The notes beneath the pieces are model-generated. The model did not search any database. It was not told the origin of the DNA and was given only the letters and a program-made list of their open reading frames with translations. Below, piece after piece: positions 1 through 50,300 of a DNA stretch of 50,300 nt; positions within the stretch are counted from its first letter, which is position 1; each line of letters opens with the position of its first letter. Both the position numbers and the translations under genes were made by a program. Source of the stretch: an uncultured archaeon (GTDB lineage: Archaea > Aenigmatarchaeota > Aenigmatarchaeia > CG10238-14 > SCSR01); contig CAYRSM010000002.1 of NCBI GenBank assembly GCA_964427125.1, positions 1 to 50,300 of the forward strand, in the 5' to 3' direction.

Positions 1-1252
1 TAATCTTGAACTGAGGGACTGGCACAATCATTTTGCCCCCACCCATAAGGAATTCCTTCTCCTGCCTCTTTATTTCTTCTATAAAATGATAGGGTAAAAC
101 AAGTAGGTAATCCGGCTTTCTGCTCCTATATTCGTCTATGGAAATTATAGGTATGCCAGTCCCTACGATTGATTTTCCCCACTTATCAGGGTTTTTATCG
201 GTGGCTGCCGCAATCAGCTTGTTGGTTATGCCCGCATAATGAAGAATGACCTGGCCGCGCGTCGAGGCACCGTAAATGTAGATTTTTTTGCCCTGCTCCG
301 TCTCCTTGGACAGAAAATCAACCAAATTATCCCTGATTTTCCCAATCCTTTTGGCAAACTCATCATAGGTTTTTTGGTCGTTCAAGCGCATCTTTTCTTC
401 ACATTTCCTCATATCAGCCACACGCCCTTCCGAACCTGGTTTTCCTTTTAATACGCTGTCATTGTGCTTTACGTAAACCCTGAAACTCCCCCCATTAACA
501 TCATTAAGCTCGGCGTCGAAAACCTCCATATCGTGCCTCTTCAGAAGATTTTCCAGCGAAAATAGGGAATAAAATTCCAAGTGTTCGTGGCTGATGTTGT
601 CGAACGTGTTGTTCTCCAGCATCAGGCCGAGATAATTCATCTGTATAATCCAGATGCCGTCCTGAGCAAGGCATTTTTTAATGTCCTCCACGAACTCGTT
701 GGGTTTTTCCAAATCGTAAAACATGGCGATACATGTGATTACCTTGGCCTTAGCATCTCCAAAATTCTTCTTAAATGAGTTGTAGTTGAAATAATCATGT
801 AGCATTGTCACTCCGTCAGAAACACCCAACTCCCAGAGATTTGAAGGCTCAAACCCCACCTTGACTATGTTTGCCGTTTTATATTGCTTCAAAAGGGTGC
901 CGTCATTTGCGCCAACATCTATTACCAAATCGTCCGATTTTAAACTAACTGTACTTTCCGCACTATTTGCAACATCATTCAACGCATTGACCATTGTTGT
1001 GCTTATGCCGGACCTGTACCAATATTTCCGATACAGCACATCACGCTCCATTGTGTGCTTCAACTGCAAAAGTCCGCAACCGCCTTCTTTAGCATCGCAA
1101 AGAATCAACTCCAGTGGACCTTTAGGGAGATTCTTGTCCTCGTCTTCTATAAAATTGGTTACAAATTGTTCTCCCAACGATAAAATAGGTTTAAGATTTT
1201 TCGAACCACACACCCTACATATTTCTCTGCTTTTAACCCCGATTGCTATCAC
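1..1252 (-). CDS. SAM-dependent C-methyltransferase of the NDP-sugar type (Zn-ribbon + class I MTase + C-methyltransferase C-terminal domain). The C-terminus lies beyond the window edge.
   Basis: It is not in the ORF track because no stop lies inside the window. Hand translation of the minus strand is uninterrupted: (V)IAIGVKSREICRVCGSKNLKPILSLGEQFVTNF...DLVIDVGANDGTLLKQY...CIAMFYDLEKPNEFV...ISHEHLEFYSL...KKIYIYGASTRGQVILHY...PDYLLVLPYHFIEEI. The N-terminal CxxC, the GxNDG SAM loop and the C-terminal YGAS Rossmann-like segment fit this family. The GTG start at 1252 is a guess. Confidence 0.7.
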   Translation of the reverse strand, partial: MIAIGVKSREICRVCGSKNLKPILSLGEQFVTNFIEDEDKNLPKGPLELILCDAKEGGCGLLQLKHTMERDVLYRKYWYRSGISTTMVNALNDVANSAESTVSLKSDDLVIDVGANDGTLLKQYKTANIVKVGFEPSNLWELGVSDGVTMLHDYFNYNSFKKNFGDAKAKVITCIAMFYDLEKPNEFVEDIKKCLAQDGIWIIQMNYLGLMLENNTFDNISHEHLEFYSLFSLENLLKRHDMEVFDAELNDVNGGSFRVYVKHNDSVLKGKPGSEGRVADMRKCEEKMRLNDQKTYDEFAKRIGKIRDNLVDFLSKETEQGKKIYIYGASTRGQVILHYAGITNKLIAAATDKNPDKWGKSIVGTGIPIISIDEYRSRKPDYLLVLPYHFIEEIKRQEKEFLMGGGKMIVPVPQFKI

Positions 1253-1530
1253 CAGACAAGTATAATATATTTCAATAACACATTGCTTATTTAAAGCCGT
1301 TTTTTCACATTTCTTTTTGAATGTCACCTGCAACCTCTCCCCAAGGTTGGAAAACGGCTACGGCAATTCCAGTGTGATAAAAATGGCCGACTTCTACCAG
1401 AACCCTCTGAACCTTGCAGGCAACTGCCTCGTCGATTCCGTAATCTGCAAAAACTTCACGCGTGACTTCGCCCTAAACAGGACCTTCGCCTTCACGGGAA
1501 GGGGACTGTGCGTGGGTGTTCACGAGGGCG

Positions 1531-2850
1531 TCATATCCCTAACTGGGACTTCGAGCCGTCCTGTTGCACTCCTAGCAGCCATTTGTACAGCGGCACGCAG
1601 GGCACGGCATGCCCGTCTGCCTCCAGGACGCCTTCGTAGTCCCACGTTATCACAAGCAGGTTTCCGCATTTCATCTGGCCAGACGCCTTGATCAGGGACG
1701 CCGTCTCCCTGTCCCCTATCTCCTCGCGGCTGGACGAATAGGTTACCTGTATCAGCTGCCTCACTCCCGCCCCCTCCTTGACCACGAAGTCCACCTCGTT
1801 CTGCACATGATCCTTCCAGTAGTATACCTCCGTCCCGCCAGACAGGTAGTTTTTCCTCCTCAGGAGCTCCGTCGCGACAAGGTTCTCCATCAGCCTGCCG
1901 CGGTTCTCGCTCGTCCGGAACCCCATCGCGCTTACGAACCCCGTGTCTATGCAGTAGATCTTCTTCGGTGCAATCGTCTGCTGCTTGAGCTTGGGCGAGT
2001 ACCTCTCCAGCATAAAGGACAGGTACGCCCCCTCCAGGGCGTCTGCCCAGTTTTTGACGGTGTGTACGTCCCTTATTTCAAATATGTGCCCCAGCTTCCT
2101 TAGCGTAAACTCCGAGGCCGCATTCGAGACGAGGTATTTCGCAAACTCCTTGAACGTTTTTTTCTTCCGTATGGCGAACCTTTTGAGCACGTCTTTTTCT
2201 ATGATGTCCGCGTACACCCTCGCGACAATCTCCCTGCCGAACACGTAGGCCTCTGGCAGCCCCCCGATGTCCAAGTACCTCTCCAGCTGCCTCTTCAGTT
2301 CGGCCGTCTTCGCCGTGGAATAAAAATCCTCCCTTACGACAACAATCCCATTGTAGGCGAGGAATTCCCTGAAGCTGAACGGCATCAGCGTGAAGTCGAT
2401 GTGTCTGCCCGTCAGGTGCGTGGCCAGCTCGCCTGCAAGAAGCTTGGAGTTGCTTCCCGTTATGACGACTCTCTTGGTTCGCCTGAGCCTGTTTGCAAAC
2501 AGCTCCCAGCCTTCGACGTTCTGCGGCTCGTCGAGTATGAGACAATCTATGTTCCCGTAGAGCTCGTAAAACGCCTGCAGTATTTTGTCCAGATCCCCAG
2601 CTCCAGCCCCGGTCAGTCTCTCATCGTCAAAGTTCACGTACCCGAACTTTTCCTTTCTGAATATCTGCCACGAGAACACGGACTTTCCGCACCTCCTGAC
2701 GCCGAGGATGGCCAGGACGTTCGGCTGCGCCACGAAACTCTCCAGTCTCGCCATGGCGACCTCCCTTTCTATGATTGTGGCTTTTCCGAACTTTTCTTCC
2801 ATCTCCTCACGTTGCGATACTATGACCCTCTTGATTTCTTCCACGTTCAT
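1531..2850 (-). CDS. AAA+ ATPase, AAA_14 + DUF4143 family
   Basis: Walker A is LGVRRCGKS and Walker B-like is CLILDEPQ. The C-terminal half has the DUF4143-type signature EVDFVVKEG. I prefer the internal ATG (MNVEEIKRV) at 2850 over the track start at 2898. Confidence 0.8.
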   Translation of the reverse strand: MNVEEIKRVIVSQREEMEEKFGKATIIEREVAMARLESFVAQPNVLAILGVRRCGKSVFSWQIFRKEKFGYVNFDDERLTGAGAGDLDKILQAFYELYGNIDCLILDEPQNVEGWELFANRLRRTKRVVITGSNSKLLAGELATHLTGRHIDFTLMPFSFREFLAYNGIVVVREDFYSTAKTAELKRQLERYLDIGGLPEAYVFGREIVARVYADIIEKDVLKRFAIRKKKTFKEFAKYLVSNAASEFTLRKLGHIFEIRDVHTVKNWADALEGAYLSFMLERYSPKLKQQTIAPKKIYCIDTGFVSAMGFRTSENRGRLMENLVATELLRRKNYLSGGTEVYYWKDHVQNEVDFVVKEGAGVRQLIQVTYSSSREEIGDRETASLIKASGQMKCGNLLVITWDYEGVLEADGHAVPCVPLYKWLLGVQQDGSKSQLGI

Positions 2851-2995
2851 AACAATACTATTCACATACTTTAATAAAAAGTTTGCGGTTAATATCATTT
2901 AAAACTTGCCATTTCGTAAAATAACTCTATAAATTTATATTTTATAAAAAATTAATAGAGTTAAATTTAAATATAACAAAAATAAATAGACATAT
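2851..2995. promoter_or_regulatory. AT-rich divergent promoter region between the two DUF4143 ATPase genes
   Basis: This is 145 bp of very AT-rich non-coding DNA (tttaataaaaag, ataaatttatattttataaaaaattaat, aaatttaaatataac) with several TATA-like stretches facing both ways. No transcript data are available. Confidence 0.4.
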
Positions 2996-4255
2996 ATGCC
3001 AGAGATGATTATAAAGAGGGAGCTCGAGGACAGGGTGATGCGCTTAGCCAAAAGAAGGGAGATAATATGCATAAGGGGCCCGCGACAGGCCGGGAAGACC
3101 ACCCTGATGAAGACCGTGCAAAGAGCCTTGGGCGGGGACAGCGCCTTCGTAAACCTTGACCTTATAGAGTACAGGAAAGCCCTCGAGGGGGCGCCTGTGG
3201 ATTTCGCCAAAAGGCTCGCCAAGGAGGGCAAAAGGCTTTTCCTGTTCCTGGACGAGGTGCAGAGGGTGAAGGACGCGGGCGAGAAGCTGAAGATAATATA
3301 CGACGAGTTCCCGGACATAAAGATGTTCGCCTCCGGCTCGTCGTCGCTTGAACTGAAAGCCAATGTCCTGCCGCCCCTGGTGGGAAGGATGTTCCTGTTC
3401 GAGCTGTTCACTTTCGACTTCGAGGAGTTCCTGGGCGCAAGGGACGAGGGGCTGCGCAGGCTGCATGCGGAGAAGCGCGCTTCCCTGCTGGATTTCCTCG
3501 CCGGCAAAGGAGAACTGTCGCCCCCCTCGTTCACCGGGGATTTCACAAGGCGCCTGAAGGAGCATATGGTCTTCGGCGGCTATCCGGAGGTCGTGAAGGC
3601 GTCCGACGAGGAGGAAAAAAAGACCGTCCTCAGGAACATATTCAACCTGTATCTTGAGAAGGACATAGCATCCCTGTTCGCCGGGGAGACCGCCAAGTTC
3701 GACAGCTTTTTGAAAGTGCTCGCGTTTTCGGTCTCGGGTGTGCTCTCCCTCTCGTCGGCGGCGTCCGACGCGGGCGTGAGCCATGTCAGGGCCGGGCAGT
3801 TCCTCGAGGCGCTGAAGCACACCTACATCGTCTTCGCGCTGCCGCCGTTCCACAGGAACCTGATAACGGAGATAAGGAAGGCCCCGAAGGTGTACTTCTG
3901 GGACGTCGGCCTGAGGAACTCGTCCATGGACAACTTTTCCCCGTTCGACGGCAGGACGGACAAAGGGCAGCTGCTGGAGAATTTCGTCGCAAAGGAGCTT
4001 GTCATGAATTTCCCGGAATATAAGATTCGCTACTGGAGGACGACGGGCAAGGCCGAGGTGGACTTCGTCCTGGAAAAGGATGGCGCGGCGGTGCCCGTTG
4101 AAGTAAAATTGTCCGGGGATTCCCTGGGCAAGAGCTTTTACAGCTTTTTGGACGCGTACAAGCCAGAGAAGGCGCTTGTCGTGACCCTGGACAGGTTCGA
4201 CGCAAAAAAAATCAACGATACCGATGTCCGCTGGGTGCCCGCATTCTATTTTTAA
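2996..4255 (+). CDS. AAA+ ATPase, AAA_14 + DUF4143 family (second, divergent copy)
   Basis: Walker A is GPRQAGKTT and Walker B is LFLFLDEVQ. The C-terminal signature is GKAEVDFVLEKDG. The architecture matches 1531..2850 but the sequence is clearly diverged. Confidence 0.8.
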   Translation: MPEMIIKRELEDRVMRLAKRREIICIRGPRQAGKTTLMKTVQRALGGDSAFVNLDLIEYRKALEGAPVDFAKRLAKEGKRLFLFLDEVQRVKDAGEKLKIIYDEFPDIKMFASGSSSLELKANVLPPLVGRMFLFELFTFDFEEFLGARDEGLRRLHAEKRASLLDFLAGKGELSPPSFTGDFTRRLKEHMVFGGYPEVVKASDEEEKKTVLRNIFNLYLEKDIASLFAGETAKFDSFLKVLAFSVSGVLSLSSAASDAGVSHVRAGQFLEALKHTYIVFALPPFHRNLITEIRKAPKVYFWDVGLRNSSMDNFSPFDGRTDKGQLLENFVAKELVMNFPEYKIRYWRTTGKAEVDFVLEKDGAAVPVEVKLSGDSLGKSFYSFLDAYKPEKALVVTLDRFDAKKINDTDVRWVPAFYF

Positions 4256-4355
4256 TCCATCCTGCTAATAGCACACGAGCGTGTCAATCGAAATACGCGC
4301 TTGCCGTCGGCGGAAAACCATCTTTTTAATACTTGGGACGCTCAATTTAAGGATT

Positions 4356-5915
4356 ATGAAGATGCTGAAGGACGCCAGGATGGTCCTGCTGATTGTGCTG
4401 ACTCTCTCATCGGTCGTAATCCTGGCATACCCCTATGTTACAGGCAAGTCCGGCGTGACAGTTACATCAATATCTCCGAGCGCAAGATGCACCGGCGTCT
4501 CCGCGGGGAGCGTCATAACCCAGGCCAGCGGCGGCGACATAAGAAACACAAACGATTTCCAGAGGATAATGGCGTCTGTGAAGGCGGGCGACTATGTCAC
4601 ACTGGTGGTGGACGGCGGCCCCGGGGGTTGCGCCGCGCCGTCTGACGGCAACGTTGGGCTGGCGGTCGATAACATGAGGTCTTCCTCGATAAAATTTTCA
4701 CCCGACATACAGGGCAGCACCAAGACGACTTATGCACCGACAGACAACCTCACGGCAACGGACACAACCACGGCAAGAAACATCATCCAGCAGAGGGTGA
4801 GAGCTCTGAACCTTCAGTACACGGCCGTCGATTCGCAGGACAGCAGCATAGCCATAACCGCCCCCACCAGCGTCAACCCCGACGGCCTCCTGGCGCCCTG
4901 CAACCTTGTGGGCAGGATCACGACCGCAATAAGCCTGGAGAACGGAACAGGGAGGGTGAAGGTCGGCAATGACACATACGGCATAGGCTTTTATGGCACC
5001 AATGTGAACGTGAGCGGGAGCGTGTATTCTGCCAGTGATACAATAACCATCGGGGGCGTACAGGTTCGGTTTTCCAACATAACGAACTCTTCGGCCGCGG
5101 AGACTGTGCAGTTCCTAAGGAACGGCGACGTCATATCCGCTTCAGGCTACGGCGGCACATCCAGGGACCAGACATCCGGGGAGTACTACTTCAACATACC
5201 GATTGTGGCTTCCGAGAGCAGCACAGACACCCTAAAGACAATGGCGAAGAGCCTCGGCACCACTTTCGCCGGCGGACAGCTCGCCCTGAACGGCAACATA
5301 GAGTACTACCTTGACGGTGTCCTCTTGTCCAGGCTTCCGATGCCATACACCCTGGCGACTCAGCCCATACAGTCGCTGTCGGTGATAGGCGTAGGCGCCG
5401 GCGCAAAGGCCGTGGACAGCCTGAGGACAAAGGCCCAGATGTGCCTCAGCTCACAGCCGCTTGGCATTGCGTTCGGGAAGACAGGCACCGTTACGGTCGA
5501 TCCCACCAACAGGAACGCGTTCTACTACACTCTGGCGGCCACGCTGGCACTTCCCATCCTGTTTTTCCTGGTCATGTATGTCAGGACGAAGTCTGTAAAA
5601 GAGTCGGCCGCCCTGATATCGCTGGCGCAGATGCCGATAACGCTTGGTGCAGCGGCTTTCACGCAGATGGCTTTCCCGGTGAGCTGGGTCGTGGACCTGC
5701 CCACGGCGATGGGGATATTTGTCTCTTTGTTTGCCGTCCTGTCCACATCAAGGTTTAGCGGTGCATTGCTGAAAAACGGGGTGTCCAGGCACGCCGACAT
5801 AATAGTGTTCCTTGTGGGCTTCGTTGTCCTGTTCACGCCGCTCAAGGGGCTCGGCCTCTCGCTGCTGGTGGGATGGTTCCTGAAGGTGACAGCCTTCGGC
5901 TCCATGATAAAGTGA
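4356..5915 (+). CDS. Divergent SecD-like membrane protein with an N-terminal PDZ-like segment
   Basis: An N-terminal TM (VLLIVLTLSSVVILAYP) is followed by a PDZ-like stretch (GSVITQASGGDIRNTNDFQRIMASVKAGDYVTLVV). A SecD-like P1 pattern follows (DIQGSTKTTYAP...ARNIIQQRVRALNLQYTAVDSQDSSIAITAP), then 4-5 C-terminal TMs (FFLVMYVRTK..., VDLPTAMGIFVSLFAV). I chose the ATG at 4356 (MKMLKD) because a TATA-like tttttaata lies about 30 nt upstream. Confidence 0.45.
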   Translation: MKMLKDARMVLLIVLTLSSVVILAYPYVTGKSGVTVTSISPSARCTGVSAGSVITQASGGDIRNTNDFQRIMASVKAGDYVTLVVDGGPGGCAAPSDGNVGLAVDNMRSSSIKFSPDIQGSTKTTYAPTDNLTATDTTTARNIIQQRVRALNLQYTAVDSQDSSIAITAPTSVNPDGLLAPCNLVGRITTAISLENGTGRVKVGNDTYGIGFYGTNVNVSGSVYSASDTITIGGVQVRFSNITNSSAAETVQFLRNGDVISASGYGGTSRDQTSGEYYFNIPIVASESSTDTLKTMAKSLGTTFAGGQLALNGNIEYYLDGVLLSRLPMPYTLATQPIQSLSVIGVGAGAKAVDSLRTKAQMCLSSQPLGIAFGKTGTVTVDPTNRNAFYYTLAATLALPILFFLVMYVRTKSVKESAALISLAQMPITLGAAAFTQMAFPVSWVVDLPTAMGIFVSLFAVLSTSRFSGALLKNGVSRHADIIVFLVGFVVLFTPLKGLGLSLLVGWFLKVTAFGSMIK

Positions 5916-5936
5916 ATTCTGAATAATACGCTAGTC

Positions 5937-8657
5937 TTATCCGCTTTGTTTCAGGTAACTACCGGCCTTCAGCGTCTTTGATTTTGTCTCTCCGGAAAAC
6001 AGCGACAGCTCTCCGCCGCACTTTGCGCATTTCCCGATCAGCGGTATGTAGCCGAAGGTCGTTCCGCACTTGTCACATATCACCCCGTCCACGCTTGTCA
6101 ACACCTCGGGCGCCTTCTCCTGCGGCTTTGCCAGCAGCTGGCTCAGCATCATCTGCTTTCCCACCCTGAACAGCTCGCCCTTGTCGATGCCCATTGCCTC
6201 AAACACCCTCTCCAGCGGGGGGAGGAGCTGGTTCTCTATGTAGTACTTCGGGTCGACTTTCAGGTTGTGCTGCCTGATGTACTCCGGGTCCTCGGCTCGC
6301 TCCGATATGCTCTGAAGCCCCTTCACGATGACAAAGCCTATCCTGTCTCCGACCGTGGGGGCGTCCCCGACCATCCTCTCCTTCATCTTCTTGGCGAGGT
6401 TTATGTGCGGGAGCATCCCCTTGTACTCTTCGGGCCTTTTGGTTATGCCCTTTGTGATGACCAACTTATCGAGCTCAATCTTGTTGTCCTGCAGCTTCTG
6501 CACTATGTCCTTCATATAGCTGACCGCCTTCTCGGGGTTCTGCTCTTTTAGTATTATGTTCAGCGTGTTTGTCAGAACCTCCGACACGAGGTTGCACCAG
6601 TCCCTCCTCACGGTCTCTATGCCCTTCATGACCGTCTTCTCCTTCCACTCGCCCCCGACCTTCTCGAAGCTCCAGCCGGCGTACCTCTTCTTCGTCAGGA
6701 TGAGCAGCGACCTGAAAATATTTTCCACCTTTATCCTCATGGTACCCTTATACTCGTCGTTGATAAGCTTGGCAAGTTCGTCCCCTTTTTTCATTGCCTC
6801 GTCCATGTCTTTTGTGTCGGTCTCCACCATAACTGAGTCCGTGTCGCCGTATATCACCTTGTGCCTCGTCTTGCCCTCCACCAGCTCCTTTGTCCTGTTG
6901 ATATAGTACCTGCCGCAGCTCGTTATCGCGCTGGCCACGTCCAGAACATACAGCCTCGCCATCATGAAGCCCGTGTAGCCGTAGAAGGCGTTCGACATCC
7001 TCTTGAGCCCCTCCTGCCTGGCGTCGAGTATGGCGAGTTTCTCCTCGTCCCTCTCTTTCTTCATCTCGGCTTTTATCTTGGCCCTTTCCTCTATCAGATT
7101 TTTTACTATCCTCGGGATTATTCCTTGGCGCACGACTGTAGGCGCAAATGTCGCGCCATACGGTGTCTTTATCAGGCCGTCAACCACACCGTCCTTTTCA
7201 GAAACCAAAGTGGTCGGGCAGATGTTGTAGCCTATGTATATCGAGGGGTACATGGACATAAAATCTAAATAAACTGTGGCGTTGGTGTGCAGACCGTTTA
7301 TTGGGTCAAGGACATATGCCCCCTTAAGTTCCCTTGTTTCCCTTTCCCTGTCCCTTCTCGCGACCTCGTCCTCGTCCGGCCTGTTTGGTATGACAAAGCC
7401 GTCCCTGTTGAACTCCCTCAGGAGAAGGTTCTCCACCTTGGTGGACTCGCCGCTGTCCAGTGCGTCCTGCAGGAGCACCCCGGAAACCATCGATATCCCG
7501 ACATATTTGTTTATCATCTGCTTCTCCAGCAAAATCCTGAGGGCAAGCACTGCGTCCTTCCTCGCATAGTCTGACAAAAGTTTCACGTCCTCCCTCTTCC
7601 CGTTCCAGAGCTTCGGTATGTCGTTCTTGTTTATTTCCACCTTGCCCTCCCCGAACAGGTGCTGCGACACGCTCTCCAGGCTGTACCTCTTCAGGCCGAC
7701 AAAGAAGCCTCTGCCGCTCATCTCCTTGATTATGACATAGGGGTCCACCACTATCCTGCCCGTCACGGAGTTCAGCGACTTTATGCCAATCTTCCTGCTG
7801 TTCATGGGCTTCTGCGAGCACCTCCCCAGAGTCCTGGCCACGCCCGTCCGCATCATGCGCTCGTTTATGTAGGGAAGGTCGAAGCTGTTTATGTTGTACC
7901 CGGTGATTATGTCCGGATCGTATCTTTCGAATATTTCCAATAATTTTGCGAGCATCTCCTTCTCGTCCGTGAACTCCATCGTCTCGCTGTTCGCGATCCC
8001 CATCCTCTTCGCCACGAGCACAAGCGTCTTCGTCGAGTTGAAGTTTGGGGAAAAGGCTAGGGATATCATTATTATCGGGTCCTTGCTCGCCTCGGGCAGG
8101 CCGCCGTCCTTGCTGGCTATCTCAATGTCGAGCGAGAGGTGTTTCATCGGGGCATTCCCGGCCATTTCAACTGGCTCCACGCTCTCCGCCTCTATCCTTT
8201 TTGTGGTCTTCGCTATGGTCGTCCTTATCGGCTCTCCCCCGACCTTGACCCACCTCATGCCGAAGATGCCAAAGTCCGCCATGAACCTGTACCTGAAGAG
8301 TATGTCGGCCTCGAAGATTTCCTCCACGCAGGGAAGTTTCTTCATATGGTCCCTGATCATAGGCGTCTTGGATGGGTCGGTCAATGTCACCTTCATCAAA
8401 TCCACCCTTTCCTTACTGAAGCCTATCGGCAGGAACCTCTGCACGGCATCTATCTTCTCGACCTCCTTAAAATTCTTCCCGAGTTCCTCCTCGGTGGCTT
8501 TCCAGTCCCTCGGAAGTATGTAAAAGTAGGGCTTAAAGTTCTTGTAGAAGACTGTCACAGACTCCCCCTTCTCCGTCTTGCCGAAAATCCTTATCGTCGG
8601 CCTGCCGTTCCCGTCGGCTATGTAGTCGCAGTCAAACACCTGAAGAATCGTTTCCAT
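5937..8657 (-). CDS. polB: Family B DNA polymerase with an extra C-terminal zinc ribbon
   Basis: Exonuclease motifs are Exo I LSLDIEIAS, Exo II YNINSFDLPY and Exo III YARKDAVLAL. Polymerase motifs are Pol A YLDFMSMYPSI, Pol B KRMSNAFYGYTG, Pol C IYGDTDSV and KKRY. The protein is 906 aa. Its last ~46 aa carry CDKC-x13-CAKC (6018..6077) after a linker. Confidence 0.95.
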   Translation of the reverse strand: METILQVFDCDYIADGNGRPTIRIFGKTEKGESVTVFYKNFKPYFYILPRDWKATEEELGKNFKEVEKIDAVQRFLPIGFSKERVDLMKVTLTDPSKTPMIRDHMKKLPCVEEIFEADILFRYRFMADFGIFGMRWVKVGGEPIRTTIAKTTKRIEAESVEPVEMAGNAPMKHLSLDIEIASKDGGLPEASKDPIIMISLAFSPNFNSTKTLVLVAKRMGIANSETMEFTDEKEMLAKLLEIFERYDPDIITGYNINSFDLPYINERMMRTGVARTLGRCSQKPMNSRKIGIKSLNSVTGRIVVDPYVIIKEMSGRGFFVGLKRYSLESVSQHLFGEGKVEINKNDIPKLWNGKREDVKLLSDYARKDAVLALRILLEKQMINKYVGISMVSGVLLQDALDSGESTKVENLLLREFNRDGFVIPNRPDEDEVARRDRERETRELKGAYVLDPINGLHTNATVYLDFMSMYPSIYIGYNICPTTLVSEKDGVVDGLIKTPYGATFAPTVVRQGIIPRIVKNLIEERAKIKAEMKKERDEEKLAILDARQEGLKRMSNAFYGYTGFMMARLYVLDVASAITSCGRYYINRTKELVEGKTRHKVIYGDTDSVMVETDTKDMDEAMKKGDELAKLINDEYKGTMRIKVENIFRSLLILTKKRYAGWSFEKVGGEWKEKTVMKGIETVRRDWCNLVSEVLTNTLNIILKEQNPEKAVSYMKDIVQKLQDNKIELDKLVITKGITKRPEEYKGMLPHINLAKKMKERMVGDAPTVGDRIGFVIVKGLQSISERAEDPEYIRQHNLKVDPKYYIENQLLPPLERVFEAMGIDKGELFRVGKQMMLSQLLAKPQEKAPEVLTSVDGVICDKCGTTFGYIPLIGKCAKCGGELSLFSGETKSKTLKAGSYLKQSG

Positions 8658-8665
8658 GCTTTACT

Positions 8666-9781
8666 TTACTCCAGGTTAACTTTTAAGCATTCGTATGTTT
8701 CCAAATCGACTGTCCAGGCAATTCCATCTTTGCCGAAATCATCCAGCGAGATGAGGACTGTGTTCTTGTAGTTGGCCTGTTGGCTTCCTCCAAGGTCTGT
8801 GACGAATATGTCCGGTGCGGGGTCTATGACAAGGGGAGAGAGCGAGACGCTTCCGAACCTCCGGTAGCCTATCATCCTCTTCCTCAGCAGTGTTGTCATT
8901 GATGCGATCGGTGCGTCGGTTGCCGGCAACGCCCCGCCGCCACAGAGGAGAACTTTGGCGTTCTCTATCATAAGCAACGCGGGTGAATAAATCGGTTGGG
9001 TCGTGTCCTCCGGTGTTGGCTCGGAAACAGGTTTCACCATGCGGCATGACCCTTGTTCAAGGTCGAACACATAGGCGCGCTCGTAGGCCTTGCCGGTCTT
9101 TTCCCTGATTGTTTTGATGACCCCACCCAACACCTCTTTCCTATCGCCGATGTGGGAGATAAACACCAGCACAGCCTTTCCCACGCTCTTATTCCTTTCC
9201 TTGAAGAGGGGCATGTCCGGCGCGACAATCTTCTCGGCCTTGATGGGAGAACCGTTTTCGCAGACAAAGCCCAGGACGTCACCCACACCAATTTGCGCCA
9301 GCTGGCCGTCCTCTATGCCCGCGCACGAGACAGACACCGCTCCCGTGTTGTCCTGCAGCATCATTAATTTGCTCGCCCTCTCCACACCCACAACCTCGGC
9401 TATCAGGGAGAACTTTGTGCTGTTCCTTGTGATCTTGTTTACGGATGTCGTGTTGACCAACTCCCACCTCTGCCTGAGCAAACCCCTCACAGCGTCGTAG
9501 GTCGCCGCCTTGTCCTCGAGGATGTCGTCCAGTGATATGCTTTCCGGCAGCGGCTCGGGCTTTTTCAGCACGATTATTGGGTTTTTCTCTGTGCCGCGTT
9601 GCGACTCAAATAACCGCACCTGTTCGACACCCACCACATACTTGCCTTCCTTTTGTATTGACTCTATGAGACCGCTCAAAAACTGCCCGTCAAACCCTTT
9701 CTCGGCTATGTATGCCAGGCTCTCCTTGTCGAGCTGCAACCCGTTCTTCAGAAAAAGCTCCAACGCCTCTTGTCCGTCCAT
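8666..9781 (-). CDS. DP1 (PolD small subunit)/eukaryotic B-subunit-like protein with an OB fold and a degenerate, catalytically dead phosphoesterase domain
   Basis: I start at the internal ATG at 9781 (MDGQEALELFLKNG...) because the 117-codon upstream part of the track ORF is Arg/Gly/His-rich junk overlapping the wHTH gene. The OB-like pattern is FSLIAEVVGVERASKLMMLQDNTGAVSVS...GVGDVLGFVCENGSPIKAEKIVAPDMP. The DP1 phosphoesterase (PDE) motifs are all degenerate: ISHIGD replaces SDxHxG, there is no GDxxD or GNHD, LLCGGG replaces xxHG, and PDIFVTDLGG replaces PDIFhxGHxH. The gap to polB is 8 nt. Confidence 0.6.
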   Translation of the reverse strand: MDGQEALELFLKNGLQLDKESLAYIAEKGFDGQFLSGLIESIQKEGKYVVGVEQVRLFESQRGTEKNPIIVLKKPEPLPESISLDDILEDKAATYDAVRGLLRQRWELVNTTSVNKITRNSTKFSLIAEVVGVERASKLMMLQDNTGAVSVSCAGIEDGQLAQIGVGDVLGFVCENGSPIKAEKIVAPDMPLFKERNKSVGKAVLVFISHIGDRKEVLGGVIKTIREKTGKAYERAYVFDLEQGSCRMVKPVSEPTPEDTTQPIYSPALLMIENAKVLLCGGGALPATDAPIASMTTLLRKRMIGYRRFGSVSLSPLVIDPAPDIFVTDLGGSQQANYKNTVLISLDDFGKDGIAWTVDLETYECLKVNLE

Positions 9782-9792
9782 AAATAGAGAAA

Positions 9793-10176
9793 CTACTTCT
9801 TTAGGATATAAACCGTGAGCCCCTTCGCGTCCTCCTTCTTGGAGTGCGGCAGGTCTATGGGCTGCACCTTGTCCGCGTTTACTAGCTCGTCCACATACTT
9901 CCTCACCGTGTTCCAGTTCACCCTCCGACCAAGCTTTCCCGATATCGTCTTGGCGATGTATGCTATGGTAAGGGGTGTGGCAGAGGAAGACAGGACATTG
10001 AGTATCTCGGACTGGATGAGGAACCTCTTGGACGGCCTGCCGCGTTTCGTGTGACTGCACCTTAGAATTATTATAATCTTTCCAAATATATTTGTTGCCT
10101 TGGGTACTGTGTTTTGAGTAGCCTGCCAACAACTTTCAGAACATTCGACAGAACTAACACTACATACTACATACAA
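9793..10176 (-). CDS. Small winged-helix DNA-binding protein, first gene of the polB operon
   Basis: The wHTH pattern is KRGRPSKRFLIQSEILNVLSSSATPLTIAYIAKTISGKLGRRVNWNTVRKYVDELVNADKV. Only one in-frame ATG/GTG/TTG exists (10176), so the N-terminal 40 aa are uncertain. The gap to the next gene is 11 nt. Confidence 0.55.
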   Translation of the reverse strand: MYVVCSVSSVECSESCWQATQNTVPKATNIFGKIIIILRCSHTKRGRPSKRFLIQSEILNVLSSSATPLTIAYIAKTISGKLGRRVNWNTVRKYVDELVNADKVQPIDLPHSKKEDAKGLTVYILKK

Positions 10177-10512
10177 CTATAACACCGTTATACATAACTA
10201 CACTAACAACGTAACGTATTGTAAAGGTTGTTGTCGTGTTACTCTAGTTACTCGGACAAGACAGTGACAGTAGACAGTTAGATTCCGAAACACAATATTT
10301 TATTTACAAACACACACCGATAACCTGCGAAAAGACGGGGTAAATGTAAGAACTGTGGCAAATTCTGTAGGAATAATCATAATAAACATTCGAACCTGCG
10401 CAGTTAACTTTCGACGTGTGTTAGAAAACTTTCGAGTGTGTGTAAAAACCGTTTGACTGGTTGTAGTTATTTTCCAACACATGATAATTTAAAAACGCCA
10501 GTCAAACCCCCT
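10177..10512. promoter_or_regulatory. Repeat-rich AT-rich non-coding region upstream of the polB operon (operator or candidate origin; function unknown)
   Basis: No credible ORF is present. Direct repeats AACTTTCGA(C)GTGTGT lie at 10406-10421 and 10427-10443. Three GACAGT copies lie at 10260-10278. A perfect 10-bp inverted repeat gtttgactgg/ccagtcaaac lies at 10451-10460/10498-10507. ACACACAC at 10310-10317 is inverted relative to the GTGTGT elements. Confidence 0.35.
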
Positions 10513-10893
10513 TCAACCAATCTTCCTTTCCAGCAACTTCCCAGCCAGGTTGTGCTCGCGCGGCACCCACACAAGCTTGCAGTTCTTTTTCACGAGCAGC
10601 CTCTTGCATTCGGCGTTCACATCCTTCAGGTGCGCGGCCTTGACCTTCCATCCCATGGTCAGCTGCCCCGCCAGTAGCCGGCTGTCTGTGTTGACGGTAC
10701 AGTCCCCAACCTCTTCGTTGGTCAGGGCCTCGAGCAACGCCTTGTACTCCGCCACATTGTTGGTCATCGGACCTGGGTGGAGCCTGACAGATTCTTTCAA
10801 CGGCCTCTCCTTTAACTCATAGTCTATGACCACAGCCGTCTTGCCTTTCTGTCCGTGCAGCAGGGCGCCGGCGCCGTCTATGTAGACCTTCAA
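10513..10893 (-). CDS. rnhA: Ribonuclease HI (archaeal short type 1 RNase H)
   Basis: Catalytic pattern: VYIDGAG (Asp), NNVAEYKALLEAL (Glu), VNTDSRLLAGQL (Asp). The C-terminus is VWVPREHNLAGKL. Length is 126 aa. Confidence 0.8.
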   Translation of the reverse strand: MKVYIDGAGALLHGQKGKTAVVIDYELKERPLKESVRLHPGPMTNNVAEYKALLEALTNEEVGDCTVNTDSRLLAGQLTMGWKVKAAHLKDVNAECKRLLVKKNCKLVWVPREHNLAGKLLERKIG

Positions 10894-10941
10894 ACAGACA
10901 CTATGTTAAGTTTTGTCCCGGAAACAAATATCCTTTTGCGA

Positions 10942-11349
10942 CTAGATGAACTTTGTCACTCCGTTTATCAGGAAGAACTTTGTCACGACGGCCTTGATGA
11001 AGACCTCCCTCTCAGGGACGGGCAGGTAGTTTGTCGGGTTGGAGCAGTTCACCTTCACGAGCAGGCCGATCTCCGTGAGGACCTTCAGCCTCTTCCTCAG
11101 CGCCTCGACGCCTATCTTCATCTTGTGCAGGTTCTTCATCTCCCTGAACAGTATCGGGAAGCAGTAGGGCCTTGTGCTTGCGAGCGCGTCCTTTCCGCCG
11201 AGGTAGAATTTCTTCAGGATGACGACGTCGAAGAAGTCGAGCCTCTCCGCGAGCTCGTTTATCTCCTTCAGGTTCGGCAGCACGACGTTCTCGTTGCTCT
11301 GCGCAACATCGACGCCGCCGACAGCCACAGGATTTTCTATCTCCAGCAT
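10942..11349 (-). CDS. Hypothetical protein, probable winged-helix regulator
   Basis: Clean 135-aa ORF. The C-terminal half (MKIGVEALRKRLKVLTEIGLLVKV) looks like a wHTH recognition helix plus wing. I recognise no specific family. Confidence 0.5.
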   Translation of the reverse strand: MLEIENPVAVGGVDVAQSNENVVLPNLKEINELAERLDFFDVVILKKFYLGGKDALASTRPYCFPILFREMKNLHKMKIGVEALRKRLKVLTEIGLLVKVNCSNPTNYLPVPEREVFIKAVVTKFFLINGVTKFI

Positions 11350-11418
11350 AATTTTTACCAGTCGAAAGTAAGTTTAATGGAAGCTTTCTTATTTAAAAGC
11401 ATTTTGCTGCTGCATTGT

Positions 11419-12096
11419 TCATATCAGGCTGATTAATTTTACATCAGCGTTTCCCTTCTCTATATCCACGATGCCGCAGTAGCCCTCGGGGAAGCGCCCG
11501 GAGTTGATTGTCTTCGTGTTTTTTATGTAGTCCACGCCCTTCGACTCGTGTATGTGCGAGCAGATTGCGACGCTGGGCTGCCTGTTCTCGATGAATTTCC
11601 TCACGGCAGCGGAGCCTACGTGCACCCCGGCCGAGATTATGTCCAGCCTGGTGTTCTGCGGCGGCGCGTGGGTCACCTGGACCTTGACATCGGCATTCAA
11701 GACGTCGTTGTAAGCCTTCTCAAGGCCCGCCTCTATCTCAGGGTCCTCCGGTTCGTACGGCAGGCCGAACGGCGTCTTCGCCCCGCCAAAGCCGTAAAAG
11801 CCCACACCGCCGATTATCCTTCCCTTTCCGTGTATGCTCACACCCTCCTCGTCCAGAATGCTTATCAGCTCCTTGTCCCAGCTGCCGGGAACCGCCAGGA
11901 GAGGCTTTCCAAAGTTCTTCAGTTCCTCGATTATCACCCTCCCGACACCTGCCCTGTCAAAACCCTTCGGGAACAGCGAGTCTGTAAAGTCGCCCGTGCA
12001 CACTATCGCGTCGAACTTCAGCTCGCCGAGCTTGTCGTAGAAGTTGAGTATGCTCTCCACGTCGTTGTGTATGCAGCTTATTACAAGCGCCCTCAT
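11419..12096 (-). CDS. Calcineurin-like metallophosphoesterase
   Basis: Motifs seen: SCIHND, CTGDFTD, VPGSWD, VTHAPP, CSHIHE. Confidence 0.8.
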   Translation of the reverse strand: MRALVISCIHNDVESILNFYDKLGELKFDAIVCTGDFTDSLFPKGFDRAGVGRVIIEELKNFGKPLLAVPGSWDKELISILDEEGVSIHGKGRIIGGVGFYGFGGAKTPFGLPYEPEDPEIEAGLEKAYNDVLNADVKVQVTHAPPQNTRLDIISAGVHVGSAAVRKFIENRQPSVAICSHIHESKGVDYIKNTKTINSGRFPEGYCGIVDIEKGNADVKLISLI

Positions 12097-12139
12097 GTCA
12101 ACCTATCTTTAATTTTGTGCGCGGCGATTAATTAATTCA

Positions 12140-12475
12140 ATGGCGATGATGAACAAGCGGAAGGGCTATGCCGTCGAGAGGAAGATAAGGATCGTCTTCG
12201 AGAACGCCGGCTGGACTGTCATCAGGTCCGGCGGCAGCCTTGGCGAATCCGACTTGGTGTGTTTTAAGGACGGCAAATGCATGTTCCTGCAGATCAAGTC
12301 GACAAAGAAGGAGAAGTTCTACTACTACGGCTACAAATCTGAGACGATGGCGGGCTTCCCCTTCTACCTTCTGGTCGATTTCGGTTATGGAAAAATCAGA
12401 ATTACAAAGCCTGTCGATAGAGTTGAGTTGGACACAGGTGAGAGCCTCGCACAGTTCCTGGAAAAATCTATATAA
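12140..12475 (+). CDS. hjc: Holliday junction resolvase Hjc-like nuclease
   Basis: KGYAVERKIRIVFENAGWTVIRSGGSLGESDLVCFKDGKCMFLQIKSTKK matches the Hjc KGxxxER...R.xGS...D...E/Q.K nuclease core. Length is 111 aa. Confidence 0.7.
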   Translation: MAMMNKRKGYAVERKIRIVFENAGWTVIRSGGSLGESDLVCFKDGKCMFLQIKSTKKEKFYYYGYKSETMAGFPFYLLVDFGYGKIRITKPVDRVELDTGESLAQFLEKSI

Positions 12476-12513
12476 AAAGGGAAATACAGAGAATTATTTA
12501 GCAGTGTTGTCCG

Positions 12514-13062
12514 ATGGCAATGTTTGTAAAAGACGTCATGTCCTCTCCCGTGGTCAGTATAGACCAGGATAAGAGGGTAAAGGACGCAGGCTTGTTGATG
12601 AAGAAGACCAGGCGCGGTTCTTTGCTTGTCTTGAGCAAGGGCAAGCCGGTTGGCATAGTCACAGAGGCCGACCTTGTCAGGAGGGTTCTCGCGACGGGCG
12701 TAGACCCCATCAAGGCAAAGGTGAAGCAGGTCATGAGCAGGCCCATAGTCACTGTAAAGTCGGGTGACGAGCTCCTTGGCGCGGTCAGGGTGATGAAGAG
12801 GATAAACGCGCACAGGCTCCCTGTCATGGACGAGGCCGGGAAGCTGGTCGGGCTGCTGTCGCTTAGCGACGTGGCCAAGACCTCGCCCGAGATGGCCGAC
12901 CTCTTGGAGTACAAGGAGAAGATGAGGGAGGAGGAGCCTATTTTGAAAAGCGAGACCACGGCCGGCATATGCGACAGCTGCGAGAACTATTCCGAGAGGC
13001 TCAGGCACATAGAGGACCAGTGGCTCTGCGAGGACTGCGTCGGCGACGTGGAAGAGGAGTAA
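12514..13062 (+). CDS. CBS-domain pair protein with a C-terminal CxxC...CxxC zinc ribbon
   Basis: There are two CBS repeats (VKDVMSSPVVSI...GIVTEADLVRRV and VKQVMSRPIVTV...GLLSLSDVAK). The tail is CDSCENYSERLRHIEDQWLCEDC. Confidence 0.8.
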   Translation: MAMFVKDVMSSPVVSIDQDKRVKDAGLLMKKTRRGSLLVLSKGKPVGIVTEADLVRRVLATGVDPIKAKVKQVMSRPIVTVKSGDELLGAVRVMKRINAHRLPVMDEAGKLVGLLSLSDVAKTSPEMADLLEYKEKMREEEPILKSETTAGICDSCENYSERLRHIEDQWLCEDCVGDVEEE

Positions 13063-13108
13063 TTGTAGCAGGAAACATATTTTGCAAAGCATATTCTACT
13101 TTGTAGAA

Positions 13109-13344
13109 ATGTTTATATGTCCCAGCTGGGACACTACTCCCGTGAGTTTCGTCCTCGTCTACGACATACCGTTCGGCCTCGAAACGGAGAAGAGGCGAAT
13201 AAACAGGATGCTCCACAGGATGGGCGAAGCCCGTGCCGCATTCCTTCTGGAGGCACGGCGACCTGAAAAGGCTGGTGGACATAGCCGCAACAATGGGGGG
13301 TTGGCGGGCAGGCCAGGATACTCGAGGAAAGGTTCCTGTTCTGA
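13109..13344 (+). pseudogene. Small Cas2-fold-like (Cas2/PaaX-middle-domain-like) ORF that needs two +1 frame changes to read through
   Basis: Frame A reads MFICPSWDTTPVSFVLVYDIPFGLETEKRRINRMLHRMG. Frame A+1 reads (K)PVPHSFWRHGDLKRLVDIAATMG. Frame A+2 reads GVGGQARILEERFLF, with its stop at 13342-13344. The second switch is at a G6 run (13295-13300). Each single frame otherwise degenerates into Arg/Gly-rich sequence overlapping the next gene. Confidence 0.4.
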
Positions 13345-13377
13345 AGCTTATAAGTCAGCCCCTTCAATTAATTTTTC

Positions 13378-13635
13378 ATGGCAGAAGTTGCGGTGGTCTT
13401 CAAGGTCATGCCGAAGGATACAGAAGTCGATTTGGGCGTGCTTGAGAAGGATATAAAAGGGGCAATCGGGGCAGAGAAGATTGAGCGGGAGCCCATTGCC
13501 TTCGGTCTGGTCGCGCTGAAGGTCACGAAGCTGATTCCGGATGCTGCGGGCTTCCTTGAGGAGACTGAGAAGCGGATAAGGTCGGTCAAGGACGTCAGCG
13601 AGGTCGAGGTGGTCGAGATGGGAAGGACGCTCTGA
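13378..13635 (+). CDS. ef1b: Translation elongation factor aEF-1 beta
   Basis: MAEVAVVFKVMPKDTEVDLGVLEKDIK...PIAFGLVALKV...VSEVEVVEMGR is the typical ~85-aa archaeal EF-1beta. Confidence 0.9.
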   Translation: MAEVAVVFKVMPKDTEVDLGVLEKDIKGAIGAEKIEREPIAFGLVALKVTKLIPDAAGFLEETEKRIRSVKDVSEVEVVEMGRTL

Positions 13636-13690
13636 GCCGATGCCTAGTTCGGTTGTCCGCATTTTAAAAATTCAGAAGCAAGTAATCAGT

Positions 13691-13933
13691 ATGGAGTGGA
13701 AGCCAACGTTATTTGCACTGACCGTGTTCCTAGTCTCGTTGTCCATGGTGGCGGTCTTCTATGACGCGTACATCACAAAGGATGTGCAGCCCACAGACAC
13801 ACCGCCACCCCAAACCCCAACGGCGCCCCAGCTCGGATTGGGCGAGAACTGCACGCCTCTGGATTATTGCGCGGCGAATCTGGCGTGCCGGCAGGGCACG
13901 GATACGGTCGACAAGTGTCTACCTCCAGGGTGA
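13691..13933 (+). CDS. Small membrane-anchored/secreted Cys-containing protein
   Basis: The internal ATG gives MEWKPTLFALTVFLVSLSMVAVFY (TM/signal anchor). A Pro/Thr linker and then CTPLDYCAANLACRQGTDTVDKC follow. Confidence 0.5.
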   Translation: MEWKPTLFALTVFLVSLSMVAVFYDAYITKDVQPTDTPPPQTPTAPQLGLGENCTPLDYCAANLACRQGTDTVDKCLPPG

Positions 13934-13941
13934 ACATTTTC

Positions 13942-15081
13942 ATGAAATTTTTCAGCAATAATTCAAACAAGCTTGGAAAGCTCCTCCCCGCAGACTATAA
14001 AAGGGTGTTGTGCATAGTGTTGATTACCACGCTGGGCACGTTCCTAGTGGCGAGTGTTTCCTACACGTTAACCGACAATTCTGCGGCGCCCGTATCGGAT
14101 ATGTTCAGGCAGTGGGATGCTCTAAGGTATCTGGCGGTGGCCGAGAAGGGGTACCAGAGCGCTATAGCCAGCGACACCTCTCTGATACCGGTCCTTCCGC
14201 TTTATCCCGCCCTCATAAGCGCCGGCTCATTCCTAACTGGGAGTCCGATGGTTGCAGCCGTGGTGATTTCCAATTCTGCATTGGCGGTGGCCAGCATCTA
14301 TCTGTACAGGATTGTGCGCATCGACGACAAGGGGGGCATGGCCCCCGTGTATGCCGTGCTGTTCCTTTCCATATTCCCGACTTCGTATTTCCTCCGCACA
14401 GCGTACACAGAGAGCCTGTTCCTCTCACTGGTCATACCGAGCTTCTACTATGCCAGGAAAGGGAACTGGGTGCTGTCCGGCGCACTGGGGATGTTCTCCA
14501 CGGCCGTGAGGATAACCGGCTTGGCAGCCTTCGCCGGCCTGCTGTTTGAATACCTGTACCAGAACAAATTCAGGGCGAAGAGCCTCTTCAGGAAGGATTT
14601 CCTGGCGGTGTGCGTCGTGCCGCTGGGCTTCTTGGTTTACGTGTACCTGAACTACCAGCTGTTGGGCGACCCGCTGTACTTCGTGAAAGTGCAGGGGGAC
14701 TATTTCGGCAGGCATGTCGCCTCTTTCTGGGAAGGCCTCAGGAACGCGTTTGTGTTCACTTATTCAAAGATGCCGGGCGAGCAGATAACCCTCGGCTACT
14801 CCGAAGCTTTCGCCGGCATAATAGGGATGTTCGCCAGCCTCTTCGCCTTCAAAGTCCGGCCATCCTACGGTGTGTATTCTATACTTGCGCTCTTCACAGT
14901 CACTTTCAACTCCTTCTGGATAGGCACCCCAAGGTATCTACTTTCAATTTTTCCCCTCTTCATCCTGATGGGGAGGGTGGGTGAAAAGAGCGAATTAATG
15001 CGGTTCGTGATGGTTTTTCTCTCACTTACACTCCTCACGATTTTCCTCTCGCTTTTCGTCCAAGGGAAGTGGGCTTTTTGA
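13942..15081 (+). CDS. Polytopic GT-C type glycosyltransferase (PIG-V/mannosyltransferase-like)
   Basis: There are at least 8 predicted TMs. The first extracytoplasmic loop is FRQWDALRYLAVAEKGYQS, which resembles the PIG-V family signature. The ATG at 13942 (MKFFSNNS) avoids overlap with the preceding gene. Confidence 0.6.
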   Translation: MKFFSNNSNKLGKLLPADYKRVLCIVLITTLGTFLVASVSYTLTDNSAAPVSDMFRQWDALRYLAVAEKGYQSAIASDTSLIPVLPLYPALISAGSFLTGSPMVAAVVISNSALAVASIYLYRIVRIDDKGGMAPVYAVLFLSIFPTSYFLRTAYTESLFLSLVIPSFYYARKGNWVLSGALGMFSTAVRITGLAAFAGLLFEYLYQNKFRAKSLFRKDFLAVCVVPLGFLVYVYLNYQLLGDPLYFVKVQGDYFGRHVASFWEGLRNAFVFTYSKMPGEQITLGYSEAFAGIIGMFASLFAFKVRPSYGVYSILALFTVTFNSFWIGTPRYLLSIFPLFILMGRVGEKSELMRFVMVFLSLTLLTIFLSLFVQGKWAF

Positions 15082-15211
15082 ACCGTGCTGTAACCTGAAA
15101 CAGTCTGGTTCATAGGTGTGTCATTCCGCTATTTGTCTATGCATTGGTTTATTGCGTAATCGTCCCAGAGTTCGAATTTGTCAAATACACATTTGATGAA
15201 ATGCTTGCAAA

Positions 15212-16114
15212 TCAGCCAGAAACGACAATCTTTCCCCAAACAGGATTTGTGAGGTCGCTGGAACTTATGCCCAAATCAGTTATTTTTACCGAAAATGAGA
15301 TGCCGTTCAATGTGTATGTGGCAGTCTTTCCCAGATTCAAAATGTCCGTCTGGACAGCATTCCCAGCACCGTCCTTTATCAATATTTTTCCCCATGAACT
15401 GGACAGGGAATTTGCGCTTGCGCCTGCTCCCCCCCAAGAAATCACACCATCAGTGATGTAAATCTTATAGTTTCCAAATACAAGAGGCGTAGAACTAGTC
15501 GCAATGCCGCTGACAGCCTCACCGGTGGCGGAAGCGCATTTCTTATTCGTTTCGTCACAGCCATTTTTGCACACCTGTTTATACCACTTGTCGCTGCCGC
15601 ATAACCAACTATTTCCTTGGAAACAGGTATACGTGCCGTTCGCCCACTTGCCGGAGCACCCCGAAAAACCGGTGTAGGCATAGCCGGAGGAACTGGCGGC
15701 CGCACACCTATTTGTCGATTGGTCGCAGCCGTTCGCGCACGTGTTCTTATACCACTTGTCGCCGATACACGCCCAGCCGTTGTCCTTGTAGCACCCGTAT
15801 GTCCCGTTGGCCCAAGCACCCGAACAGCCAGCCCCGACATAAGTGTAACCAGATTCGATTGTGGACGAGGGGTACAGCTTGACGGCAGCCGTGGTTATGC
15901 ACGCCTTGCTCGTTTCATTGCACCCGTTGTTACATATGTTCCTGTACCATTTGTCGTCTGCGCATAACCAGCTGTTACCATAGGAGCACCCATATGTCCC
16001 ATTCAGCCAGACTTTGGAGCATCCTGTGCCGACATAAGTGTAACCGGACTCGGCCGCCACATAAACGGCAGACAGCACCAACGATGCCATGAGGAATAAA
16101 AACACGGCTTTCAT
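15212..16114 (-). CDS. Secreted protein with three tandem 6-Cys repeats and a C-terminal beta-rich domain
   Basis: The internal ATG at 16114 gives a signal peptide, MKAVFLFLMASLVLSAVYVAAES. Three repeats then follow of the form SGYxYxGxGCSxxWxNGTYxCxxxNxWxCxxDKWYxxxCxNGCxxxxxxC. The stop of the upstream gene overlaps this start (ATGA). Confidence 0.75.
   Translation of the reverse strand: MKAVFLFLMASLVLSAVYVAAESGYTYVGTGCSKVWLNGTYGCSYGNSWLCADDKWYRNICNNGCNETSKACITTAAVKLYPSSTIESGYTYVGAGCSGAWANGTYGCYKDNGWACIGDKWYKNTCANGCDQSTNRCAAASSSGYAYTGFSGCSGKWANGTYTCFQGNSWLCGSDKWYKQVCKNGCDETNKKCASATGEAVSGIATSSTPLVFGNYKIYITDGVISWGGAGASANSLSSSWGKILIKDGAGNAVQTDILNLGKTATYTLNGISFSVKITDLGISSSDLTNPVWGKIVVSG
15536..16048 (-). 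repeat. Three tandem in-frame ~50-55-codon Cys-rich repeats inside CDS 15212..16114
   Basis: Repeat 1 spans S23-C72, repeat 2 S88-C137 and repeat 3 S143-C193. Cys spacing is conserved, and each unit carries an NGT sequon and DKWY. Confidence 0.85.
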
Positions 16115-16464
16115 GGTGTCTGGCCTCCAGGCGGCGTTTCGGTGGATGGTGTAGAAGGCGTCCCCACTATCCCGACGCAAACATCTTTCCTGTTGTCCTT
16201 GTTGTTGCAGAGCAGCGAAGGGTCGAAATTGCAGGCACCAGTCGTCTTGTCTGCACACTCTGGGATGTTTAGGTATGTAAGTTGGGTCTGGGACAATACC
16301 GCGTTCTGACACAAACCGGTGGCTTTTGCGCGGCACGAGCTTGCGCTAACCTGTCCGCTAGAAGACAGGAAATTCGAGTACAGGAGGAATCCTATGACAG
16401 CAAGCACTATTATTCCGAGGACCAGCATGATAATCTGGGTCACGGCCAGACCTTTCATAAACAC
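16111..16464 (-). CDS. Small secreted protein with a type IV pilin-like (class III) signal peptide
   Basis: The N-terminus is MFMKG|LAVTQIIMLVLGIIVLAVIGFLLY: short and basic, Lys-Gly, then ~22 hydrophobic residues. A Cys-containing domain and a PSTPSTETPP tail follow. Confidence 0.5.
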   Translation of the reverse strand: MFMKGLAVTQIIMLVLGIIVLAVIGFLLYSNFLSSSGQVSASSCRAKATGLCQNAVLSQTQLTYLNIPECADKTTGACNFDPSLLCNNKDNRKDVCVGIVGTPSTPSTETPPGGQTP

Positions 16465-16508
16465 TAATTTGTCCTAGATTGTATTTAAAGATTGGCTGGT
16501 ATGTGCGT

Positions 16509-17906
16509 CTAAACCATGCCCTGCGCAATCATCGCATCGAAGACCTTCATCGCGGCCGCCCTGTTTGCGCCGTCGACATAGTTCACGGAGCCGTCCTTCT
16601 TCAGACCGTACTTTACGCACTGTTCGTGCACGCTGACCATTATGTCGTACAGTGCCTTGTTCACTTGCTCCCTGTCCCAATTCATATAGTTCTGCTCCAG
16701 CTCCAGCATGCTCGTGCCCACACCGCCGACGTTGGACGCCTTTCCAGGCGAGTAGGCTATCTTGGCCTTGATAAACTTCTCAATCGCCTCCGGCGTGCTG
16801 GGCATGTTTGCGCCCTCGCCCACATATTTGCAGCCGTTCTTCAAAAGGGTCTCGGCATCGTTGCCGTCCAGCTCGTTCTGGGTCGCGCAGGGCAGTGCCA
16901 CATCACACTTTACCGACCACGGGCGCTGTCCGGCGTAGAACTTCGCCTTCGGGTACTTTTTCACATACTCGCTTATGCGGCCGTGCTCCACGTTCTCCAA
17001 GTCCATTATGTATTTGAGCTTTCCGCCGACACAAACACCATCCTTGTCGAACTCTGCATCTATGCCCTCCGGGTCGTAAATCATCCCGCTCGAATCTGAA
17101 GCGGTGACCACCCTGCCGCCGTCCTTTATCACCCTCTCTATCGCGTACTGTGCGACGTTTCCCTTTCCAGAGACCGCGACTACCTTGCCTTTCATGGAGT
17201 CGCCGCGGTACTTCATCATCTCCTCGACAAAGTACACATCACCGTAACCGGTCGCCTCCGGGCGCATCTGGCTGCCCCCCCACATGAGGCCCTTGCCTGT
17301 CAGCACGTTGTCGAACCTATGTGTAAGCCTCTTATACTGGCCGATAAGATAGCCAATCTCCCTGCCACCGACTCCTATGTCGCCGGCCGGCACATCTATG
17401 TCGGGACCGATGTATCTGAAGAGCTCGGTCATGAACGACTGGCAAAAGCTTCTGATCTCGTTGTCCGACTTTCCCTTCGGGTCAAAGTCGGAACCGCCCT
17501 TCGCCCCGCCCATGCGCAGCTTCGGCGCGGGCAGCGCGTTCTTGAACGTCTGCTCAAAAGCGAGGAACTTTAGTATGCCTTCGTTGACCGACGGGTGCAA
17601 CCTGAGACCGCCCTTGTATATGCCCAGCACGTTGTTGTGCTCGATGCGCCAAGCGGTGTTGTACTGCATCTTCCCGTGGTCGTCTACCCAGTTGACGGTG
17701 AACTTTATGACCCTGTCAGGCCTGACGACGCGGAACATTGCGTCCTTGTACTTGTCAAGCAACCCCGGGTTCTCGTTGAGATAAGGAATTATAGAGGTCG
17801 CCCACTCCTCGACGGCCTGATAGAACTCCGGTTCGGGCAGATTCTTGTTGATTTTCTTTACTTCTTCCATGAATGACGAAACGCTCATTTCTTCCTGCAT
17901 TTTCAT
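16509..17906 (-). CDS. gdhA: Glutamate dehydrogenase (hexameric ~450-aa type)
   Basis: Motifs seen: KGGLRLHPSVN, LRMGGAKGGSDFDPKGKSDNE, DVPAGDIGVGGREIGY and GKGNVAQYA (dinucleotide fold). Confidence 0.95.
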   Translation of the reverse strand: MKMQEEMSVSSFMEEVKKINKNLPEPEFYQAVEEWATSIIPYLNENPGLLDKYKDAMFRVVRPDRVIKFTVNWVDDHGKMQYNTAWRIEHNNVLGIYKGGLRLHPSVNEGILKFLAFEQTFKNALPAPKLRMGGAKGGSDFDPKGKSDNEIRSFCQSFMTELFRYIGPDIDVPAGDIGVGGREIGYLIGQYKRLTHRFDNVLTGKGLMWGGSQMRPEATGYGDVYFVEEMMKYRGDSMKGKVVAVSGKGNVAQYAIERVIKDGGRVVTASDSSGMIYDPEGIDAEFDKDGVCVGGKLKYIMDLENVEHGRISEYVKKYPKAKFYAGQRPWSVKCDVALPCATQNELDGNDAETLLKNGCKYVGEGANMPSTPEAIEKFIKAKIAYSPGKASNVGGVGTSMLELEQNYMNWDREQVNKALYDIMVSVHEQCVKYGLKKDGSVNYVDGANRAAAMKVFDAMIAQGMV

Positions 17907-17996
17907 TCACAATTATAACCTAGAAGCCAATCTATATAAGGCTTACTGTATATCACATAAACAGCATATAAATATTTTCGCGGTCAAAGTAGCTTT

Positions 17997-18392
17997 ATGA
18001 AAGCGAAAAGCAGGCCAAGGCATGTGCTGCACAGCAACGACCTGCGCATGAGCTTCATCAGGAGGGTGCGCTGGGAGAAGGGGGTGTTCTGTCCGCACTG
18101 CTACTCCAGGAAAATAGACAGGGCCGGGAAGAACGGAAGGTCTATGCAGCGTTATGTGTGCAGGAAGTGCGGCAAATATTTCACCGACCTCACGGGCACG
18201 GTGTTCCACAGGTCGCGCCTGAGCCTGCGGGAGTGGTTTTACCTGATAACCGAGAGCCAGTCGAGACCTCTCTATGCAATAGCGGCCGATCTCAAGAAGC
18301 CCTACTGGACTGTGTGGAGGAATGCGAGGCGCTTCAAGAAGGACATGTTCGTGAAAAGGATGATTTTCATGTTGAGGGGTGCGATAGACTGA
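17997..18392 (+). CDS. Stand-alone IS1595-type transposase N-terminal zinc-ribbon domain protein (no DDE domain)
   Basis: RRVRWEKGVFCPHCYSRKIDRAGKNGRSMQRYVCRKCGKYFTDLTGTVFHRSRLSLREWF matches the Zn_Tnp_IS1595 pattern. The ORF ends after 131 aa, with no catalytic domain and no flanking inverted repeats that I could see. Confidence 0.6.
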   Translation: MKAKSRPRHVLHSNDLRMSFIRRVRWEKGVFCPHCYSRKIDRAGKNGRSMQRYVCRKCGKYFTDLTGTVFHRSRLSLREWFYLITESQSRPLYAIAADLKKPYWTVWRNARRFKKDMFVKRMIFMLRGAID

Positions 18393-18396
18393 TTGT

Positions 18397-19023
18397 TCAT
18401 TCCTCTCCCTGCAGCTTCCTCAGGGTATCCTCGTCCAGGACTATGAACTGCTGCTGCGGCTGGGGGGTCTTCACACCGTAGGCGTAGAATTCTACGATCG
18501 AAAGCATGTTGTCAACGTAGTGCAGCACCAGAGCCTCGATGTTCCTGGGCGGTGTCGAGCCTCCCTCACCGAAGTGGCTGGCCACCATGTGTATGACGTG
18601 CTCGGGAAAGTCCCTCTTGTACAGCTCGGCGACTCCGAGCATCGTGTGGTCCAGGAGTATGCCCGTGGGCTCCGCGCCGTTTGCGCCCTTCTTCCACTCG
18701 AAAACCTTCATCACGTCGTGTATTATCGCGGCGGCGAGCAGATGGTCCCTGTTTATCTTCGCGCCGAAAGTGTTTTCGACGACATCGACCATCTTCATGC
18801 ACATCTCGGCCACAGCCATCGTGTGGTTGAGGACGTCCCTCTCGGCCGTTCCCATCCCGCCTATGCTGAACGGCGTCTTGACATCTTCCAGATTCCATGC
18901 AGGGTATTTCTTAAACTCCTTGCTAGACAGCGACGGACTCTTTAAATATTCTATGACCTTGTTCCTCAGCTGCACATCCTTTATCCCCTGCGCGAGTTTT
19001 ATTAATTTTTCCATTCGGCGCAC
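18397..19023 (-). CDS. HD-domain metal-dependent phosphohydrolase
   Basis: The H...HD...D pattern is present: VLNHTMAVAEM, AAAIIHDVMK, LLDHTMLG, VLHYVDN. Confidence 0.75.
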   Translation of the reverse strand: MRRMEKLIKLAQGIKDVQLRNKVIEYLKSPSLSSKEFKKYPAWNLEDVKTPFSIGGMGTAERDVLNHTMAVAEMCMKMVDVVENTFGAKINRDHLLAAAIIHDVMKVFEWKKGANGAEPTGILLDHTMLGVAELYKRDFPEHVIHMVASHFGEGGSTPPRNIEALVLHYVDNMLSIVEFYAYGVKTPQPQQQFIVLDEDTLRKLQGEE

Positions 19024-19074
19024 CGATTAAATTCAATTGGACGGCAAGCATTTAAATGCTTCCTGCGGAGCCGG

Positions 19075-19485
19075 CTACAACAGACTCTTTACACTCTTCT
19101 CTATCCTTGAAAGCTCCCTGTCGTCGGCGTTGTCGGAGGACTCCCACACTATCGGCATGCCGTCGTTGAAGAACCTGGGAAGCACGTGTGTGTGGAAGTG
19201 GTTTACGCCCTGGGAGACTATGTTAGACTGTATCGTGTTGACCCCGTCTGCTCCCACAGCCTTTACCACTGCCGGGGCAAGCTTCCTAACAGCCTTGTAC
19301 ACACTTCCGATAGTCTCGTCATCCATCTCGAATATGGTCACAAAGTGTTTTTTCGGGACGACCAGCGTGTGCCCGGGGTTCTTGGGTTTGATGTCTAGGA
19401 ACGCTATCACCGAAGAATCCTCGTAGAGCACGTGAGCCTTCATTCTACCCTCGGCAATCCCGCAGAACACACATCCCTCAACCAT
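19075..19485 (-). CDS. HIT-family (histidine triad) nucleotide hydrolase
   Basis: CVFCGI, PKNPGHTLVVPKKH and the triad NHFHTHVLPR are all present. Confidence 0.9.
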   Translation of the reverse strand: MVEGCVFCGIAEGRMKAHVLYEDSSVIAFLDIKPKNPGHTLVVPKKHFVTIFEMDDETIGSVYKAVRKLAPAVVKAVGADGVNTIQSNIVSQGVNHFHTHVLPRFFNDGMPIVWESSDNADDRELSRIEKSVKSLL

Positions 19486-19565
19486 GATGAAATCATCTCG
19501 AACGCTCTAGTCATGTTCGAGGTATGGTCGACGGCTCAAAAAACCAAAACTTGCCATGACCAACC

Positions 19566-19865
19566 TTAACCGAACAGTGCTCCCAATCCGGCAGTTGCTT
19601 CCTCTGCAGCCTTCTTCTCCTCTTCCTCGGCCTTCTTCTCTTCCTTCTTGGCCTCTCCGCCCGCAGCCGCGGCCGGCGCAGCCTGCACGACGGCAGCCTG
19701 CTTTATCAGCTCGTCTATGTTCTGGCCCTCGAGGCTAGCCACCAAGGCCTTTATCTTCGCCGCGTCGGGCGTGCTGCCCACAGCGGCCAGGACCTTGTTG
19801 AGGTTCTCCTCGTTTACCGGAAGCTTTGCCGAGTGCAGAAGCAACGCTCCATATACTTCTTGCAT
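19566..19865 (-). CDS. rpl12: Ribosomal stalk protein P1 (L12)
   Basis: The internal ATG gives [26 protein letters not shown].... An Ala/Glu/Lys hinge and the conserved tail AGLGALFG follow. Confidence 0.9.
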
Positions 19866-19866
19866 T

Positions 19867-20625
19867 TTAGCTCCCTCCCAAAAGTTTGTTCTGCAAAAAC
19901 TTGGCCTGGCTCTCCGCCTTGGCCAACAAGTGACCGATGTTCTCCTTCGTCGGGTATCCAACCGCCACGGACAGGCTCAGCGCGTGCGAGAAGGCCTCCC
20001 TCATCTTGTTGAGGTAGCCCTCGCCGACAAGCCCCAGCGAGTCCTTCATGTACAACTGCCTTCCGTCGAAAAGGCACACCACGTTCATGCCGATCTTTAT
20101 AGGCTTTATGTTAAGCTTCCTCAGTATGCCGGACAGGTCCTTCGAGATGGCGTCGCCCTTCTTCGCCACGACAGTGTCCTTCTTTATGGCTATCTTGCCC
20201 CCCTCCACGCCGGCGGGTATCTTCACCTTCGCGAACTCGCTTATCACAGGGCCAGGCATGAGGCTCGTCGGCCCCGCAGACACTGCAATCTCGTCCTCGG
20301 CTACGTCGCCGTCCTTTGCATAAGTGTCCGACTTTAGCTTCGCTATCGCGCCATAAATCTTGAACGGGTCCTCGTTTGTGAAAAGTATCGCCGGTTGGGT
20401 GGGAAGCTTTTCCTCAAGAACCTTCAGGTCCTTGCTGCCCTCCATCGCATGTAGAAGTATGGACTTTTTTATAACTTTCATTGCAGCCTTCTCCCCAATC
20501 TTCTTCTTTATCTCCTGCATCTGCTTCGAGGGCATCTTGAAAAGGTCTATAACTCCCACTACCTTGTAGCTGGTGAAGTCCTTCTTCAAATCCTCCACTG
20601 CTTTTATTTTCTCTTCTTTCACCAT
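19867..20625 (-). CDS. rplP0: Ribosomal stalk protein P0 (L10), unusually short and without the acidic/GLGALFG tail
   Basis: The sequence runs [17 protein letters not shown]...[11 protein letters not shown]...[10 protein letters not shown]...[21 protein letters not shown].... It ends ...[18 protein letters not shown] at 252 aa, 1 nt before the P1 start. Confidence 0.85.
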
Positions 20626-20627
20626 TT

Positions 20628-21251
20628 CTACCAGACCTCCAGCTTAACCGGCTTGCTCATTGTTAGCTTGAGCAGGACCCCCTTGATGTTGTTCCTTCCC
20701 TGCGGCAGCTTCATCTCCAGATGTTTCATCACCGCCATTATGTTCTCTGTAAGCTTCTGTTCGTCCATGCTCTCCCTGCCGACGACACACTGTATGACGG
20801 GCGCGTCCTTCACCTTCAGCCTCGTGCTGCTATTCAGGCCCGCCACAAGCGACTTTGGGTCTCCAGAGAGTATCTTTGGCATCTTGCCCTTCGGTGCGAG
20901 CGTCTGGCCCATCGTCTTTCCTATGGGGGCCATCATCTTCGGCTCTGCGACAAAAAAGTCTGTCTGCCTTATGAGCTTTTTGGCGGACCTCTTGTCCTTT
21001 GCGAACTTATCGACGTCCGCGGATGTGAAAACCTGTGCGTCGCCCGCCTGTTTCACGGTGTCCGAAAACAAAACCACCTTTGCCTCGCGTCCCAGACCGT
21101 TCGGGAGCCTAAAGTCCTCGTTTATCTTCCCCTCCGGCTTCTTGATGTCTATGTCCTTCAGGTTTATAATGAGGTCGAACGACTGGTCGAACTTTCTCTT
21201 CTCAGGACTCCCCTTCAGCTTCTTTATTGCGTCTGCGACCTTTTCAGCCAT
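20628..21251 (-). CDS. rpl1: Ribosomal protein L1
   Basis: The sequence reads KRKFDQSFDLIINLKDIDIKKPEGKI...LPNGLGREAKVVLFSD.... It sits in the L11-L1-P0-P1 gene order. Confidence 0.9.
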   Translation of the reverse strand: MAEKVADAIKKLKGSPEKRKFDQSFDLIINLKDIDIKKPEGKINEDFRLPNGLGREAKVVLFSDTVKQAGDAQVFTSADVDKFAKDKRSAKKLIRQTDFFVAEPKMMAPIGKTMGQTLAPKGKMPKILSGDPKSLVAGLNSSTRLKVKDAPVIQCVVGRESMDEQKLTENIMAVMKHLEMKLPQGRNNIKGVLLKLTMSKPVKLEVW

Positions 21252-21342
21252 TCTTCACAACCTCCTGCCGAAGCAGTGCGTCCGGATCGGACTTGCGGTT
21301 ATAAGTAACATTGTCGCAGCGTGTTTAAAAAGGTTTTCCGTC

Positions 21343-21843
21343 CTACTTTAGCAGGTGGTCCCACTTTCCCTCGTCTATCTCCTTCTCGACGTCCTTCGGC
21401 CTCTTTCCCTCGACAGTCATCCCGTTCACGCTGTTCGCCGTGCCCACCACCATCTTGAGCGCCTTCTTGAGGTCCTTTGCGAGAAGGCTCCCCGCCTTTA
21501 TCTTCGCCACCTTCAGCGCCTGCTCCATCTTCATGTCCCCCAAAACGGTCTTCCCCTTCGCCTTGTCCTCCTCGGTTATCTTAGCCAGCTCTATGCCTGC
21601 CTCCTTCTTGACCAGGCTGCCCGTCGGCGGTATGCCTATGACTATCTCGTACGCCTTCGTGTCCTTGTCTATTATGACCTTCACGGGGACCTGCATCCCG
21701 GCGTACTCCTTGGTCCTGTCGTTTATCTGCTTGAAGACGTCTCCCGGGTTTATCTTGTAGGCCGAGAACTTCGGAGCGGTGTTCGCGTTAGGAGCGGCCT
21801 TTCCGCCCTCTACAAGCATGTCCAGCGTGTCTTTTCCCGGCAT
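21343..21843 (-). CDS. rpl11: Ribosomal protein L11
   Basis: LVEGGKAAPNANTAPKFSAYKINPGDVFKQINDRT...VPVKVIIDKDTKAYEIVIGIPPTGSLVKK is present. It is the first gene of the stalk operon. Confidence 0.9.
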   Translation of the reverse strand: MPGKDTLDMLVEGGKAAPNANTAPKFSAYKINPGDVFKQINDRTKEYAGMQVPVKVIIDKDTKAYEIVIGIPPTGSLVKKEAGIELAKITEEDKAKGKTVLGDMKMEQALKVAKIKAGSLLAKDLKKALKMVVGTANSVNGMTVEGKRPKDVEKEIDEGKWDHLLK

Positions 21844-21883
21844 AATTATCGTATCATTCTTTACTCGGCAAAGGTTATAAAAC

Positions 21884-22084
21884 TTACCTTTTGCGCCTCC
21901 TGAGCAGCAGCCATCTAAGGAAAAGGGCGGTACAAAGCAACAGGGTGTAAAGTGCCGCTGCGATAATACCGTAGGTGGCTAACAGCGCTCCAACCAGAAT
22001 CACGCCCAGGTCTGTTTTGGCCGCAACAGTAATCCAGAAAACCGTCCAGGCTGCAATCAGCGCATACGGCACCAGTACCAACAT
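21884..22084 (-). CDS. Small two-TM membrane protein with a basic tail
   Basis: MLVLVPYALIAAWTVFWITVAAKTDLGVILVGALLATYGIIAAALYTLLLCTALFLRWLLLRRRKR. The ATG at 22084 lies 14 nt after the stop of the surface-protein gene. The GTG at 22098 is an alternative start. Confidence 0.5.
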   Translation of the reverse strand: MLVLVPYALIAAWTVFWITVAAKTDLGVILVGALLATYGIIAAALYTLLLCTALFLRWLLLRRRKR

Positions 22085-22098
22085 CTTCCAGAGCTTCA

Positions 22099-25000
22099 CT
22101 ACTGCCACTTCTTCCTCAGCTCGTCCCACTTCCCGGTGCGCTGCATGCCGTTCTTGGCCTTCTTTCTGCCCCCGCTCATCAGGTATATCGCGAGCCCAGC
22201 CACACCCGCGGCTATCAGCACGAAGCCTATGATGGAAACAAGGGGCAGCTGCTGCGTGGGCGTCGTAGGTGTGACGCCTCGTCCAGTGACGTTGACCTGC
22301 GAGGTCACGTTAGCGGTGGTGTTGACGGGAGTAGCCGTGTTGGCCTGCCCGGCTATCGCGTAGGTGGAAAGGCCCGGCGACACGGCGCTGTAGTAGACAT
22401 AGTCGGTGCCCTCCGAGGTCTTGTTCGTAGGGAGAGCGTTCCACGCGCCGCCGGAGTACCTGTACAGTGTGACCGTCGAGTCGTTTATGCTGCTGCCGAG
22501 CCAGTTCTTCTCGACGTAAAAGTTTATCGTGACATTGTTTACGTCAGTGTCGGATATTATCGTGGGCACAATCTCGAAATAGTTGAATATGGGCCCGTTG
22601 ACGTTCTGCGTTATGTCTGACGGCTTTGAGGTGAGGGTGTCGATCACGATCTGAACGTTGTTCACGTTGTCGTTCGTGTTTACAACGAGGCTGCTGATGT
22701 AAAGACCTGCAACGTACCCTATAGGGACTTGGTTATCACCCTCTGTCATGTTGATTGCAACCGTGGCGGTCTTGTCGCCCGTGGTGACTGTGGGCGTGCT
22801 CGGGCCGGAAGAGACGCCCGGAGGCTGGCTTGCGGGACTAGTTACATTAACCATGATGTTGAATGCGGATATGTTGTTGAACCATGTGCCGACGGTGCCG
22901 TTAATCCGTATTGTATCCGTGCCGGCACTCGGTCCCGCGGTAACGTTCCAAGCTATGTAGCAGCCGCTGGAGTTGTATGCGCTGAGGTTAAATGTTACAA
23001 CCACGCTTGAAGTAGACGCTGCCCCGGTTGACCAACCGTCACAATTGGATAAAGCTTGTGAAATCGTTGTATAAGACGCATTTTTGCTGATTGTTACCTG
23101 TGCAGCAGATGCATTCATGGGGCCGAAATTTTGAACTGTCACATTGGCAGTATAGTATGTGCCCGGACCCGTGCCATTTGATATTGTATTTGTTGCGGTG
23201 CTTATTGGTGTGAAGTACAGCCCGGTGTTGTTGACGACCACAGGGAAAGTGCTGCCCGAACCTGTGAAGTTGAAGTTGTCGTTCCTGTTGAAAATCGAAG
23301 TGATGTACATCACGTACTGACCTCCTGGCGTGTTGGGAGGCAGGGTCGCGTTGAGGTTGTAGTATCCGCCGGCGTACATCGGCGAGGTGTCGTTTGTGAT
23401 GCCGGAAAGGCTGCCCTGCAACGGTATCCTTCCTGCCGAATTGGACAGTATGTTTGAGACGTTCCCCTCCTGCAGCCACACAGATGTGAAGTTGGACGCG
23501 CTGGTTATGCCCGTTTCGTTGGTGTCGTTCATGTACGAAGTGTAAAGTGCCACGGTCATGTTACCCCCCGTGGTGCCGTTCAGTACGCTCGTGCCGCCGG
23601 CCGAAGTTATGTTGAAAATGTTTATGTTCATGGAGTTTGTAAGGTTGAGCCTCACGGTGAGGTTGTAGGAAGCGTATGGGTGCGAGCTCAGGTTTGCCGA
23701 GCTGTTTGTGGCGTTGATGAATATCCAACCGTCATAGGTGCCGACAGGGAACGAGCTGTTGTACGAGACGTTTATCTGGATTAGCGCAAAGCCGTGGCTG
23801 GTGACGTTCGATGTCGTGTTGTAGGTCATGTTCGCGAAGAAACCGGAGCATAAGCTCGACGTGCATGTCAGGTTTGTGGAGTTCAGTGCCATGTTTATTG
23901 ACGAGTTGAAAGTGCCTATGTTAGTCAGGTTGATGGTGATGTTCCTGGTCAGGGTCGCTCCGTAATCCTCGTCTATCCTGAAGACATTCGAGCTGCCGGA
24001 TGCGTTGAATGGGTTTAGTAAATTTGGGGTGTTGCTCGCGTTCAGTACAAGCAGCGTCGGTGTGGTGACGTTGAAGACTATGGGTACGTTCACCCTTCCC
24101 CCGTTCTCATCTGTGAAAGTCAGATTTCCCTGATAGCCGCCGTCTATTGCCTGTGTAGGTACAGTGAGATTCACCTGGACTGACGTGTTCGACGAGAGGT
24201 TGTTGAGCGACGGCGTTGTGGAAACGCTGGTGTTCATCCAGTTGGTGGTGTTTTCAAAAGTGAAGACTGTGACGTTGAAGGGGTCGTTGCCCGAATTGTT
24301 GACCACAGACGCGTTCCAGTACCCTGGATTAGTGATTGTCGCTGTGTCGTTGTATAGTTCCAGAATACCCGCGTTAGAGACGTTGGCGAGGGTGTATGCG
24401 TTGCCTGACGTCATAACCAAGGTGCCCGCCGGGTCGTACACGTTGAGGGTATAGTTGCTCGCTCCAGTCCACGTAAGGTTGACCCTGACGCCCGACTCGG
24501 TGCCGGGGTCCCCGACCAAGAAGGCAAAGCTCCTATCACCAGTTCCGTTGAAAGACTGGACGCGGTACAGACTGCTCGACAGCGAGATGTTCCCTATCGC
24601 CAGCCCGCCCTGATTGGTAAGGTTCAGGTTGGTCGTGCCGATCGAGCCGCTTGCGTTCAGGTTCCCATAAGTCAGGCTGGAATTCGTGACGTTGAGCGTG
24701 GAAAATACAACCACTCCTGAGTAATTGATTGGCGAAGTCGAATTGCCGTATACCCTTATCTCCCACACGGCCGAAACGGACGGCGGGTAATTGTAGCCCA
24801 GCGACTGCGTAGCGCCGCCGCTCACGGACTCTGCCTTCATGCTTCCCGAACCGTCAAAGAGGAAAAGATGTGCAATGTTTGTGGCGCTCAGATTGACATA
24901 GACGGATGTCGCGTTGGGTACGGCCGAAGTGTTGAAATAGTAGGATTGATAAGTCGTTGCGTTTGCCGGCAGGGAACCGTTGAAGTTGGTTGCGCCCGTC

Positions 25001-25851
25001 GTCAAGTTTGTATTGCTTGTGTTCAGTGGCACGTCCACAAAGACGGCGACGCTCAGGTTTTCACCGTTGTTTGTCTGGTCCCTTATGGTAAGCTGCTGTA
25101 TCCAGTACCTGCCTGGGCTGCACGAGGTCGCGTTGGCTATGACAGTTATGTTAGCCGTGTTGTAGCCGGAGCTTCCATTTATAGGCCCTGTTACATTGCC
25201 GTATCCAGTGAGGTTTTGTGTCGCTAGGTAACCGCAGGTCAACTGAACGGAGTAGTTGCCGATGAACGCGGCTGTGGCGTTTATCATCTCCAGTGTTATG
25301 TTCGTGTTTCTGGTCCCGTTTGCTATAATGGTGATGTTCTGCTGATAGGCATTTGTCCAATTAAGATACGTCGTTGTCTGCACGGTTCCGAATTCACCGC
25401 CGTTACTGTCTGTGGGGGGAGCGACGCTGACAGTGTAGTTTGTCGTATTCTGAACACCCGATGTGTCCATCGTCGTTATAGTAATGTTTGTGACATTGAA
25501 AATTAACGAAACGTTGGCTTTGAAGAAGAACCACGCCGATGCGGAGCCGTTTATTATTCCCCCGGGCGTGGAATTCGTCCAGTTGGCTGTGGACGCAGAA
25601 CTGCTGAATGTCGTACTGCTGGCATTCGTGAAATTCGAACCAACAACGAAGACCATGCCGGCGGGCAGCGTGAAATTGGCGCGCGTTATGTTTGCCGAAA
25701 CGTTGTTGTTTGTTATCGTGACACTGAATGTCTGGTTGATTGCGGAAGTGGTTGCGTTCTGAGATGACGGGGTTGTTGAAAAACTGGCCGCGAAAACAAC
25801 GACGGAAAGAGCCAAAATGGCCACAGACAGAAGCAGATACACACTCCTCAT
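22099..25851 (-). CDS. Giant surface (S-layer-like) glycoprotein with a signal peptide, a PGF-pre-PGF-like domain and a C-terminal TM anchor
   Basis: The signal peptide is MRSVYLLLSVAILALSVVVFAASF. The 1250-aa protein is dominated by N/T/S, with about 100 N-x-S/T sequons by hand count. A C-terminal-proximal segment (FNYFEIVP...INFYVEKNWL...VTLYRYSGGAWNALPT...YVYYSAVSPGLSTYAIAG) fits the archaeal PGF-pre-PGF pattern. The TM is LPLVSIIGFVLIAAGVAGLAIYL, followed by GGRKKAK. Confidence 0.8.
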   Translation of the reverse strand: MRSVYLLLSVAILALSVVVFAASFSTTPSSQNATTSAINQTFSVTITNNNVSANITRANFTLPAGMVFVVGSNFTNASSTTFSSSASTANWTNSTPGGIINGSASAWFFFKANVSLIFNVTNITITTMDTSGVQNTTNYTVSVAPPTDSNGGEFGTVQTTTYLNWTNAYQQNITIIANGTRNTNITLEMINATAAFIGNYSVQLTCGYLATQNLTGYGNVTGPINGSSGYNTANITVIANATSCSPGRYWIQQLTIRDQTNNGENLSVAVFVDVPLNTSNTNLTTGATNFNGSLPANATTYQSYYFNTSAVPNATSVYVNLSATNIAHLFLFDGSGSMKAESVSGGATQSLGYNYPPSVSAVWEIRVYGNSTSPINYSGVVVFSTLNVTNSSLTYGNLNASGSIGTTNLNLTNQGGLAIGNISLSSSLYRVQSFNGTGDRSFAFLVGDPGTESGVRVNLTWTGASNYTLNVYDPAGTLVMTSGNAYTLANVSNAGILELYNDTATITNPGYWNASVVNNSGNDPFNVTVFTFENTTNWMNTSVSTTPSLNNLSSNTSVQVNLTVPTQAIDGGYQGNLTFTDENGGRVNVPIVFNVTTPTLLVLNASNTPNLLNPFNASGSSNVFRIDEDYGATLTRNITINLTNIGTFNSSINMALNSTNLTCTSSLCSGFFANMTYNTTSNVTSHGFALIQINVSYNSSFPVGTYDGWIFINATNSSANLSSHPYASYNLTVRLNLTNSMNINIFNITSAGGTSVLNGTTGGNMTVALYTSYMNDTNETGITSASNFTSVWLQEGNVSNILSNSAGRIPLQGSLSGITNDTSPMYAGGYYNLNATLPPNTPGGQYVMYITSIFNRNDNFNFTGSGSTFPVVVNNTGLYFTPISTATNTISNGTGPGTYYTANVTVQNFGPMNASAAQVTISKNASYTTISQALSNCDGWSTGAASTSSVVVTFNLSAYNSSGCYIAWNVTAGPSAGTDTIRINGTVGTWFNNISAFNIMVNVTSPASQPPGVSSGPSTPTVTTGDKTATVAINMTEGDNQVPIGYVAGLYISSLVVNTNDNVNNVQIVIDTLTSKPSDITQNVNGPIFNYFEIVPTIISDTDVNNVTINFYVEKNWLGSSINDSTVTLYRYSGGAWNALPTNKTSEGTDYVYYSAVSPGLSTYAIAGQANTATPVNTTANVTSQVNVTGRGVTPTTPTQQLPLVSIIGFVLIAAGVAGLAIYLMSGGRKKAKNGMQRTGKWDELRKKWQ

Positions 25852-25979
25852 TCGCGCATCACGTGTAAAATCTTATTGGGCACTGATTATAAAATTATCC
25901 TTCCCCAAAATGCCGTGCGTTGGCCAAGATACGGATAAGCTTTTCCTTGAGGGTATGCATAGTAATTTTAGTGTAGTGG

Positions 25980-26828
25980 ATGGTTCTTGTAACAAAGGCC
26001 GACGGCACGAAGCAGGAGTTCGACCGGAGCAAGATAGTGAAGACCTGCCTCAGGCTGAACGTCTCCGAGGCTCACGCCAATGAGATAGCGGACAGGGTGC
26101 AGGGCAGGCTGTACGAGGGCATAACCACCAAGAAGGTCCTGCAGATGGTGTTCACCTTCGTCCGGAAGTACAGGCCCGAGCTGAGGCACAGGATAGACCT
26201 GAGGCACGCCATAAGCATCATGAGGTCGAAGCCGGACTTTGAGGAGTTCGTGAGGTTTGTTCTGAGGGAGCACGGCTATGAGGTCGAACCGAACAAGATC
26301 CTCCAGGGCAGGTGCGTCGAGCACGAGATAGACGGCGTCGCCAGCAAGGAGGGCAACGTCTTCTGCGTGGAGGTGAAGCACCACGAGGAGTACCACACAT
26401 ACACCGGGCTGCACGTCTTCCTCGAGACCTACGCCACCCTGCAGGACCTGATGGAGGGAAAGGCGCTGAACGGCCGCACCTTCAACAGGCTGATGGTAGT
26501 GTGCAACACAAAGGTGTCGGACCACGCGAGGAGGTACGCCGAGTGCAGGGGCATAACCCACGTCGGCTGGAACTACCCCGAGAGGATGAACCTGAGCGAG
26601 ATGATAGACAGCAAGCTTCTCTACCCGATAACCATACTCCGCGGCATGGACTCGTACACGCAGGGAAGGCTCGGCGACAACAACATAGTGGCCCTGAAGC
26701 AGCTGGCGGAGGCGGACATTGACAATCTTGTAAAGATGGGCATCTCGAGGGAAAGGGCGGAAGATCTGGTCAGCAAGGCGAGGGGTATCCTGGGGGCGAA
26801 GGAGACGGCGCCGTTGGCTGTGCGGTAA
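25980..26828 (+). CDS. ATP-cone domain fused to an Mrr-like PD-(D/E)xK nuclease domain and a C-terminal helix-hairpin-helix
   Basis: The ATP-cone is VLVTKADGTKQEFDRSKIVKTCLRLNVSEAHANEIADRVQ. The Mrr_cat-like core is FEEFVRFVLREHGYEV...EHEIDGVASKEGNVFCVEVKH...MVVCNTKVSDHARRYAECRGITHV. The HhH-like tail is ALKQLAEADIDNLVKMGISRERAEDLV. Confidence 0.65.
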   Translation: MVLVTKADGTKQEFDRSKIVKTCLRLNVSEAHANEIADRVQGRLYEGITTKKVLQMVFTFVRKYRPELRHRIDLRHAISIMRSKPDFEEFVRFVLREHGYEVEPNKILQGRCVEHEIDGVASKEGNVFCVEVKHHEEYHTYTGLHVFLETYATLQDLMEGKALNGRTFNRLMVVCNTKVSDHARRYAECRGITHVGWNYPERMNLSEMIDSKLLYPITILRGMDSYTQGRLGDNNIVALKQLAEADIDNLVKMGISRERAEDLVSKARGILGAKETAPLAVR

Positions 26829-26898
26829 ACCTTGCGAACATGATAAATAACAAAATGGGAAATTAAAAAACCCAGCCATTTCTGCACAACACCCGGGC

Positions 26899-27195
26899 TC
26901 ACTTCGCCAGGGTTATGGCAATCGTCGACACGTTCACCTTTCCCCTATCCTGAGAGTTCATCTCTTCCGTGCCTATGCTGATGTCGCTGATCTTTATGCT
27001 CTCCGCGCCGAACCTCCTCCTGATTATCTCGGCAACATCGACTGCTCTGGATATGGCTTTTCCCCTGGCTTTTATGTTAACCGCGTTCCTTCCGCCAGAG
27101 AACTGTGTCATTGCGGCCAAGACGTAAGCCATGGCGCCCTTCTTGCCTATGAATATCACGTCGTCAGCCATCCTGCTCTCTGTGTTTTCTGCCAT
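26899..27195 (-). CDS. albA: Chromatin/RNA-binding protein Alba
   Basis: DDVIFIGKKGAMAYVLAAMTQFSGGRNAVNIKARGKAISRAVDVAEIIRRRF is the canonical Alba core. Length is 98 aa. Confidence 0.9.
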   Translation of the reverse strand: MAENTESRMADDVIFIGKKGAMAYVLAAMTQFSGGRNAVNIKARGKAISRAVDVAEIIRRRFGAESIKISDISIGTEEMNSQDRGKVNVSTIAITLAK

Positions 27196-27313
27196 TGTTT
27201 TTGCCTCCCTTGTTTTCTCAGGCCTGCTATTTTGCAGGCGTAATTATCCTTAGTGGGTTGCTACACTTAAGCGTTGAACTTATAGGGGAACACCCGAACG
27301 TCATTCCCGCAGT

Positions 27314-27949
27314 TCAGATTATTCCCTCTTTGGTCAAAAAGCCGCTCACAAGCTCGAATATCTTTTTATGGCCGCCGGCGTTGGGGTGCACGCCGTCGAA
27401 CAGAAGTTTGCGGTAGTCTTCTTCCAGAAAGTGTTCCATCACCTCCACGAATCCGGCTCCGTTTTCCTTGGCGGCGATTTCTATTATACTGTCGAATTCC
27501 TTTACAAAGTCGTTGCGGTATGACGTGTTCGGCATCCAAAATAGGTGGGTCGCCTTTTTCTCGTCCACGGGAGTCAGTCCTATGAACACTATCTTCGAGG
27601 GCCTTTTGCGGGCGATGTCTATCAGTTTTCCCAGGTTGGATTTGAATCTTTGAGGACTGACCTTCGGACCCTCGTGCCCGCGTATCAATTCAGAGTCGTT
27701 GATGCCGACGGCAAAGACGACCACCATGTCCTCCTCTTCTGCTCTGATCTCGATTTCACGTTCGACGCGCTTGAGCAAATCCTCTGTCGTGTTACCATCT
27801 ACGCTCAGGTTGTAAATCATGCAGTAGAACTTCTGCTTCGTTGCGATAATCTTTTCGTCAACGAGCTTTCTCAGCCTGCCCGCCCAGCCGCCTTCCAAGT
27901 CCCACGAGCCGTGCGCTATACTGTCCCCGAAAATCAGGATTGCAGTCAC
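27314..27949 (-). CDS. SGNH/GDSL-family hydrolase
   Basis: Block I is ILIFGDSIAHG, block III is VFAVGINDS and block V is LFDGVHPNAGGH. The GTG start at 27949 overlaps the cbf5 stop (GTGA). The upstream part of the track ORF lies inside cbf5. Confidence 0.75.
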   Translation of the reverse strand: MTAILIFGDSIAHGSWDLEGGWAGRLRKLVDEKIIATKQKFYCMIYNLSVDGNTTEDLLKRVEREIEIRAEEEDMVVVFAVGINDSELIRGHEGPKVSPQRFKSNLGKLIDIARKRPSKIVFIGLTPVDEKKATHLFWMPNTSYRNDFVKEFDSIIEIAAKENGAGFVEVMEHFLEEDYRKLLFDGVHPNAGGHKKIFELVSGFLTKEGII

Positions 27950-28872
27950 ATTCCCCTCTCCACTATTACCCTGTCGGTCCTCAGAGCTACACCCTTCTTC
28001 CTCTCCTGCATCGATTTGCTGTTCATCTTGGCTATGCCGAACGCAATCAGCACGCTCCTGGGGTCGAACATGCACACGCTCTCGCCCTCTACAATGTTTC
28101 CGTCCGAACTATCTATCCCCTTCACGTAGAGCGGCGCGCCGTTGACTATCGACGGCACCGCAGAGTCCTTCACAAATATCTTTTTCACGTGCCCCACAGC
28201 ACGCTCTATCGGTATGAGCATCCTCCTGAGCCTCTCCTCGTCGCCGCCCTTCCAGAACTCGTAAGCGTCCTTCACCTCGAGCAGCGGGTGAGCATCTTCC
28301 TCGGTGAAATTTCCGGCAACAGTCCTCCTCAGCTCGCTCATGTGTGCGCCTGTCCCCAGAGCATTTCCCACGTCGGAGCACAGCTTCCTTATGTAGGTGC
28401 CCGCCTCGCAGCCGACCCTGAACAGGACGTCCTTCCCGCTCGCCTCGAGTATTTCGAAAAAGTAAATCTCCCTCTCGCGCTCCCTTCTGGCCACAGCCGA
28501 CTTCACGGGAGGGGTCTGTCTTATCTTTCCCAGGAACTTTTCGGATATCACGCTCCTGAGTGTTTCCTCTGACACCTCGTGGTGGACGTGCATAACTCCG
28601 ACATACTCCTTCCTCAGTCCCATCAGAAGGGGCATCACCTTCACGGAGTTGCCGAGTGCAATCGGAAGCACGCCCGTCACCGCCGGATCAAGTGTCCCAG
28701 CATGTCCCGTCTTGTTCACGCCGAATATGCTCTTGACCCAAGCGCTTATCTGGTGCGACGTTGGCCCGGAGTTTTTGTCGATTATTATTACGGAACTTTT
28801 AATCAGTTCCCCCATTGTCCTTTCTTCGGGAGGTTTGTATGTCGGAAGCTTGTTCACTTCTGATTCCTGCAT
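27946..28872 (-). CDS. cbf5: H/ACA RNP pseudouridine synthase Cbf5 (TruB family with PUA domain)
   Basis: IIIDKNSGPTSHQISAWVK, the catalytic GHAGTLDPAVTGVLPIALG, GTYIRKLCSDVG and a C-terminal PUA-like VKDSAVPSIVNGAPLYVKGI are all present. Confidence 0.9.
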   Translation of the reverse strand: MQESEVNKLPTYKPPEERTMGELIKSSVIIIDKNSGPTSHQISAWVKSIFGVNKTGHAGTLDPAVTGVLPIALGNSVKVMPLLMGLRKEYVGVMHVHHEVSEETLRSVISEKFLGKIRQTPPVKSAVARREREREIYFFEILEASGKDVLFRVGCEAGTYIRKLCSDVGNALGTGAHMSELRRTVAGNFTEEDAHPLLEVKDAYEFWKGGDEERLRRMLIPIERAVGHVKKIFVKDSAVPSIVNGAPLYVKGIDSSDGNIVEGESVCMFDPRSVLIAFGIAKMNSKSMQERKKGVALRTDRVIVERGM

Positions 28873-28924
28873 GGCAAGTCACCGAATTAAAATTTGTCAG
28901 GTATGATAAGATAAAACAAGATTA

Positions 28925-30007
28925 TCATCGTGTCAGTTGCGCCGCCCGTACAGTTTCGTAAAGCTCCGTTGCTTTCCCCTTTTCAAAGTGCTTTCTCACA
29001 GGCGTCAATATCTCGTCCAGGGCGAGAGCAGTCTCTTTTTTCAGGTCCATTGGGTGAAGCTTGCCGTCCCTGAACATGCTTTCGAGCTCGGCGTAATTGC
29101 GTACCTCCATGTCCCCCCCGAATTTTACCGGGCGCTTTATAATTCTAGACTGGAATTTCCTGAAGATTATGTACTTCCAGATTTCCATGACAGGGTTGTC
29201 CTCAACGACCTTTTCTGGGCAGAAAGCACCGTTTAGCTTCTTCTCGATGTCTGCTAGAGCGTCGTGTATAAAGATTGCCGTCTGGGGTTTGGACTTGCTC
29301 ATCTTGGCCTCCAGCTGCAACGTGGCTGTCTCCTGCCCCATCCTTCCCTTTCCCGGCCCCTGAAGACCCATTAGTAGGTGGTGGTGAACGCAGACTTTTG
29401 TCGGTTGTCTCAGTTTTCCCGCCACTTCCCTGGACAAAATGGTCGCGTGCCTCTGGTCCATTCCTAGCTGCAGTATGTCAGCTCCAAGGTAAAACGGGTC
29501 ACGCACCTGCATCATCGGGTACAACAATTGTGATGTGTATTGCATCTCGCTTTCCGCCCTGCCCATTATGGGGCTCGCCCTTATCGTCCTGTTGACTGTC
29601 ACGTTTTTCGCGACATCAATGACACCCTTCCAATATGCAGGGTCTTTCACAGCATCGCTTGCCCAGACTATCTTTATTTTGTCAGTGTCTACGCCGCATG
29701 CCTTCCACCCTTCGATGAAATACTCGCCAACTTTCTTCAACAGTTCGAGGTTTCCCCCCATCTTGTTGTTGATGTAGCCAAACCAGTCGGCTATGAAGAG
29801 CACAAAGTCCACCTTCGCCTCGAGCAGGTCGTTTAGTTTGATTGTGCGGAGGACGCTGGAACCCAAATGAAGCAGACCTGACGGTTCAAAACCGTCATAT
29901 GCGACTGGTCTGTCTTTTGTCTCCAGCAGTTCCCTCAGGTCCTGCTCTGTTATTATCTCCTCTGTGGGCGCGCGCTTTATGAGCTCGATCCTGTTTTCCA
30001 AATCCAT
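28925..30007 (-). CDS. tyrS: Tyrosyl-tRNA synthetase (archaeal type)
   Basis: AYDGFEPSGLLHLGS (HIGH-like), YPMMQVRD and KMSKSKP (KMSKS) are present. The C-terminal KFGGDMEVRNYAELESMFRDGKLHPMDLK closely parallels the remembered M. jannaschii TyrRS. Confidence 0.9.
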   Translation of the reverse strand: MDLENRIELIKRAPTEEIITEQDLRELLETKDRPVAYDGFEPSGLLHLGSSVLRTIKLNDLLEAKVDFVLFIADWFGYINNKMGGNLELLKKVGEYFIEGWKACGVDTDKIKIVWASDAVKDPAYWKGVIDVAKNVTVNRTIRASPIMGRAESEMQYTSQLLYPMMQVRDPFYLGADILQLGMDQRHATILSREVAGKLRQPTKVCVHHHLLMGLQGPGKGRMGQETATLQLEAKMSKSKPQTAIFIHDALADIEKKLNGAFCPEKVVEDNPVMEIWKYIIFRKFQSRIIKRPVKFGGDMEVRNYAELESMFRDGKLHPMDLKKETALALDEILTPVRKHFEKGKATELYETVRAAQLTR

Positions 30008-30056
30008 ACCCGTCGCTAAATAAACTTACCGCACACGCTAAGAAATAATTTAAAAA

Positions 30057-30266
30057 TCAGCTGAACCATCCCGGGAACCCGCCCGTCTGGCTTGGCGCGC
30101 TCGGGCTGCTCTGCGGACTGTATCCGGGGCCGTTCTTCCTGCACCCATCGCAGAGCCACTGCCTGCTGTGCTTGACCACGCACCTGCTGCACCCTATCCT
30201 TCCGCATCCCTCGCAGGACATCAGCTCGCTGGTCACGTTCCTGCAGGTCGGGCACTTCACTCCCAT
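30057..30266 (-). CDS. Small multi-Cys zinc-ribbon protein
   Basis: MGVKCPTCRNVTSELMSCEGCGRIGCSRCVVKHSRQWLCDGCRK. The ATG at 30266 directly follows the stop of the upstream flavin reductase gene. Confidence 0.5.
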   Translation of the reverse strand: MGVKCPTCRNVTSELMSCEGCGRIGCSRCVVKHSRQWLCDGCRKNGPGYSPQSSPSAPSQTGGFPGWFS

Positions 30267-30267
30267 T

Positions 30268-30801
30268 TCATCCTTTCCCCTCTGCCACAAGCTCGGAAAA
30301 CGACATCCTGATTGCCGGGCCGAGCTTCACCGGGTCGACCTTGCCTCCCGACACTATGCTGTCGTCCGCCTCTATCCTCACGACCTCCCCGAAGAGCAGC
30401 ATGTTCTCGCCGGTCTTCATCTTGTTCACAAGCCTGCACTCCATCCAGAGCTTTGCCTCCTTCGCCCGCTTCGAACCTATCATCGAAGAGCTGGTGCCGT
30501 TCAACCCTGATTCGGCCAGCTTGTCGATGCCGCGGGGGTATGTCTTTGAGCACGCCACGACCTTGTCCTGAAATTCCCTGGGAAGCACGTTGACGACAAA
30601 CTCCCCCTTCCTCAGGATGTTCTGGAAGATCTTGGAGCCGGGGTCCAGCACGAAAGCCAGCAGGCTCGGCGATGAGGATACCGGTATCATCGTGTCCAGG
30701 GGCATCGCGTCGGTGCCATCCAGACCGTCGTCGCATGTTATGAGGGCCAGGAGCCTCGGCAAAAGCACCTTTCCAAGATCCTTCGTGTCAATCATCATCA
30801 A
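30268..30801 (-). CDS. Flavin reductase-like FMN-binding domain protein
   Basis: The Flavin_Reduct pattern is present: LPRLLALITCDDG...MPLDTMIPVSSSPSLLAFVLDPGSKIFQNILRKGEFVVNVL. Confidence 0.7.
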   Translation of the reverse strand: MMMIDTKDLGKVLLPRLLALITCDDGLDGTDAMPLDTMIPVSSSPSLLAFVLDPGSKIFQNILRKGEFVVNVLPREFQDKVVACSKTYPRGIDKLAESGLNGTSSSMIGSKRAKEAKLWMECRLVNKMKTGENMLLFGEVVRIEADDSIVSGGKVDPVKLGPAIRMSFSELVAEGKG

Positions 30802-30864
30802 TAGTTATTTTGCGGGGATAAGGCTTAAGTGATAGGAAACCACAATTTTACTTAGTTGAATTCG

Positions 30865-31413
30865 ATGGATTTGTTCGGCAGGAAGAAGGTAGAGGTAAGC
30901 AGGGACCTGCAGGAGATAAAGGAGGCTGTGGACATACCGCTGCCCACAAAGGAGGACCTCGCGAATATAAGGCCGGGCGAGATGCGCAGGGAAGCCCCGA
31001 TGCCAGTTCCAAGAGCGGTTCCTGTCGCATCCGCTGCACCCATGCCTGAAGAGGCGCCGGCCGCAGAGGAAAGGCCGAAGCAACCAGTGGCGCCGATATT
31101 TATCAAGCTTGACAGGTATCACACGATACTCTCCTCGCTGACCGAGGTAAGGAAGGGACTAGACGCGATAAAGAACGTCTTCGCGTACATAAGCGAGCTC
31201 GAGAAGATGAAATCGGAGAGCTTCAAGATGCTGCACGACATGGTGGCAAAGATGGACAAAAAGCTCACTTACCTTGACTCGGAGTTCCTGAGGCCGCCTG
31301 GTTTCGAGGCGCCGGAGTCCCAGCAGGCGATGGAGCCGGGAAATCTGGAAGACATGATATCCAGCATGCGGGGAAAGATAGACGAGCTGAGGTCGCAGAT
31401 AGAGGGTATCTAG
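30865..31413 (+). CDS. Hypothetical coiled-coil protein with a Pro/Ala-rich N-terminal linker
   Basis: MDLFGRKK..., then PMPVPRAVPVASAAPMPEEAPAAEERPKQPVAPIFIKLDRYHTILSSL, then a helical C-terminal half. I recognise no family. Confidence 0.55.
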   Translation: MDLFGRKKVEVSRDLQEIKEAVDIPLPTKEDLANIRPGEMRREAPMPVPRAVPVASAAPMPEEAPAAEERPKQPVAPIFIKLDRYHTILSSLTEVRKGLDAIKNVFAYISELEKMKSESFKMLHDMVAKMDKKLTYLDSEFLRPPGFEAPESQQAMEPGNLEDMISSMRGKIDELRSQIEGI

Positions 31414-32273
31414 GCGAGCCGTTTCTTAAGGGTGGCATACCTTTTTAGTACGTCCTCGCGTTCCGCTATGCTCCTCGGGCCGATGTCCTCCACGACAAAA
31501 GATGCCGCAGCGGACGCAAATACAGCGGAGTCTACAACATCATTGGTATCAAAATATCTTGTCGCAAATGCCGTCCCGTAGACATCCCCAGCGCCGGTTT
31601 CGTCCACAACATTTGTCCTGAAGGCAGCCACCCTGTGAAGCTCCCCGTCGTACACCAGCGAGCCGTCTGCTCCGAATGTCAATGCGACTGTCTTTGCCCC
31701 GAGTGAATGCAGTTCCTCGCACACAGACTCAAAATCTTTTAGCCTTGACACCGAACCAATCTCGTTGCTCCCCACCTTTAGAAAATCCACGTGAGGCAGT
31801 ATTTCTTCCCGCTCATCAAAGAACTTTCCGACCACGCGTCCGCTTTTTTGGCTGCGTACAAACCCCTGCACGTCCAACGACAACACATCGCACAACTTCC
31901 TCGCCTTTTTGACCAGTTCGGAATCCACCTCGCCTAACATCGGGTTTATGTGGATGACGTCACTCTTGACATTAGTATGAAGTTCTATCTTCGCGGTGTT
32001 GCTCATCAGTGTCTGCATCCTGTCGCCGTGAGTGTAATCGTTGACAAACAGGGTTGAGTTCTTGTCTTCCTGTAGTTCTACCTTCACACCATCGCTTGCA
32101 AGTTTATCTATCCAGCCAGACAGCTCCGAGTTTCCGCTGCTCAGTATCTTGGACTTGCACCCCAGCCTCGCCGCGGCTATGCCCGAGTAGCTCGTCCCTC
32201 CGAAGGAGTGATTATCCCCGGATCTGGATCTTATTATGTCCTTGGTGATGTTCCCGACAACCAGAAATTCCAT
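31410..32273 (-). CDS. PfkB-family (ribokinase-like) sugar/nucleoside kinase
   Basis: The N-terminus is VVGNITKDII. The signature VDETGAGDVYGTAFA (DTxGAGD) lies near the C-terminus. Confidence 0.8.
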   Translation of the reverse strand: MEFLVVGNITKDIIRSRSGDNHSFGGTSYSGIAAARLGCKSKILSSGNSELSGWIDKLASDGVKVELQEDKNSTLFVNDYTHGDRMQTLMSNTAKIELHTNVKSDVIHINPMLGEVDSELVKKARKLCDVLSLDVQGFVRSQKSGRVVGKFFDEREEILPHVDFLKVGSNEIGSVSRLKDFESVCEELHSLGAKTVALTFGADGSLVYDGELHRVAAFRTNVVDETGAGDVYGTAFATRYFDTNDVVDSAVFASAAASFVVEDIGPRSIAEREDVLKRYATLKKRLA

Positions 32274-32384
32274 AATCTGATTATCGAAAGGAAGAAATAA
32301 ATGGAGGCCCTCCCACCACAGCAGAATAATATAAAAATACGCCCCGTTCTTCTGACGAGCGCATGAAATTCAAACTATACAGGT

Positions 32385-32618
32385 TTATTTGGGCTTGTAT
32401 TTTTTACATGCATCCCAGTACTCTTCCTTTTGTCTGTTCACACCCATTGTTTTTGGACTGTATTTGGGATGTTCGCATGAAGCATACCTGCCAGTCACCA
32501 CAACTGCCGCACCGCCTGCACAGTCGCCCATTTCTACATTGACACGCTCTCTGTCCCAATAGAAGCAGTCGCCGCACGTTTTCTTTAACTCTTTTATTCC
32601 CTTGTCCATTTGGTTCAC
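32385..32618 (-). CDS. Small Cys-containing hypothetical protein
   Basis: 77-aa ORF, CGDCFYWD...CAGG...CEHP...C. No family recognised. Confidence 0.4.
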   Translation of the reverse strand: MNQMDKGIKELKKTCGDCFYWDRERVNVEMGDCAGGAAVVVTGRYASCEHPKYSPKTMGVNRQKEEYWDACKKYKPK

Positions 32619-32688
32619 TCAATAAAAAAGCGAAACTAAACTTTATATGCTTTGGATGCAGGGGGTGCGATTCGAACGCACGAAGGGA

Positions 32689-32708
32689 ATGGTCTGATTT
32701 TGGATCAT
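32689..32708 (-). other. tRNA intron 3 (20 nt) inside the long variable arm
   Basis: The motif is GGTT|AG^A|TGAT-CCAAA-ATCA|GACC|AT^T. It has a 4-bp central helix (one G-U), two 3-nt bulges and a 4-bp closing hairpin, i.e. a textbook BHB. Confidence 0.7.
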
Positions 32709-32722
32709 CTAACCCAGCAGGT

Positions 32723-32771
32723 TTCTCATTATCATTCCCCTTAGGGTCAACGCTTAAGGGTTAGTGAGCAT
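32723..32771 (-). other. tRNA intron 2 (49 nt) at the canonical position 37/38
   Basis: The central helix is CTTA (nt 32-35) paired with TGAG at the intron 3' end, including one G-U. The bulges are AG^A and AA^A. An internal hairpin is CCCTTA/TAAGGG. No clean outer h' helix is present. Confidence 0.6.
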
Positions 32772-32778
32772 CTTAAGC

Positions 32779-32809
32779 TCCGCCGGGCACGGGTTTGCGC
32801 CAGTGCCCT
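32779..32809 (-). other. tRNA intron 1 (31 nt) at position 30/31 in the anticodon stem
   Basis: The intron is AGGGCACTGGCGCAAACCCGTGCCCGGCGGA. The bulges are AG^A and GA^G. The inner helix is GGGCAC/GTGCCC (6 bp). The central 4-bp helix CGGC/GGCG has one G-G mismatch, so this is a relaxed BHB. Confidence 0.6.
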
Positions 32810-32922
32810 CTGCCGCCATTGCCAGACTAGGCGACCCCTGCGATAAAATAGATTTGTATTCTTTCAGGCTTATTAGATGGTACTTTGAATAGACGACTCG
32901 GTGTGATGTCCTTTTCTGTCAG

Positions 32923-33576
32923 TCATGGCTGTTTTATAGCATTTCGGTACACAGCATCTATCTCAGATATTTTTTCGATTATCTGTTCCTTGAATTCCTC
33001 TCCGAGCCTTGGAAAACACTCTTCGATGTAGGAAGAAAGTTCACCAGCGTTAATGTCGGGGTATTCATACGCCCTTGCACCGATAAGCCATACAGAAGCC
33101 GCGACATCATCTTCCAATTTTTCGAATGTCATCCCTGGCAACTTTAGCATGGTTGTCATTGCCTGCAGGTTGGCTTTGCAATCGCATTCGATATAGCATG
33201 CAAGGCTTTTAGGGTAAGCATATTTCCTTCTGATAAGATGGGCGGCTGAATAAATGCCTTCGACATGGGCGGCTTCGTGCTCCACCGCAAACGAGATAGC
33301 ATTTCTGACTATCTGTGGGCACATTCTATAAACATGATAAATCCCCTCGAGAATATTTTGGCCTATTATTAAAACTGCATCCTCGAGTGAGGAGGGCGAG
33401 TCAGTAGCGCAGTCAACCGAAAGCATCGTATTGTGGGGGACGTTATACTGCTTGTGCAACGAAGGGTCGGGGTCAATACTTATGTACCTAAATCTTGGGT
33501 TAGTGCTTTCTATTAAGCCTAATATTGTTGCTTCTGCATCGGACACAGGTTGGCCCAGAGCTAATTTTTGTGACAT
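32923..33576 (-). CDS. Hypothetical protein with an HExxH metalloprotease-like motif
   Basis: The internal ATG at 33576 (MSQKLALGQPVSD...) is preceded by AT-rich sequence. The motif is FAVEHEAAHVEG. The upstream 91 codons of the track ORF are Arg/Pro/Ser-rich and overlap a plus-strand mini-ORF. Confidence 0.55.
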   Translation of the reverse strand: MSQKLALGQPVSDAEATILGLIESTNPRFRYISIDPDPSLHKQYNVPHNTMLSVDCATDSPSSLEDAVLIIGQNILEGIYHVYRMCPQIVRNAISFAVEHEAAHVEGIYSAAHLIRRKYAYPKSLACYIECDCKANLQAMTTMLKLPGMTFEKLEDDVAASVWLIGARAYEYPDINAGELSSYIEECFPRLGEEFKEQIIEKISEIDAVYRNAIKQP

Positions 33577-33697
33577 AAAAATACTTACTTCACAGTAGTA
33601 TTTAAAGGCGCAATTCCGCTGGTCTCTGACTGGTGGTTCTTTATATACTCTCCTCTCGTATAGAAGCTGATAGCAAACGTGCCTTGGTGGACGGAAA

Positions 33698-33808
33698 ATG
33701 ACAGGAGCGACTAATTGCCCGGACTGCAGGGAAAGCATCGCGTGGCAGCTGGCCGTATGCCCGAGCTGCGGCAAGGAGCTCGACACGGGCCTTTCCGACA
33801 TGGCATAG
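33698..33808 (+). CDS. 36-aa zinc-ribbon mini-protein (below the ORF-track size cutoff)
   Basis: Hand translation gives MTGATNCPDCRESIAWQLAVCPSCGKELDTGLSDMA. A GGTGG Shine-Dalgarno-like element lies 7 nt upstream. The region is locally GC-rich relative to its flanks. Confidence 0.35.
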   Translation: MTGATNCPDCRESIAWQLAVCPSCGKELDTGLSDMA

Positions 33809-33811
33809 GCT

Positions 33812-34135
33812 CTAGTCGATCTCGGAAGGGGCCTTTGGCGAGCGCACATTCATGATTATGCTCCTCGTGTCCTTGGCTGGGTAGATGCAATATGTTATGT
33901 CCGTGCCCCACTTCTTGTTAATCCTTTTGAATATCTCGCTCAGCCCCATGAAGTCCTCCTCTGTGAAGTGGATGACTCCTAGGTTCAGGTCGAACTCGAG
34001 CTTGCTCTTCTTTCCCCTGTAGAACTTCAGCGGTATCCTGCGGTAGAGCTTGAACTCAAACGCACGCAGTTCCCCAATAAGCTCGCCGAACATACTCTTG
34101 CTGGCGAACGGCTCCAGCGGGTCGAACCTGGGCAT
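33812..34135 (-). CDS. Hypothetical protein
   Basis: Clean 107-aa ORF (MPRFDPLEPFASKSMFGELIGELRAFEFKLYRR...). No family recognised. Confidence 0.45.
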   Translation of the reverse strand: MPRFDPLEPFASKSMFGELIGELRAFEFKLYRRIPLKFYRGKKSKLEFDLNLGVIHFTEEDFMGLSEIFKRINKKWGTDITYCIYPAKDTRSIIMNVRSPKAPSEID

Positions 34136-34174
34136 GACTAAAGATTGTGAAAGAATTCATAAAAGCGTTTGACT

Positions 34175-34720
34175 TTAGAAGCCAACGAAAAGCTTGTGCC
34201 TGTCCTTGCCTTCTATCTCGTCCAGCACGCGCTTCACCACGAGCTTCTTTATGTCCGGCAGCATAGGGACTCTCCCCTCTATGTCCTCGAAGCTCTCGAA
34301 CGGCTTCTTCTTCCTTTCGTCTATTATCGCCCAGAGGTGCTTCTTGCCTATGCCGTACATCAGCTCGAGGCTGTGCATGCGCGTGGTTATCGGCCCCGCC
34401 TTGTTGAAAAAGTCGACAAACTTCGCCTCGTTCTTTGTCACAAGCTCGTCCACAACCTCCTCAAGCATACCCTTCGCGTAGTTCGTCAACTCGTTGAGCC
34501 CCACCTTGCCCCTGATGAACTTCACCTCTGCCCTCTTCTCGCTGCCTATGTAGAGCCTGTCCTTCGCCTTTACGGTGATGCCTTCCCTGATGACTACCTC
34601 CAGCAGGTTGAAGTAGTTCTCGCCAACGCACTGCGCCACCGGTTCGGACCGCCTGTCGGTAGGCTTTCCAGTGGGGAAAAAATCTAGCACTATGATATAT
34701 TCGTCCTTCATCAGAATCAC
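34175..34720 (-). CDS. DUF655-family putative RNA-binding protein (conserved partner of rpoF/L21e)
   Basis: YIIVLDFFPTGKP...FNLLEVVIREGITVKAKDRLYIG... is followed by an HhH-like MHSLELMYGIGKKHLWAIIDERKKKPFESFEDI. The L21e-RpoF-DUF655 order is typical of archaea. Confidence 0.8.
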   Translation of the reverse strand: MILMKDEYIIVLDFFPTGKPTDRRSEPVAQCVGENYFNLLEVVIREGITVKAKDRLYIGSEKRAEVKFIRGKVGLNELTNYAKGMLEEVVDELVTKNEAKFVDFFNKAGPITTRMHSLELMYGIGKKHLWAIIDERKKKPFESFEDIEGRVPMLPDIKKLVVKRVLDEIEGKDRHKLFVGF

Positions 34721-34727
34721 CCGGCAA

Positions 34728-35054
34728 TCAGGTGCCGTTCTTGACTATCTCTACTATCTTGTCCAGCTCGTCTGCGGAGAACAGAGAGTATTCCTTCTGC
34801 AGGACGGCTCTCAAATCGTCCTTGTCTTGGGGCATCACGTTAATAATCTCGACAATCTGCCTGTCCCTCAGCTTGCCTACCGTCTTCAGCTCCTCGGCCA
34901 TCTTCTTTACATTTTCCAGCTTGCCCTTTGCGAACTTCTTCAGTATAGCAAGAGCGTTCTTCTGCTCGTACTTCGGCTCGGTGTCCTTCACCCTCTCCTC
35001 AAGCAGCTTCTTGGCCTCAGCGTCTGTTATTATCTGTTCGGACAGCACTTCCAT
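34728..35054 (-). CDS. rpoF: DNA-directed RNA polymerase subunit F (Rpo4)
   Basis: The 108-aa protein reads ...AEAKKLLEERVKDTEPKYEQKNALAILKKFAK...LRDRQIVEIINVMPQDKDDLRAVL. It lies between L21e and DUF655. Confidence 0.8.
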   Translation of the reverse strand: MEVLSEQIITDAEAKKLLEERVKDTEPKYEQKNALAILKKFAKGKLENVKKMAEELKTVGKLRDRQIVEIINVMPQDKDDLRAVLQKEYSLFSADELDKIVEIVKNGT

Positions 35055-35105
35055 GATTGTTCTACCTCTAACTTTATTGTTGTATTTCCCTCTTTAAAAA
35101 CCCCT

Positions 35106-35399
35106 TTAGAGCGCCTTTAGATGTTCGGGCCTGGATATGACGGTCTTCGTGGCGTTCCCGTCCCTGACCTCGATAAGGTAGGCGTTGCCCCTCCTTCCGG
35201 TTATCTTGCCGGCCTTGCCCCTGAACCTCGGGAACGGCATGCCCTTGTGGCTAGACGTCTCGGGTATTATGACAACATCCTGACCTACCGTAAACTCCTT
35301 CAGAAACTTCGTTATGGTCGGCCTATACCCGGGTTTTTGGCTTAGGCTGCTTCTGGTCCTCGCCCTGAACCCCCTTGTCTTCTTAACCATACCATTCAC
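35106..35399 (-). CDS. rpl21e: Ribosomal protein L21e
   Basis: KKTRGFRARTRSSLSQKPGYRPTITKFLKEFTVGQDVVIIPETSSHKGMPFPRFRGKAGKITGRRGNAYLIEV. Confidence 0.9.
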   Translation of the reverse strand: MNGMVKKTRGFRARTRSSLSQKPGYRPTITKFLKEFTVGQDVVIIPETSSHKGMPFPRFRGKAGKITGRRGNAYLIEVRDGNATKTVISRPEHLKAL

Positions 35400-36679
35400 T
35401 TCGTTACATGTACTTTAATAACATCTAGATTTATCTTTTTAACCTTGTTGTTTATGAGCTCCGCCACGCTAGGTCTTGTCCTCCCCTCGTCGCCGTTGAT
35501 AAGCTCCTTTATGTAGAGCCCGGATTCCGTCCTGACCTTGATTTTCATCTTTTTATCACCCACGACCTTCCAGGACATCTCCTTGACGGACCTCTTCCTG
35601 AACTTGTCCGACCTCCTGTGCAACACCCTGCGCGGGGTCTTCTGTAGTATTGGAGCATCCAGTATCTTTTTCAGCTCGTGCAGAACCCTCTTGTCTATTT
35701 TTGAGGCGAAAGCCACCTCGGCAAGATATGTCTTGTCATACCTATCGCTCTTCAGCTTCCTCACGACCTCCTTGCCGTTCTCAAGCAGCAGCTTCAGCCC
35801 CTTGACGTTGACCTTCCTGTTTTTGTTTATCTGTTTTTCTGCCTTCTTGACGTCAATGCTCCTTCTGGCGGGCTTTGAAATCTCCATGACGAACGGCCTC
35901 CAGTCAAAGCACCTGACGTCTATGTCCTCGCGGCCGTGCCCGTGGAAGAAAGACGTCTTGCCGTCTGCCGCCTTCAGCAGCGGAGCCTCGATTATCTGCT
36001 GTATGGACGTCGGGTACAGCGTGCCCCTTCCCTTGCACCTCACGCACCCCTTCCCCCCGCAGTCCGGGCAGACCCACCTCGTCTGCGGTATCCCCCTGAC
36101 GAGCTTCCTGTAGCCTCCCTCTATGAACAGGCTCCTCACGTTCAGGGATATCTTGCTGTTCTTTAGGTCCACATGGACAGTGACATCGGGGGTCTTGAGG
36201 GAGAACTTCCTGCCGGTCGCCTTCTCCAGCCTCTTGCCTATCTCGCGGTTCATCTCCGACTTTAGCGACTCCACGCCCTCTATGCCCACCTTCTCCCAGA
36301 CATGATTTTCCGCGTTCAGCATCTCGTCCGACGGCGACGACCCCACAAGGAAGGTGCCGTATTCCAGACCCTCAAGCCTCTTCGCGATCTTTGCGACGGT
36401 GCCGTCAAGCTCCGACTCGAAAAAGTTCCTGCAGACGAAGCACGCCTCCGGCTGCGGCGCGGATATCTTCGCGTTCCTGAACCTTATGCCGTACAGGTTC
36501 GATTGCTCCACCTGGAGCTGCTCGCCCATGTCGATGGACATCGCTATGTACGTCCTGAGCATCCTGCCCCTCTCCTCGTTAGTGTACCCGGAGAGGAGGT
36601 TGCCCACTATTCTCCCGAGGCAGTGGTCGCACAGGTACTTCTCCTTCAAAATCTCGATTATTTTATTCTTCAAATCCAT
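35396..36679 (-). CDS. pus10: tRNA pseudouridine(54/55) synthase Pus10
   Basis: An N-terminal Zn module (CDHCLGR...CFVCRN), a THUMP-like middle, CPDCGGKGCVRCKGRG, and the catalytic-region GREDIDVRCFDWRPFVMEI are all present. Confidence 0.85.
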   Translation of the reverse strand: MDLKNKIIEILKEKYLCDHCLGRIVGNLLSGYTNEERGRMLRTYIAMSIDMGEQLQVEQSNLYGIRFRNAKISAPQPEACFVCRNFFESELDGTVAKIAKRLEGLEYGTFLVGSSPSDEMLNAENHVWEKVGIEGVESLKSEMNREIGKRLEKATGRKFSLKTPDVTVHVDLKNSKISLNVRSLFIEGGYRKLVRGIPQTRWVCPDCGGKGCVRCKGRGTLYPTSIQQIIEAPLLKAADGKTSFFHGHGREDIDVRCFDWRPFVMEISKPARRSIDVKKAEKQINKNRKVNVKGLKLLLENGKEVVRKLKSDRYDKTYLAEVAFASKIDKRVLHELKKILDAPILQKTPRRVLHRRSDKFRKRSVKEMSWKVVGDKKMKIKVRTESGLYIKELINGDEGRTRPSVAELINNKVKKINLDVIKVHVTK

Positions 36680-36688
36680 ACTAGATTT

Positions 36689-37549
36689 ATGATGAAACCA
36701 ACGTTAATATCGTTGACTTTTGTCGCAGTTTTCCTCATCATACAGCTCCTCGGGATGTATGTGGGCTTGATGTATTTCCAGGCTGTGCAGGCCGGCGTGC
36801 TCGAGCCGGCCATGGCAAACCCGGACAACCCCGCCAACTCTCTGATGCTGTTCCTGTACATACTGGTTGGTACGGGGGCGGTCATACTCATCCTGAGGTT
36901 CAGGAGAAGCCTGCTCGGCCTGCTTGAGGTGTTCATCCTTTTCACGGCGTCATGGATAACCCTGGACTTCCTTGCCCCCGTGAGCATAGGGTATGTTGAC
37001 GCGGGGCTGATACTCGCCATAATTCTTACGGCGTGGAGGATACTTCGCCCGGACACACTCAACTACATGCTCGCGCTGATATTTTCCCTCTCCGGCGTGG
37101 GCGCTCTTCTCGGCGCATCGCTGGGTGTCTCACCGGCGATGATTTTCATACTCCTCGTCAGCATCTACGACTTTGTATCTGTCTTCCTGACGAAGCACAT
37201 GGTGTACATGGCAAAGTCGCTCGTTGCAAAGCCGACTATATTCACCCTTTCCGTTCCGAGCGGCGCCAGTCTCAGGCAGCCGCCGCGCGGCAGGCGTTCC
37301 GTGAGGAAGGTGCGCGTGTTCAACCTCGGCTCCGGCGACATAGCGCTGCCCCTGGTCTTTGTGGTGTCGCTGCTTACAAACTTCGGTCCAAAGTACGCCC
37401 TGTTCAGCCTGGCTGGCGTGACGGTCGTGTTGCTGTGGCTGCTTAACTGGAGGGTGAAGGCCACGATGGACAAGCCGAGTGCTCTGCCTGCGATGCCGTT
37501 CCTTACTGTCGGGTTGGTGGTCGGTTTCCTGTTGTCGGTGCTGTTCTGA
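36689..37549 (+). CDS. Presenilin/signal-peptide-peptidase-like GxGD intramembrane aspartyl protease (archaeal PSH type)
   Basis: The ATG at 36689 gives MMKPTLISLTF.... The protein is multi-TM with YD (VSIYDFVSVF), GxGD (NLGSGDIALP) and PAL (SALPAMPF) motifs. The upstream 129 codons of the track ORF are antisense to pus10. Confidence 0.8.
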   Translation: MMKPTLISLTFVAVFLIIQLLGMYVGLMYFQAVQAGVLEPAMANPDNPANSLMLFLYILVGTGAVILILRFRRSLLGLLEVFILFTASWITLDFLAPVSIGYVDAGLILAIILTAWRILRPDTLNYMLALIFSLSGVGALLGASLGVSPAMIFILLVSIYDFVSVFLTKHMVYMAKSLVAKPTIFTLSVPSGASLRQPPRGRRSVRKVRVFNLGSGDIALPLVFVVSLLTNFGPKYALFSLAGVTVVLLWLLNWRVKATMDKPSALPAMPFLTVGLVVGFLLSVLF

Positions 37550-37568
37550 ACTAACAAGTGTGTCTAGG

Positions 37569-37922
37569 ATGTTACAAGAGATTGTTACTAGGGAAGACTT
37601 GTTTAAAAAACTGGGTAGTCATGACATCATGATTGTGAACGTGCTGTCCAGAGAGGCGCATGGCAGGATACACATAAGAGGCTCGGTGTGTATTCCTAAG
37701 GTGGAGCTGGAGGATGGCAGATGGAAGGAGTTGACAAATTGCAAGGAAATCATAACTTACTGTTCGGGAAGCAACTGTTGCGCATCCAAGATGGCAGCGG
37801 AATTTCTGAGGGAAAAGGGATTTGACGCAAAGGCGTACGAGGGAGGGCTTGAGGAGTGGTACGGTTATGACATGCCAGTGGAAGGCAGCACCATCGACAA
37901 GATAGTCGCGTCCAATGCTTGA
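37569..37922 (+). CDS. Single-domain rhodanese-like sulfurtransferase
   Basis: MLQEIVTREDL...IMIVNVLSREAHGRIHIRGS... is followed by the active-site loop YCSGSNCCAS. Confidence 0.75.
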   Translation: MLQEIVTREDLFKKLGSHDIMIVNVLSREAHGRIHIRGSVCIPKVELEDGRWKELTNCKEIITYCSGSNCCASKMAAEFLREKGFDAKAYEGGLEEWYGYDMPVEGSTIDKIVASNA

Positions 37923-38341
37923 ATAGCCGCTCCGACTTTCTTATGAACCACGCAAGTCCCTGCAATCCTGTCGTGCAGCCCCTGTTTCTTCGGGTCGAAT
38001 GCTATCATCAGAAAACCCATCCCGAGTATTATTGCTCTCGCAAATTTTCCGACGGCCCCCTTCCTTATCAGCGCATCGACTATGCCGATTGGGTACCTGC
38101 CGTCCTCCTTCACGACAACGAGACCCGTGATTCTCTTGCCGATGGAGTAGCCCATCTTGCCGACAAGACATATGTTCACCACCCAACCGACACCAAAAAG
38201 TATAGAACTGAACACGGCGTCGATTATCGCTGCTAGCGGCTTATCCAAAAACCTGCATACTCCGTCTTCGATATCTTCATGACGACCGTTTCGTATTTTC
38301 GGGCCTGCCCCATACAAGCCCGACTGCCAGCGGGATGACAA
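37865..38341 (-). CDS. RDD-family membrane protein
   Basis: RFLDKPLAAIIDAVFSSILFGVGWVV...GKRITGLVVV...GLHDRIAGTCVV fits the RDD domain. The start is uncertain because the ORF overlaps the upstream gene by 65 nt. The 3' end overlaps the rhodanese gene convergently by 58 nt. Confidence 0.6.
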   Translation of the reverse strand: MSSRWQSGLYGAGPKIRNGRHEDIEDGVCRFLDKPLAAIIDAVFSSILFGVGWVVNICLVGKMGYSIGKRITGLVVVKEDGRYPIGIVDALIRKGAVGKFARAIILGMGFLMIAFDPKKQGLHDRIAGTCVVHKKVGAAIQALDATILSMVLPSTGMS

Positions 38342-38702
38342 GCAGCGGTATGTATGTGCCGGCGATTTTTAGAAAGTTCCCGACATCCAGCAGGGCGGCG
38401 GGGTTTGCAAAACTTGCCGTGAAGGCGTAGTCAAAAATGACAGACATTGCTGCCCACACCAGCGCAACCAGCAGGTAGTACGACATCGGCATCCCACCCT
38501 TTCCCAGTCTTTTGTAGGCAACGACAAACGTGATTGACGCCATCAACAAAAAGACGGCCGATGCAATCGAATCCGCCGCCTGCGTGTAGGCAAGCGATAG
38601 CACGGAAAACGCATAGTTGAATGACATAGCGGAAAAGGCGTATCTGAACACCCAGAGTATGAATCCCCAGCCTAGGGTGTCCATGAGCTTCTTTTCATCC
38701 AT
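38277..38702 (-). CDS. Hypothetical 4-TM membrane protein
   Basis: The 141-aa ORF has four hydrophobic segments (GWGFILWVFRYAF..., ASAVFLLMASITFVVAY, YYLLVALVWAAMSVIF, IPLLVIPLAVGLVW). Confidence 0.55.
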   Translation of the reverse strand: MDEKKLMDTLGWGFILWVFRYAFSAMSFNYAFSVLSLAYTQAADSIASAVFLLMASITFVVAYKRLGKGGMPMSYYLLVALVWAAMSVIFDYAFTASFANPAALLDVGNFLKIAGTYIPLLVIPLAVGLVWGRPENTKRSS

Positions 38703-38754
38703 AACCTAAGTTTGTGGAAGGTTATTAAAATAGGTTTTCCCGAAGCCCTGCAGA

Positions 38755-38840
38755 TGCAGGAGGCCGGATTTGAACCGGCGAAGGGACTGACCCACGGGGT
38801 CCTAAGCCCCGCGCCATAGACCAGACTAGGCGACTCCTGC
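38755..38840 (-). tRNA. tRNA-Leu(UAG), intron-less, type II
   Basis: GCAGGAG TC GCC TAGTCTGGTCTAT GGC G CGGGG CTTAGGA CCCCG TGGGTCAGTCCCTTC GCCGG TTCAAAT CCGGC CTCCTGC A. All stems are perfect. Length is 86 nt and CCA is not encoded. Confidence 0.9.
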
Positions 38841-38875
38841 GCAATGGTAATTTTGCACATCAAATCAGAAATACC

Positions 38876-39274
38876 TCAGGAGACGTTGAAATCCGAGACC
38901 TTCCTCGGCACTATCCGGAGTTGCCCGTCGTAGATGTCCAGAGTCCCGGTCACGCCCACGTTCTTGCCCTTTGCAAAGTCCTTCATACCTATGCCAGTCT
39001 TGTTAAGCCCCCTTACAAAATCGGAGAAGAGAGCGACTGTGACAGCCACACCGTCCTGGTTCAGTTTCAGAAACACGTGCCCTTTGGGATTAAGCGACAC
39101 GCCAGTCACATTTCCGTTCACGCTCACAACACGCCCAACCATGCCTGAGTCGATGTTCGCCGCGGTGATGCGCACGGGGTTGGGATGAAGGGACAACATG
39201 TATATCACCAATACTCCGGCGAGAGATAATGCAATAGCCCAGAAAAGCACCGAGTCGTCGTCGGACGTCTTCAT
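38876..39274 (-). CDS. Membrane-anchored OB-fold-like protein
   Basis: An N-terminal TM (VLFWAIALSLAGVLVIYML) is followed by a beta-rich segment: GRVVSVNGNVTGVSLNPKGHVFLKLNQDGVAVTVALF...VGVTGTLDIYDGQLRIV. Confidence 0.5.
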   Translation of the reverse strand: MKTSDDDSVLFWAIALSLAGVLVIYMLSLHPNPVRITAANIDSGMVGRVVSVNGNVTGVSLNPKGHVFLKLNQDGVAVTVALFSDFVRGLNKTGIGMKDFAKGKNVGVTGTLDIYDGQLRIVPRKVSDFNVS

Positions 39275-39283
39275 AAGATGCGT

Positions 39284-40081
39284 TCACTTTTTCTTCAGGT
39301 TCAGATAATAGACTGTGTTCAGGACTCCCGACAGCGCGCCAGAAAACGTGCCGACAGCCAGGCTCAAGATAAGGCCTAAAGCATCGATGCCCACGGCAGA
39401 GGACGCGTAGTCTGCCGCTATTGAAAGAGTGCCGAGGATTACGCCCAGCATTATCAGCGTGCCCCATATGGAAAGCACCCTCCCGCCGCTCATCTTCCAG
39501 CTTGCCCTTATGCTATCAACGATTCCTTTGTCTTCAAGCATCATGACGGGAAAGGAAAGCCATAGCCTAGCAGTGAGGTAGAATGACACGAACAAACCTG
39601 TTACGGCAAGGACTATTGACGGCACTGAAAACGCGAAATCTGGAGTCATAGACGGAGCGATTGGCCCCGACAACCCGTTGATTACACTCGAATATATCAT
39701 TATTGAAAATGCCGGCAAGATTGGAAGACCCACTGCAATCAGTGTTATCGCCGTCACGCCGAACAGACCTGCTATTTTCTTAAGCGACCTGCCGACCGCG
39801 TCCTTTGCAACGGACTTTCTTTTTTTCAGGCTGCTCAACACTATCACTGGGAACGCGCCCGCATTGATTAGGGAAATCAGGATGTCGGCGACCACTACGG
39901 CTGCGGCCACGAGAAAGAAACCGAAGCCGTAAAGTAAAGCGGTCATGCCAGGGCCAGCGTAAAGCCACATCACCGATACGATTGTGTATGCTACATAAAC
40001 TACAAACATGAAGGCCAGTGCGACAGGATATTTCCTGATAAAGCTCAGGCTTTCGCCCATGGATTTTGCGGCCAGACCCAT
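39284..40081 (-). CDS. Polytopic membrane protein (DUF975-like), function unknown
   Basis: 265 aa with 6 or more hydrophobic segments and a KKRKSVAKDAVGRSLKK loop. Confidence 0.55.
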   Translation of the reverse strand: MGLAAKSMGESLSFIRKYPVALAFMFVVYVAYTIVSVMWLYAGPGMTALLYGFGFFLVAAAVVVADILISLINAGAFPVIVLSSLKKRKSVAKDAVGRSLKKIAGLFGVTAITLIAVGLPILPAFSIMIYSSVINGLSGPIAPSMTPDFAFSVPSIVLAVTGLFVSFYLTARLWLSFPVMMLEDKGIVDSIRASWKMSGGRVLSIWGTLIMLGVILGTLSIAADYASSAVGIDALGLILSLAVGTFSGALSGVLNTVYYLNLKKK

Positions 40082-40148
40082 CGGATTACCTTAGATAAAT
40101 TATGGACACGCGGCACTTAAAGCTCGGCTGCGCAAATCTCGTGATGCG

Positions 40149-40393
40149 TTAAATTTTGCCAAAGGCCATTTCAATGGATTTGCCTTGGAAATCCAGACCC
40201 CCGTTGACATCACCCTCCAGCTTGCCTACTATCACTTCCTTTGCTCCACCTCCGACATTAGATGGCTGGCGTTTTTCTCAAGAATATCACTTGTTACGTC
40301 GTCCGACTTTAAAGTCAGCATGATGCTCTCGTTGACGTTGAACTTGTTTTTCTTCCTTAGCTCCTGAACCTCCCTCGCAAGCTCCTTTATCAC
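40149..40393 (-). pseudogene. Truncated, frameshifted C-terminal remnant of an isoleucyl-tRNA synthetase gene
   Basis: Hand translation of the minus strand gives VIKELAREVQELRKKNKFNVNESIMLTLKSDDVTSDILEKNASHLMSEV, then a -1 shift, then GAKEVIVGKLEGDVNGGLDFQGKSIEMAFGKI and a stop at 40149-40151. This parallels the C-terminus of the intact IleRS here (FAREFTRSVQALRKKAGMQKHDRVELYVYASPDSKAALEGRLYEIKEKVGASKISF...). Nothing IleRS-like lies upstream of 40393, only AT-rich DNA. Confidence 0.65.
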
Positions 40394-40486
40394 GGTACGA
40401 TTCGTTAATTGTAAAAGGTATTAATATAATATGGACTAATATATTTTTGGTGCGTCCATATCACGAAGATTCAAATACAGGCTTCC

Positions 40487-41311
40487 GTGACATACTCGTG
40501 CTATCCAAAGCAAATGGAGTATAGATGGCGCGATGGACTGAACATTTCAAAATACAAAACGGTCGAGAAGCGTGTTGTTTTGCGCATTGCCACAGGGCGG
40601 TTCGGTAAGAAAGCGTCGAAGTTGGGTGTTAATGACCGCCAAGTAGACATTTCATTCGACAAGGCTGACGGATGGATTCTTACTATGAAACGAACTAAAA
40701 AAGGAGGCGTAACATTGTCCGCGCACATCGGTAACCTGAAACACATATGGTTGCAGGCTGTTCTCAATCGCCTCGTCCCGTCTGGCGTATTGGACGAGCT
40801 CAGTCTTGGAAGCGAATTTGGATCCAATACAATGCAGGTAAAAGTGAACATTGATTTGGACGAATGGGGCGACATAGGGTTGAAGCCAGAAGACTTCCTT
40901 TATCATACGGAGGTGCTTGCAAAGTCCCTGATTTCACATGCCTTGGAGAGGAATTTCTCGGTGGGGTATGTGCCAAAGGGTAGGGAGTACGACCTGCAGC
41001 TGATTTCGCCACGGCGCAGGAAATTTGCTATAGCCATCTCTTCTCACAATGCAAAAACTGAGAGCCGCAGCAAACAGCACAGAGTTCAGAAAGCCCTGAT
41101 GGACATAGCCAAGATGATACCTTCGCTATACAGCGACAATGAAATCATGCCTGTGATCGTTATTCAACCGTTCAATTTTGCCGGGTCTCGGGACCTTACC
41201 ACTGGCAGTTACATCAAGTTCTACCAAGACAGGTTCAATTTCAAGTTCATTTTCACTGACTTCAAAGACGGCTGGGAGGGGCGTATCTGCTCCGAACTGG
41301 AAAAGATTTAA
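40487..41311 (+). CDS. Hypothetical protein in an AT-rich patch, with a possible AbrB/SpoVT-like N-terminus and PD-(D/E)xK-like C-terminal half
   Basis: The N-terminus reads VVLRIATGRFGKKASKLGVNDRQVDISFDKADGWILTMKR. The C-terminal half reads GREYDLQLISPRRRKFAIAISSHNAKTES...PVIVIQP. The domain guesses are weak. M10 (MEYRW) is an alternative start. Confidence 0.5.
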   Translation: MTYSCYPKQMEYRWRDGLNISKYKTVEKRVVLRIATGRFGKKASKLGVNDRQVDISFDKADGWILTMKRTKKGGVTLSAHIGNLKHIWLQAVLNRLVPSGVLDELSLGSEFGSNTMQVKVNIDLDEWGDIGLKPEDFLYHTEVLAKSLISHALERNFSVGYVPKGREYDLQLISPRRRKFAIAISSHNAKTESRSKQHRVQKALMDIAKMIPSLYSDNEIMPVIVIQPFNFAGSRDLTTGSYIKFYQDRFNFKFIFTDFKDGWEGRICSELEKI

Positions 41312-41333
41312 AATCCCCTGTCATGTGATATTT

Positions 41334-44300
41334 ATGGCGATGTACGAACCTCTGAAAATCGAGCCGGAGATACTGGAGTTCTGGCAAAAGAGCAGGATAT
41401 TCGACAAGCTTAGGGGAAAGCTGGCAAACTCTAAGAAACGGTTTTCCTTCTTGGACGGCCCAATCACCGCCAACAATCCTATGGGCGTACATCATGCGTG
41501 GGGCAGGACTTACAAGGACGTTTTTCAGCGGTTCTGGGCAATGCGAGGTTTCAACCAGAGGTGGCAGAACGGCTTCGACTGCCAGGGTCTCTGGATAGAA
41601 AGGGAGGTGGAAAAAGAAAGGGGGTTTAAAGGAAAAAGGGACATCGAAAACTTCGGTCTGCTGAATTTCGCAAAAGAGTGCAAGGCAAGAGTGGAAAAAT
41701 TCTCCAAGCTGCAGATAGCGGACTCCGTGCGGCTCGGTCAGTGGATGGATTGGGACAACAATTACTACACCATGACCGACACGAACAACGAGCATAATTG
41801 GATGTTGCTTAAGGAGTACCACAAGAAGGGGTGGCTCTACAAGGGAAAGGACGCAGTACCGTGGTGCCCAAGGTGCGGCACGGCCAGCTCAAAGCATGAC
41901 ATAGTGACAGAGGGGTACAAGGAAGTAACGCATACGGCTTTGTTCATGAAATTTCCTATCGTTGGTAAAAACAAGGAATACATACTTATATTTACAACCA
42001 CTCCTTGGACTGTGCCTGCGAATGTGGCTGCGGCTGTGAACGAAACCCTCGATTATGTGAAGGTCAGGCAGAACGGCGAACTCTACTGGCTGGCCGAAGT
42101 TCGTGCGAAGCATGTTTTGGTCGGGGATTACGAGGTTCTGAAGAAGGTCAGTGGAAAAGACTTGATTGGTATGGTTTATGAGATGCCGTATCCTGACATG
42201 CCAGAACAGGAAAAAGCTCCGCACAAGGTAGTGGGATGGGAGCTTGCGACTGGGGAGGAAGGCACGGGCATAGTACACATAGCGCCAGGCTGCGGTCCGG
42301 AAGACTTCCAGCTGGGCAAAAGGCTGCAGATGCCGTCGCCGTCGCCTCTTGACGAGACTGGCAATTATAGACAGGGTTGGAAATGGCTGGTCGGGGAATA
42401 CGCGACGCTAGCCAACAAAAAAATAATAGAAGACATGAAAAACCGCAGCTTTGTCTACAAGACCGAACCGTACAGGCATCGTTACCCCCATTGCTGGCGT
42501 TGCGGCACGGAACTTGTGTTCAGGCTGGAAGACGAGTGGTACGTAAAGTGCGGCGAGCTGAAGGCCGCGCTAAAGGAGGCGAACGAAAAAATCAAATGGT
42601 ATCCGGAATACGGAAAGGTGAGGCAGGACGACTGGTTCGATGCGATGCACGATTGGCTTATATCGAGGAAGAGGTTCTGGGGTTTGCCGCTGCCGTTCTG
42701 GGAATGCAGCAAATGCGGCAGTCTGGAGGTGATAGGAAGCGTCGCAGAGCTCAGGGCGAAGGCAATCCGAGGGATAGAACAATTACAGGAATTGCACAGG
42801 CCTTGGATAGACAATGTGATTTTAAAGTGTCCGAAATGCGGTGGCGAGACAAGAAGGGTTCCAGATGTGGGTGATGCCTGGCTGGACGCGGGCATTGTGC
42901 CGTTCTCCACCATCGGTCCGTACATGCAGAATAGAAACGAGTGGGAAAAGTGGTATCCGGCGGATTTCATATGCGAAAACATGCCGGGCCAGTACAGGGG
43001 TTGGTTCAATGCTATATTGTGGTCTTCTGTCACCATGACGGGCGTGGCGGCATTCAAGTCGATACTGGGCTATGAGACCGTCAAGGACGAGACTGGCAGG
43101 GAGATGCACAAATCGCTGGGAAACGCCATATGGGCCGGAGACGCGCTAAAGGTGATGGGAGCGGACCCGTTGCGCTGGAGATATTGCCTGCAGGATCCGA
43201 CTGTGGAGTTGTGGTTGGGGTACAGGTCTGCCAATGAAACCAAGAAGACGCTCAACGTGCTGCTTAACATGGGGGATTATGTGAAGGCATTGCTGCCAGA
43301 GGGGTTCGAAGTCAAACGCCCCGTGCCTAAAACCGAAACGGACAGATGGATATTTTCACGCCTAGAGTCGACAAAAAGAGCGGTGACCTTCCATCTGGAA
43401 AATCTGCGGCCAGACCTTGCGGCCGAAGCGCTCCAGAGCTTCTTCTTGGAAGACCTGTCAAGAAGTTACGTTCATTTTGTGCGCGAATCCGTGACCTCGG
43501 AGGACGAAGGGAAGACGCAAGTCACGCAGGTTCTTTACGCGGTCCTGTTGGATACCTTGCGTTTGGCGGCGCCTTTCGTGCCGTTCATAGCAGAAAAGGT
43601 TTATAAAACTGTATTCGAGCTGTTTGAGAAGAAGGAATCGGTTCATCTGCTGGATTGGTCGATCATTGACGAAAGCATGATTGACACGCGACTTGAAGCT
43701 GAGATGGCTAACGTGCAGGGCGTTGTGTCGGGCATACTGGCAGCAAGGGAAAAGATACCTAGGTCGCTGAAGTGGCCGGTAAAGTCCGTGACAATCTTGT
43801 CAAAAAGCAAGGGGCTTGCCGCTGCTATCAAAAAGCACGAAGAGCTTGTCAAAAGGATTGCGAATGTGCTGGAGATAAAATTCGAGGAGAAAATACCGGG
43901 CATGAGATACGGCATTAAAGTAAACCTTAACAAGGCAGGCCCCAGGTTCGGGAAAGACACATACGAGATTGTGTCGGCTGTCAAAAAGCTCTCGTCCGAG
44001 TCCGTGGTTGAGGGTCTGCAAAAGGGCAAAAAGATATCTGTGTTTGTTGCTGGCAAGGAAGTTGACTTGAATAATGACGATTTGATAATCGAGGAGGTCG
44101 TTCCCGAAGGGCTTGTCGGCGGATCTTTCGACGGCCATTCCGTGTATCTGAACACCGAAGAAAACAAGACAATGTTGCAGGCTGGGTTCGCAAGGGAATT
44201 CACTAGGTCGGTTCAGGCTCTTAGGAAAAAGGCTGGTATGCAAAAGCACGACAGGGTGGAACTGTATGTCTACGCGTCTCCGGATTCCAAGGCGGCATTG

Positions 44301-44438
44301 GAAGGCAGGCTGTATGAAATTAAGGAAAAGGTGGGGGCAAGCAAGATTAGCTTTGCTTCTGCGGGAGACACCGAATCAAGGAAATGGCACGATAAGATTT
44401 CTATAAGAGGGTTTGAGTCCAATTTCGGTTTCGGGTAA
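41334..44438 (+). CDS. ileS: Isoleucyl-tRNA synthetase
   Basis: The ATG at 41334 gives MAMYEPLKIEPEILEFW. Motifs seen: a HIGH-region variant PITANNPMGVHHAWGRTYKD, GFDCQGLWIE, WCPRCGTA, HCWRCGTELVFR, DWLISRKRFWGLPLPFWECSKCG and a KMSKS variant EMHKSLGN. The C-terminal domain is FAREFTRSVQALRKK.... Confidence 0.9.
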   Translation: MAMYEPLKIEPEILEFWQKSRIFDKLRGKLANSKKRFSFLDGPITANNPMGVHHAWGRTYKDVFQRFWAMRGFNQRWQNGFDCQGLWIEREVEKERGFKGKRDIENFGLLNFAKECKARVEKFSKLQIADSVRLGQWMDWDNNYYTMTDTNNEHNWMLLKEYHKKGWLYKGKDAVPWCPRCGTASSKHDIVTEGYKEVTHTALFMKFPIVGKNKEYILIFTTTPWTVPANVAAAVNETLDYVKVRQNGELYWLAEVRAKHVLVGDYEVLKKVSGKDLIGMVYEMPYPDMPEQEKAPHKVVGWELATGEEGTGIVHIAPGCGPEDFQLGKRLQMPSPSPLDETGNYRQGWKWLVGEYATLANKKIIEDMKNRSFVYKTEPYRHRYPHCWRCGTELVFRLEDEWYVKCGELKAALKEANEKIKWYPEYGKVRQDDWFDAMHDWLISRKRFWGLPLPFWECSKCGSLEVIGSVAELRAKAIRGIEQLQELHRPWIDNVILKCPKCGGETRRVPDVGDAWLDAGIVPFSTIGPYMQNRNEWEKWYPADFICENMPGQYRGWFNAILWSSVTMTGVAAFKSILGYETVKDETGREMHKSLGNAIWAGDALKVMGADPLRWRYCLQDPTVELWLGYRSANETKKTLNVLLNMGDYVKALLPEGFEVKRPVPKTETDRWIFSRLESTKRAVTFHLENLRPDLAAEALQSFFLEDLSRSYVHFVRESVTSEDEGKTQVTQVLYAVLLDTLRLAAPFVPFIAEKVYKTVFELFEKKESVHLLDWSIIDESMIDTRLEAEMANVQGVVSGILAAREKIPRSLKWPVKSVTILSKSKGLAAAIKKHEELVKRIANVLEIKFEEKIPGMRYGIKVNLNKAGPRFGKDTYEIVSAVKKLSSESVVEGLQKGKKISVFVAGKEVDLNNDDLIIEEVVPEGLVGGSFDGHSVYLNTEENKTMLQAGFAREFTRSVQALRKKAGMQKHDRVELYVYASPDSKAALEGRLYEIKEKVGASKISFASAGDTESRKWHDKISIRGFESNFGFG

Positions 44439-44610
44439 TTTCACACACATTCCCTGTCCCAAAACTGCTGCACGGTCTCTTCGTTCTTTCCCAGCTGTTC
44501 GAACTGCGACATAAAGTCTATTTTGGCTGTAAAAGAAGTTAAAAATTAAGGTCCGTCGGCTTTCCGCTTCAGGTATATTTTTATCCTTGATTCGACAAAA
44601 TCTAGTTTAT

Positions 44611-46788
44611 ATGGGCGCTTTCACCGACGCCACCAAAAGGCTCGAGGAAAACCTGAGAAAGTCAGAATTCCTGTCTGATAGGTACAAAGACACCGGCATC
44701 AGGGAGAAAATAGAGCAGATGAAAAGGCGTGCCGTGGGCGCTGACAGCGGCGTGAAGCTCGACCAACTCGCTTGGTACGACGCCGAATCGGAGATGCGCC
44801 GCATAATAGAGCACTATGCGTCCACCAGCACATTCGCAGGGCTTTTCGGAGAGATAGGAGAAATGAAAAAGTCCGGTGCACTTTCAAAGCCGGCAGCGGG
44901 TGGCGGGGCAAGTCCGGCCGCGTTGCAGGCCAAGGTGCTGGGAGAGGCGCTGGCAAAGGGCTTCAGGGAGAACAGGAGGAGCATAGCTTGGATAGTCCTT
45001 ATAATCAGCGTCGCGCTTCTTGTCTGGATACTTGTGGACGTCCTGTTCGGCTTCGTACAGACGCCGTTCGGCACCCTTGTCAGGAACTCGCTGGAGCAGT
45101 ACATACCCATAAATGAGTTCAAGACGGGCCTGAGCAACCAGATGTGCATTCTCGGATGCTATGCCACCGGCATAACTAGCGTCGCAAGCTGGACGGCGGC
45201 CGGGGGGCTGGACAAGTACTGTCAGCTGACCTGCAAGACGACCGCCCAGGCCGAACAGCTCGGGTGCACGAACTGTTACGCCCTGACGCCCGGCTTGGAG
45301 GAGCCTACACCCATACCGTTGGTCAGCGATACGATAAAGATGTCGATAGGCACGCCCGAGGGCAAACGGTACTCGTGGGGTGTGGGGGGAACCAGCGTGA
45401 TTGTGCCAATACCTCCGGCCCAGGACCCGACCGTCAGCGTGACAAGCAACGATTTTGTGGCGTCTATAAACGAGCAATATATGTGCGCCAATTTCGACAA
45501 CAGCAAGCCGAACATATGTAAGATAAGCTCGCCCATCGGGCCTTACGACGTCCCAGTGAAGCTCAGCGCAGACTTCAAGGCGCCGTGCAAGCCGTCCGCT
45601 CAGTACAGCGTGACGTTTACATACACTTACAACGTGACAGGGTTGAGCTTCCTAAAGTTCGCGGCCAAGAACTACAAAGGCACGATAGCCACGCCGCAGC
45701 CTACTAGCAGCCCCGGCCCGCTGAGCTTCAACGCGGAGCCGTACAGTGACGTCTATCCGACCGATGCGACCGAGGCCAGGGTGACCTTCAGCCTCATAAA
45801 CCAGGGAAGCGCCACAAGCAGGATCAAGGTGAACAGCATCACTGTCAACCAGGTGGCTCCATCAGGGTACAGCAACCTTGTGCTGACCGACTGCATAGAG
45901 GCCACGGCAAAGCCTACCAGTGGCGGGTCTTACGAGCTGGAACTGACGCCGTCCGTCCAGCCCGGCTCTGAGAACGCGGTGAACTTCCACTGCAGCTTTA
46001 GCTTGCCCAGCGACCTGAAGCAGAAGCTGACGCAGTCCGCATACTACACAATCCTGGCTACAGCCAAGTACACGTACACGGACAATGTTGTGGGCGACAC
46101 TGTTTATCCGGATCCGAGGTACAGGTGCACGGTATCGCTGAAGGACTGGAACATGCTGCCGTGCATAGATTCGACAGGGAAACCTACTAATTACAACACA
46201 GGGGCTTGCAACTCCCCTGACAGCAGCGGCAACGCATGGAACGTATACAGTTTTGACGATTTCCAGTGGAACAAGGTGACACTGCCCGACACCAGCTGGG
46301 GGTGCACAAACTGCGACAGGCTGTACAGGCTCGACAACGTCATCTGGGACGGGACGAAGGACGTGTGGCTCAACGTAAGCAGCGAGGATGCTGCGAGGTG
46401 CTGGGTGTCGAACAAGAATAGCGCCGCTCCAGTACCTGTGACAGGTTGCCTGCCAAAGACTTGTGTCAGCGGAAAGGATACGATACCCTGCAGCCAGTGC
46501 ACCTATGTAGTAGGCGGCAGCTGCCTGCCCGGCAATTTCGGATGCTCCTGCTCGGCCTACTCGTCTGGCGGCGGATGGGGCGACCTCAGCTCCGACGACG
46601 GCACGTTTTACAGCGCCAACAGGACGATGTCGAACCCGCCCTACAAGTGCAAGATAGGCGACAGCTCCAACGTGGGAAATTCCATCCTGTCTGTCCCCAG
46701 CGGGGGTCCCGCCGCCAACACGATAGCGTGCCAGGCACACAACACCGGGGCAACGACAGGCAGCGGCTTTAGCGTGAACGTCGGTTAA
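44611..46788 (+). CDS. Large type II membrane protein with a cytoplasmic helical N-terminus, a single TM and a ~590-aa Cys-rich extracellular region
   Basis: MGAFTDATKRLEENLRK... is followed by the TM IAWIVLIISVALLVWILVDVLFGF. The ectodomain has many Cys (CILGC, CQLTC, CTNC, CPKTCVSGKDTIPCSQC, CLPGNFGCSC). No family recognised. Confidence 0.6.
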   Translation: MGAFTDATKRLEENLRKSEFLSDRYKDTGIREKIEQMKRRAVGADSGVKLDQLAWYDAESEMRRIIEHYASTSTFAGLFGEIGEMKKSGALSKPAAGGGASPAALQAKVLGEALAKGFRENRRSIAWIVLIISVALLVWILVDVLFGFVQTPFGTLVRNSLEQYIPINEFKTGLSNQMCILGCYATGITSVASWTAAGGLDKYCQLTCKTTAQAEQLGCTNCYALTPGLEEPTPIPLVSDTIKMSIGTPEGKRYSWGVGGTSVIVPIPPAQDPTVSVTSNDFVASINEQYMCANFDNSKPNICKISSPIGPYDVPVKLSADFKAPCKPSAQYSVTFTYTYNVTGLSFLKFAAKNYKGTIATPQPTSSPGPLSFNAEPYSDVYPTDATEARVTFSLINQGSATSRIKVNSITVNQVAPSGYSNLVLTDCIEATAKPTSGGSYELELTPSVQPGSENAVNFHCSFSLPSDLKQKLTQSAYYTILATAKYTYTDNVVGDTVYPDPRYRCTVSLKDWNMLPCIDSTGKPTNYNTGACNSPDSSGNAWNVYSFDDFQWNKVTLPDTSWGCTNCDRLYRLDNVIWDGTKDVWLNVSSEDAARCWVSNKNSAAPVPVTGCLPKTCVSGKDTIPCSQCTYVVGGSCLPGNFGCSCSAYSSGGGWGDLSSDDGTFYSANRTMSNPPYKCKIGDSSNVGNSILSVPSGGPAANTIACQAHNTGATTGSGFSVNVG

Positions 46789-46959
46789 AAAAAGGATGCG
46801 CCGGCGGCAGGATTTTCCGACCTTTTCGGTCTTTTGAACCTGCAAGTCCAAAGGACGCCAGTTTTCGAGATTCACCATTTACTTCTGGTGCACTACCTGG
46901 TTATGCTACGCCGGCAGCAATTAAAGATATTGTCGGAGTTCTTTAAAGATATTTCCCAC

Positions 46960-47343
46960 TTACAGCTTTAGTCTTGTACCCAAAAATATCAGGGCGAAGT
47001 CGGCAAGCCCGATCAGCGCCGACGGCAGAGGCGCGTGCGAAATCAGGAAGCTGGCCGCGAACAGCACGACTGGCCTGAGTATAATGCCGAATATGAGACC
47101 GCTTATCACGAAGCTCAGCAAAAGTTCCAGCCCGAACATACCCGCGAGTATGAGGGAAAACAGGAGGCCGAACGTCTGGTAGAAAAACACGCTCAGCGCG
47201 AGCACACCCACCTTCACAAACATGCTCATGATCTCGAACCCCAGCACGAAGAGCAGAGCCCGCGCTATCAGGTCCAAGCCCAGCGGGTTTGCCCAGGCTG
47301 CGGAAATAAGCGCCAGTCCAATTATGTCCTTTGCGAACCCCAT
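46960..47343 (-). CDS. Hypothetical 4-TM membrane protein
   Basis: The 127-aa ORF is almost entirely hydrophobic segments. Confidence 0.5.
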   Translation of the reverse strand: MGFAKDIIGLALISAAWANPLGLDLIARALLFVLGFEIMSMFVKVGVLALSVFFYQTFGLLFSLILAGMFGLELLLSFVISGLIFGIILRPVVLFAASFLISHAPLPSALIGLADFALIFLGTRLKL

Positions 47344-47380
47344 GGATAGCTTTTAGCCTGCGGCTCCGATAAATTTCTTT

Positions 47381-47818
47381 ATGCGGAACATAAGCTGGAA
47401 CGAAGCCACGGAAATGTGTCACAAGCTCTCCGATGCAATCAAAGCGGATTGCTATTCACCAGACATCATAATCGGGATAACCAGAGGAGGACTTGTGCCG
47501 TTGGCGATAGTCTCCTACGACCTGAATGTCAGGAACATACAGACGATTGCGCTCAGATTTTACAACGAGGACAAGCGTTCAGGTCAAGTGGAACAGCTGG
47601 TGCCGCTTCATCTGGACGACTTGGCAAAGTATGTGAAAGTGCTGGTGGTCGATGATGTCGCCGACACAGGAGAAACTATAGGGTATGTCCTTTCAAAGCT
47701 GGAAAACAGGGAGGTGCGCGTGGCCACGCTGATGTACAAGCCCAAAAACTCAAAGGTGAAGCCCGACTATTTCGTGGAGGAGACAGACGACTGGGTAAAC
47801 TTCCCCTGGGGCGTTTGA
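47381..47818 (+). CDS. Purine phosphoribosyltransferase (Gpt/Hpt-like type I PRTase)
   Basis: The PRPP loop is VLVVDDVADTGET. Also present are IIGITRGGLVPL and YFVEETDDWVNFPW. Confidence 0.8.
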   Translation: MRNISWNEATEMCHKLSDAIKADCYSPDIIIGITRGGLVPLAIVSYDLNVRNIQTIALRFYNEDKRSGQVEQLVPLHLDDLAKYVKVLVVDDVADTGETIGYVLSKLENREVRVATLMYKPKNSKVKPDYFVEETDDWVNFPWGV

Positions 47819-47819
47819 G

Positions 47820-47925
47820 TGCAGGGGGAGAGATTTGAACTCTCGAAGGGACTAACCCACAGGCTCCTGAAGCAGACGCTGTATTTTCTACATCTGCGCC
47901 ATAGACCAGACTAGGCGACCCCTGC
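47820..47925 (-). tRNA. tRNA-Leu(CAG) with a 20-nt non-canonical intron at 29/30 (106 nt; 86 nt mature)
   Basis: GCAGGGG TC GCC TAGTCTGGTCTAT GGC G CAG[ATGTAGAAAATACAGCGTCT]GC TTCAGGA GCCTG TGGGTTAGTCCCTTC GAGAG TTCAAAT CTCTC CCCCTGC A. Removing the intron gives a perfect anticodon stem CAGGC/GCCTG. Confidence 0.8.
47874..47893 (-). other. tRNA intron (20 nt) at position 29/30 with a BHB motif
   Basis: The motif is GCGC|AG^A|TGTA-GAAAA-TACA|GCGT|CT^G. It has a 4-bp central helix (one G-U), two 3-nt bulges and a 4-bp hairpin with a 5-nt A-rich loop. Confidence 0.7.
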
Positions 47926-47942
47926 GTGTAATTATCATTGTC

Positions 47943-48812
47943 CTAGGAGACTTTAAAATCTATGCAGACCTTGAAAGTCCTCGGGGCATAGGGCAGCACC
48001 TTCTTCTCGTTCATTATCTCATAGCTCCTGTCAAGCTTTTTTGCGGCCTTTTCCACCTTCTTGATGGCATCGGTGAACGGGTCTCCCTCCTTCCCCCAAC
48101 TGTAAAAGTGCACGATTCCCCCTTCCTTCTTCAGGCACCTTATCGCGATGTCCAGAAAATCCTCGGCTCCTAGCGGAAGAGGCATCATTACCCTGTCGCA
48201 CGTCCCGTAGAACCTCGGGCACACGTCTTTTACATCGCCAAGCACCGGCATGAACCTGCTCTCCTCTATCTTGTTCAACTTCATGTTCTCTATCGCGTAC
48301 TCTACCGCGTCTGGGTTCATCTCCACGGCTATGACCTTCTTCACCCTCGGCTGGTGCTTTGCAATCTGTATCGCGTACGGCGCCACGCCGGAAAACATTA
48401 CCATCACGGTCTCGCCCGGCTTTACCTGGCTCACTACCCTCTGCCTCTCTGTGGCCTCGCGCGGTGAGAAATACGTCTTCCTGGGGTCGAGTTTGAACAC
48501 ACAGCCGTACTCCTTGTGCAGGACCTCCGTGTTGTGGTTCCCTATGATGAGCTCGTACTCCCTCAGCCTGAACTTGCCCTGCCTCTCTGTCACCTTTTTG
48601 AGGACTGACTTTACGTTCTTGTTCATTCTCATTATCTCAAGAGATATGTCTCCAGCGCGGTCCTTCTGGTCGTCCGGGATATCCACTATTGCAACAGCCT
48701 TTTCCTTCGAACCTATCAGGTCAAAACCTCCCACCCTGACGGGCCCGGACTTTTTCCAAGCAAAAAGCCTCTTCAGTGTGTCCCAAAAATTATTCTGCTT
48801 TCCACTCGACAT
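47943..48812 (-). CDS. trm5: tRNA (guanine37-N1)-methyltransferase Trm5 (Met_10 family)
   Basis: FDLIGSKEKAVAIVDIP..., CVFKLDPRKTYFSPREATERQRV, the SAM site ETVMVMFSGVAPYAI and DRVMMPLP are present. The ATG at 48812 is preferred; 48839 is possible. Confidence 0.8.
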   Translation of the reverse strand: MSSGKQNNFWDTLKRLFAWKKSGPVRVGGFDLIGSKEKAVAIVDIPDDQKDRAGDISLEIMRMNKNVKSVLKKVTERQGKFRLREYELIIGNHNTEVLHKEYGCVFKLDPRKTYFSPREATERQRVVSQVKPGETVMVMFSGVAPYAIQIAKHQPRVKKVIAVEMNPDAVEYAIENMKLNKIEESRFMPVLGDVKDVCPRFYGTCDRVMMPLPLGAEDFLDIAIRCLKKEGGIVHFYSWGKEGDPFTDAIKKVEKAAKKLDRSYEIMNEKKVLPYAPRTFKVCIDFKVS

Positions 48813-49326
48813 CTTCCACACCCTCCTTGTCGTTTGCATACCTCGCCATGTCGTACAGCACGTCCGACAGGCGGTTCACATAAGGGATTATGTTTTCGTT
48901 AAGCTTGACCTTTTCGTTGACCGCCGACACGCTGGTCTCGACCCTCCTGCACACGGCCCTAGTTACATGGAGCAGCGATGCGAGCTGTGTCCCGTCAGGA
49001 ATGATGAACCTCGTCAGTTCCGGCAGTTGTCCCTCCAAATCGACTATGGCCTGGTCGAGAAACTGGACCATTTCCTTTGTTGTAGTCGTCTGCGGTTTCT
49101 GCCCGGCTATCTGAGAACTCATCTCGGAGCCGATGGAAAAGATGCCCCTCTGGACACTTTCGAGTATGCGGTTGATTAGCTCGTCGCTGTTGAAGGATTT
49201 GCACAGTCCGATGAAACTGTTCAGCTCGTCAAACCCGCCAAGAGCCTCGACATAGCAGTCTGACTTGCTGACCTCCTTGCCGAAAATCCTTGTGGTTCCC
49301 TTGTCGCCCAAGTGTACCTTTTTCAT
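48790..49326 (-). CDS. ATP:cob(I)alamin adenosyltransferase, PduO type
   Basis: GDKGTTRIFGKEVSKSDCYVEALGGFDELNSFIGL... and FIIPDGTQLASLLHVTRAVCRRVE...YVNRLSDVLYDMAR are present. Confidence 0.8.
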   Translation of the reverse strand: MKKVHLGDKGTTRIFGKEVSKSDCYVEALGGFDELNSFIGLCKSFNSDELINRILESVQRGIFSIGSEMSSQIAGQKPQTTTTKEMVQFLDQAIVDLEGQLPELTRFIIPDGTQLASLLHVTRAVCRRVETSVSAVNEKVKLNENIIPYVNRLSDVLYDMARYANDKEGVEDVEWKAE

Positions 49327-49377
49327 AAATTAATTATGCTAATGGGTTTTCTAATTGTTATATTCTTAGAAATTTGT

Positions 49378-49605
49378 CTAAAAAACAAATACACCAGCTA
49401 TAATTATAACAAACCCAACAATGCCCGTGATGTTTAAAATCATGGCGGTTTGTTGAGAAGATTTAATGGCATCCTGACACGATGGGGTCGAAGCCAAATA
49501 AAGAAGTTGACACTTGGCAGCCGTTTGCAATTCTGGAAATGAGAAAATGGCTATAACGGTGGCCAATATAAGCATAATACCGACAAAGACTACGCGACCG
49601 TTCAT
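49378..49605 (-). CDS. Small two-TM membrane protein
   Basis: MNGRVVFVGIMLILATVIAIFSF...ITGIVGFVIIIAGVFVF, with two Cys in the loop. Confidence 0.45.
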   Translation of the reverse strand: MNGRVVFVGIMLILATVIAIFSFPELQTAAKCQLLYLASTPSCQDAIKSSQQTAMILNITGIVGFVIIIAGVFVF

Positions 49606-49666
49606 AACAACCAGTCTGTAGGCTTAAATATTAATATATATAATATATATAATATAATTTAGTGTA

Positions 49667-50116
49667 TTGAAAATGGCTGTAATAGAAAATCTGAGTTGCC
49701 AAGATACAATTGACATAACGAAACTTTTGCCGGACGCGTTGCCGAGCGGGAAAAGGATATTGTGGAAGGATGCGGAAAACGGTATGGTAGAGATTTACTG
49801 CGACAAACGTTCTGCGAGGGGAGGCACGCCGAAGAGCATAGTTGTTAAGCGGGCCGTCACGATTGATGAATTGTTGTTTGAAGGACTTGGACTGCGGTTT
49901 GGCGACGGGATCAAGTTACAAGGCGGAAAAATGAAGGTTTTCGGGTTTTCTAATACCAGTCTGGATTTGCACAAGCATTTTTTGAGATTCTCAGGCGAGA
50001 GCTTTGGGTTGGACTCGAAAGGATTCCGGGTAGCGATGACAATGCCTCCGAAATTGGAAAATAAAATGAAAGAAATCGAAGCAAATGTTTCTGATGAACT
50101 TTGTTGGGTATGTTAG
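49667..50116 (+). pseudogene. LAGLIDADG homing-endonuclease-like gene, N-terminal half (first motif), ending at a stop that the homology reads through in the -1 frame
   Basis: The first motif is ELLFEGLGLRFGDGIKLQGGKMKVFGFSNTSLDLHKHFLRF. The ORF stops at TAG 50114-50116. A very AT-rich 60-bp leader precedes it. Confidence 0.45.
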
Positions 50117-50300
50117 TTGAAAATTTGTTCCTGATCTTGCAGGAGGAAATGGTTTCCGACAAGGCATTTTCTGCTGCGTTTTTGAGAGGCGTAATAGCAT
50201 CCGAGGCAAATATTTTTGTGCGATGGAACAAAAAACTAGACGAAATTTCTATAGCTGCAAAAGCTCAGTCAAAAAGGGAACTGATTCGAGAATGTTTATT
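50110..50300 (+). pseudogene. LAGLIDADG homing-endonuclease-like gene, C-terminal half (second motif), running off the window
   Basis: It is not in the ORF track because it has no stop in the window. Hand translation from the ATG at 50110 gives MLVENLFLILQEEMVSDKAFSAAFLRGVIASEANIFVRWNKKLDEISIAAKAQSKRELIRECL. The xFLRGxxxxEx motif lies about 95 aa after the first motif, the spacing expected for a double-motif enzyme. Confidence 0.45.

Follow-up and report, generated by a model that had tools for sequence, protein, structure and literature searches.

The closest described counterpart of the locus analysed here is the pairing of the B6-aenigma1 B-family DNA polymerase (PolB) with an inactive DP1 of the Aenigma type, catalogued by Kazlauskas et al. 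2020 (PMC7544198) with an 'Aenigma_GB_GCA_002789635-like' DP1 and named 'PolB-DP2CTD / DP1' in a 2025 study (PMC12680538). The latter reports that Aenigmatarchaeota are without DP2 and have retained DP1, and that their DP1 binds the PolB-DP2CTD fusion, as judged by AlphaFold3 and yeast two-hybrid analysis. For this lineage, the central idea of a PolB that is paired with a dead DP1 is already published and experimentally tested (PMC7544198, PMC12680538). The described system comprises a ~900-aa PolB whose exonuclease and polymerase domains are active and whose single C-terminal C4 motif is closest to Zn-III of DP2, together with a DP1 homologue whose phosphoesterase domain is dead, in an Aenigmatarchaeota-type lineage and with Pol delta-like affinity. 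The window (the whole 50.3-kb stretch of archaeal DNA that was analysed) likewise has all of these properties. Its system is a B6-aenigma1 PolB with an inactive DP1, and the architecture is therefore not new. It differs from the described system in forming a diverged subclade (closest PolB 65% identical, closest DP1-like protein 46% identical), in a DP1-like protein without any of the 9 metal ligands, and in a phosphoesterase domain that is further shortened.

Two other groups of polymerases share parts of this arrangement. In archaeal PolD (Pyrococcus abyssi, 6T8H; Thermococcus kodakarensis, 6KNB), the small subunit has the same layout of N-domain, OB fold and phosphoesterase fold, and the catalytic subunit ends in the same Zn-III module (C-KCN-x-FRR-PL-GKC-x2-CGG). 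The catalytic core here, however, is of the B family and not a double-psi beta-barrel DP2, proofreading would have shifted from DP1 to the exonuclease domain of PolB, the dead DP1 is shorter by about 100-250 residues, and of the DP2 CTD only the zinc ribbon is left, which is called 'degenerate' in PMC12680538. The eukaryotic pairs POLD1-POLD2, POLA1-POLA2 and POLE-POLE2 likewise join a B-family catalytic subunit to an inactivated DP1-type B-subunit via a C-terminal cysteine module; the solved structure nearest to the PolB core is that of Pol delta, and the model of the DP1-like protein superposes on POLD2, Pol31, POLE2 and POLA2. In contrast to these enzymes, the window's PolB has one C4 motif, followed by 26 residues, in place of the CysA and CysB pair with its helical bundle, and no Fe-S motif; its B-subunit is much smaller, and homologues of further eukaryotic subunits are not evident. 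Concrete archaeal intermediates on the path from PolD to the Pol alpha, delta and epsilon holoenzymes of eukaryotes are few, and PolB with a dead DP1 is one of them; each well-resolved instance aids in reconstructing this transition. What the window adds is a diverged example with every nuclease ligand decayed and a tight operon conserved across the lineage, together with an 85-aa winged-helix (wHTH) partner gene and a candidate operator, both of which may bear on replicase regulation or assembly. The features are listed in Table 1.

Table 1. Features of the polymerase operon and its upstream region (window positions)
Feature	Position	Strand	Basis or remark
PolB catalytic subunit, 906 aa, B6-aenigma1 type	5937..8657	-	Pfam, PDB match, identity to Ca. 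Aenigmatarchaeota PolBs
Zinc ribbon C861-x2-C864-x12-C877-x2-C880	6018..6077	-	DP2 Zn-III-derived; presumed B-subunit docking module
Weak PIP-box-like motif QMMLSQLL, after thumb, before linker to zinc ribbon	6132..6155	-	
Inactivated DP1/B-subunit homologue, 371 aa	8666..9781	-	NCBIfam DP1, family profile, AF2 model, Foldseek
Winged-helix protein, 85 aa, first gene of operon	9793..10050	-	Homologue lengths, AF2, Foldseek
Promoter-like AT-rich block (CAAATATATTTGGAAAGATTATAATAATT) and Shine-Dalgarno-like AAGGTG 7 nt before ACG	10058..10094	-	
Palindrome TATAAC-N3-GTTATA, candidate wHTH operator	10178..10192	.	

Both catalytic domains of the PolB are intact. All seven motifs that the original prediction had listed for the exonuclease domain (~aa 113-330) and the polymerase domain (~aa 396-821) are read in the translation (DIE, NINSFD, YARKD, DFMSMYPS, KRMSNAFYGY, YGDTDS and KKRY), ExoI-III and PolA-C among them, and Pfam agrees (DNA_pol_B, E 3e-115; DNA_pol_B_exo1, E 4e-38). 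The best PDB match is the catalytic subunit of human Pol delta (E 7e-119), and hundreds of ~900-aa Ca. Aenigmatarchaeota PolBs, all with the same tail, align at 50-65% identity and 99% coverage. On the basis of identity and best PDB match, we place the protein with the Aenigmatarchaeota PolBs, with Pol delta-like affinity. The C-terminal ribbon, earlier written as CDKC-x13-CAKC, is present (C861-DK-C864 ... C877-AK-C880), but its spacer has 12 residues and not 13, and the x12 spacing is identical in 119/119 PolB homologues that have the tail. Positions 1013-1042 of the NCBIfam DP2 model match the tail (E 7e-4), and a profile built from 34 PolB tails finds DP2 Zn-III (PDB 6knb_B, residues 1128-1156) with an E-value of 3.5e-8, the best PDB matches of this profile being DP2 Zn-III, well ahead of other zinc fingers. 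Judged from sequence, the ribbon is derived from Zn-III of DP2, the large subunit of PolD. An independent reinvention of the eukaryotic arrangement, which had been offered as an option, is unlikely because the tail is visibly derived from Zn-III.

The DP1 homology of the 371-aa protein surfaced only through NCBIfam, an exhaustive HMMER search and a family profile. With the single sequence, Pfam gave no match, a word-indexed protein search returned only the protein itself, and phmmer against the PDB gave nothing meaningful. The NCBIfam DP1 model, on the other hand, matches at E 1.4e-12, and the exhaustive search collected 161 relatives, mostly of 330-410 aa. Their profile matches DP1 (PDB 6knb_A) with an E-value of 3e-33, both in the OB fold and in the phosphoesterase half at the C-terminus; its match to Pol31/POLD2 is weak (about 1e-3). 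The AF2 model has a pLDDT of 92.3, and in the Foldseek comparison that had been suggested, the top 40 PDB matches are without exception DP1s or eukaryotic B-subunits. The protein begins with a helical domain (aa 1-63), which is followed by an OB fold (~aa 105-190); the phosphoesterase-like domain (~aa 200-371) is shortened and lacks the ligands. Profile, AF2 and Foldseek concur on the succession of an OB fold and a calcineurin-like phosphoesterase fold that marks the superfamily. The match of the N-terminal domain to DP1N is weak (4 bits for domain 1 of the family profile), although the NCBIfam alignment spans this domain. Alignment to real DP1s confirms the DP1 layout proposed from the sequence.

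The same alignment bears out the proposed loss of every catalytic motif. An active DP1 has five phosphoesterase motifs that supply Asp, His and Asn metal ligands, and here 0/9 ligand positions are kept: SDIHVG of motif I has become SHIGD, GDLVD of motif II is lost, GNHD of motif III is deleted, the His of motif IV is replaced by Gly (in LLCGGG), and GHTH of motif V reads D-LGG. With no ligand kept and motif III deleted, the 371-aa protein is not an active DP1. Its identity to the proteins of the related loci is 26-42%. The window's DP1-like protein is likely much more diverged than the orthologues tested in the published interaction work.

The arrangement of a dead DP1 with a PolB is confirmed as real and eukaryote-like. 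In the working that we propose, the 906-aa PolB would perform both synthesis and 3'-5' proofreading, and its C4 ribbon, probably inherited from DP2 Zn-III, would dock on the DP1 descendant of 371 aa, presumably at its degenerate phosphoesterase-like domain, to give a two-subunit, eukaryote-like PolB holoenzyme. Without metal ligands, the DP1 descendant would be a scaffold and not a nuclease. The link between polymerase and replisome is most likely made by its conserved helical N-domain and OB fold; in eukaryotes, Dpb2 is such a tether. In Thermococcus, DP1N has this role through Gins51, to which it binds (PMC9023282). The original prediction, that PolB may recruit the dead DP1-like B-subunit through its zinc ribbon, gains support from the homology tests on both partners (DP1 profile, Foldseek top 40 and Zn-III profile), and the view that the pair is the archaeal equivalent of a eukaryotic catalytic subunit with its B-subunit agrees with these homologies and with PMC7544198 and PMC12680538. 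For the PolB-DP1 interaction itself, as for the absence of DP2, we rely on the literature on this lineage.

There are possible alternative explanations for the pair. The locus is very probably a chromosomal replicative-polymerase operon of an Aenigmatarchaeota-lineage archaeon that encodes a two-subunit holoenzyme of PolB and dead DP1. The three genes are co-directional, all on the minus strand, with gaps of 8 nt between the PolB and DP1-like genes (8658-8665) and 11 nt between the DP1-like and wHTH genes (9782-9792), exactly as first described, and the order wHTH, DP1-like, PolB recurs in 10/10 distinct related loci with enough flank, with gaps of 8-9 nt and 11-17 nt. Viral provenance has been suggested for the B4 and B6 groups, which have a restricted distribution (Kazlauskas et al., PMC7544198), and inteins occur in some PolB homologues; with 50 kb of genome inspected, the two genes might instead be those of an accessory or mobile-element polymerase, acquired laterally from a virus or plasmid, with a canonical PolD elsewhere in the genome. 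This is improbable, however, given that the flanking order of CBS, Hjc, metallophosphoesterase and orf135 and then the operon is kept between Aenigmatarchaeota loci that have diverged deeply, a sign of vertical inheritance on the chromosome. RNase H, orf135, metallophosphoesterase and Hjc genes are the operon's neighbours in the window. The window is rich in housekeeping genes (IleRS, a class-I aminoacyl-tRNA synthetase, Pus10, glutamate dehydrogenase and tRNA-Leu), as in a chromosomal setting, and the ORFs scanned (module neighbours and larger ORFs) include neither an integrase nor another mobile-element gene. The lineage, moreover, is without DP2 according to PMC12680538, and none is encoded in the 50.3-kb window, where the two ORFs of more than 1000 aa encode IleRS and a surface protein; the latter, of 1250 aa, was considered as DP2 and rejected, as it has no Pfam match and is rich in N-x-S/T sequons. 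It is still less probable that the DP1-like protein acts independently of PolB, for instance as an OB-fold ssDNA-binding or GINS-associated protein, with the ribbon serving for DNA or PCNA contact. Its OB fold region is also similar to RPA14/RPA32-type OB folds, and the phosphoesterase domain, which is normally contacted by DP2, is about 100 residues shorter. Yet the best-conserved part of the family is precisely this C-terminal phosphoesterase half (R302, P323-D324, N337-Y338-K339), which still matches Pol31/POLD2, the short gap to PolB is kept at every locus, and the orthologous Aenigmatarchaeota proteins are reported to interact in yeast two-hybrid assays (PMC12680538).

The first gene of the operon encodes a protein with 339 homologues, nearly all of exactly 85 aa, and we propose that it is co-transcribed with the other two. 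Neither Pfam nor a PDB profile search gave a sequence match to a family. The AF2 model (pLDDT 89.9) has three helices and two strands (H8-22, H29-40, H46-58, E62-68, E76-83), the three-helix bundle with a beta-hairpin wing of a wHTH domain, so that the structure prediction bears out the wHTH call made for this small ORF. Foldseek matches are PadR/Fur/MarR-type wHTH domains (E 2e-4 to 7e-3, TM about 0.7); in contrast to these regulators, the 85-aa protein has no sequence-level family match and no dimerisation or ligand domain. Among the Aenigmatarchaeota-type loci and protein matches examined, it is limited to this operon. The homologues align from window position 10050, where the start is ACG in place of ATG, and the 127-aa ORF that had been read from TTG 10176 is probably too long. 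The promoter-like block of Table 1 lies inside that ORF and is kept in an upstream alignment of five loci with DP1-like proteins only 35-42% identical, which argues against the longer ORF. Further upstream, the palindrome core ATAAC-N3-GTTAT occurs once in the 50.3-kb window and exactly once in each of four related loci, where it begins 128-157 nt upstream of the wHTH start; it is absent from a more distant Aenigmatarchaeota clade. Neither PMC7544198 nor PMC12680538 mentions the wHTH gene, the operon or the palindrome.

The fold, a generic DNA-binding one, and the palindrome upstream lead us to infer that the wHTH protein most likely autoregulates the operon by binding this candidate operator. 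In eukaryotes, the third subunit of Pol delta binds the B-subunit through a winged-helix N-domain, and the 85-aa protein might similarly be a structural, dedicated third subunit of the Aenigmatarchaeota PolB/B-subunit replicase, physically accessory to it and not a transcription factor. Its conservation is about that of PolB (47-75% identity, against 26-42% for the DP1-like protein), its length is fixed in hundreds of sequences, and its gene always lies 11-17 nt upstream of the B-subunit gene, directly so in 10/10 distinct loci with enough flank. We nevertheless regard this role as unlikely, because polymerase third-subunit and Rpa2 winged helices are absent from the Foldseek top 50, all generic regulators, and because both the basic, AT-hook-like N-terminus (KRGRPSKR) and the palindrome conserved in this subclade fit a DNA-binding regulator. 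If true, it would mean that eukaryote-style multi-subunit PolB holoenzymes originate further back in archaea. An initiator role for the protein is far harder to credit. The original prediction had likened a repeat-rich region, wHTH, DP1-like and polymerase genes to the oriC-cdc6-polD layout of Pyrococcus, which is a precedent for an origin-proximal module, and the intergenic region before this replication operon (about 10051-10512) is indeed AT-rich and unusually long; it would then be the replication origin, with the wHTH protein as a minimal initiator in the role of Cdc6. The analogy did not hold up, since that layout has an AAA+ gene and ORB elements beside the polymerase genes, whereas the 85-aa protein is a bare, generic wHTH without an AAA+ domain and the scanned ORFs (module neighbours and larger ORFs) include no Orc1/Cdc6 gene. 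The repeats found at 10100-10560 are short, two-copy and no more than chance would give, and none is ORB-like, so that one conserved palindrome is what is left of the repeat-rich region; the conserved upstream elements resemble a promoter and a single operator, and cumulative GC skew has no turning point here. An origin at this site is accordingly the least credible of the readings considered, and autoregulation through the palindrome stays the preferred role for the wHTH protein.

At the PIP-box-like motif of PolB, the pattern G[KR]Q-x-x-L is kept in 105/119 homologues. The region presumably resembles the PCNA-interacting peptide of Thermococcales PolB C-termini, and QMMLSQLL might, speculatively, be such a peptide.

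Identifying relatives of the 371-aa protein encoded next to PolB allowed us to interrogate its affinity to DP1, the small subunit of PolD. Taken singly, the protein has no match in Pfam or in a single-sequence search of the PDB, and a word-indexed protein search returns only itself. The NCBIfam DP1 model matches its residues 1-212 (E 1.4e-12), and an exhaustive HMMER scan against 1.8 billion representative sequences recovered 161 relatives at E < 1e-3, almost all of 330-410 aa, with a few genuine DP1s (460-640 aa) at the weak end. A family profile built from 88 members matches solved DP1 structures in the PDB (6knb_A, E 3e-33; 5ihe, 6hmf, 6t8h and 8ppt, about 1e-28) in two separate regions, one being the OB fold and the other the C-terminal half of the phosphoesterase domain. 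The second region gives weaker matches to yeast Pol31 and human POLD2 as well (E 1e-3 to 2e-2). The AlphaFold2 model computed from the family alignment (pLDDT 92.3, pTM 0.86) comprises an N-domain of four helices, an OB barrel and a domain of mixed alpha/beta structure. Its best 40 Foldseek matches in the PDB are exclusively DP1, reaching E 3e-16, and the eukaryotic B-subunits POLD2, Pol31, POLE2/Dpb2 and POLA2, which bears out the DP1/B-subunit identity proposed in the original prediction. A longer, TTG-initiated ORF that overlaps the small winged-helix (wHTH) gene in a different frame is an artefact, since the MDGQ/MEKK start of the 371-aa version is also where aligned homologues begin.

The phosphoesterase active site of this protein is lost. 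In an alignment with four canonical DP1s, SDIHVG of motif I becomes SHIGD, GDLVD of motif II has no counterpart, GNHD of motif III falls within a deletion, the His of motif IV is replaced by Gly (VLLCGGG), and GHTH of motif V reads D-LGG. None of the nine ligand positions is kept, in agreement with the predicted loss of every catalytic motif. Across the family, 68 of 132 members keep no ligand, one or two remain in 46, and about 10 keep 6-7 of the nine, a spread from which the family appears to span stages of active-site decay; it may contain forms that are transitional from active DP1 to the fully dead protein. An SD-x-H motif I is retained in some other members. Near-invariant family positions (R302, P323, D324, N337-Y338-K339, L360, R363) gather in the C-terminal phosphoesterase half, the part still resembling Pol31/POLD2, and for this reason that half is probably a docking surface.

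PolB itself retains every exonuclease and polymerase motif listed for it (DIE, NINSFD, YARKD, DFMSMYPS, KRMSNAFYGY, YGDTDS and KKRY), and matches DNA_pol_B (E 3e-115) and DNA_pol_B_exo1 (E 4e-38) in Pfam. Among solved structures, its core is closest to the human Pol delta catalytic subunit (E 7e-119), with Thermococcales PolBs behind. Hundreds of relatives of 890-915 aa, 50-65% identical over 99% of their length, are present in a large protein database, the named ones mostly from Candidatus Aenigmatarchaeota. Some PolB homologues of 1250-1335 aa (P0003, P0014, P0086 and P0088) contain intein or LAGLIDADG domains, unlike the window PolB.

The two predicted C-terminal CxxC pairs are present, but the spacer between them is 12 residues and not 13 (C861-x2-C864-x12-C877-x2-C880). 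Among the 120 homologues listed as matches, all 119 with a complete C-terminus share this tail, with the consensus dGfiC-x2-C-nktfrr-PLiGKC-x2-CgGEilFysGe-KSk; a few have C-x-C instead of the second pair. When a profile of 34 tails, cut after the thumb, was searched against the PDB, the best match was Zn-III, the third zinc module of the PolD large subunit DP2 (6knb_B residues 1128-1156, E 3.5e-8; 6hms_B and 6t8h_B, E 2.5e-7), and the next zinc finger was four orders of magnitude weaker. NCBIfam DP2 models match the same residues in the single PolB sequence (E 7e-4). By these matches the tail is a derivative of DP2 Zn-III, which makes an independent invention, the alternative that had been entertained beforehand, unlikely.

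The core of this arrangement is already known. Kazlauskas et al. (2020; PMC7544198) placed archaeal PolB group B6 in a Delta-like clade, reported DP2 to be absent from most Aenigmarchaeota and an inactive DP1 group ('Aenigma_GB_GCA_002789635-like') to co-occur with B6-type Aenigmarchaeota PolBs, and proposed that the new PolB took DP2's place. A 2025 paper (PMC12680538) describes a 'degenerate DP2CTD' on the Aenigmatarchaeota PolB and binding of DP1 to PolB-DP2CTD, by AlphaFold3 and yeast two-hybrid, in both of its lineages. The central proposal, a dead DP1-like partner recruited by PolB through its ribbon, is therefore correct; it had been catalogued before, and orthologues had been used to test it. 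The feature is real, was correctly read and is of biological note. The 50.3-kb window contains no DP2. We consider it highly probable that PolB would polymerise and proofread within a two-subunit replicase, that its DP2-derived zinc ribbon would dock on the DP1 descendant, at its dead phosphoesterase-like domain, and that the N-domain and OB fold of this descendant would tie the enzyme to the replisome. The homologies, active-site loss and operon come from the present analysis, the PolB-DP1 interaction and DP2 absence from the cited papers. DP1N is reported to link to the replisome through Gins51 in Thermococcus (PMC9023282); for the DP1 descendant, we infer both the GINS link and the docking surface.

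The operon was compared with five loci fetched around PolB homologues and seven found by scanning genomes with the DP1-like alignment. Two loci are represented twice in this set, since L004 duplicates L003 from a second assembly and L010 repeats the L002 contig. The order 85-aa gene, DP1-like gene, PolB gene is found in all ten distinct loci that extend far enough upstream. The predicted co-directional arrangement with gaps of 11 and 8 nt holds in the window, and across loci the gaps are 11-17 nt (wHTH/DP1-like) and 8-9 nt (DP1-like/PolB). Identity to the window protein is 47-75% for the winged helix, 52-65% for PolB and 26-42% for the DP1-like protein. Synteny extends beyond the operon on its upstream side, to the CBS, Hjc, 225-aa metallophosphoesterase and orf135 genes. 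The presence in the window of IleRS, a class-I aminoacyl-tRNA synthetase, Pus10, glutamate dehydrogenase and tRNA-Leu identifies the setting as chromosomal housekeeping and not a mobile element. L022 departs from the tandem arrangement: its DP1-like fragment and its PolB, which has 47% identity to that of the window, lie on opposite strands. The metallophosphoesterase, 54-71% identical across loci, is thus a neighbour of a replicase in which the DP1 nuclease is dead. The RNase H-like gene lies between orf135 and the operon upstream region, and was not detected at the corresponding position in any related locus.

Features of the window and of related loci
Feature	Position	Strand	Remark
ATPase gene (AAA_14 + DUF4143)	1531-2898	minus	divergent pair with next
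ATPase gene (AAA_14 + DUF4143)	2996-4255	+	
PolB, 906 aa	5937..8657	minus	
DP1-like, 371 aa	8666..9781	minus	
Longer TTG-initiated ORF	8666..10132	minus	artefact
Small wHTH ORF	ends at 9793	minus	
ACG codon of 85-aa version	10050..10048	minus	
TTG of 127-aa ORF	10176	minus	
Palindrome ATAAC-N3-GTTAT	10179-10191		whole element 10178-10192
RNase H-like, 126 aa	10513-10893	minus	
orf135, 135 aa	10942-11349	minus	weak winged-helix match; detected in only some distant loci
Calcineurin-like metallophosphoesterase, 225 aa	11419-12096	minus	syntenic in several distant Aenigmatarchaeota loci
Hjc resolvase	12140-12475	+	syntenic in several distant Aenigmatarchaeota loci
CBS protein	12514-13062	+	syntenic in several distant Aenigmatarchaeota loci
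1250-aa ORF	22099-25851	minus	no Pfam match
733-aa ORF	44587-46788	+	no Pfam match
Palindrome, L002	4553-4565		
Palindrome, L003	4472-4484		
Palindrome, L008	1255-1267		
Palindrome, L009	1176-1188		
DP1-like fragment and PolB, L022 (uncultured-archaeon contig)	569-1075 and 3438-5075	opposite	

The first gene of the operon is annotated by NCBI as 127 aa from a TTG, its sole canonical in-frame start, and only the last 85 residues align with homologues. These begin MKRGRPSKR with ATG where the window has ACG, which is either a non-canonical start or an assembly consensus error. An alignment of the 350 nt before the gene in the window and four same-subclade loci contains a conserved AT-rich promoter-like block, a palindrome and a conserved AAGGTG of Shine-Dalgarno type that precedes the ACG by 7 nt. 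The TTG lies upstream of the block, and the location of the block inside the annotated 127-aa ORF is a further argument for the 85-aa version. A profile search found 339 relatives; almost every one has a length of exactly 85 aa, and those that are named come from Aenigmatarchaeota. None has a Pfam domain, and a PDB sequence-profile search with the protein returned nothing. Its AlphaFold2 model (pLDDT 89.9) is helix-helix-helix-strand-strand, and Foldseek places it with the DNA-binding domains of PadR, Fur, LmrR and MarR (E 2e-4 to 7e-3, TM about 0.7), in line with the original wHTH call. By its predicted structure the protein is thus a winged helix of generic type, and its N-terminus is basic and AT-hook-like.

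There are possible explanations for its place in the operon. The palindrome occurs once in the window, which by itself is the chance expectation, and once in each of four related loci, 128-157 nt upstream of the wHTH start codon; it is absent from a more distant clade. Its weight comes from a position conserved across loci that share only 35-42% identity in their DP1-like proteins, and it is a candidate operator. We favour, with some reservation, autoregulation of the operon by the 85-aa protein through this palindrome. That the protein is instead a structural third subunit of the polymerase seems unlikely; the top 50 Foldseek matches include no polymerase subunit and no Rpa2 winged helix. The suggested analogy with an oriC-cdc6-DP1-DP2 layout is unsupported, with repeats upstream of the operon not above chance and no Orc1/Cdc6 gene among the scanned window ORFs. 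Searches of the full texts of PMC7544198 and PMC12680538 gave nothing on the operon, neighbourhood, synteny or winged-helix gene of this locus, and a further literature search brought up no additional publication. In the literature reached, neither the conserved 85-aa gene nor the structure of the operon appears to have been described. The winged-helix gene and candidate operator are the only parts that merit new work.

Elsewhere, the two ATPase genes are close to one end of the window, and the one nearer to PolB ends about 1.7 kb from the PolB 3′ end, with a 544-aa ORF between them. The 1250-aa ORF has an N-terminal signal-like segment, a C-terminal transmembrane anchor and an extreme richness in N-x-S/T sequons, and resembles a glycoprotein of the S-layer or cell surface.

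Follow-up and report, generated by a model that had tools for sequence, protein, structure and literature searches.

A tRNA-Leu(UAA) gene of an Aenigmatarchaeota genome with three predicted introns and a putative methylation guide in the canonical one

The minus strand of positions 32657-32841 is, with high probability, a genuine tRNA-Leu(UAA) gene interrupted by three introns. Positions are those of the window, which is the whole 50,300-nt stretch of DNA analyzed here. The introns are placed at tRNA position 30/31, at the canonical position 37/38 and in the loop of the variable arm, and the canonical one contains an antisense element and a K-turn that may guide methylation of the anticodon loop. 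The host, judged by the names of homologues and by its tRNA relatives, is an Aenigmatarchaeota (DPANN) MAG, and belongs neither to Thermoproteales nor to the acidophilic ARMAN archaea.

An earlier sequence-only reading had proposed a tRNA-Leu(UAA) gene with three introns, two of them at non-canonical sites, and junctions of the bulge-helix-bulge (BHB) type. Its coordinates and arithmetic were exact, as the interval is 185 nt long, and its proposal is borne out by in-silico splicing, explicit BHB scoring and comparative data. All features of the locus given below lie on the minus strand, along which exon 1 (32 nt), intron 1 (31 nt), exon 2 (7 nt), intron 2 (49 nt), exon 3 (14 nt), intron 3 (20 nt) and exon 4 (32 nt) follow in this order. 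Exon 1 (32810-32841) comprises the 5′ strand of the acceptor, the D arm, nucleotide 26 and nucleotides 27-30 of the anticodon stem (GCAG), and is the same or nearly the same in orthologous Leu(UAA) genes. Exon 2 (32772-32778) is a micro-exon, GCUUAAG, which covers nucleotides 31-37 and includes the anticodon UAA. Exon 3 (32709-32722) covers nucleotides 38-45 and the 5′ strand of the variable arm (ACCUGCUGGGUUAG). Exon 4 (32657-32688) contains the 3′ strand of the variable arm, the T arm, the 3′ strand of the acceptor and discriminator A73, and CCA is not encoded at its end.

When the 31, 49 and 20 nt of the three introns are taken out in silico, an 85-nt class II tRNA results, GCAGGGGTCGCCTAGTCTGGCAATGGCGGCAGGCTTAAGACCTGCTGGGTTAGTCCCTTCGTGCGTTCGAATCGCACCCCCTGCA, which ARAGORN reads as tRNA-Leu(taa). 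Its anticodon arm is GCAGG-CTTAAGA-CCTGC, and U8, G18G19, a UUCGAAU T-loop and A73 are all seen. The long variable arm, the discriminator A73 and the anticodon UAA are the marks of a class II tRNA-Leu. The 15-nt variable region TGGGTTAGTCCCTTC is common to more than 30 Leu genes, and is the same in the Leu(CAG) gene of the window (47820-47925), as the sequence-only reading had noticed. The latter gene carries a 20-nt intron of its own at 29/30. A putative promoter at 32842-32880 contains a TATA-like UAAUAA, the center of which lies about 32 nt upstream of the mature 5′ terminus, and a putative archaeal oligo-T terminator at 32620-32656 contains a T6 run 27-33 nt beyond the 3′ end; both are weak candidates, the promoter being recognized by sequence resemblance alone.

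Standard tRNA finders might, according to the sequence-only reading, miss or mis-annotate the gene, and they do. Default ARAGORN does not find it, and an Rfam scan of the locus gives no tRNA match even at E<=10 and no match to a C/D family either. With relaxed settings (-i -ps90), ARAGORN reports a tRNA-Trp(cca) with a single 102-nt intron over exactly 32657-32841. That this parse is the correct one is very improbable, because it is seen at the lowered threshold only, its anticodon stem as drawn is mismatched (g.a, a a), its anticodon would fall inside the variable-arm intron, and the body of the tRNA is of the Leu type and matches Leu orthologues. Moreover, ARAGORN -i errs likewise in related MAGs, where it labels Leu genes with multiple introns as Phe, Ser, Pro, Ile, Val or Thr. 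The comparative data contradict a tRNA-Trp(CCA) identity. As for tRNAscan-SE 2.0, Crenarchaeota/Euryarchaeota and Thaumarchaeota supplied the training set of its BHB models (PMC8450103). ARAGORN also tolerates wrong junctions, still calling a tRNA in 125 of 147 variants with shifted junctions. Because it is too permissive to define exact junctions, the junctions given here rest on orthologues.

Comparative data, namely the presence or absence of individual introns site by site and the covariation of helices, are the strongest support for the three-intron gene. Related Aenigmatarchaeota genes hold zero, one or two of the same three introns at the same sites. None is present in L018; that at 37/38 is present alone in seven UAA and five CAA genes; those at 30/31 and 37/38 are combined in the L017 group, L029, L034 and L035; and those at 37/38 and in the variable arm are combined in L024, L044 and L046. 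Across every empty intron site, the exon sequence of the orthologue is contiguous and identical. Comparison with intron-less exons leaves unique junctions for introns 1 and 3, and an uncertainty of 1 nt for that of intron 2. The TyrRS of the contig has no exact match on record; synteny around TyrRS is not conserved in the closest relatives (L047-L049), and no orthologous tRNA was obtained there.

Each site has its own record among the orthologues. At 30/31, introns of 13-24 nt are found in L017/L023/L036, L029, L034 and L035, and the inner helix of intron 1 is 100% paired in comparison with these relatives, with three compensatory double changes. The canonical intron is present in all Leu(UAA)/(CAA) orthologues but L018 and the divergent Micrarchaeota gene L041. 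In the variable arm, L024, L044 and L046 have a 15-nt intron ending in ..AAAUAGACCA(U/A) at the same position of their Leu(CAA) genes. The 7-nt exon 2 is kept between differing flanking introns in five distinct two-intron orthologues.

The exons agree with those of the relatives as well. In a comparison with 11 spliced or intron-less orthologues, the spliced product forms 24/24 consensus cloverleaf pairs, eight of which covary across the orthologues, and the T-stem pair 65:75 is a compensatory change found in this gene alone. Its identity is 94% to Leu(UAA) of L019/L035 after splicing, and 87% to L018, which naturally has no intron.

The junctions were also examined for BHB geometry, defined as two 3-nt bulges with a 4-bp helix between them and cleavage after the second bulge nucleotide, in the form hBHBh′ or in the relaxed form HBh′ or hBH. 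Unconstrained MFE folding of the 185-nt precursor gave no BHBs and favored a duplex between the intron and the anticodon loop, so that explicit geometry scoring was used as the test instead. By this scoring, all three junction pairs show BHB geometry.

Intron 1 (32779-32809; AGGGCACUGGCGCAAACCCGUGCCCGGCGGA) has a relaxed BHB (HBh′) with bulges AG^A on the 5′ side and GA^G on the 3′ side, an inner helix of 6 bp (GGGCAC/GUGCCC) and an outer helix of 2 bp. Its central helix, CGGC/GGCG, forms three of four pairs, the exception being a G.G mismatch, in agreement with the single central-helix mismatch of the sequence-only reading. Intron 2 (32723-32771) has a complete central helix of CUUA/UGAG (4/4), formed by C32-A35 and UGAG at 32725-32728, bulges AG^A (5′) and AA^A (3′), and an inner helix of 1 bp. 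Its outer helix is the anticodon stem, which has only 1 bp in the unspliced precursor because intron 1 breaks it up, but lengthens to 7 bp on removal of intron 1, after which the motif is of the hBH type. The earlier statement that intron 2 lacks a clean outer helix thus holds for the unspliced precursor, and not after removal of intron 1. Intron 3 (32689-32708; AUGAUCCAAAAUCAGACCAU) has a central helix of GGUU/GACC (4/4), bulges AG^A (5′) and AU^U (3′), an inner helix of 4 bp (UGAU/AUCA) and an outer helix of 1 bp. It had been called a textbook BHB, but the outer helix of a single pair makes it a relaxed motif of the HBh′ type.

BHB motifs by themselves are no proof of introns. Loose BHB-like motifs are not enriched at the locus, as 13 are counted in the real 185 nt versus 11.8 ± 5.3 in shuffles. 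Because this count is not significant, a conditional probability per junction was used instead. The junction pairs are fixed independently, by restoring the orthologous exon sequence; among 400,000 pairs drawn at random from the DNA of the window, 611 show this geometry, so that its chance at one fixed pair is about 0.0015.

The equal frequency of loose motifs in shuffles and the acceptance of shifted junctions by ARAGORN would suit the view that acceptor- and T-arm-like sequences merely happen to lie 185 nt apart, the ‘introns’ having been picked to make a cloverleaf. Such a coincidence is improbable in the extreme. The junctions were set by orthologues and not by choice, the exons are 87-94% identical to independent orthologues, and an insert-agnostic scan of the 50-kb window gives only three tRNA-like loci, all of which are Leu genes. 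A chance origin is excluded by the orthologue evidence.

It is also unlikely that a pseudogene in decay is present here, one that gathered insertions and is not spliced, with tRNA-Leu(UAA) supplied by another gene. The relaxed BHBs and their very short outer helices could be taken in this way, and UUA is a rare codon, making up 18 of the 632 Leu codons (2.8%) counted in 23 Pfam-supported genes. With 50 kb of the genome in view, a second, uninterrupted Leu(UAA) gene could lie elsewhere, although 32657-32841 is the sole Leu(UAA) locus of the contig. Against decay, the exons are without defect, every consensus pair being formed and the T-stem change being compensatory rather than disruptive. Furthermore, BHB geometry bounds all three inserts, each at the chance given above, and the same introns with covarying helices are maintained in several diverged MAGs.

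As a genuine gene, 32657-32841 would give rise to a pre-tRNA no shorter than 185 nt, from which three BHB introns would be spliced by proteins. The archaeal splicing endonuclease would cut 2 nt into each 3-nt bulge, and an RtcB-type ligase would join the exons, as in the established pathway. Splicing is most likely ordered, with intron 1 removed before intron 2, because exon 2 is only 7 nt long and intron 1 splits the anticodon stem, that is, the outer helix of intron 2. In the proposed order, intron 1 would leave first and intron 3 independently, followed by intron 2. Because the outer helices of introns 1 and 3 are merely 2 bp and 1 bp and the central helix of intron 1 has the G.G mismatch, an endonuclease of broad specificity would be needed. 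A Pfam search of the contig gave no EndA, RtcB, fibrillarin, Nop5 or L7Ae, and neither EndA nor RtcB was found in the related loci examined. Of the proteins with which a C/D guide would work (L7Ae, Nop5 and fibrillarin), matches to L7Ae are present in eight related Aenigmatarchaeota loci and to fibrillarin in L028, the query sequences being approximate.

Intron 2 has a further feature, which the sequence-only reading had missed together with the problem posed by the 7-nt micro-exon. The antisense element CUUAAGC (32752-32758) is complementary to nucleotides 31-37 of the tRNA, and a K-turn (32729-32750) consists of a box D′-like UUGA (32747-32750), a hairpin CCC-UAAG-GGG (32737-32746) and a box C′-like AAUGAUAA (32729-32736). 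Its layout as read from the sequence is a 3-bp C-stem, a 3-nt bulge AAU and tandem G.A/A.G pairs, followed by U.U and A-U. The boxes are joined by a hairpin in the window, as in a true K-turn, whereas loops of 3-8 nt join them in orthologues, as in a K-loop; this distinction is made at the sequence level. Another block of intron 2, CUAACCC (32758-32764), is complementary to GGGUUAG in the 5′ strand of the variable arm, and is common to L012, L017/L023/L036, L029 and L034.

The antisense and K-turn element is conserved in a constant register. In 20/20 distinct Leu(UAA)/Leu(CAA) orthologues, neither the GA of D′ nor the UGA of C′ varies, and the two boxes are degenerate outside these core nucleotides. 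In all 20 genes, the partner of nucleotide 34 is exactly 5 nt upstream of NNGA, and RUGA follows 3-11 nt on, even though the genes differ in the length of the 5′ segment, which is 2-18 nt, and of the spacer, which is 3-11 nt. The antisense helix is paired in 95.4% of cells, compared with 16-61% in slid controls, and shows compensatory changes at nucleotide 34 (U-A/C-G) and nucleotide 31 (G-C/A-U). One copy of the composite motif is present in the window, where 0.02 would be expected, and 13 copies in the 412 kb of DNA searched, 13/13 being inside Leu genes. The element is absent from Leu(UAG) introns and from the intron that interrupts Leu(CAG) of the window at 29/30. In the same 412 kb, no trans target was found for the 13-nt antisense CTAACCCTTAAGC. 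As to a K-loop with self-antisense in introns of tRNA-Trp or tRNA-Met, the related loci examined contain no such gene.

In C/D guides, an antisense of 10-12 nt lies immediately upstream of D/D′, and the nucleotide to be methylated is the one paired five positions upstream of the box. By this register, the duplex of 7-8 bp between intron 2 and the anticodon loop points at nucleotide 34. We lean slightly toward the reading that intron 2 is an intron-borne, single-K-turn guide for 2′-O-methylation of its own anticodon loop. CUUAAGC would pair with nucleotides 31-37, the D′/C′-type K-turn directly after it would offer a putative L7Ae site, and the wobble U34 would face the fifth nucleotide before D′, which is where the fibrillarin/Nop5 RNP methylates. 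The guide duplex and the BHB share anticodon-loop nucleotides and are nearly isoenergetic (-48.4 kcal/mol for the guide conformer and -47.1 kcal/mol for the BHB conformer), which suggests that methylation in the guide conformer would precede splicing in the BHB conformer, as in Haloferax pre-tRNA-Trp.

If it is a guide, the element would work like a half-mer or single-domain one. Each intron has a single D′/C′ pair and, being as short as 27 nt in some genes, has no room for a second K-turn; there is no terminal C/D pair, and the two K-turns that define a canonical C/D sRNA are not present, so that the element is not filed as one. The consensus boxes of C/D guides are RUGAUGA for C/C′ and CUGA for D/D′, whose two GA dinucleotides form tandem sheared pairs, with a loop uridine in addition (PMC7994747). 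Several observations speak against a guide: the duplex is shorter than the usual 10-12 bp, D′ is UUGA instead of CUGA, one K-turn or K-loop is present per intron, no C/D family of Rfam matches, and the constant register could partly stem from common descent of the intron.

Most of these observations also feed another reading, in which the K-turn and the antisense are real but do not guide methylation. They would have an L7Ae-binding or purely structural role, or be kept mainly by descent; roles proposed are holding the 7-nt micro-exon and the anticodon loop, timing splicing, and stabilizing the excised or circularized intron. An antisense helix would indeed tether the micro-exon, its competition with the BHB would suit a timing role, and orthologous introns are homologous, so that the register is partly inherited. 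This reading has a lesser but still appreciable probability. What counts against it is that the fifth-nucleotide rule holds in 20/20 genes despite the varying 5′ segment and spacer, and that the element is confined to the UAA and CAA isoacceptors, whose wobble nucleotide is a predicted target of Pyrococcus C/D sRNAs (PMC7994747). In addition, single-domain C/D guides are able to work, at least in Drosophila, according to work cited in PMC7994747.

The guide reading can be extended to the phylum, at about even odds. In Aenigmatarchaeota as a whole, tRNA-Leu(UAA) and tRNA-Leu(CAA) would have as their canonical intron a minimal single-K-turn D′/C′ guide, acting in cis or after excision and circularization, that directs Um34/Cm34 before splicing. 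In the present gene, removal of intron 1, formation of the guide duplex and the switch to the BHB would be an obligatory order around the micro-exon.

The putative guide resembles two known systems. Stand-alone Pyrococcus C/D sRNAs are predicted to target nucleotide 34 of exactly Leu(CAA), Leu(UAA), Met and Trp (PMC7994747). The two Leu isoacceptors, the target nucleotide and the guide logic are thus the same; however, the Pyrococcus guides have genes of their own, act in trans and contain two K-turn motifs, whereas the putative guide here is in cis, in the intron of its own target. The intron of pre-tRNA-Trp, in the accounts used here, is likewise at the canonical position and carries an antisense to its own anticodon loop beside a D′ box, with nucleotide 34 at N+5, and its guide and BHB conformers are mutually exclusive. 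According to the same accounts, it has the full box set (C, D′, C′, D) of a double-guide sRNA, with U39 as a further target. The present case differs in concerning Leu(UAA/CAA), introns of 27-49 nt, one K-turn or K-loop and a duplex of 7-8 bp, the guide role being putative. To our knowledge, intron-borne 2′-O-methylation guides have so far been described for tRNA-Trp only, and all archaeal sRNAs described have two K-turn motifs, terminal C/D and internal C′/D′.

Three introns are the published maximum for archaeal tRNA genes, known from Thermoproteales, in which sequential BHB formation is also known (PMC8450103, PMC4033280). The sequence-only reading had placed three introns at the upper end, which agrees with these reports and with PMC3239211. 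We found no published report of a three-intron tRNA gene in Aenigmatarchaeota. As far as the multi-intron genes of Pyrobaculum calidifontis and Thermofilum pendens (Sugahara et al. 2007/2008) are described in PMC4033280 and PMC8450103, their close-set introns need sequential removal, and similar introns are common to different isoacceptors, as here. However, those hosts are crenarchaeal and have an (αβ)2 endonuclease with an L1 loop, whereas the host here is DPANN, and the present gene differs in its intron in a long variable arm, its 7-nt micro-exon and its canonical intron with a K-turn and antisense. ARMAN-2/Micrarchaeota, with an ε2 EndA, and other DPANN, with an α4 EndA with an L3 loop, share with the present case the DPANN lineage, non-canonical and multiple introns, relaxed BHBs and tRNA sets that are incompletely predicted by standard tools (PMC3239211, PMC5829648). 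The maximum of ARMAN-2 is two introns per gene (PMC3239211), compared with three here, and the analyses of PMC3239211 and PMC5829648 did not include Aenigmatarchaeota.

The locus is the only tRNA on the contig able to read UUA codons, and the codon counts given above show that these are in use, which speaks for the gene. Without multi-intron parsing, tRNA complements of Aenigmatarchaeota, and inferences of a ‘missing tRNA’ or an altered genetic code drawn from them, would be wrong, as they probably would be for other DPANN MAGs too. The three-intron maximum would now reach from Thermoproteales to a DPANN phylum, and the gene would add to the multi-intron picture an intron site in the variable arm and a micro-exon of 7 nt that imposes an order on splicing. 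It also predicts an endonuclease of broad specificity in these archaea. If the guide reading is true, intron 2 would be the first intron-borne methylation guide beyond tRNA-Trp and a natural archaeal C/D guide with a single K-turn. A functional guide would connect, for a second tRNA family, the keeping of an intron with methylation of the wobble nucleotide. With 27-49 nt and one K-turn, it would also be a very small natural model for C/D RNP assembly and the order of methylation and splicing.

The minus strand at 32657–32841 very likely carries a genuine tRNA-Leu(UAA) gene with three introns. This 185-nt stretch starts with GCAGGGG UC GCC-UAGUCUGGCAAU-GGC, and ends with GUGCG-UUCGAAU-CGCAC CCCCUGC A; these parts give a 7-bp acceptor stem and D and T arms of the usual tRNA form, with 100 additional nucleotides between. 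An 85-nt product, identified by ARAGORN as tRNA-Leu(taa), remains when 31 nt following GCAG, 49 nt following GCUUAAG and 20 nt following UGGGUUAG are taken out. On the minus strand, exon 1 (32810–32841) is followed by intron 1 at position 30/31 (32779–32809), exon 2 of only 7 nt (32772–32778), intron 2 at the canonical position 37/38 (32723–32771), exon 3 (32709–32722), intron 3 in the variable-arm loop (32689–32708) and exon 4 (32657–32688). CCA is not encoded at the 3′ end. Upstream by about 32 nt lies a TATA-like UAAUAA, and 27–33 nt downstream a T6 run; both are weak candidates for flanking signals.

Bulge-helix-bulge (BHB) splice motifs alone are no evidence for introns here, because loosely defined BHB-like motifs are about as frequent in the precursor (13) as in shuffled sequences (11.8 ± 5.3). 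ARAGORN still accepts shifted intron junctions. Intron-less orthologues dictate the exon sequence, ...GGCAG/GCUUAAG/ACCUGCUGGGUUAG/UCCCUUC... (slashes mark junctions), which leaves a single possible junction for intron 1 and for intron 3 and fixes that of intron 2 to within one A. BHB geometry, scored as a 4-bp helix on the 5′ side of every 3-nt bulge and a cut after the second bulge nucleotide, was found at all three fixed junction pairs; the probability that a random junction pair in the contig satisfies this criterion is 0.0015. The central helix is CGGC/GGCG for intron 1 (three of four paired; bulges AG^A and GA^G; inner helix GGGCAC/GUGCCC), CUUA/UGAG for intron 2 (4/4; AG^A and AA^A) and GGUU/GACC for intron 3 (4/4; AG^A and AU^U; inner helix UGAU/AUCA).

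Orthologues were collected by scanning GTDB genomes with a 3′-exon pattern, which gave 43 loci, mostly from Candidatus Aenigmatarchaeota MAGs of hot springs and groundwater, and by scanning metagenomes for variable-arm inserts, which gave three more (L numbers denote these loci). Leu(UAA) genes have no introns in L018, the 37/38 intron only in L002, L005, L006, L007, L012, L019 and L039, and both 30/31 and 37/38 introns in L017/L023/L036, L029, L034 and L035. Leu(CAA) genes have the 37/38 intron only in L003, L013, L025, L026 and L037, and additionally one at a variable-arm site identical to that of intron 3 in L024, L044 and L046, where it ends with ..AAAUAGACCA(U/A), intron 3 itself ending with ..AAAUCAGACCAU. 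All three introns occur together in no other gene of the parsed sample.

The spliced product is 94% identical to spliced L019 and L035 and 87% identical to intron-less L018. Aligned by RNAalifold in a set of 12 genes, either spliced or intron-less, it retains all 24 consensus pairs, eight of which covary, and has a compensatory T-stem pair of its own. The inner helix of intron 1 is 100% paired in all genes carrying this intron, with three compensatory double changes between our gene and the L017 group. The G.G mismatch in its central helix is common to four of the five genes, the L035 helix being perfect. On this comparative evidence, the three inserts are established as genuine, selectively maintained BHB introns. 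The split by three introns proposed in the sequence-only reading was confirmed by in-silico splicing, BHB geometry at fixed junctions and orthologue comparison.

Among Leu genes of the window and related loci, AG precedes every intron site (GCAG^, A36G37^, UUAG^), and most introns start with AUG or AGG; this pattern may reflect an endonuclease preference or a target preference of intron spread. Metagenome contig Ga0265296_1084475 (L045) carries, at about 670–860, a gene resembling a class II tRNA (GCGGGGG...CTCCCGCA; about 175 nt) with several inserts, of which one occupies the variable-arm site.

The outer helix of intron 2 has 1 bp with intron 1 present and 7 bp once intron 1 is removed, so it depends on earlier removal of intron 1. 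If introns 1 and 2 were cut simultaneously, the 7-nt exon 2 would be released; the structure therefore argues for removal of intron 1 first and then intron 2. Intron 3 would leave independently of both. By the established archaeal pathway, the splicing endonuclease EndA would cut both bulges of each BHB, the ligase RtcB would join the exons, and CCA would be added post-transcriptionally since it is not encoded. Sequential BHB formation is documented for closely spaced introns in other archaea (PMC8450103).

As anticipated from the sequence, standard finders miss or mis-annotate the gene. Over the 50.3-kb contig, default ARAGORN and the Rfam tRNA model report no tRNA at 32657–32841, their sole match being the uninterrupted Leu(UAG) gene at 38755–38840, and relaxing Rfam to E ≤ 10 still yields none at the locus. 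Once introns are allowed and its threshold is lowered, ARAGORN calls tRNA-Trp(cca) with one 102-nt intron, a parse rejected for its mismatched anticodon stem. An insert-agnostic scan of the 50.3 kb for a T arm combined with a D stem and an acceptor stem of perfect complementarity returned exactly three loci, all Leu genes. In related MAGs, the intron mode of ARAGORN labels intron-bearing Leu genes as Phe, Ser, Pro, Ile, Val or Thr (L001, L009, L014, L016, L017, L020, L023, L027, L029–L031, L034–L036, L041 and L042), and the tRNA inventories of these MAGs are likely wrong. For Aenigmatarchaeota MAGs of hot springs (L026 6147–6266, L038 5723–5842, L040 1059–1178), ARAGORN also gives a 'tRNA-Pyl(cta)' interrupted by a 24-nt intron, probably a mis-parsed multi-intron tRNA and not a true Pyl tRNA.

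Intron 2 contains a putative guide element. Its sequence is 5′-AUGCUCA CUAACC CUUAAGC G UUGA CCC-UAAG-GGG AAU GA UAA UGAG AA-3′, where CUUAAGC is complementary to tRNA nt 31–37, UGAG is a BHB strand, and UUGA...AAUGAUAA has, at the sequence level, a K-turn layout (3-bp C-stem, 3-nt bulge ending in U, tandem G.A/A.G, then U.U and A-U). We surveyed the register by script over 20 distinct Leu(UAA)/Leu(CAA) genes, reading the L013 row by eye. In all 20, counting upstream from an NNGA box (UUGA in 16, CAGA in two, CUGA and AUGA in one each), exactly the fifth nucleotide is the partner of nt 34. An RUGA box lies 3–11 nt beyond the NNGA box, and the 5′ segment and spacer vary freely. The antisense helix is 95.4% paired versus 16–61% in slid controls, with compensatory changes at nt 31 and at nt 34, where the pair is U-A in UAA genes and C-G in CAA genes. 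In the window there is one copy of the composite motif versus 0.02 expected, and all 13 occurrences in 412 kb of scanned DNA fall within Leu genes. Neither the Leu(UAG) introns nor the intron at 29/30 in the Leu(CAG) gene of the window contains it.

Box D′/C′ 2′-O-methylation guides are marked by box consensus, sheared GA pairs and the fifth-nucleotide rule, and Pyrococcus stand-alone C/D sRNAs are predicted to direct wobble methylation of exactly tRNA-Leu(CAA), Leu(UAA), Met and Trp (PMC7994747). The predicted intron 2 element shows these hallmarks. On the other hand, each intron has just one K-turn, the duplex is 7–8 bp, D′ is non-consensus, and the introns share ancestry. We thus put guide function only marginally ahead of its absence; the element would work like a half-mer C/D guide, and we do not class it as a canonical C/D sRNA. 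With introns 1 and 3 removed, the guide-duplex (−48.4 kcal/mol) and BHB (−47.1 kcal/mol) conformers are nearly isoenergetic and mutually exclusive. With sequence probes, an L7Ae gene was seen within a few kb of the Leu tRNA gene in eight Aenigmatarchaeota loci (L005, L006, L017, L019, L023, L028, L034, L035), along with a fibrillarin gene in L028; this L7Ae linkage is not found on the window contig. A CUAACCC block of intron 2 (32758–32764), also present in introns of L012, L017/L023/L036, L029 and L034, has its complement in GGGUUAG, the 5′ strand of the variable arm. If it paired along with the anticodon-loop antisense, the result could be a quasi-continuous duplex of 13 bp from which nt 38–45 loop out; no other target for this stretch was found in the 412 kb scanned.

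TyrRS relatives at 79–80% identity and below include proteins named Aenigmarchaeota or Aenigmatarchaeota. The contig also encodes Cbf5, Pus10, Alba, IleRS, PolB, P0, L21e and Rpo4, and 26899–36679 around the gene is rich in RNA-related genes (Alba, Cbf5 (TruB/PUA), TyrRS, DUF655, Rpo4, L21e, Pus10). EndA, RtcB, L7Ae, Nop5 and fibrillarin were not found on the 50.3-kb contig. In DPANN, tRNA disruption is tied to epsilon2 EndA or alpha4 EndA with an L3 loop, and incomplete tRNA sets are noted (PMC5829648, PMC3239211). UUA, at 18 of 632 Leu codons, is rare yet in use, so a U34 Leu tRNA is required. The contig has just three tRNA genes, all Leu and on the minus strand over 15 kb: UAA (32657–32841), UAG (38755–38840) and CAG (47820–47925). 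The last is also interrupted, by a 20-nt BHB intron at 29/30 (47874–47893; central helix GCGC/GCGU 4/4, 5′ bulge AG^A, 4-bp inner helix); default ARAGORN and Rfam miss it, and ARAGORN -i recovers it. Elsewhere, Pfam gives no match for three large ORFs, at 22099–25851 (−; 1250 aa), 44587–46788 (+; 733 aa) and 8666–10132 (−; 488 aa), and two AAA_14/DUF4143 ATPase genes are adjacent and divergent (1531–2898 (−), 2996–4255 (+)).

Three introns are the documented maximum per tRNA gene, described for Thermoproteales (PMC4033280, PMC8450103, PMC3239211), which agrees with the earlier placement of this gene at the upper end. Multiple and non-canonical tRNA introns are already known in ARMAN-2, another DPANN archaeon; for Aenigmarchaeota, full-text literature searches turned up no account of multi-intron tRNAs. 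Noteworthy here are an intron site in the variable arm, the 7-nt micro-exon and the splicing order that it probably forces. The three-intron case is solid and relevant to annotation, although the phenomenon itself is known. An intron-embedded guide has been described for tRNA-Trp only (PMC11408192), whereas the putative counterpart here sits in a Leu intron. The intronic K-turn guide is a plausible, testable addition to the three-intron gene and, if confirmed, would broaden the tRNA-Trp paradigm by a new variant.
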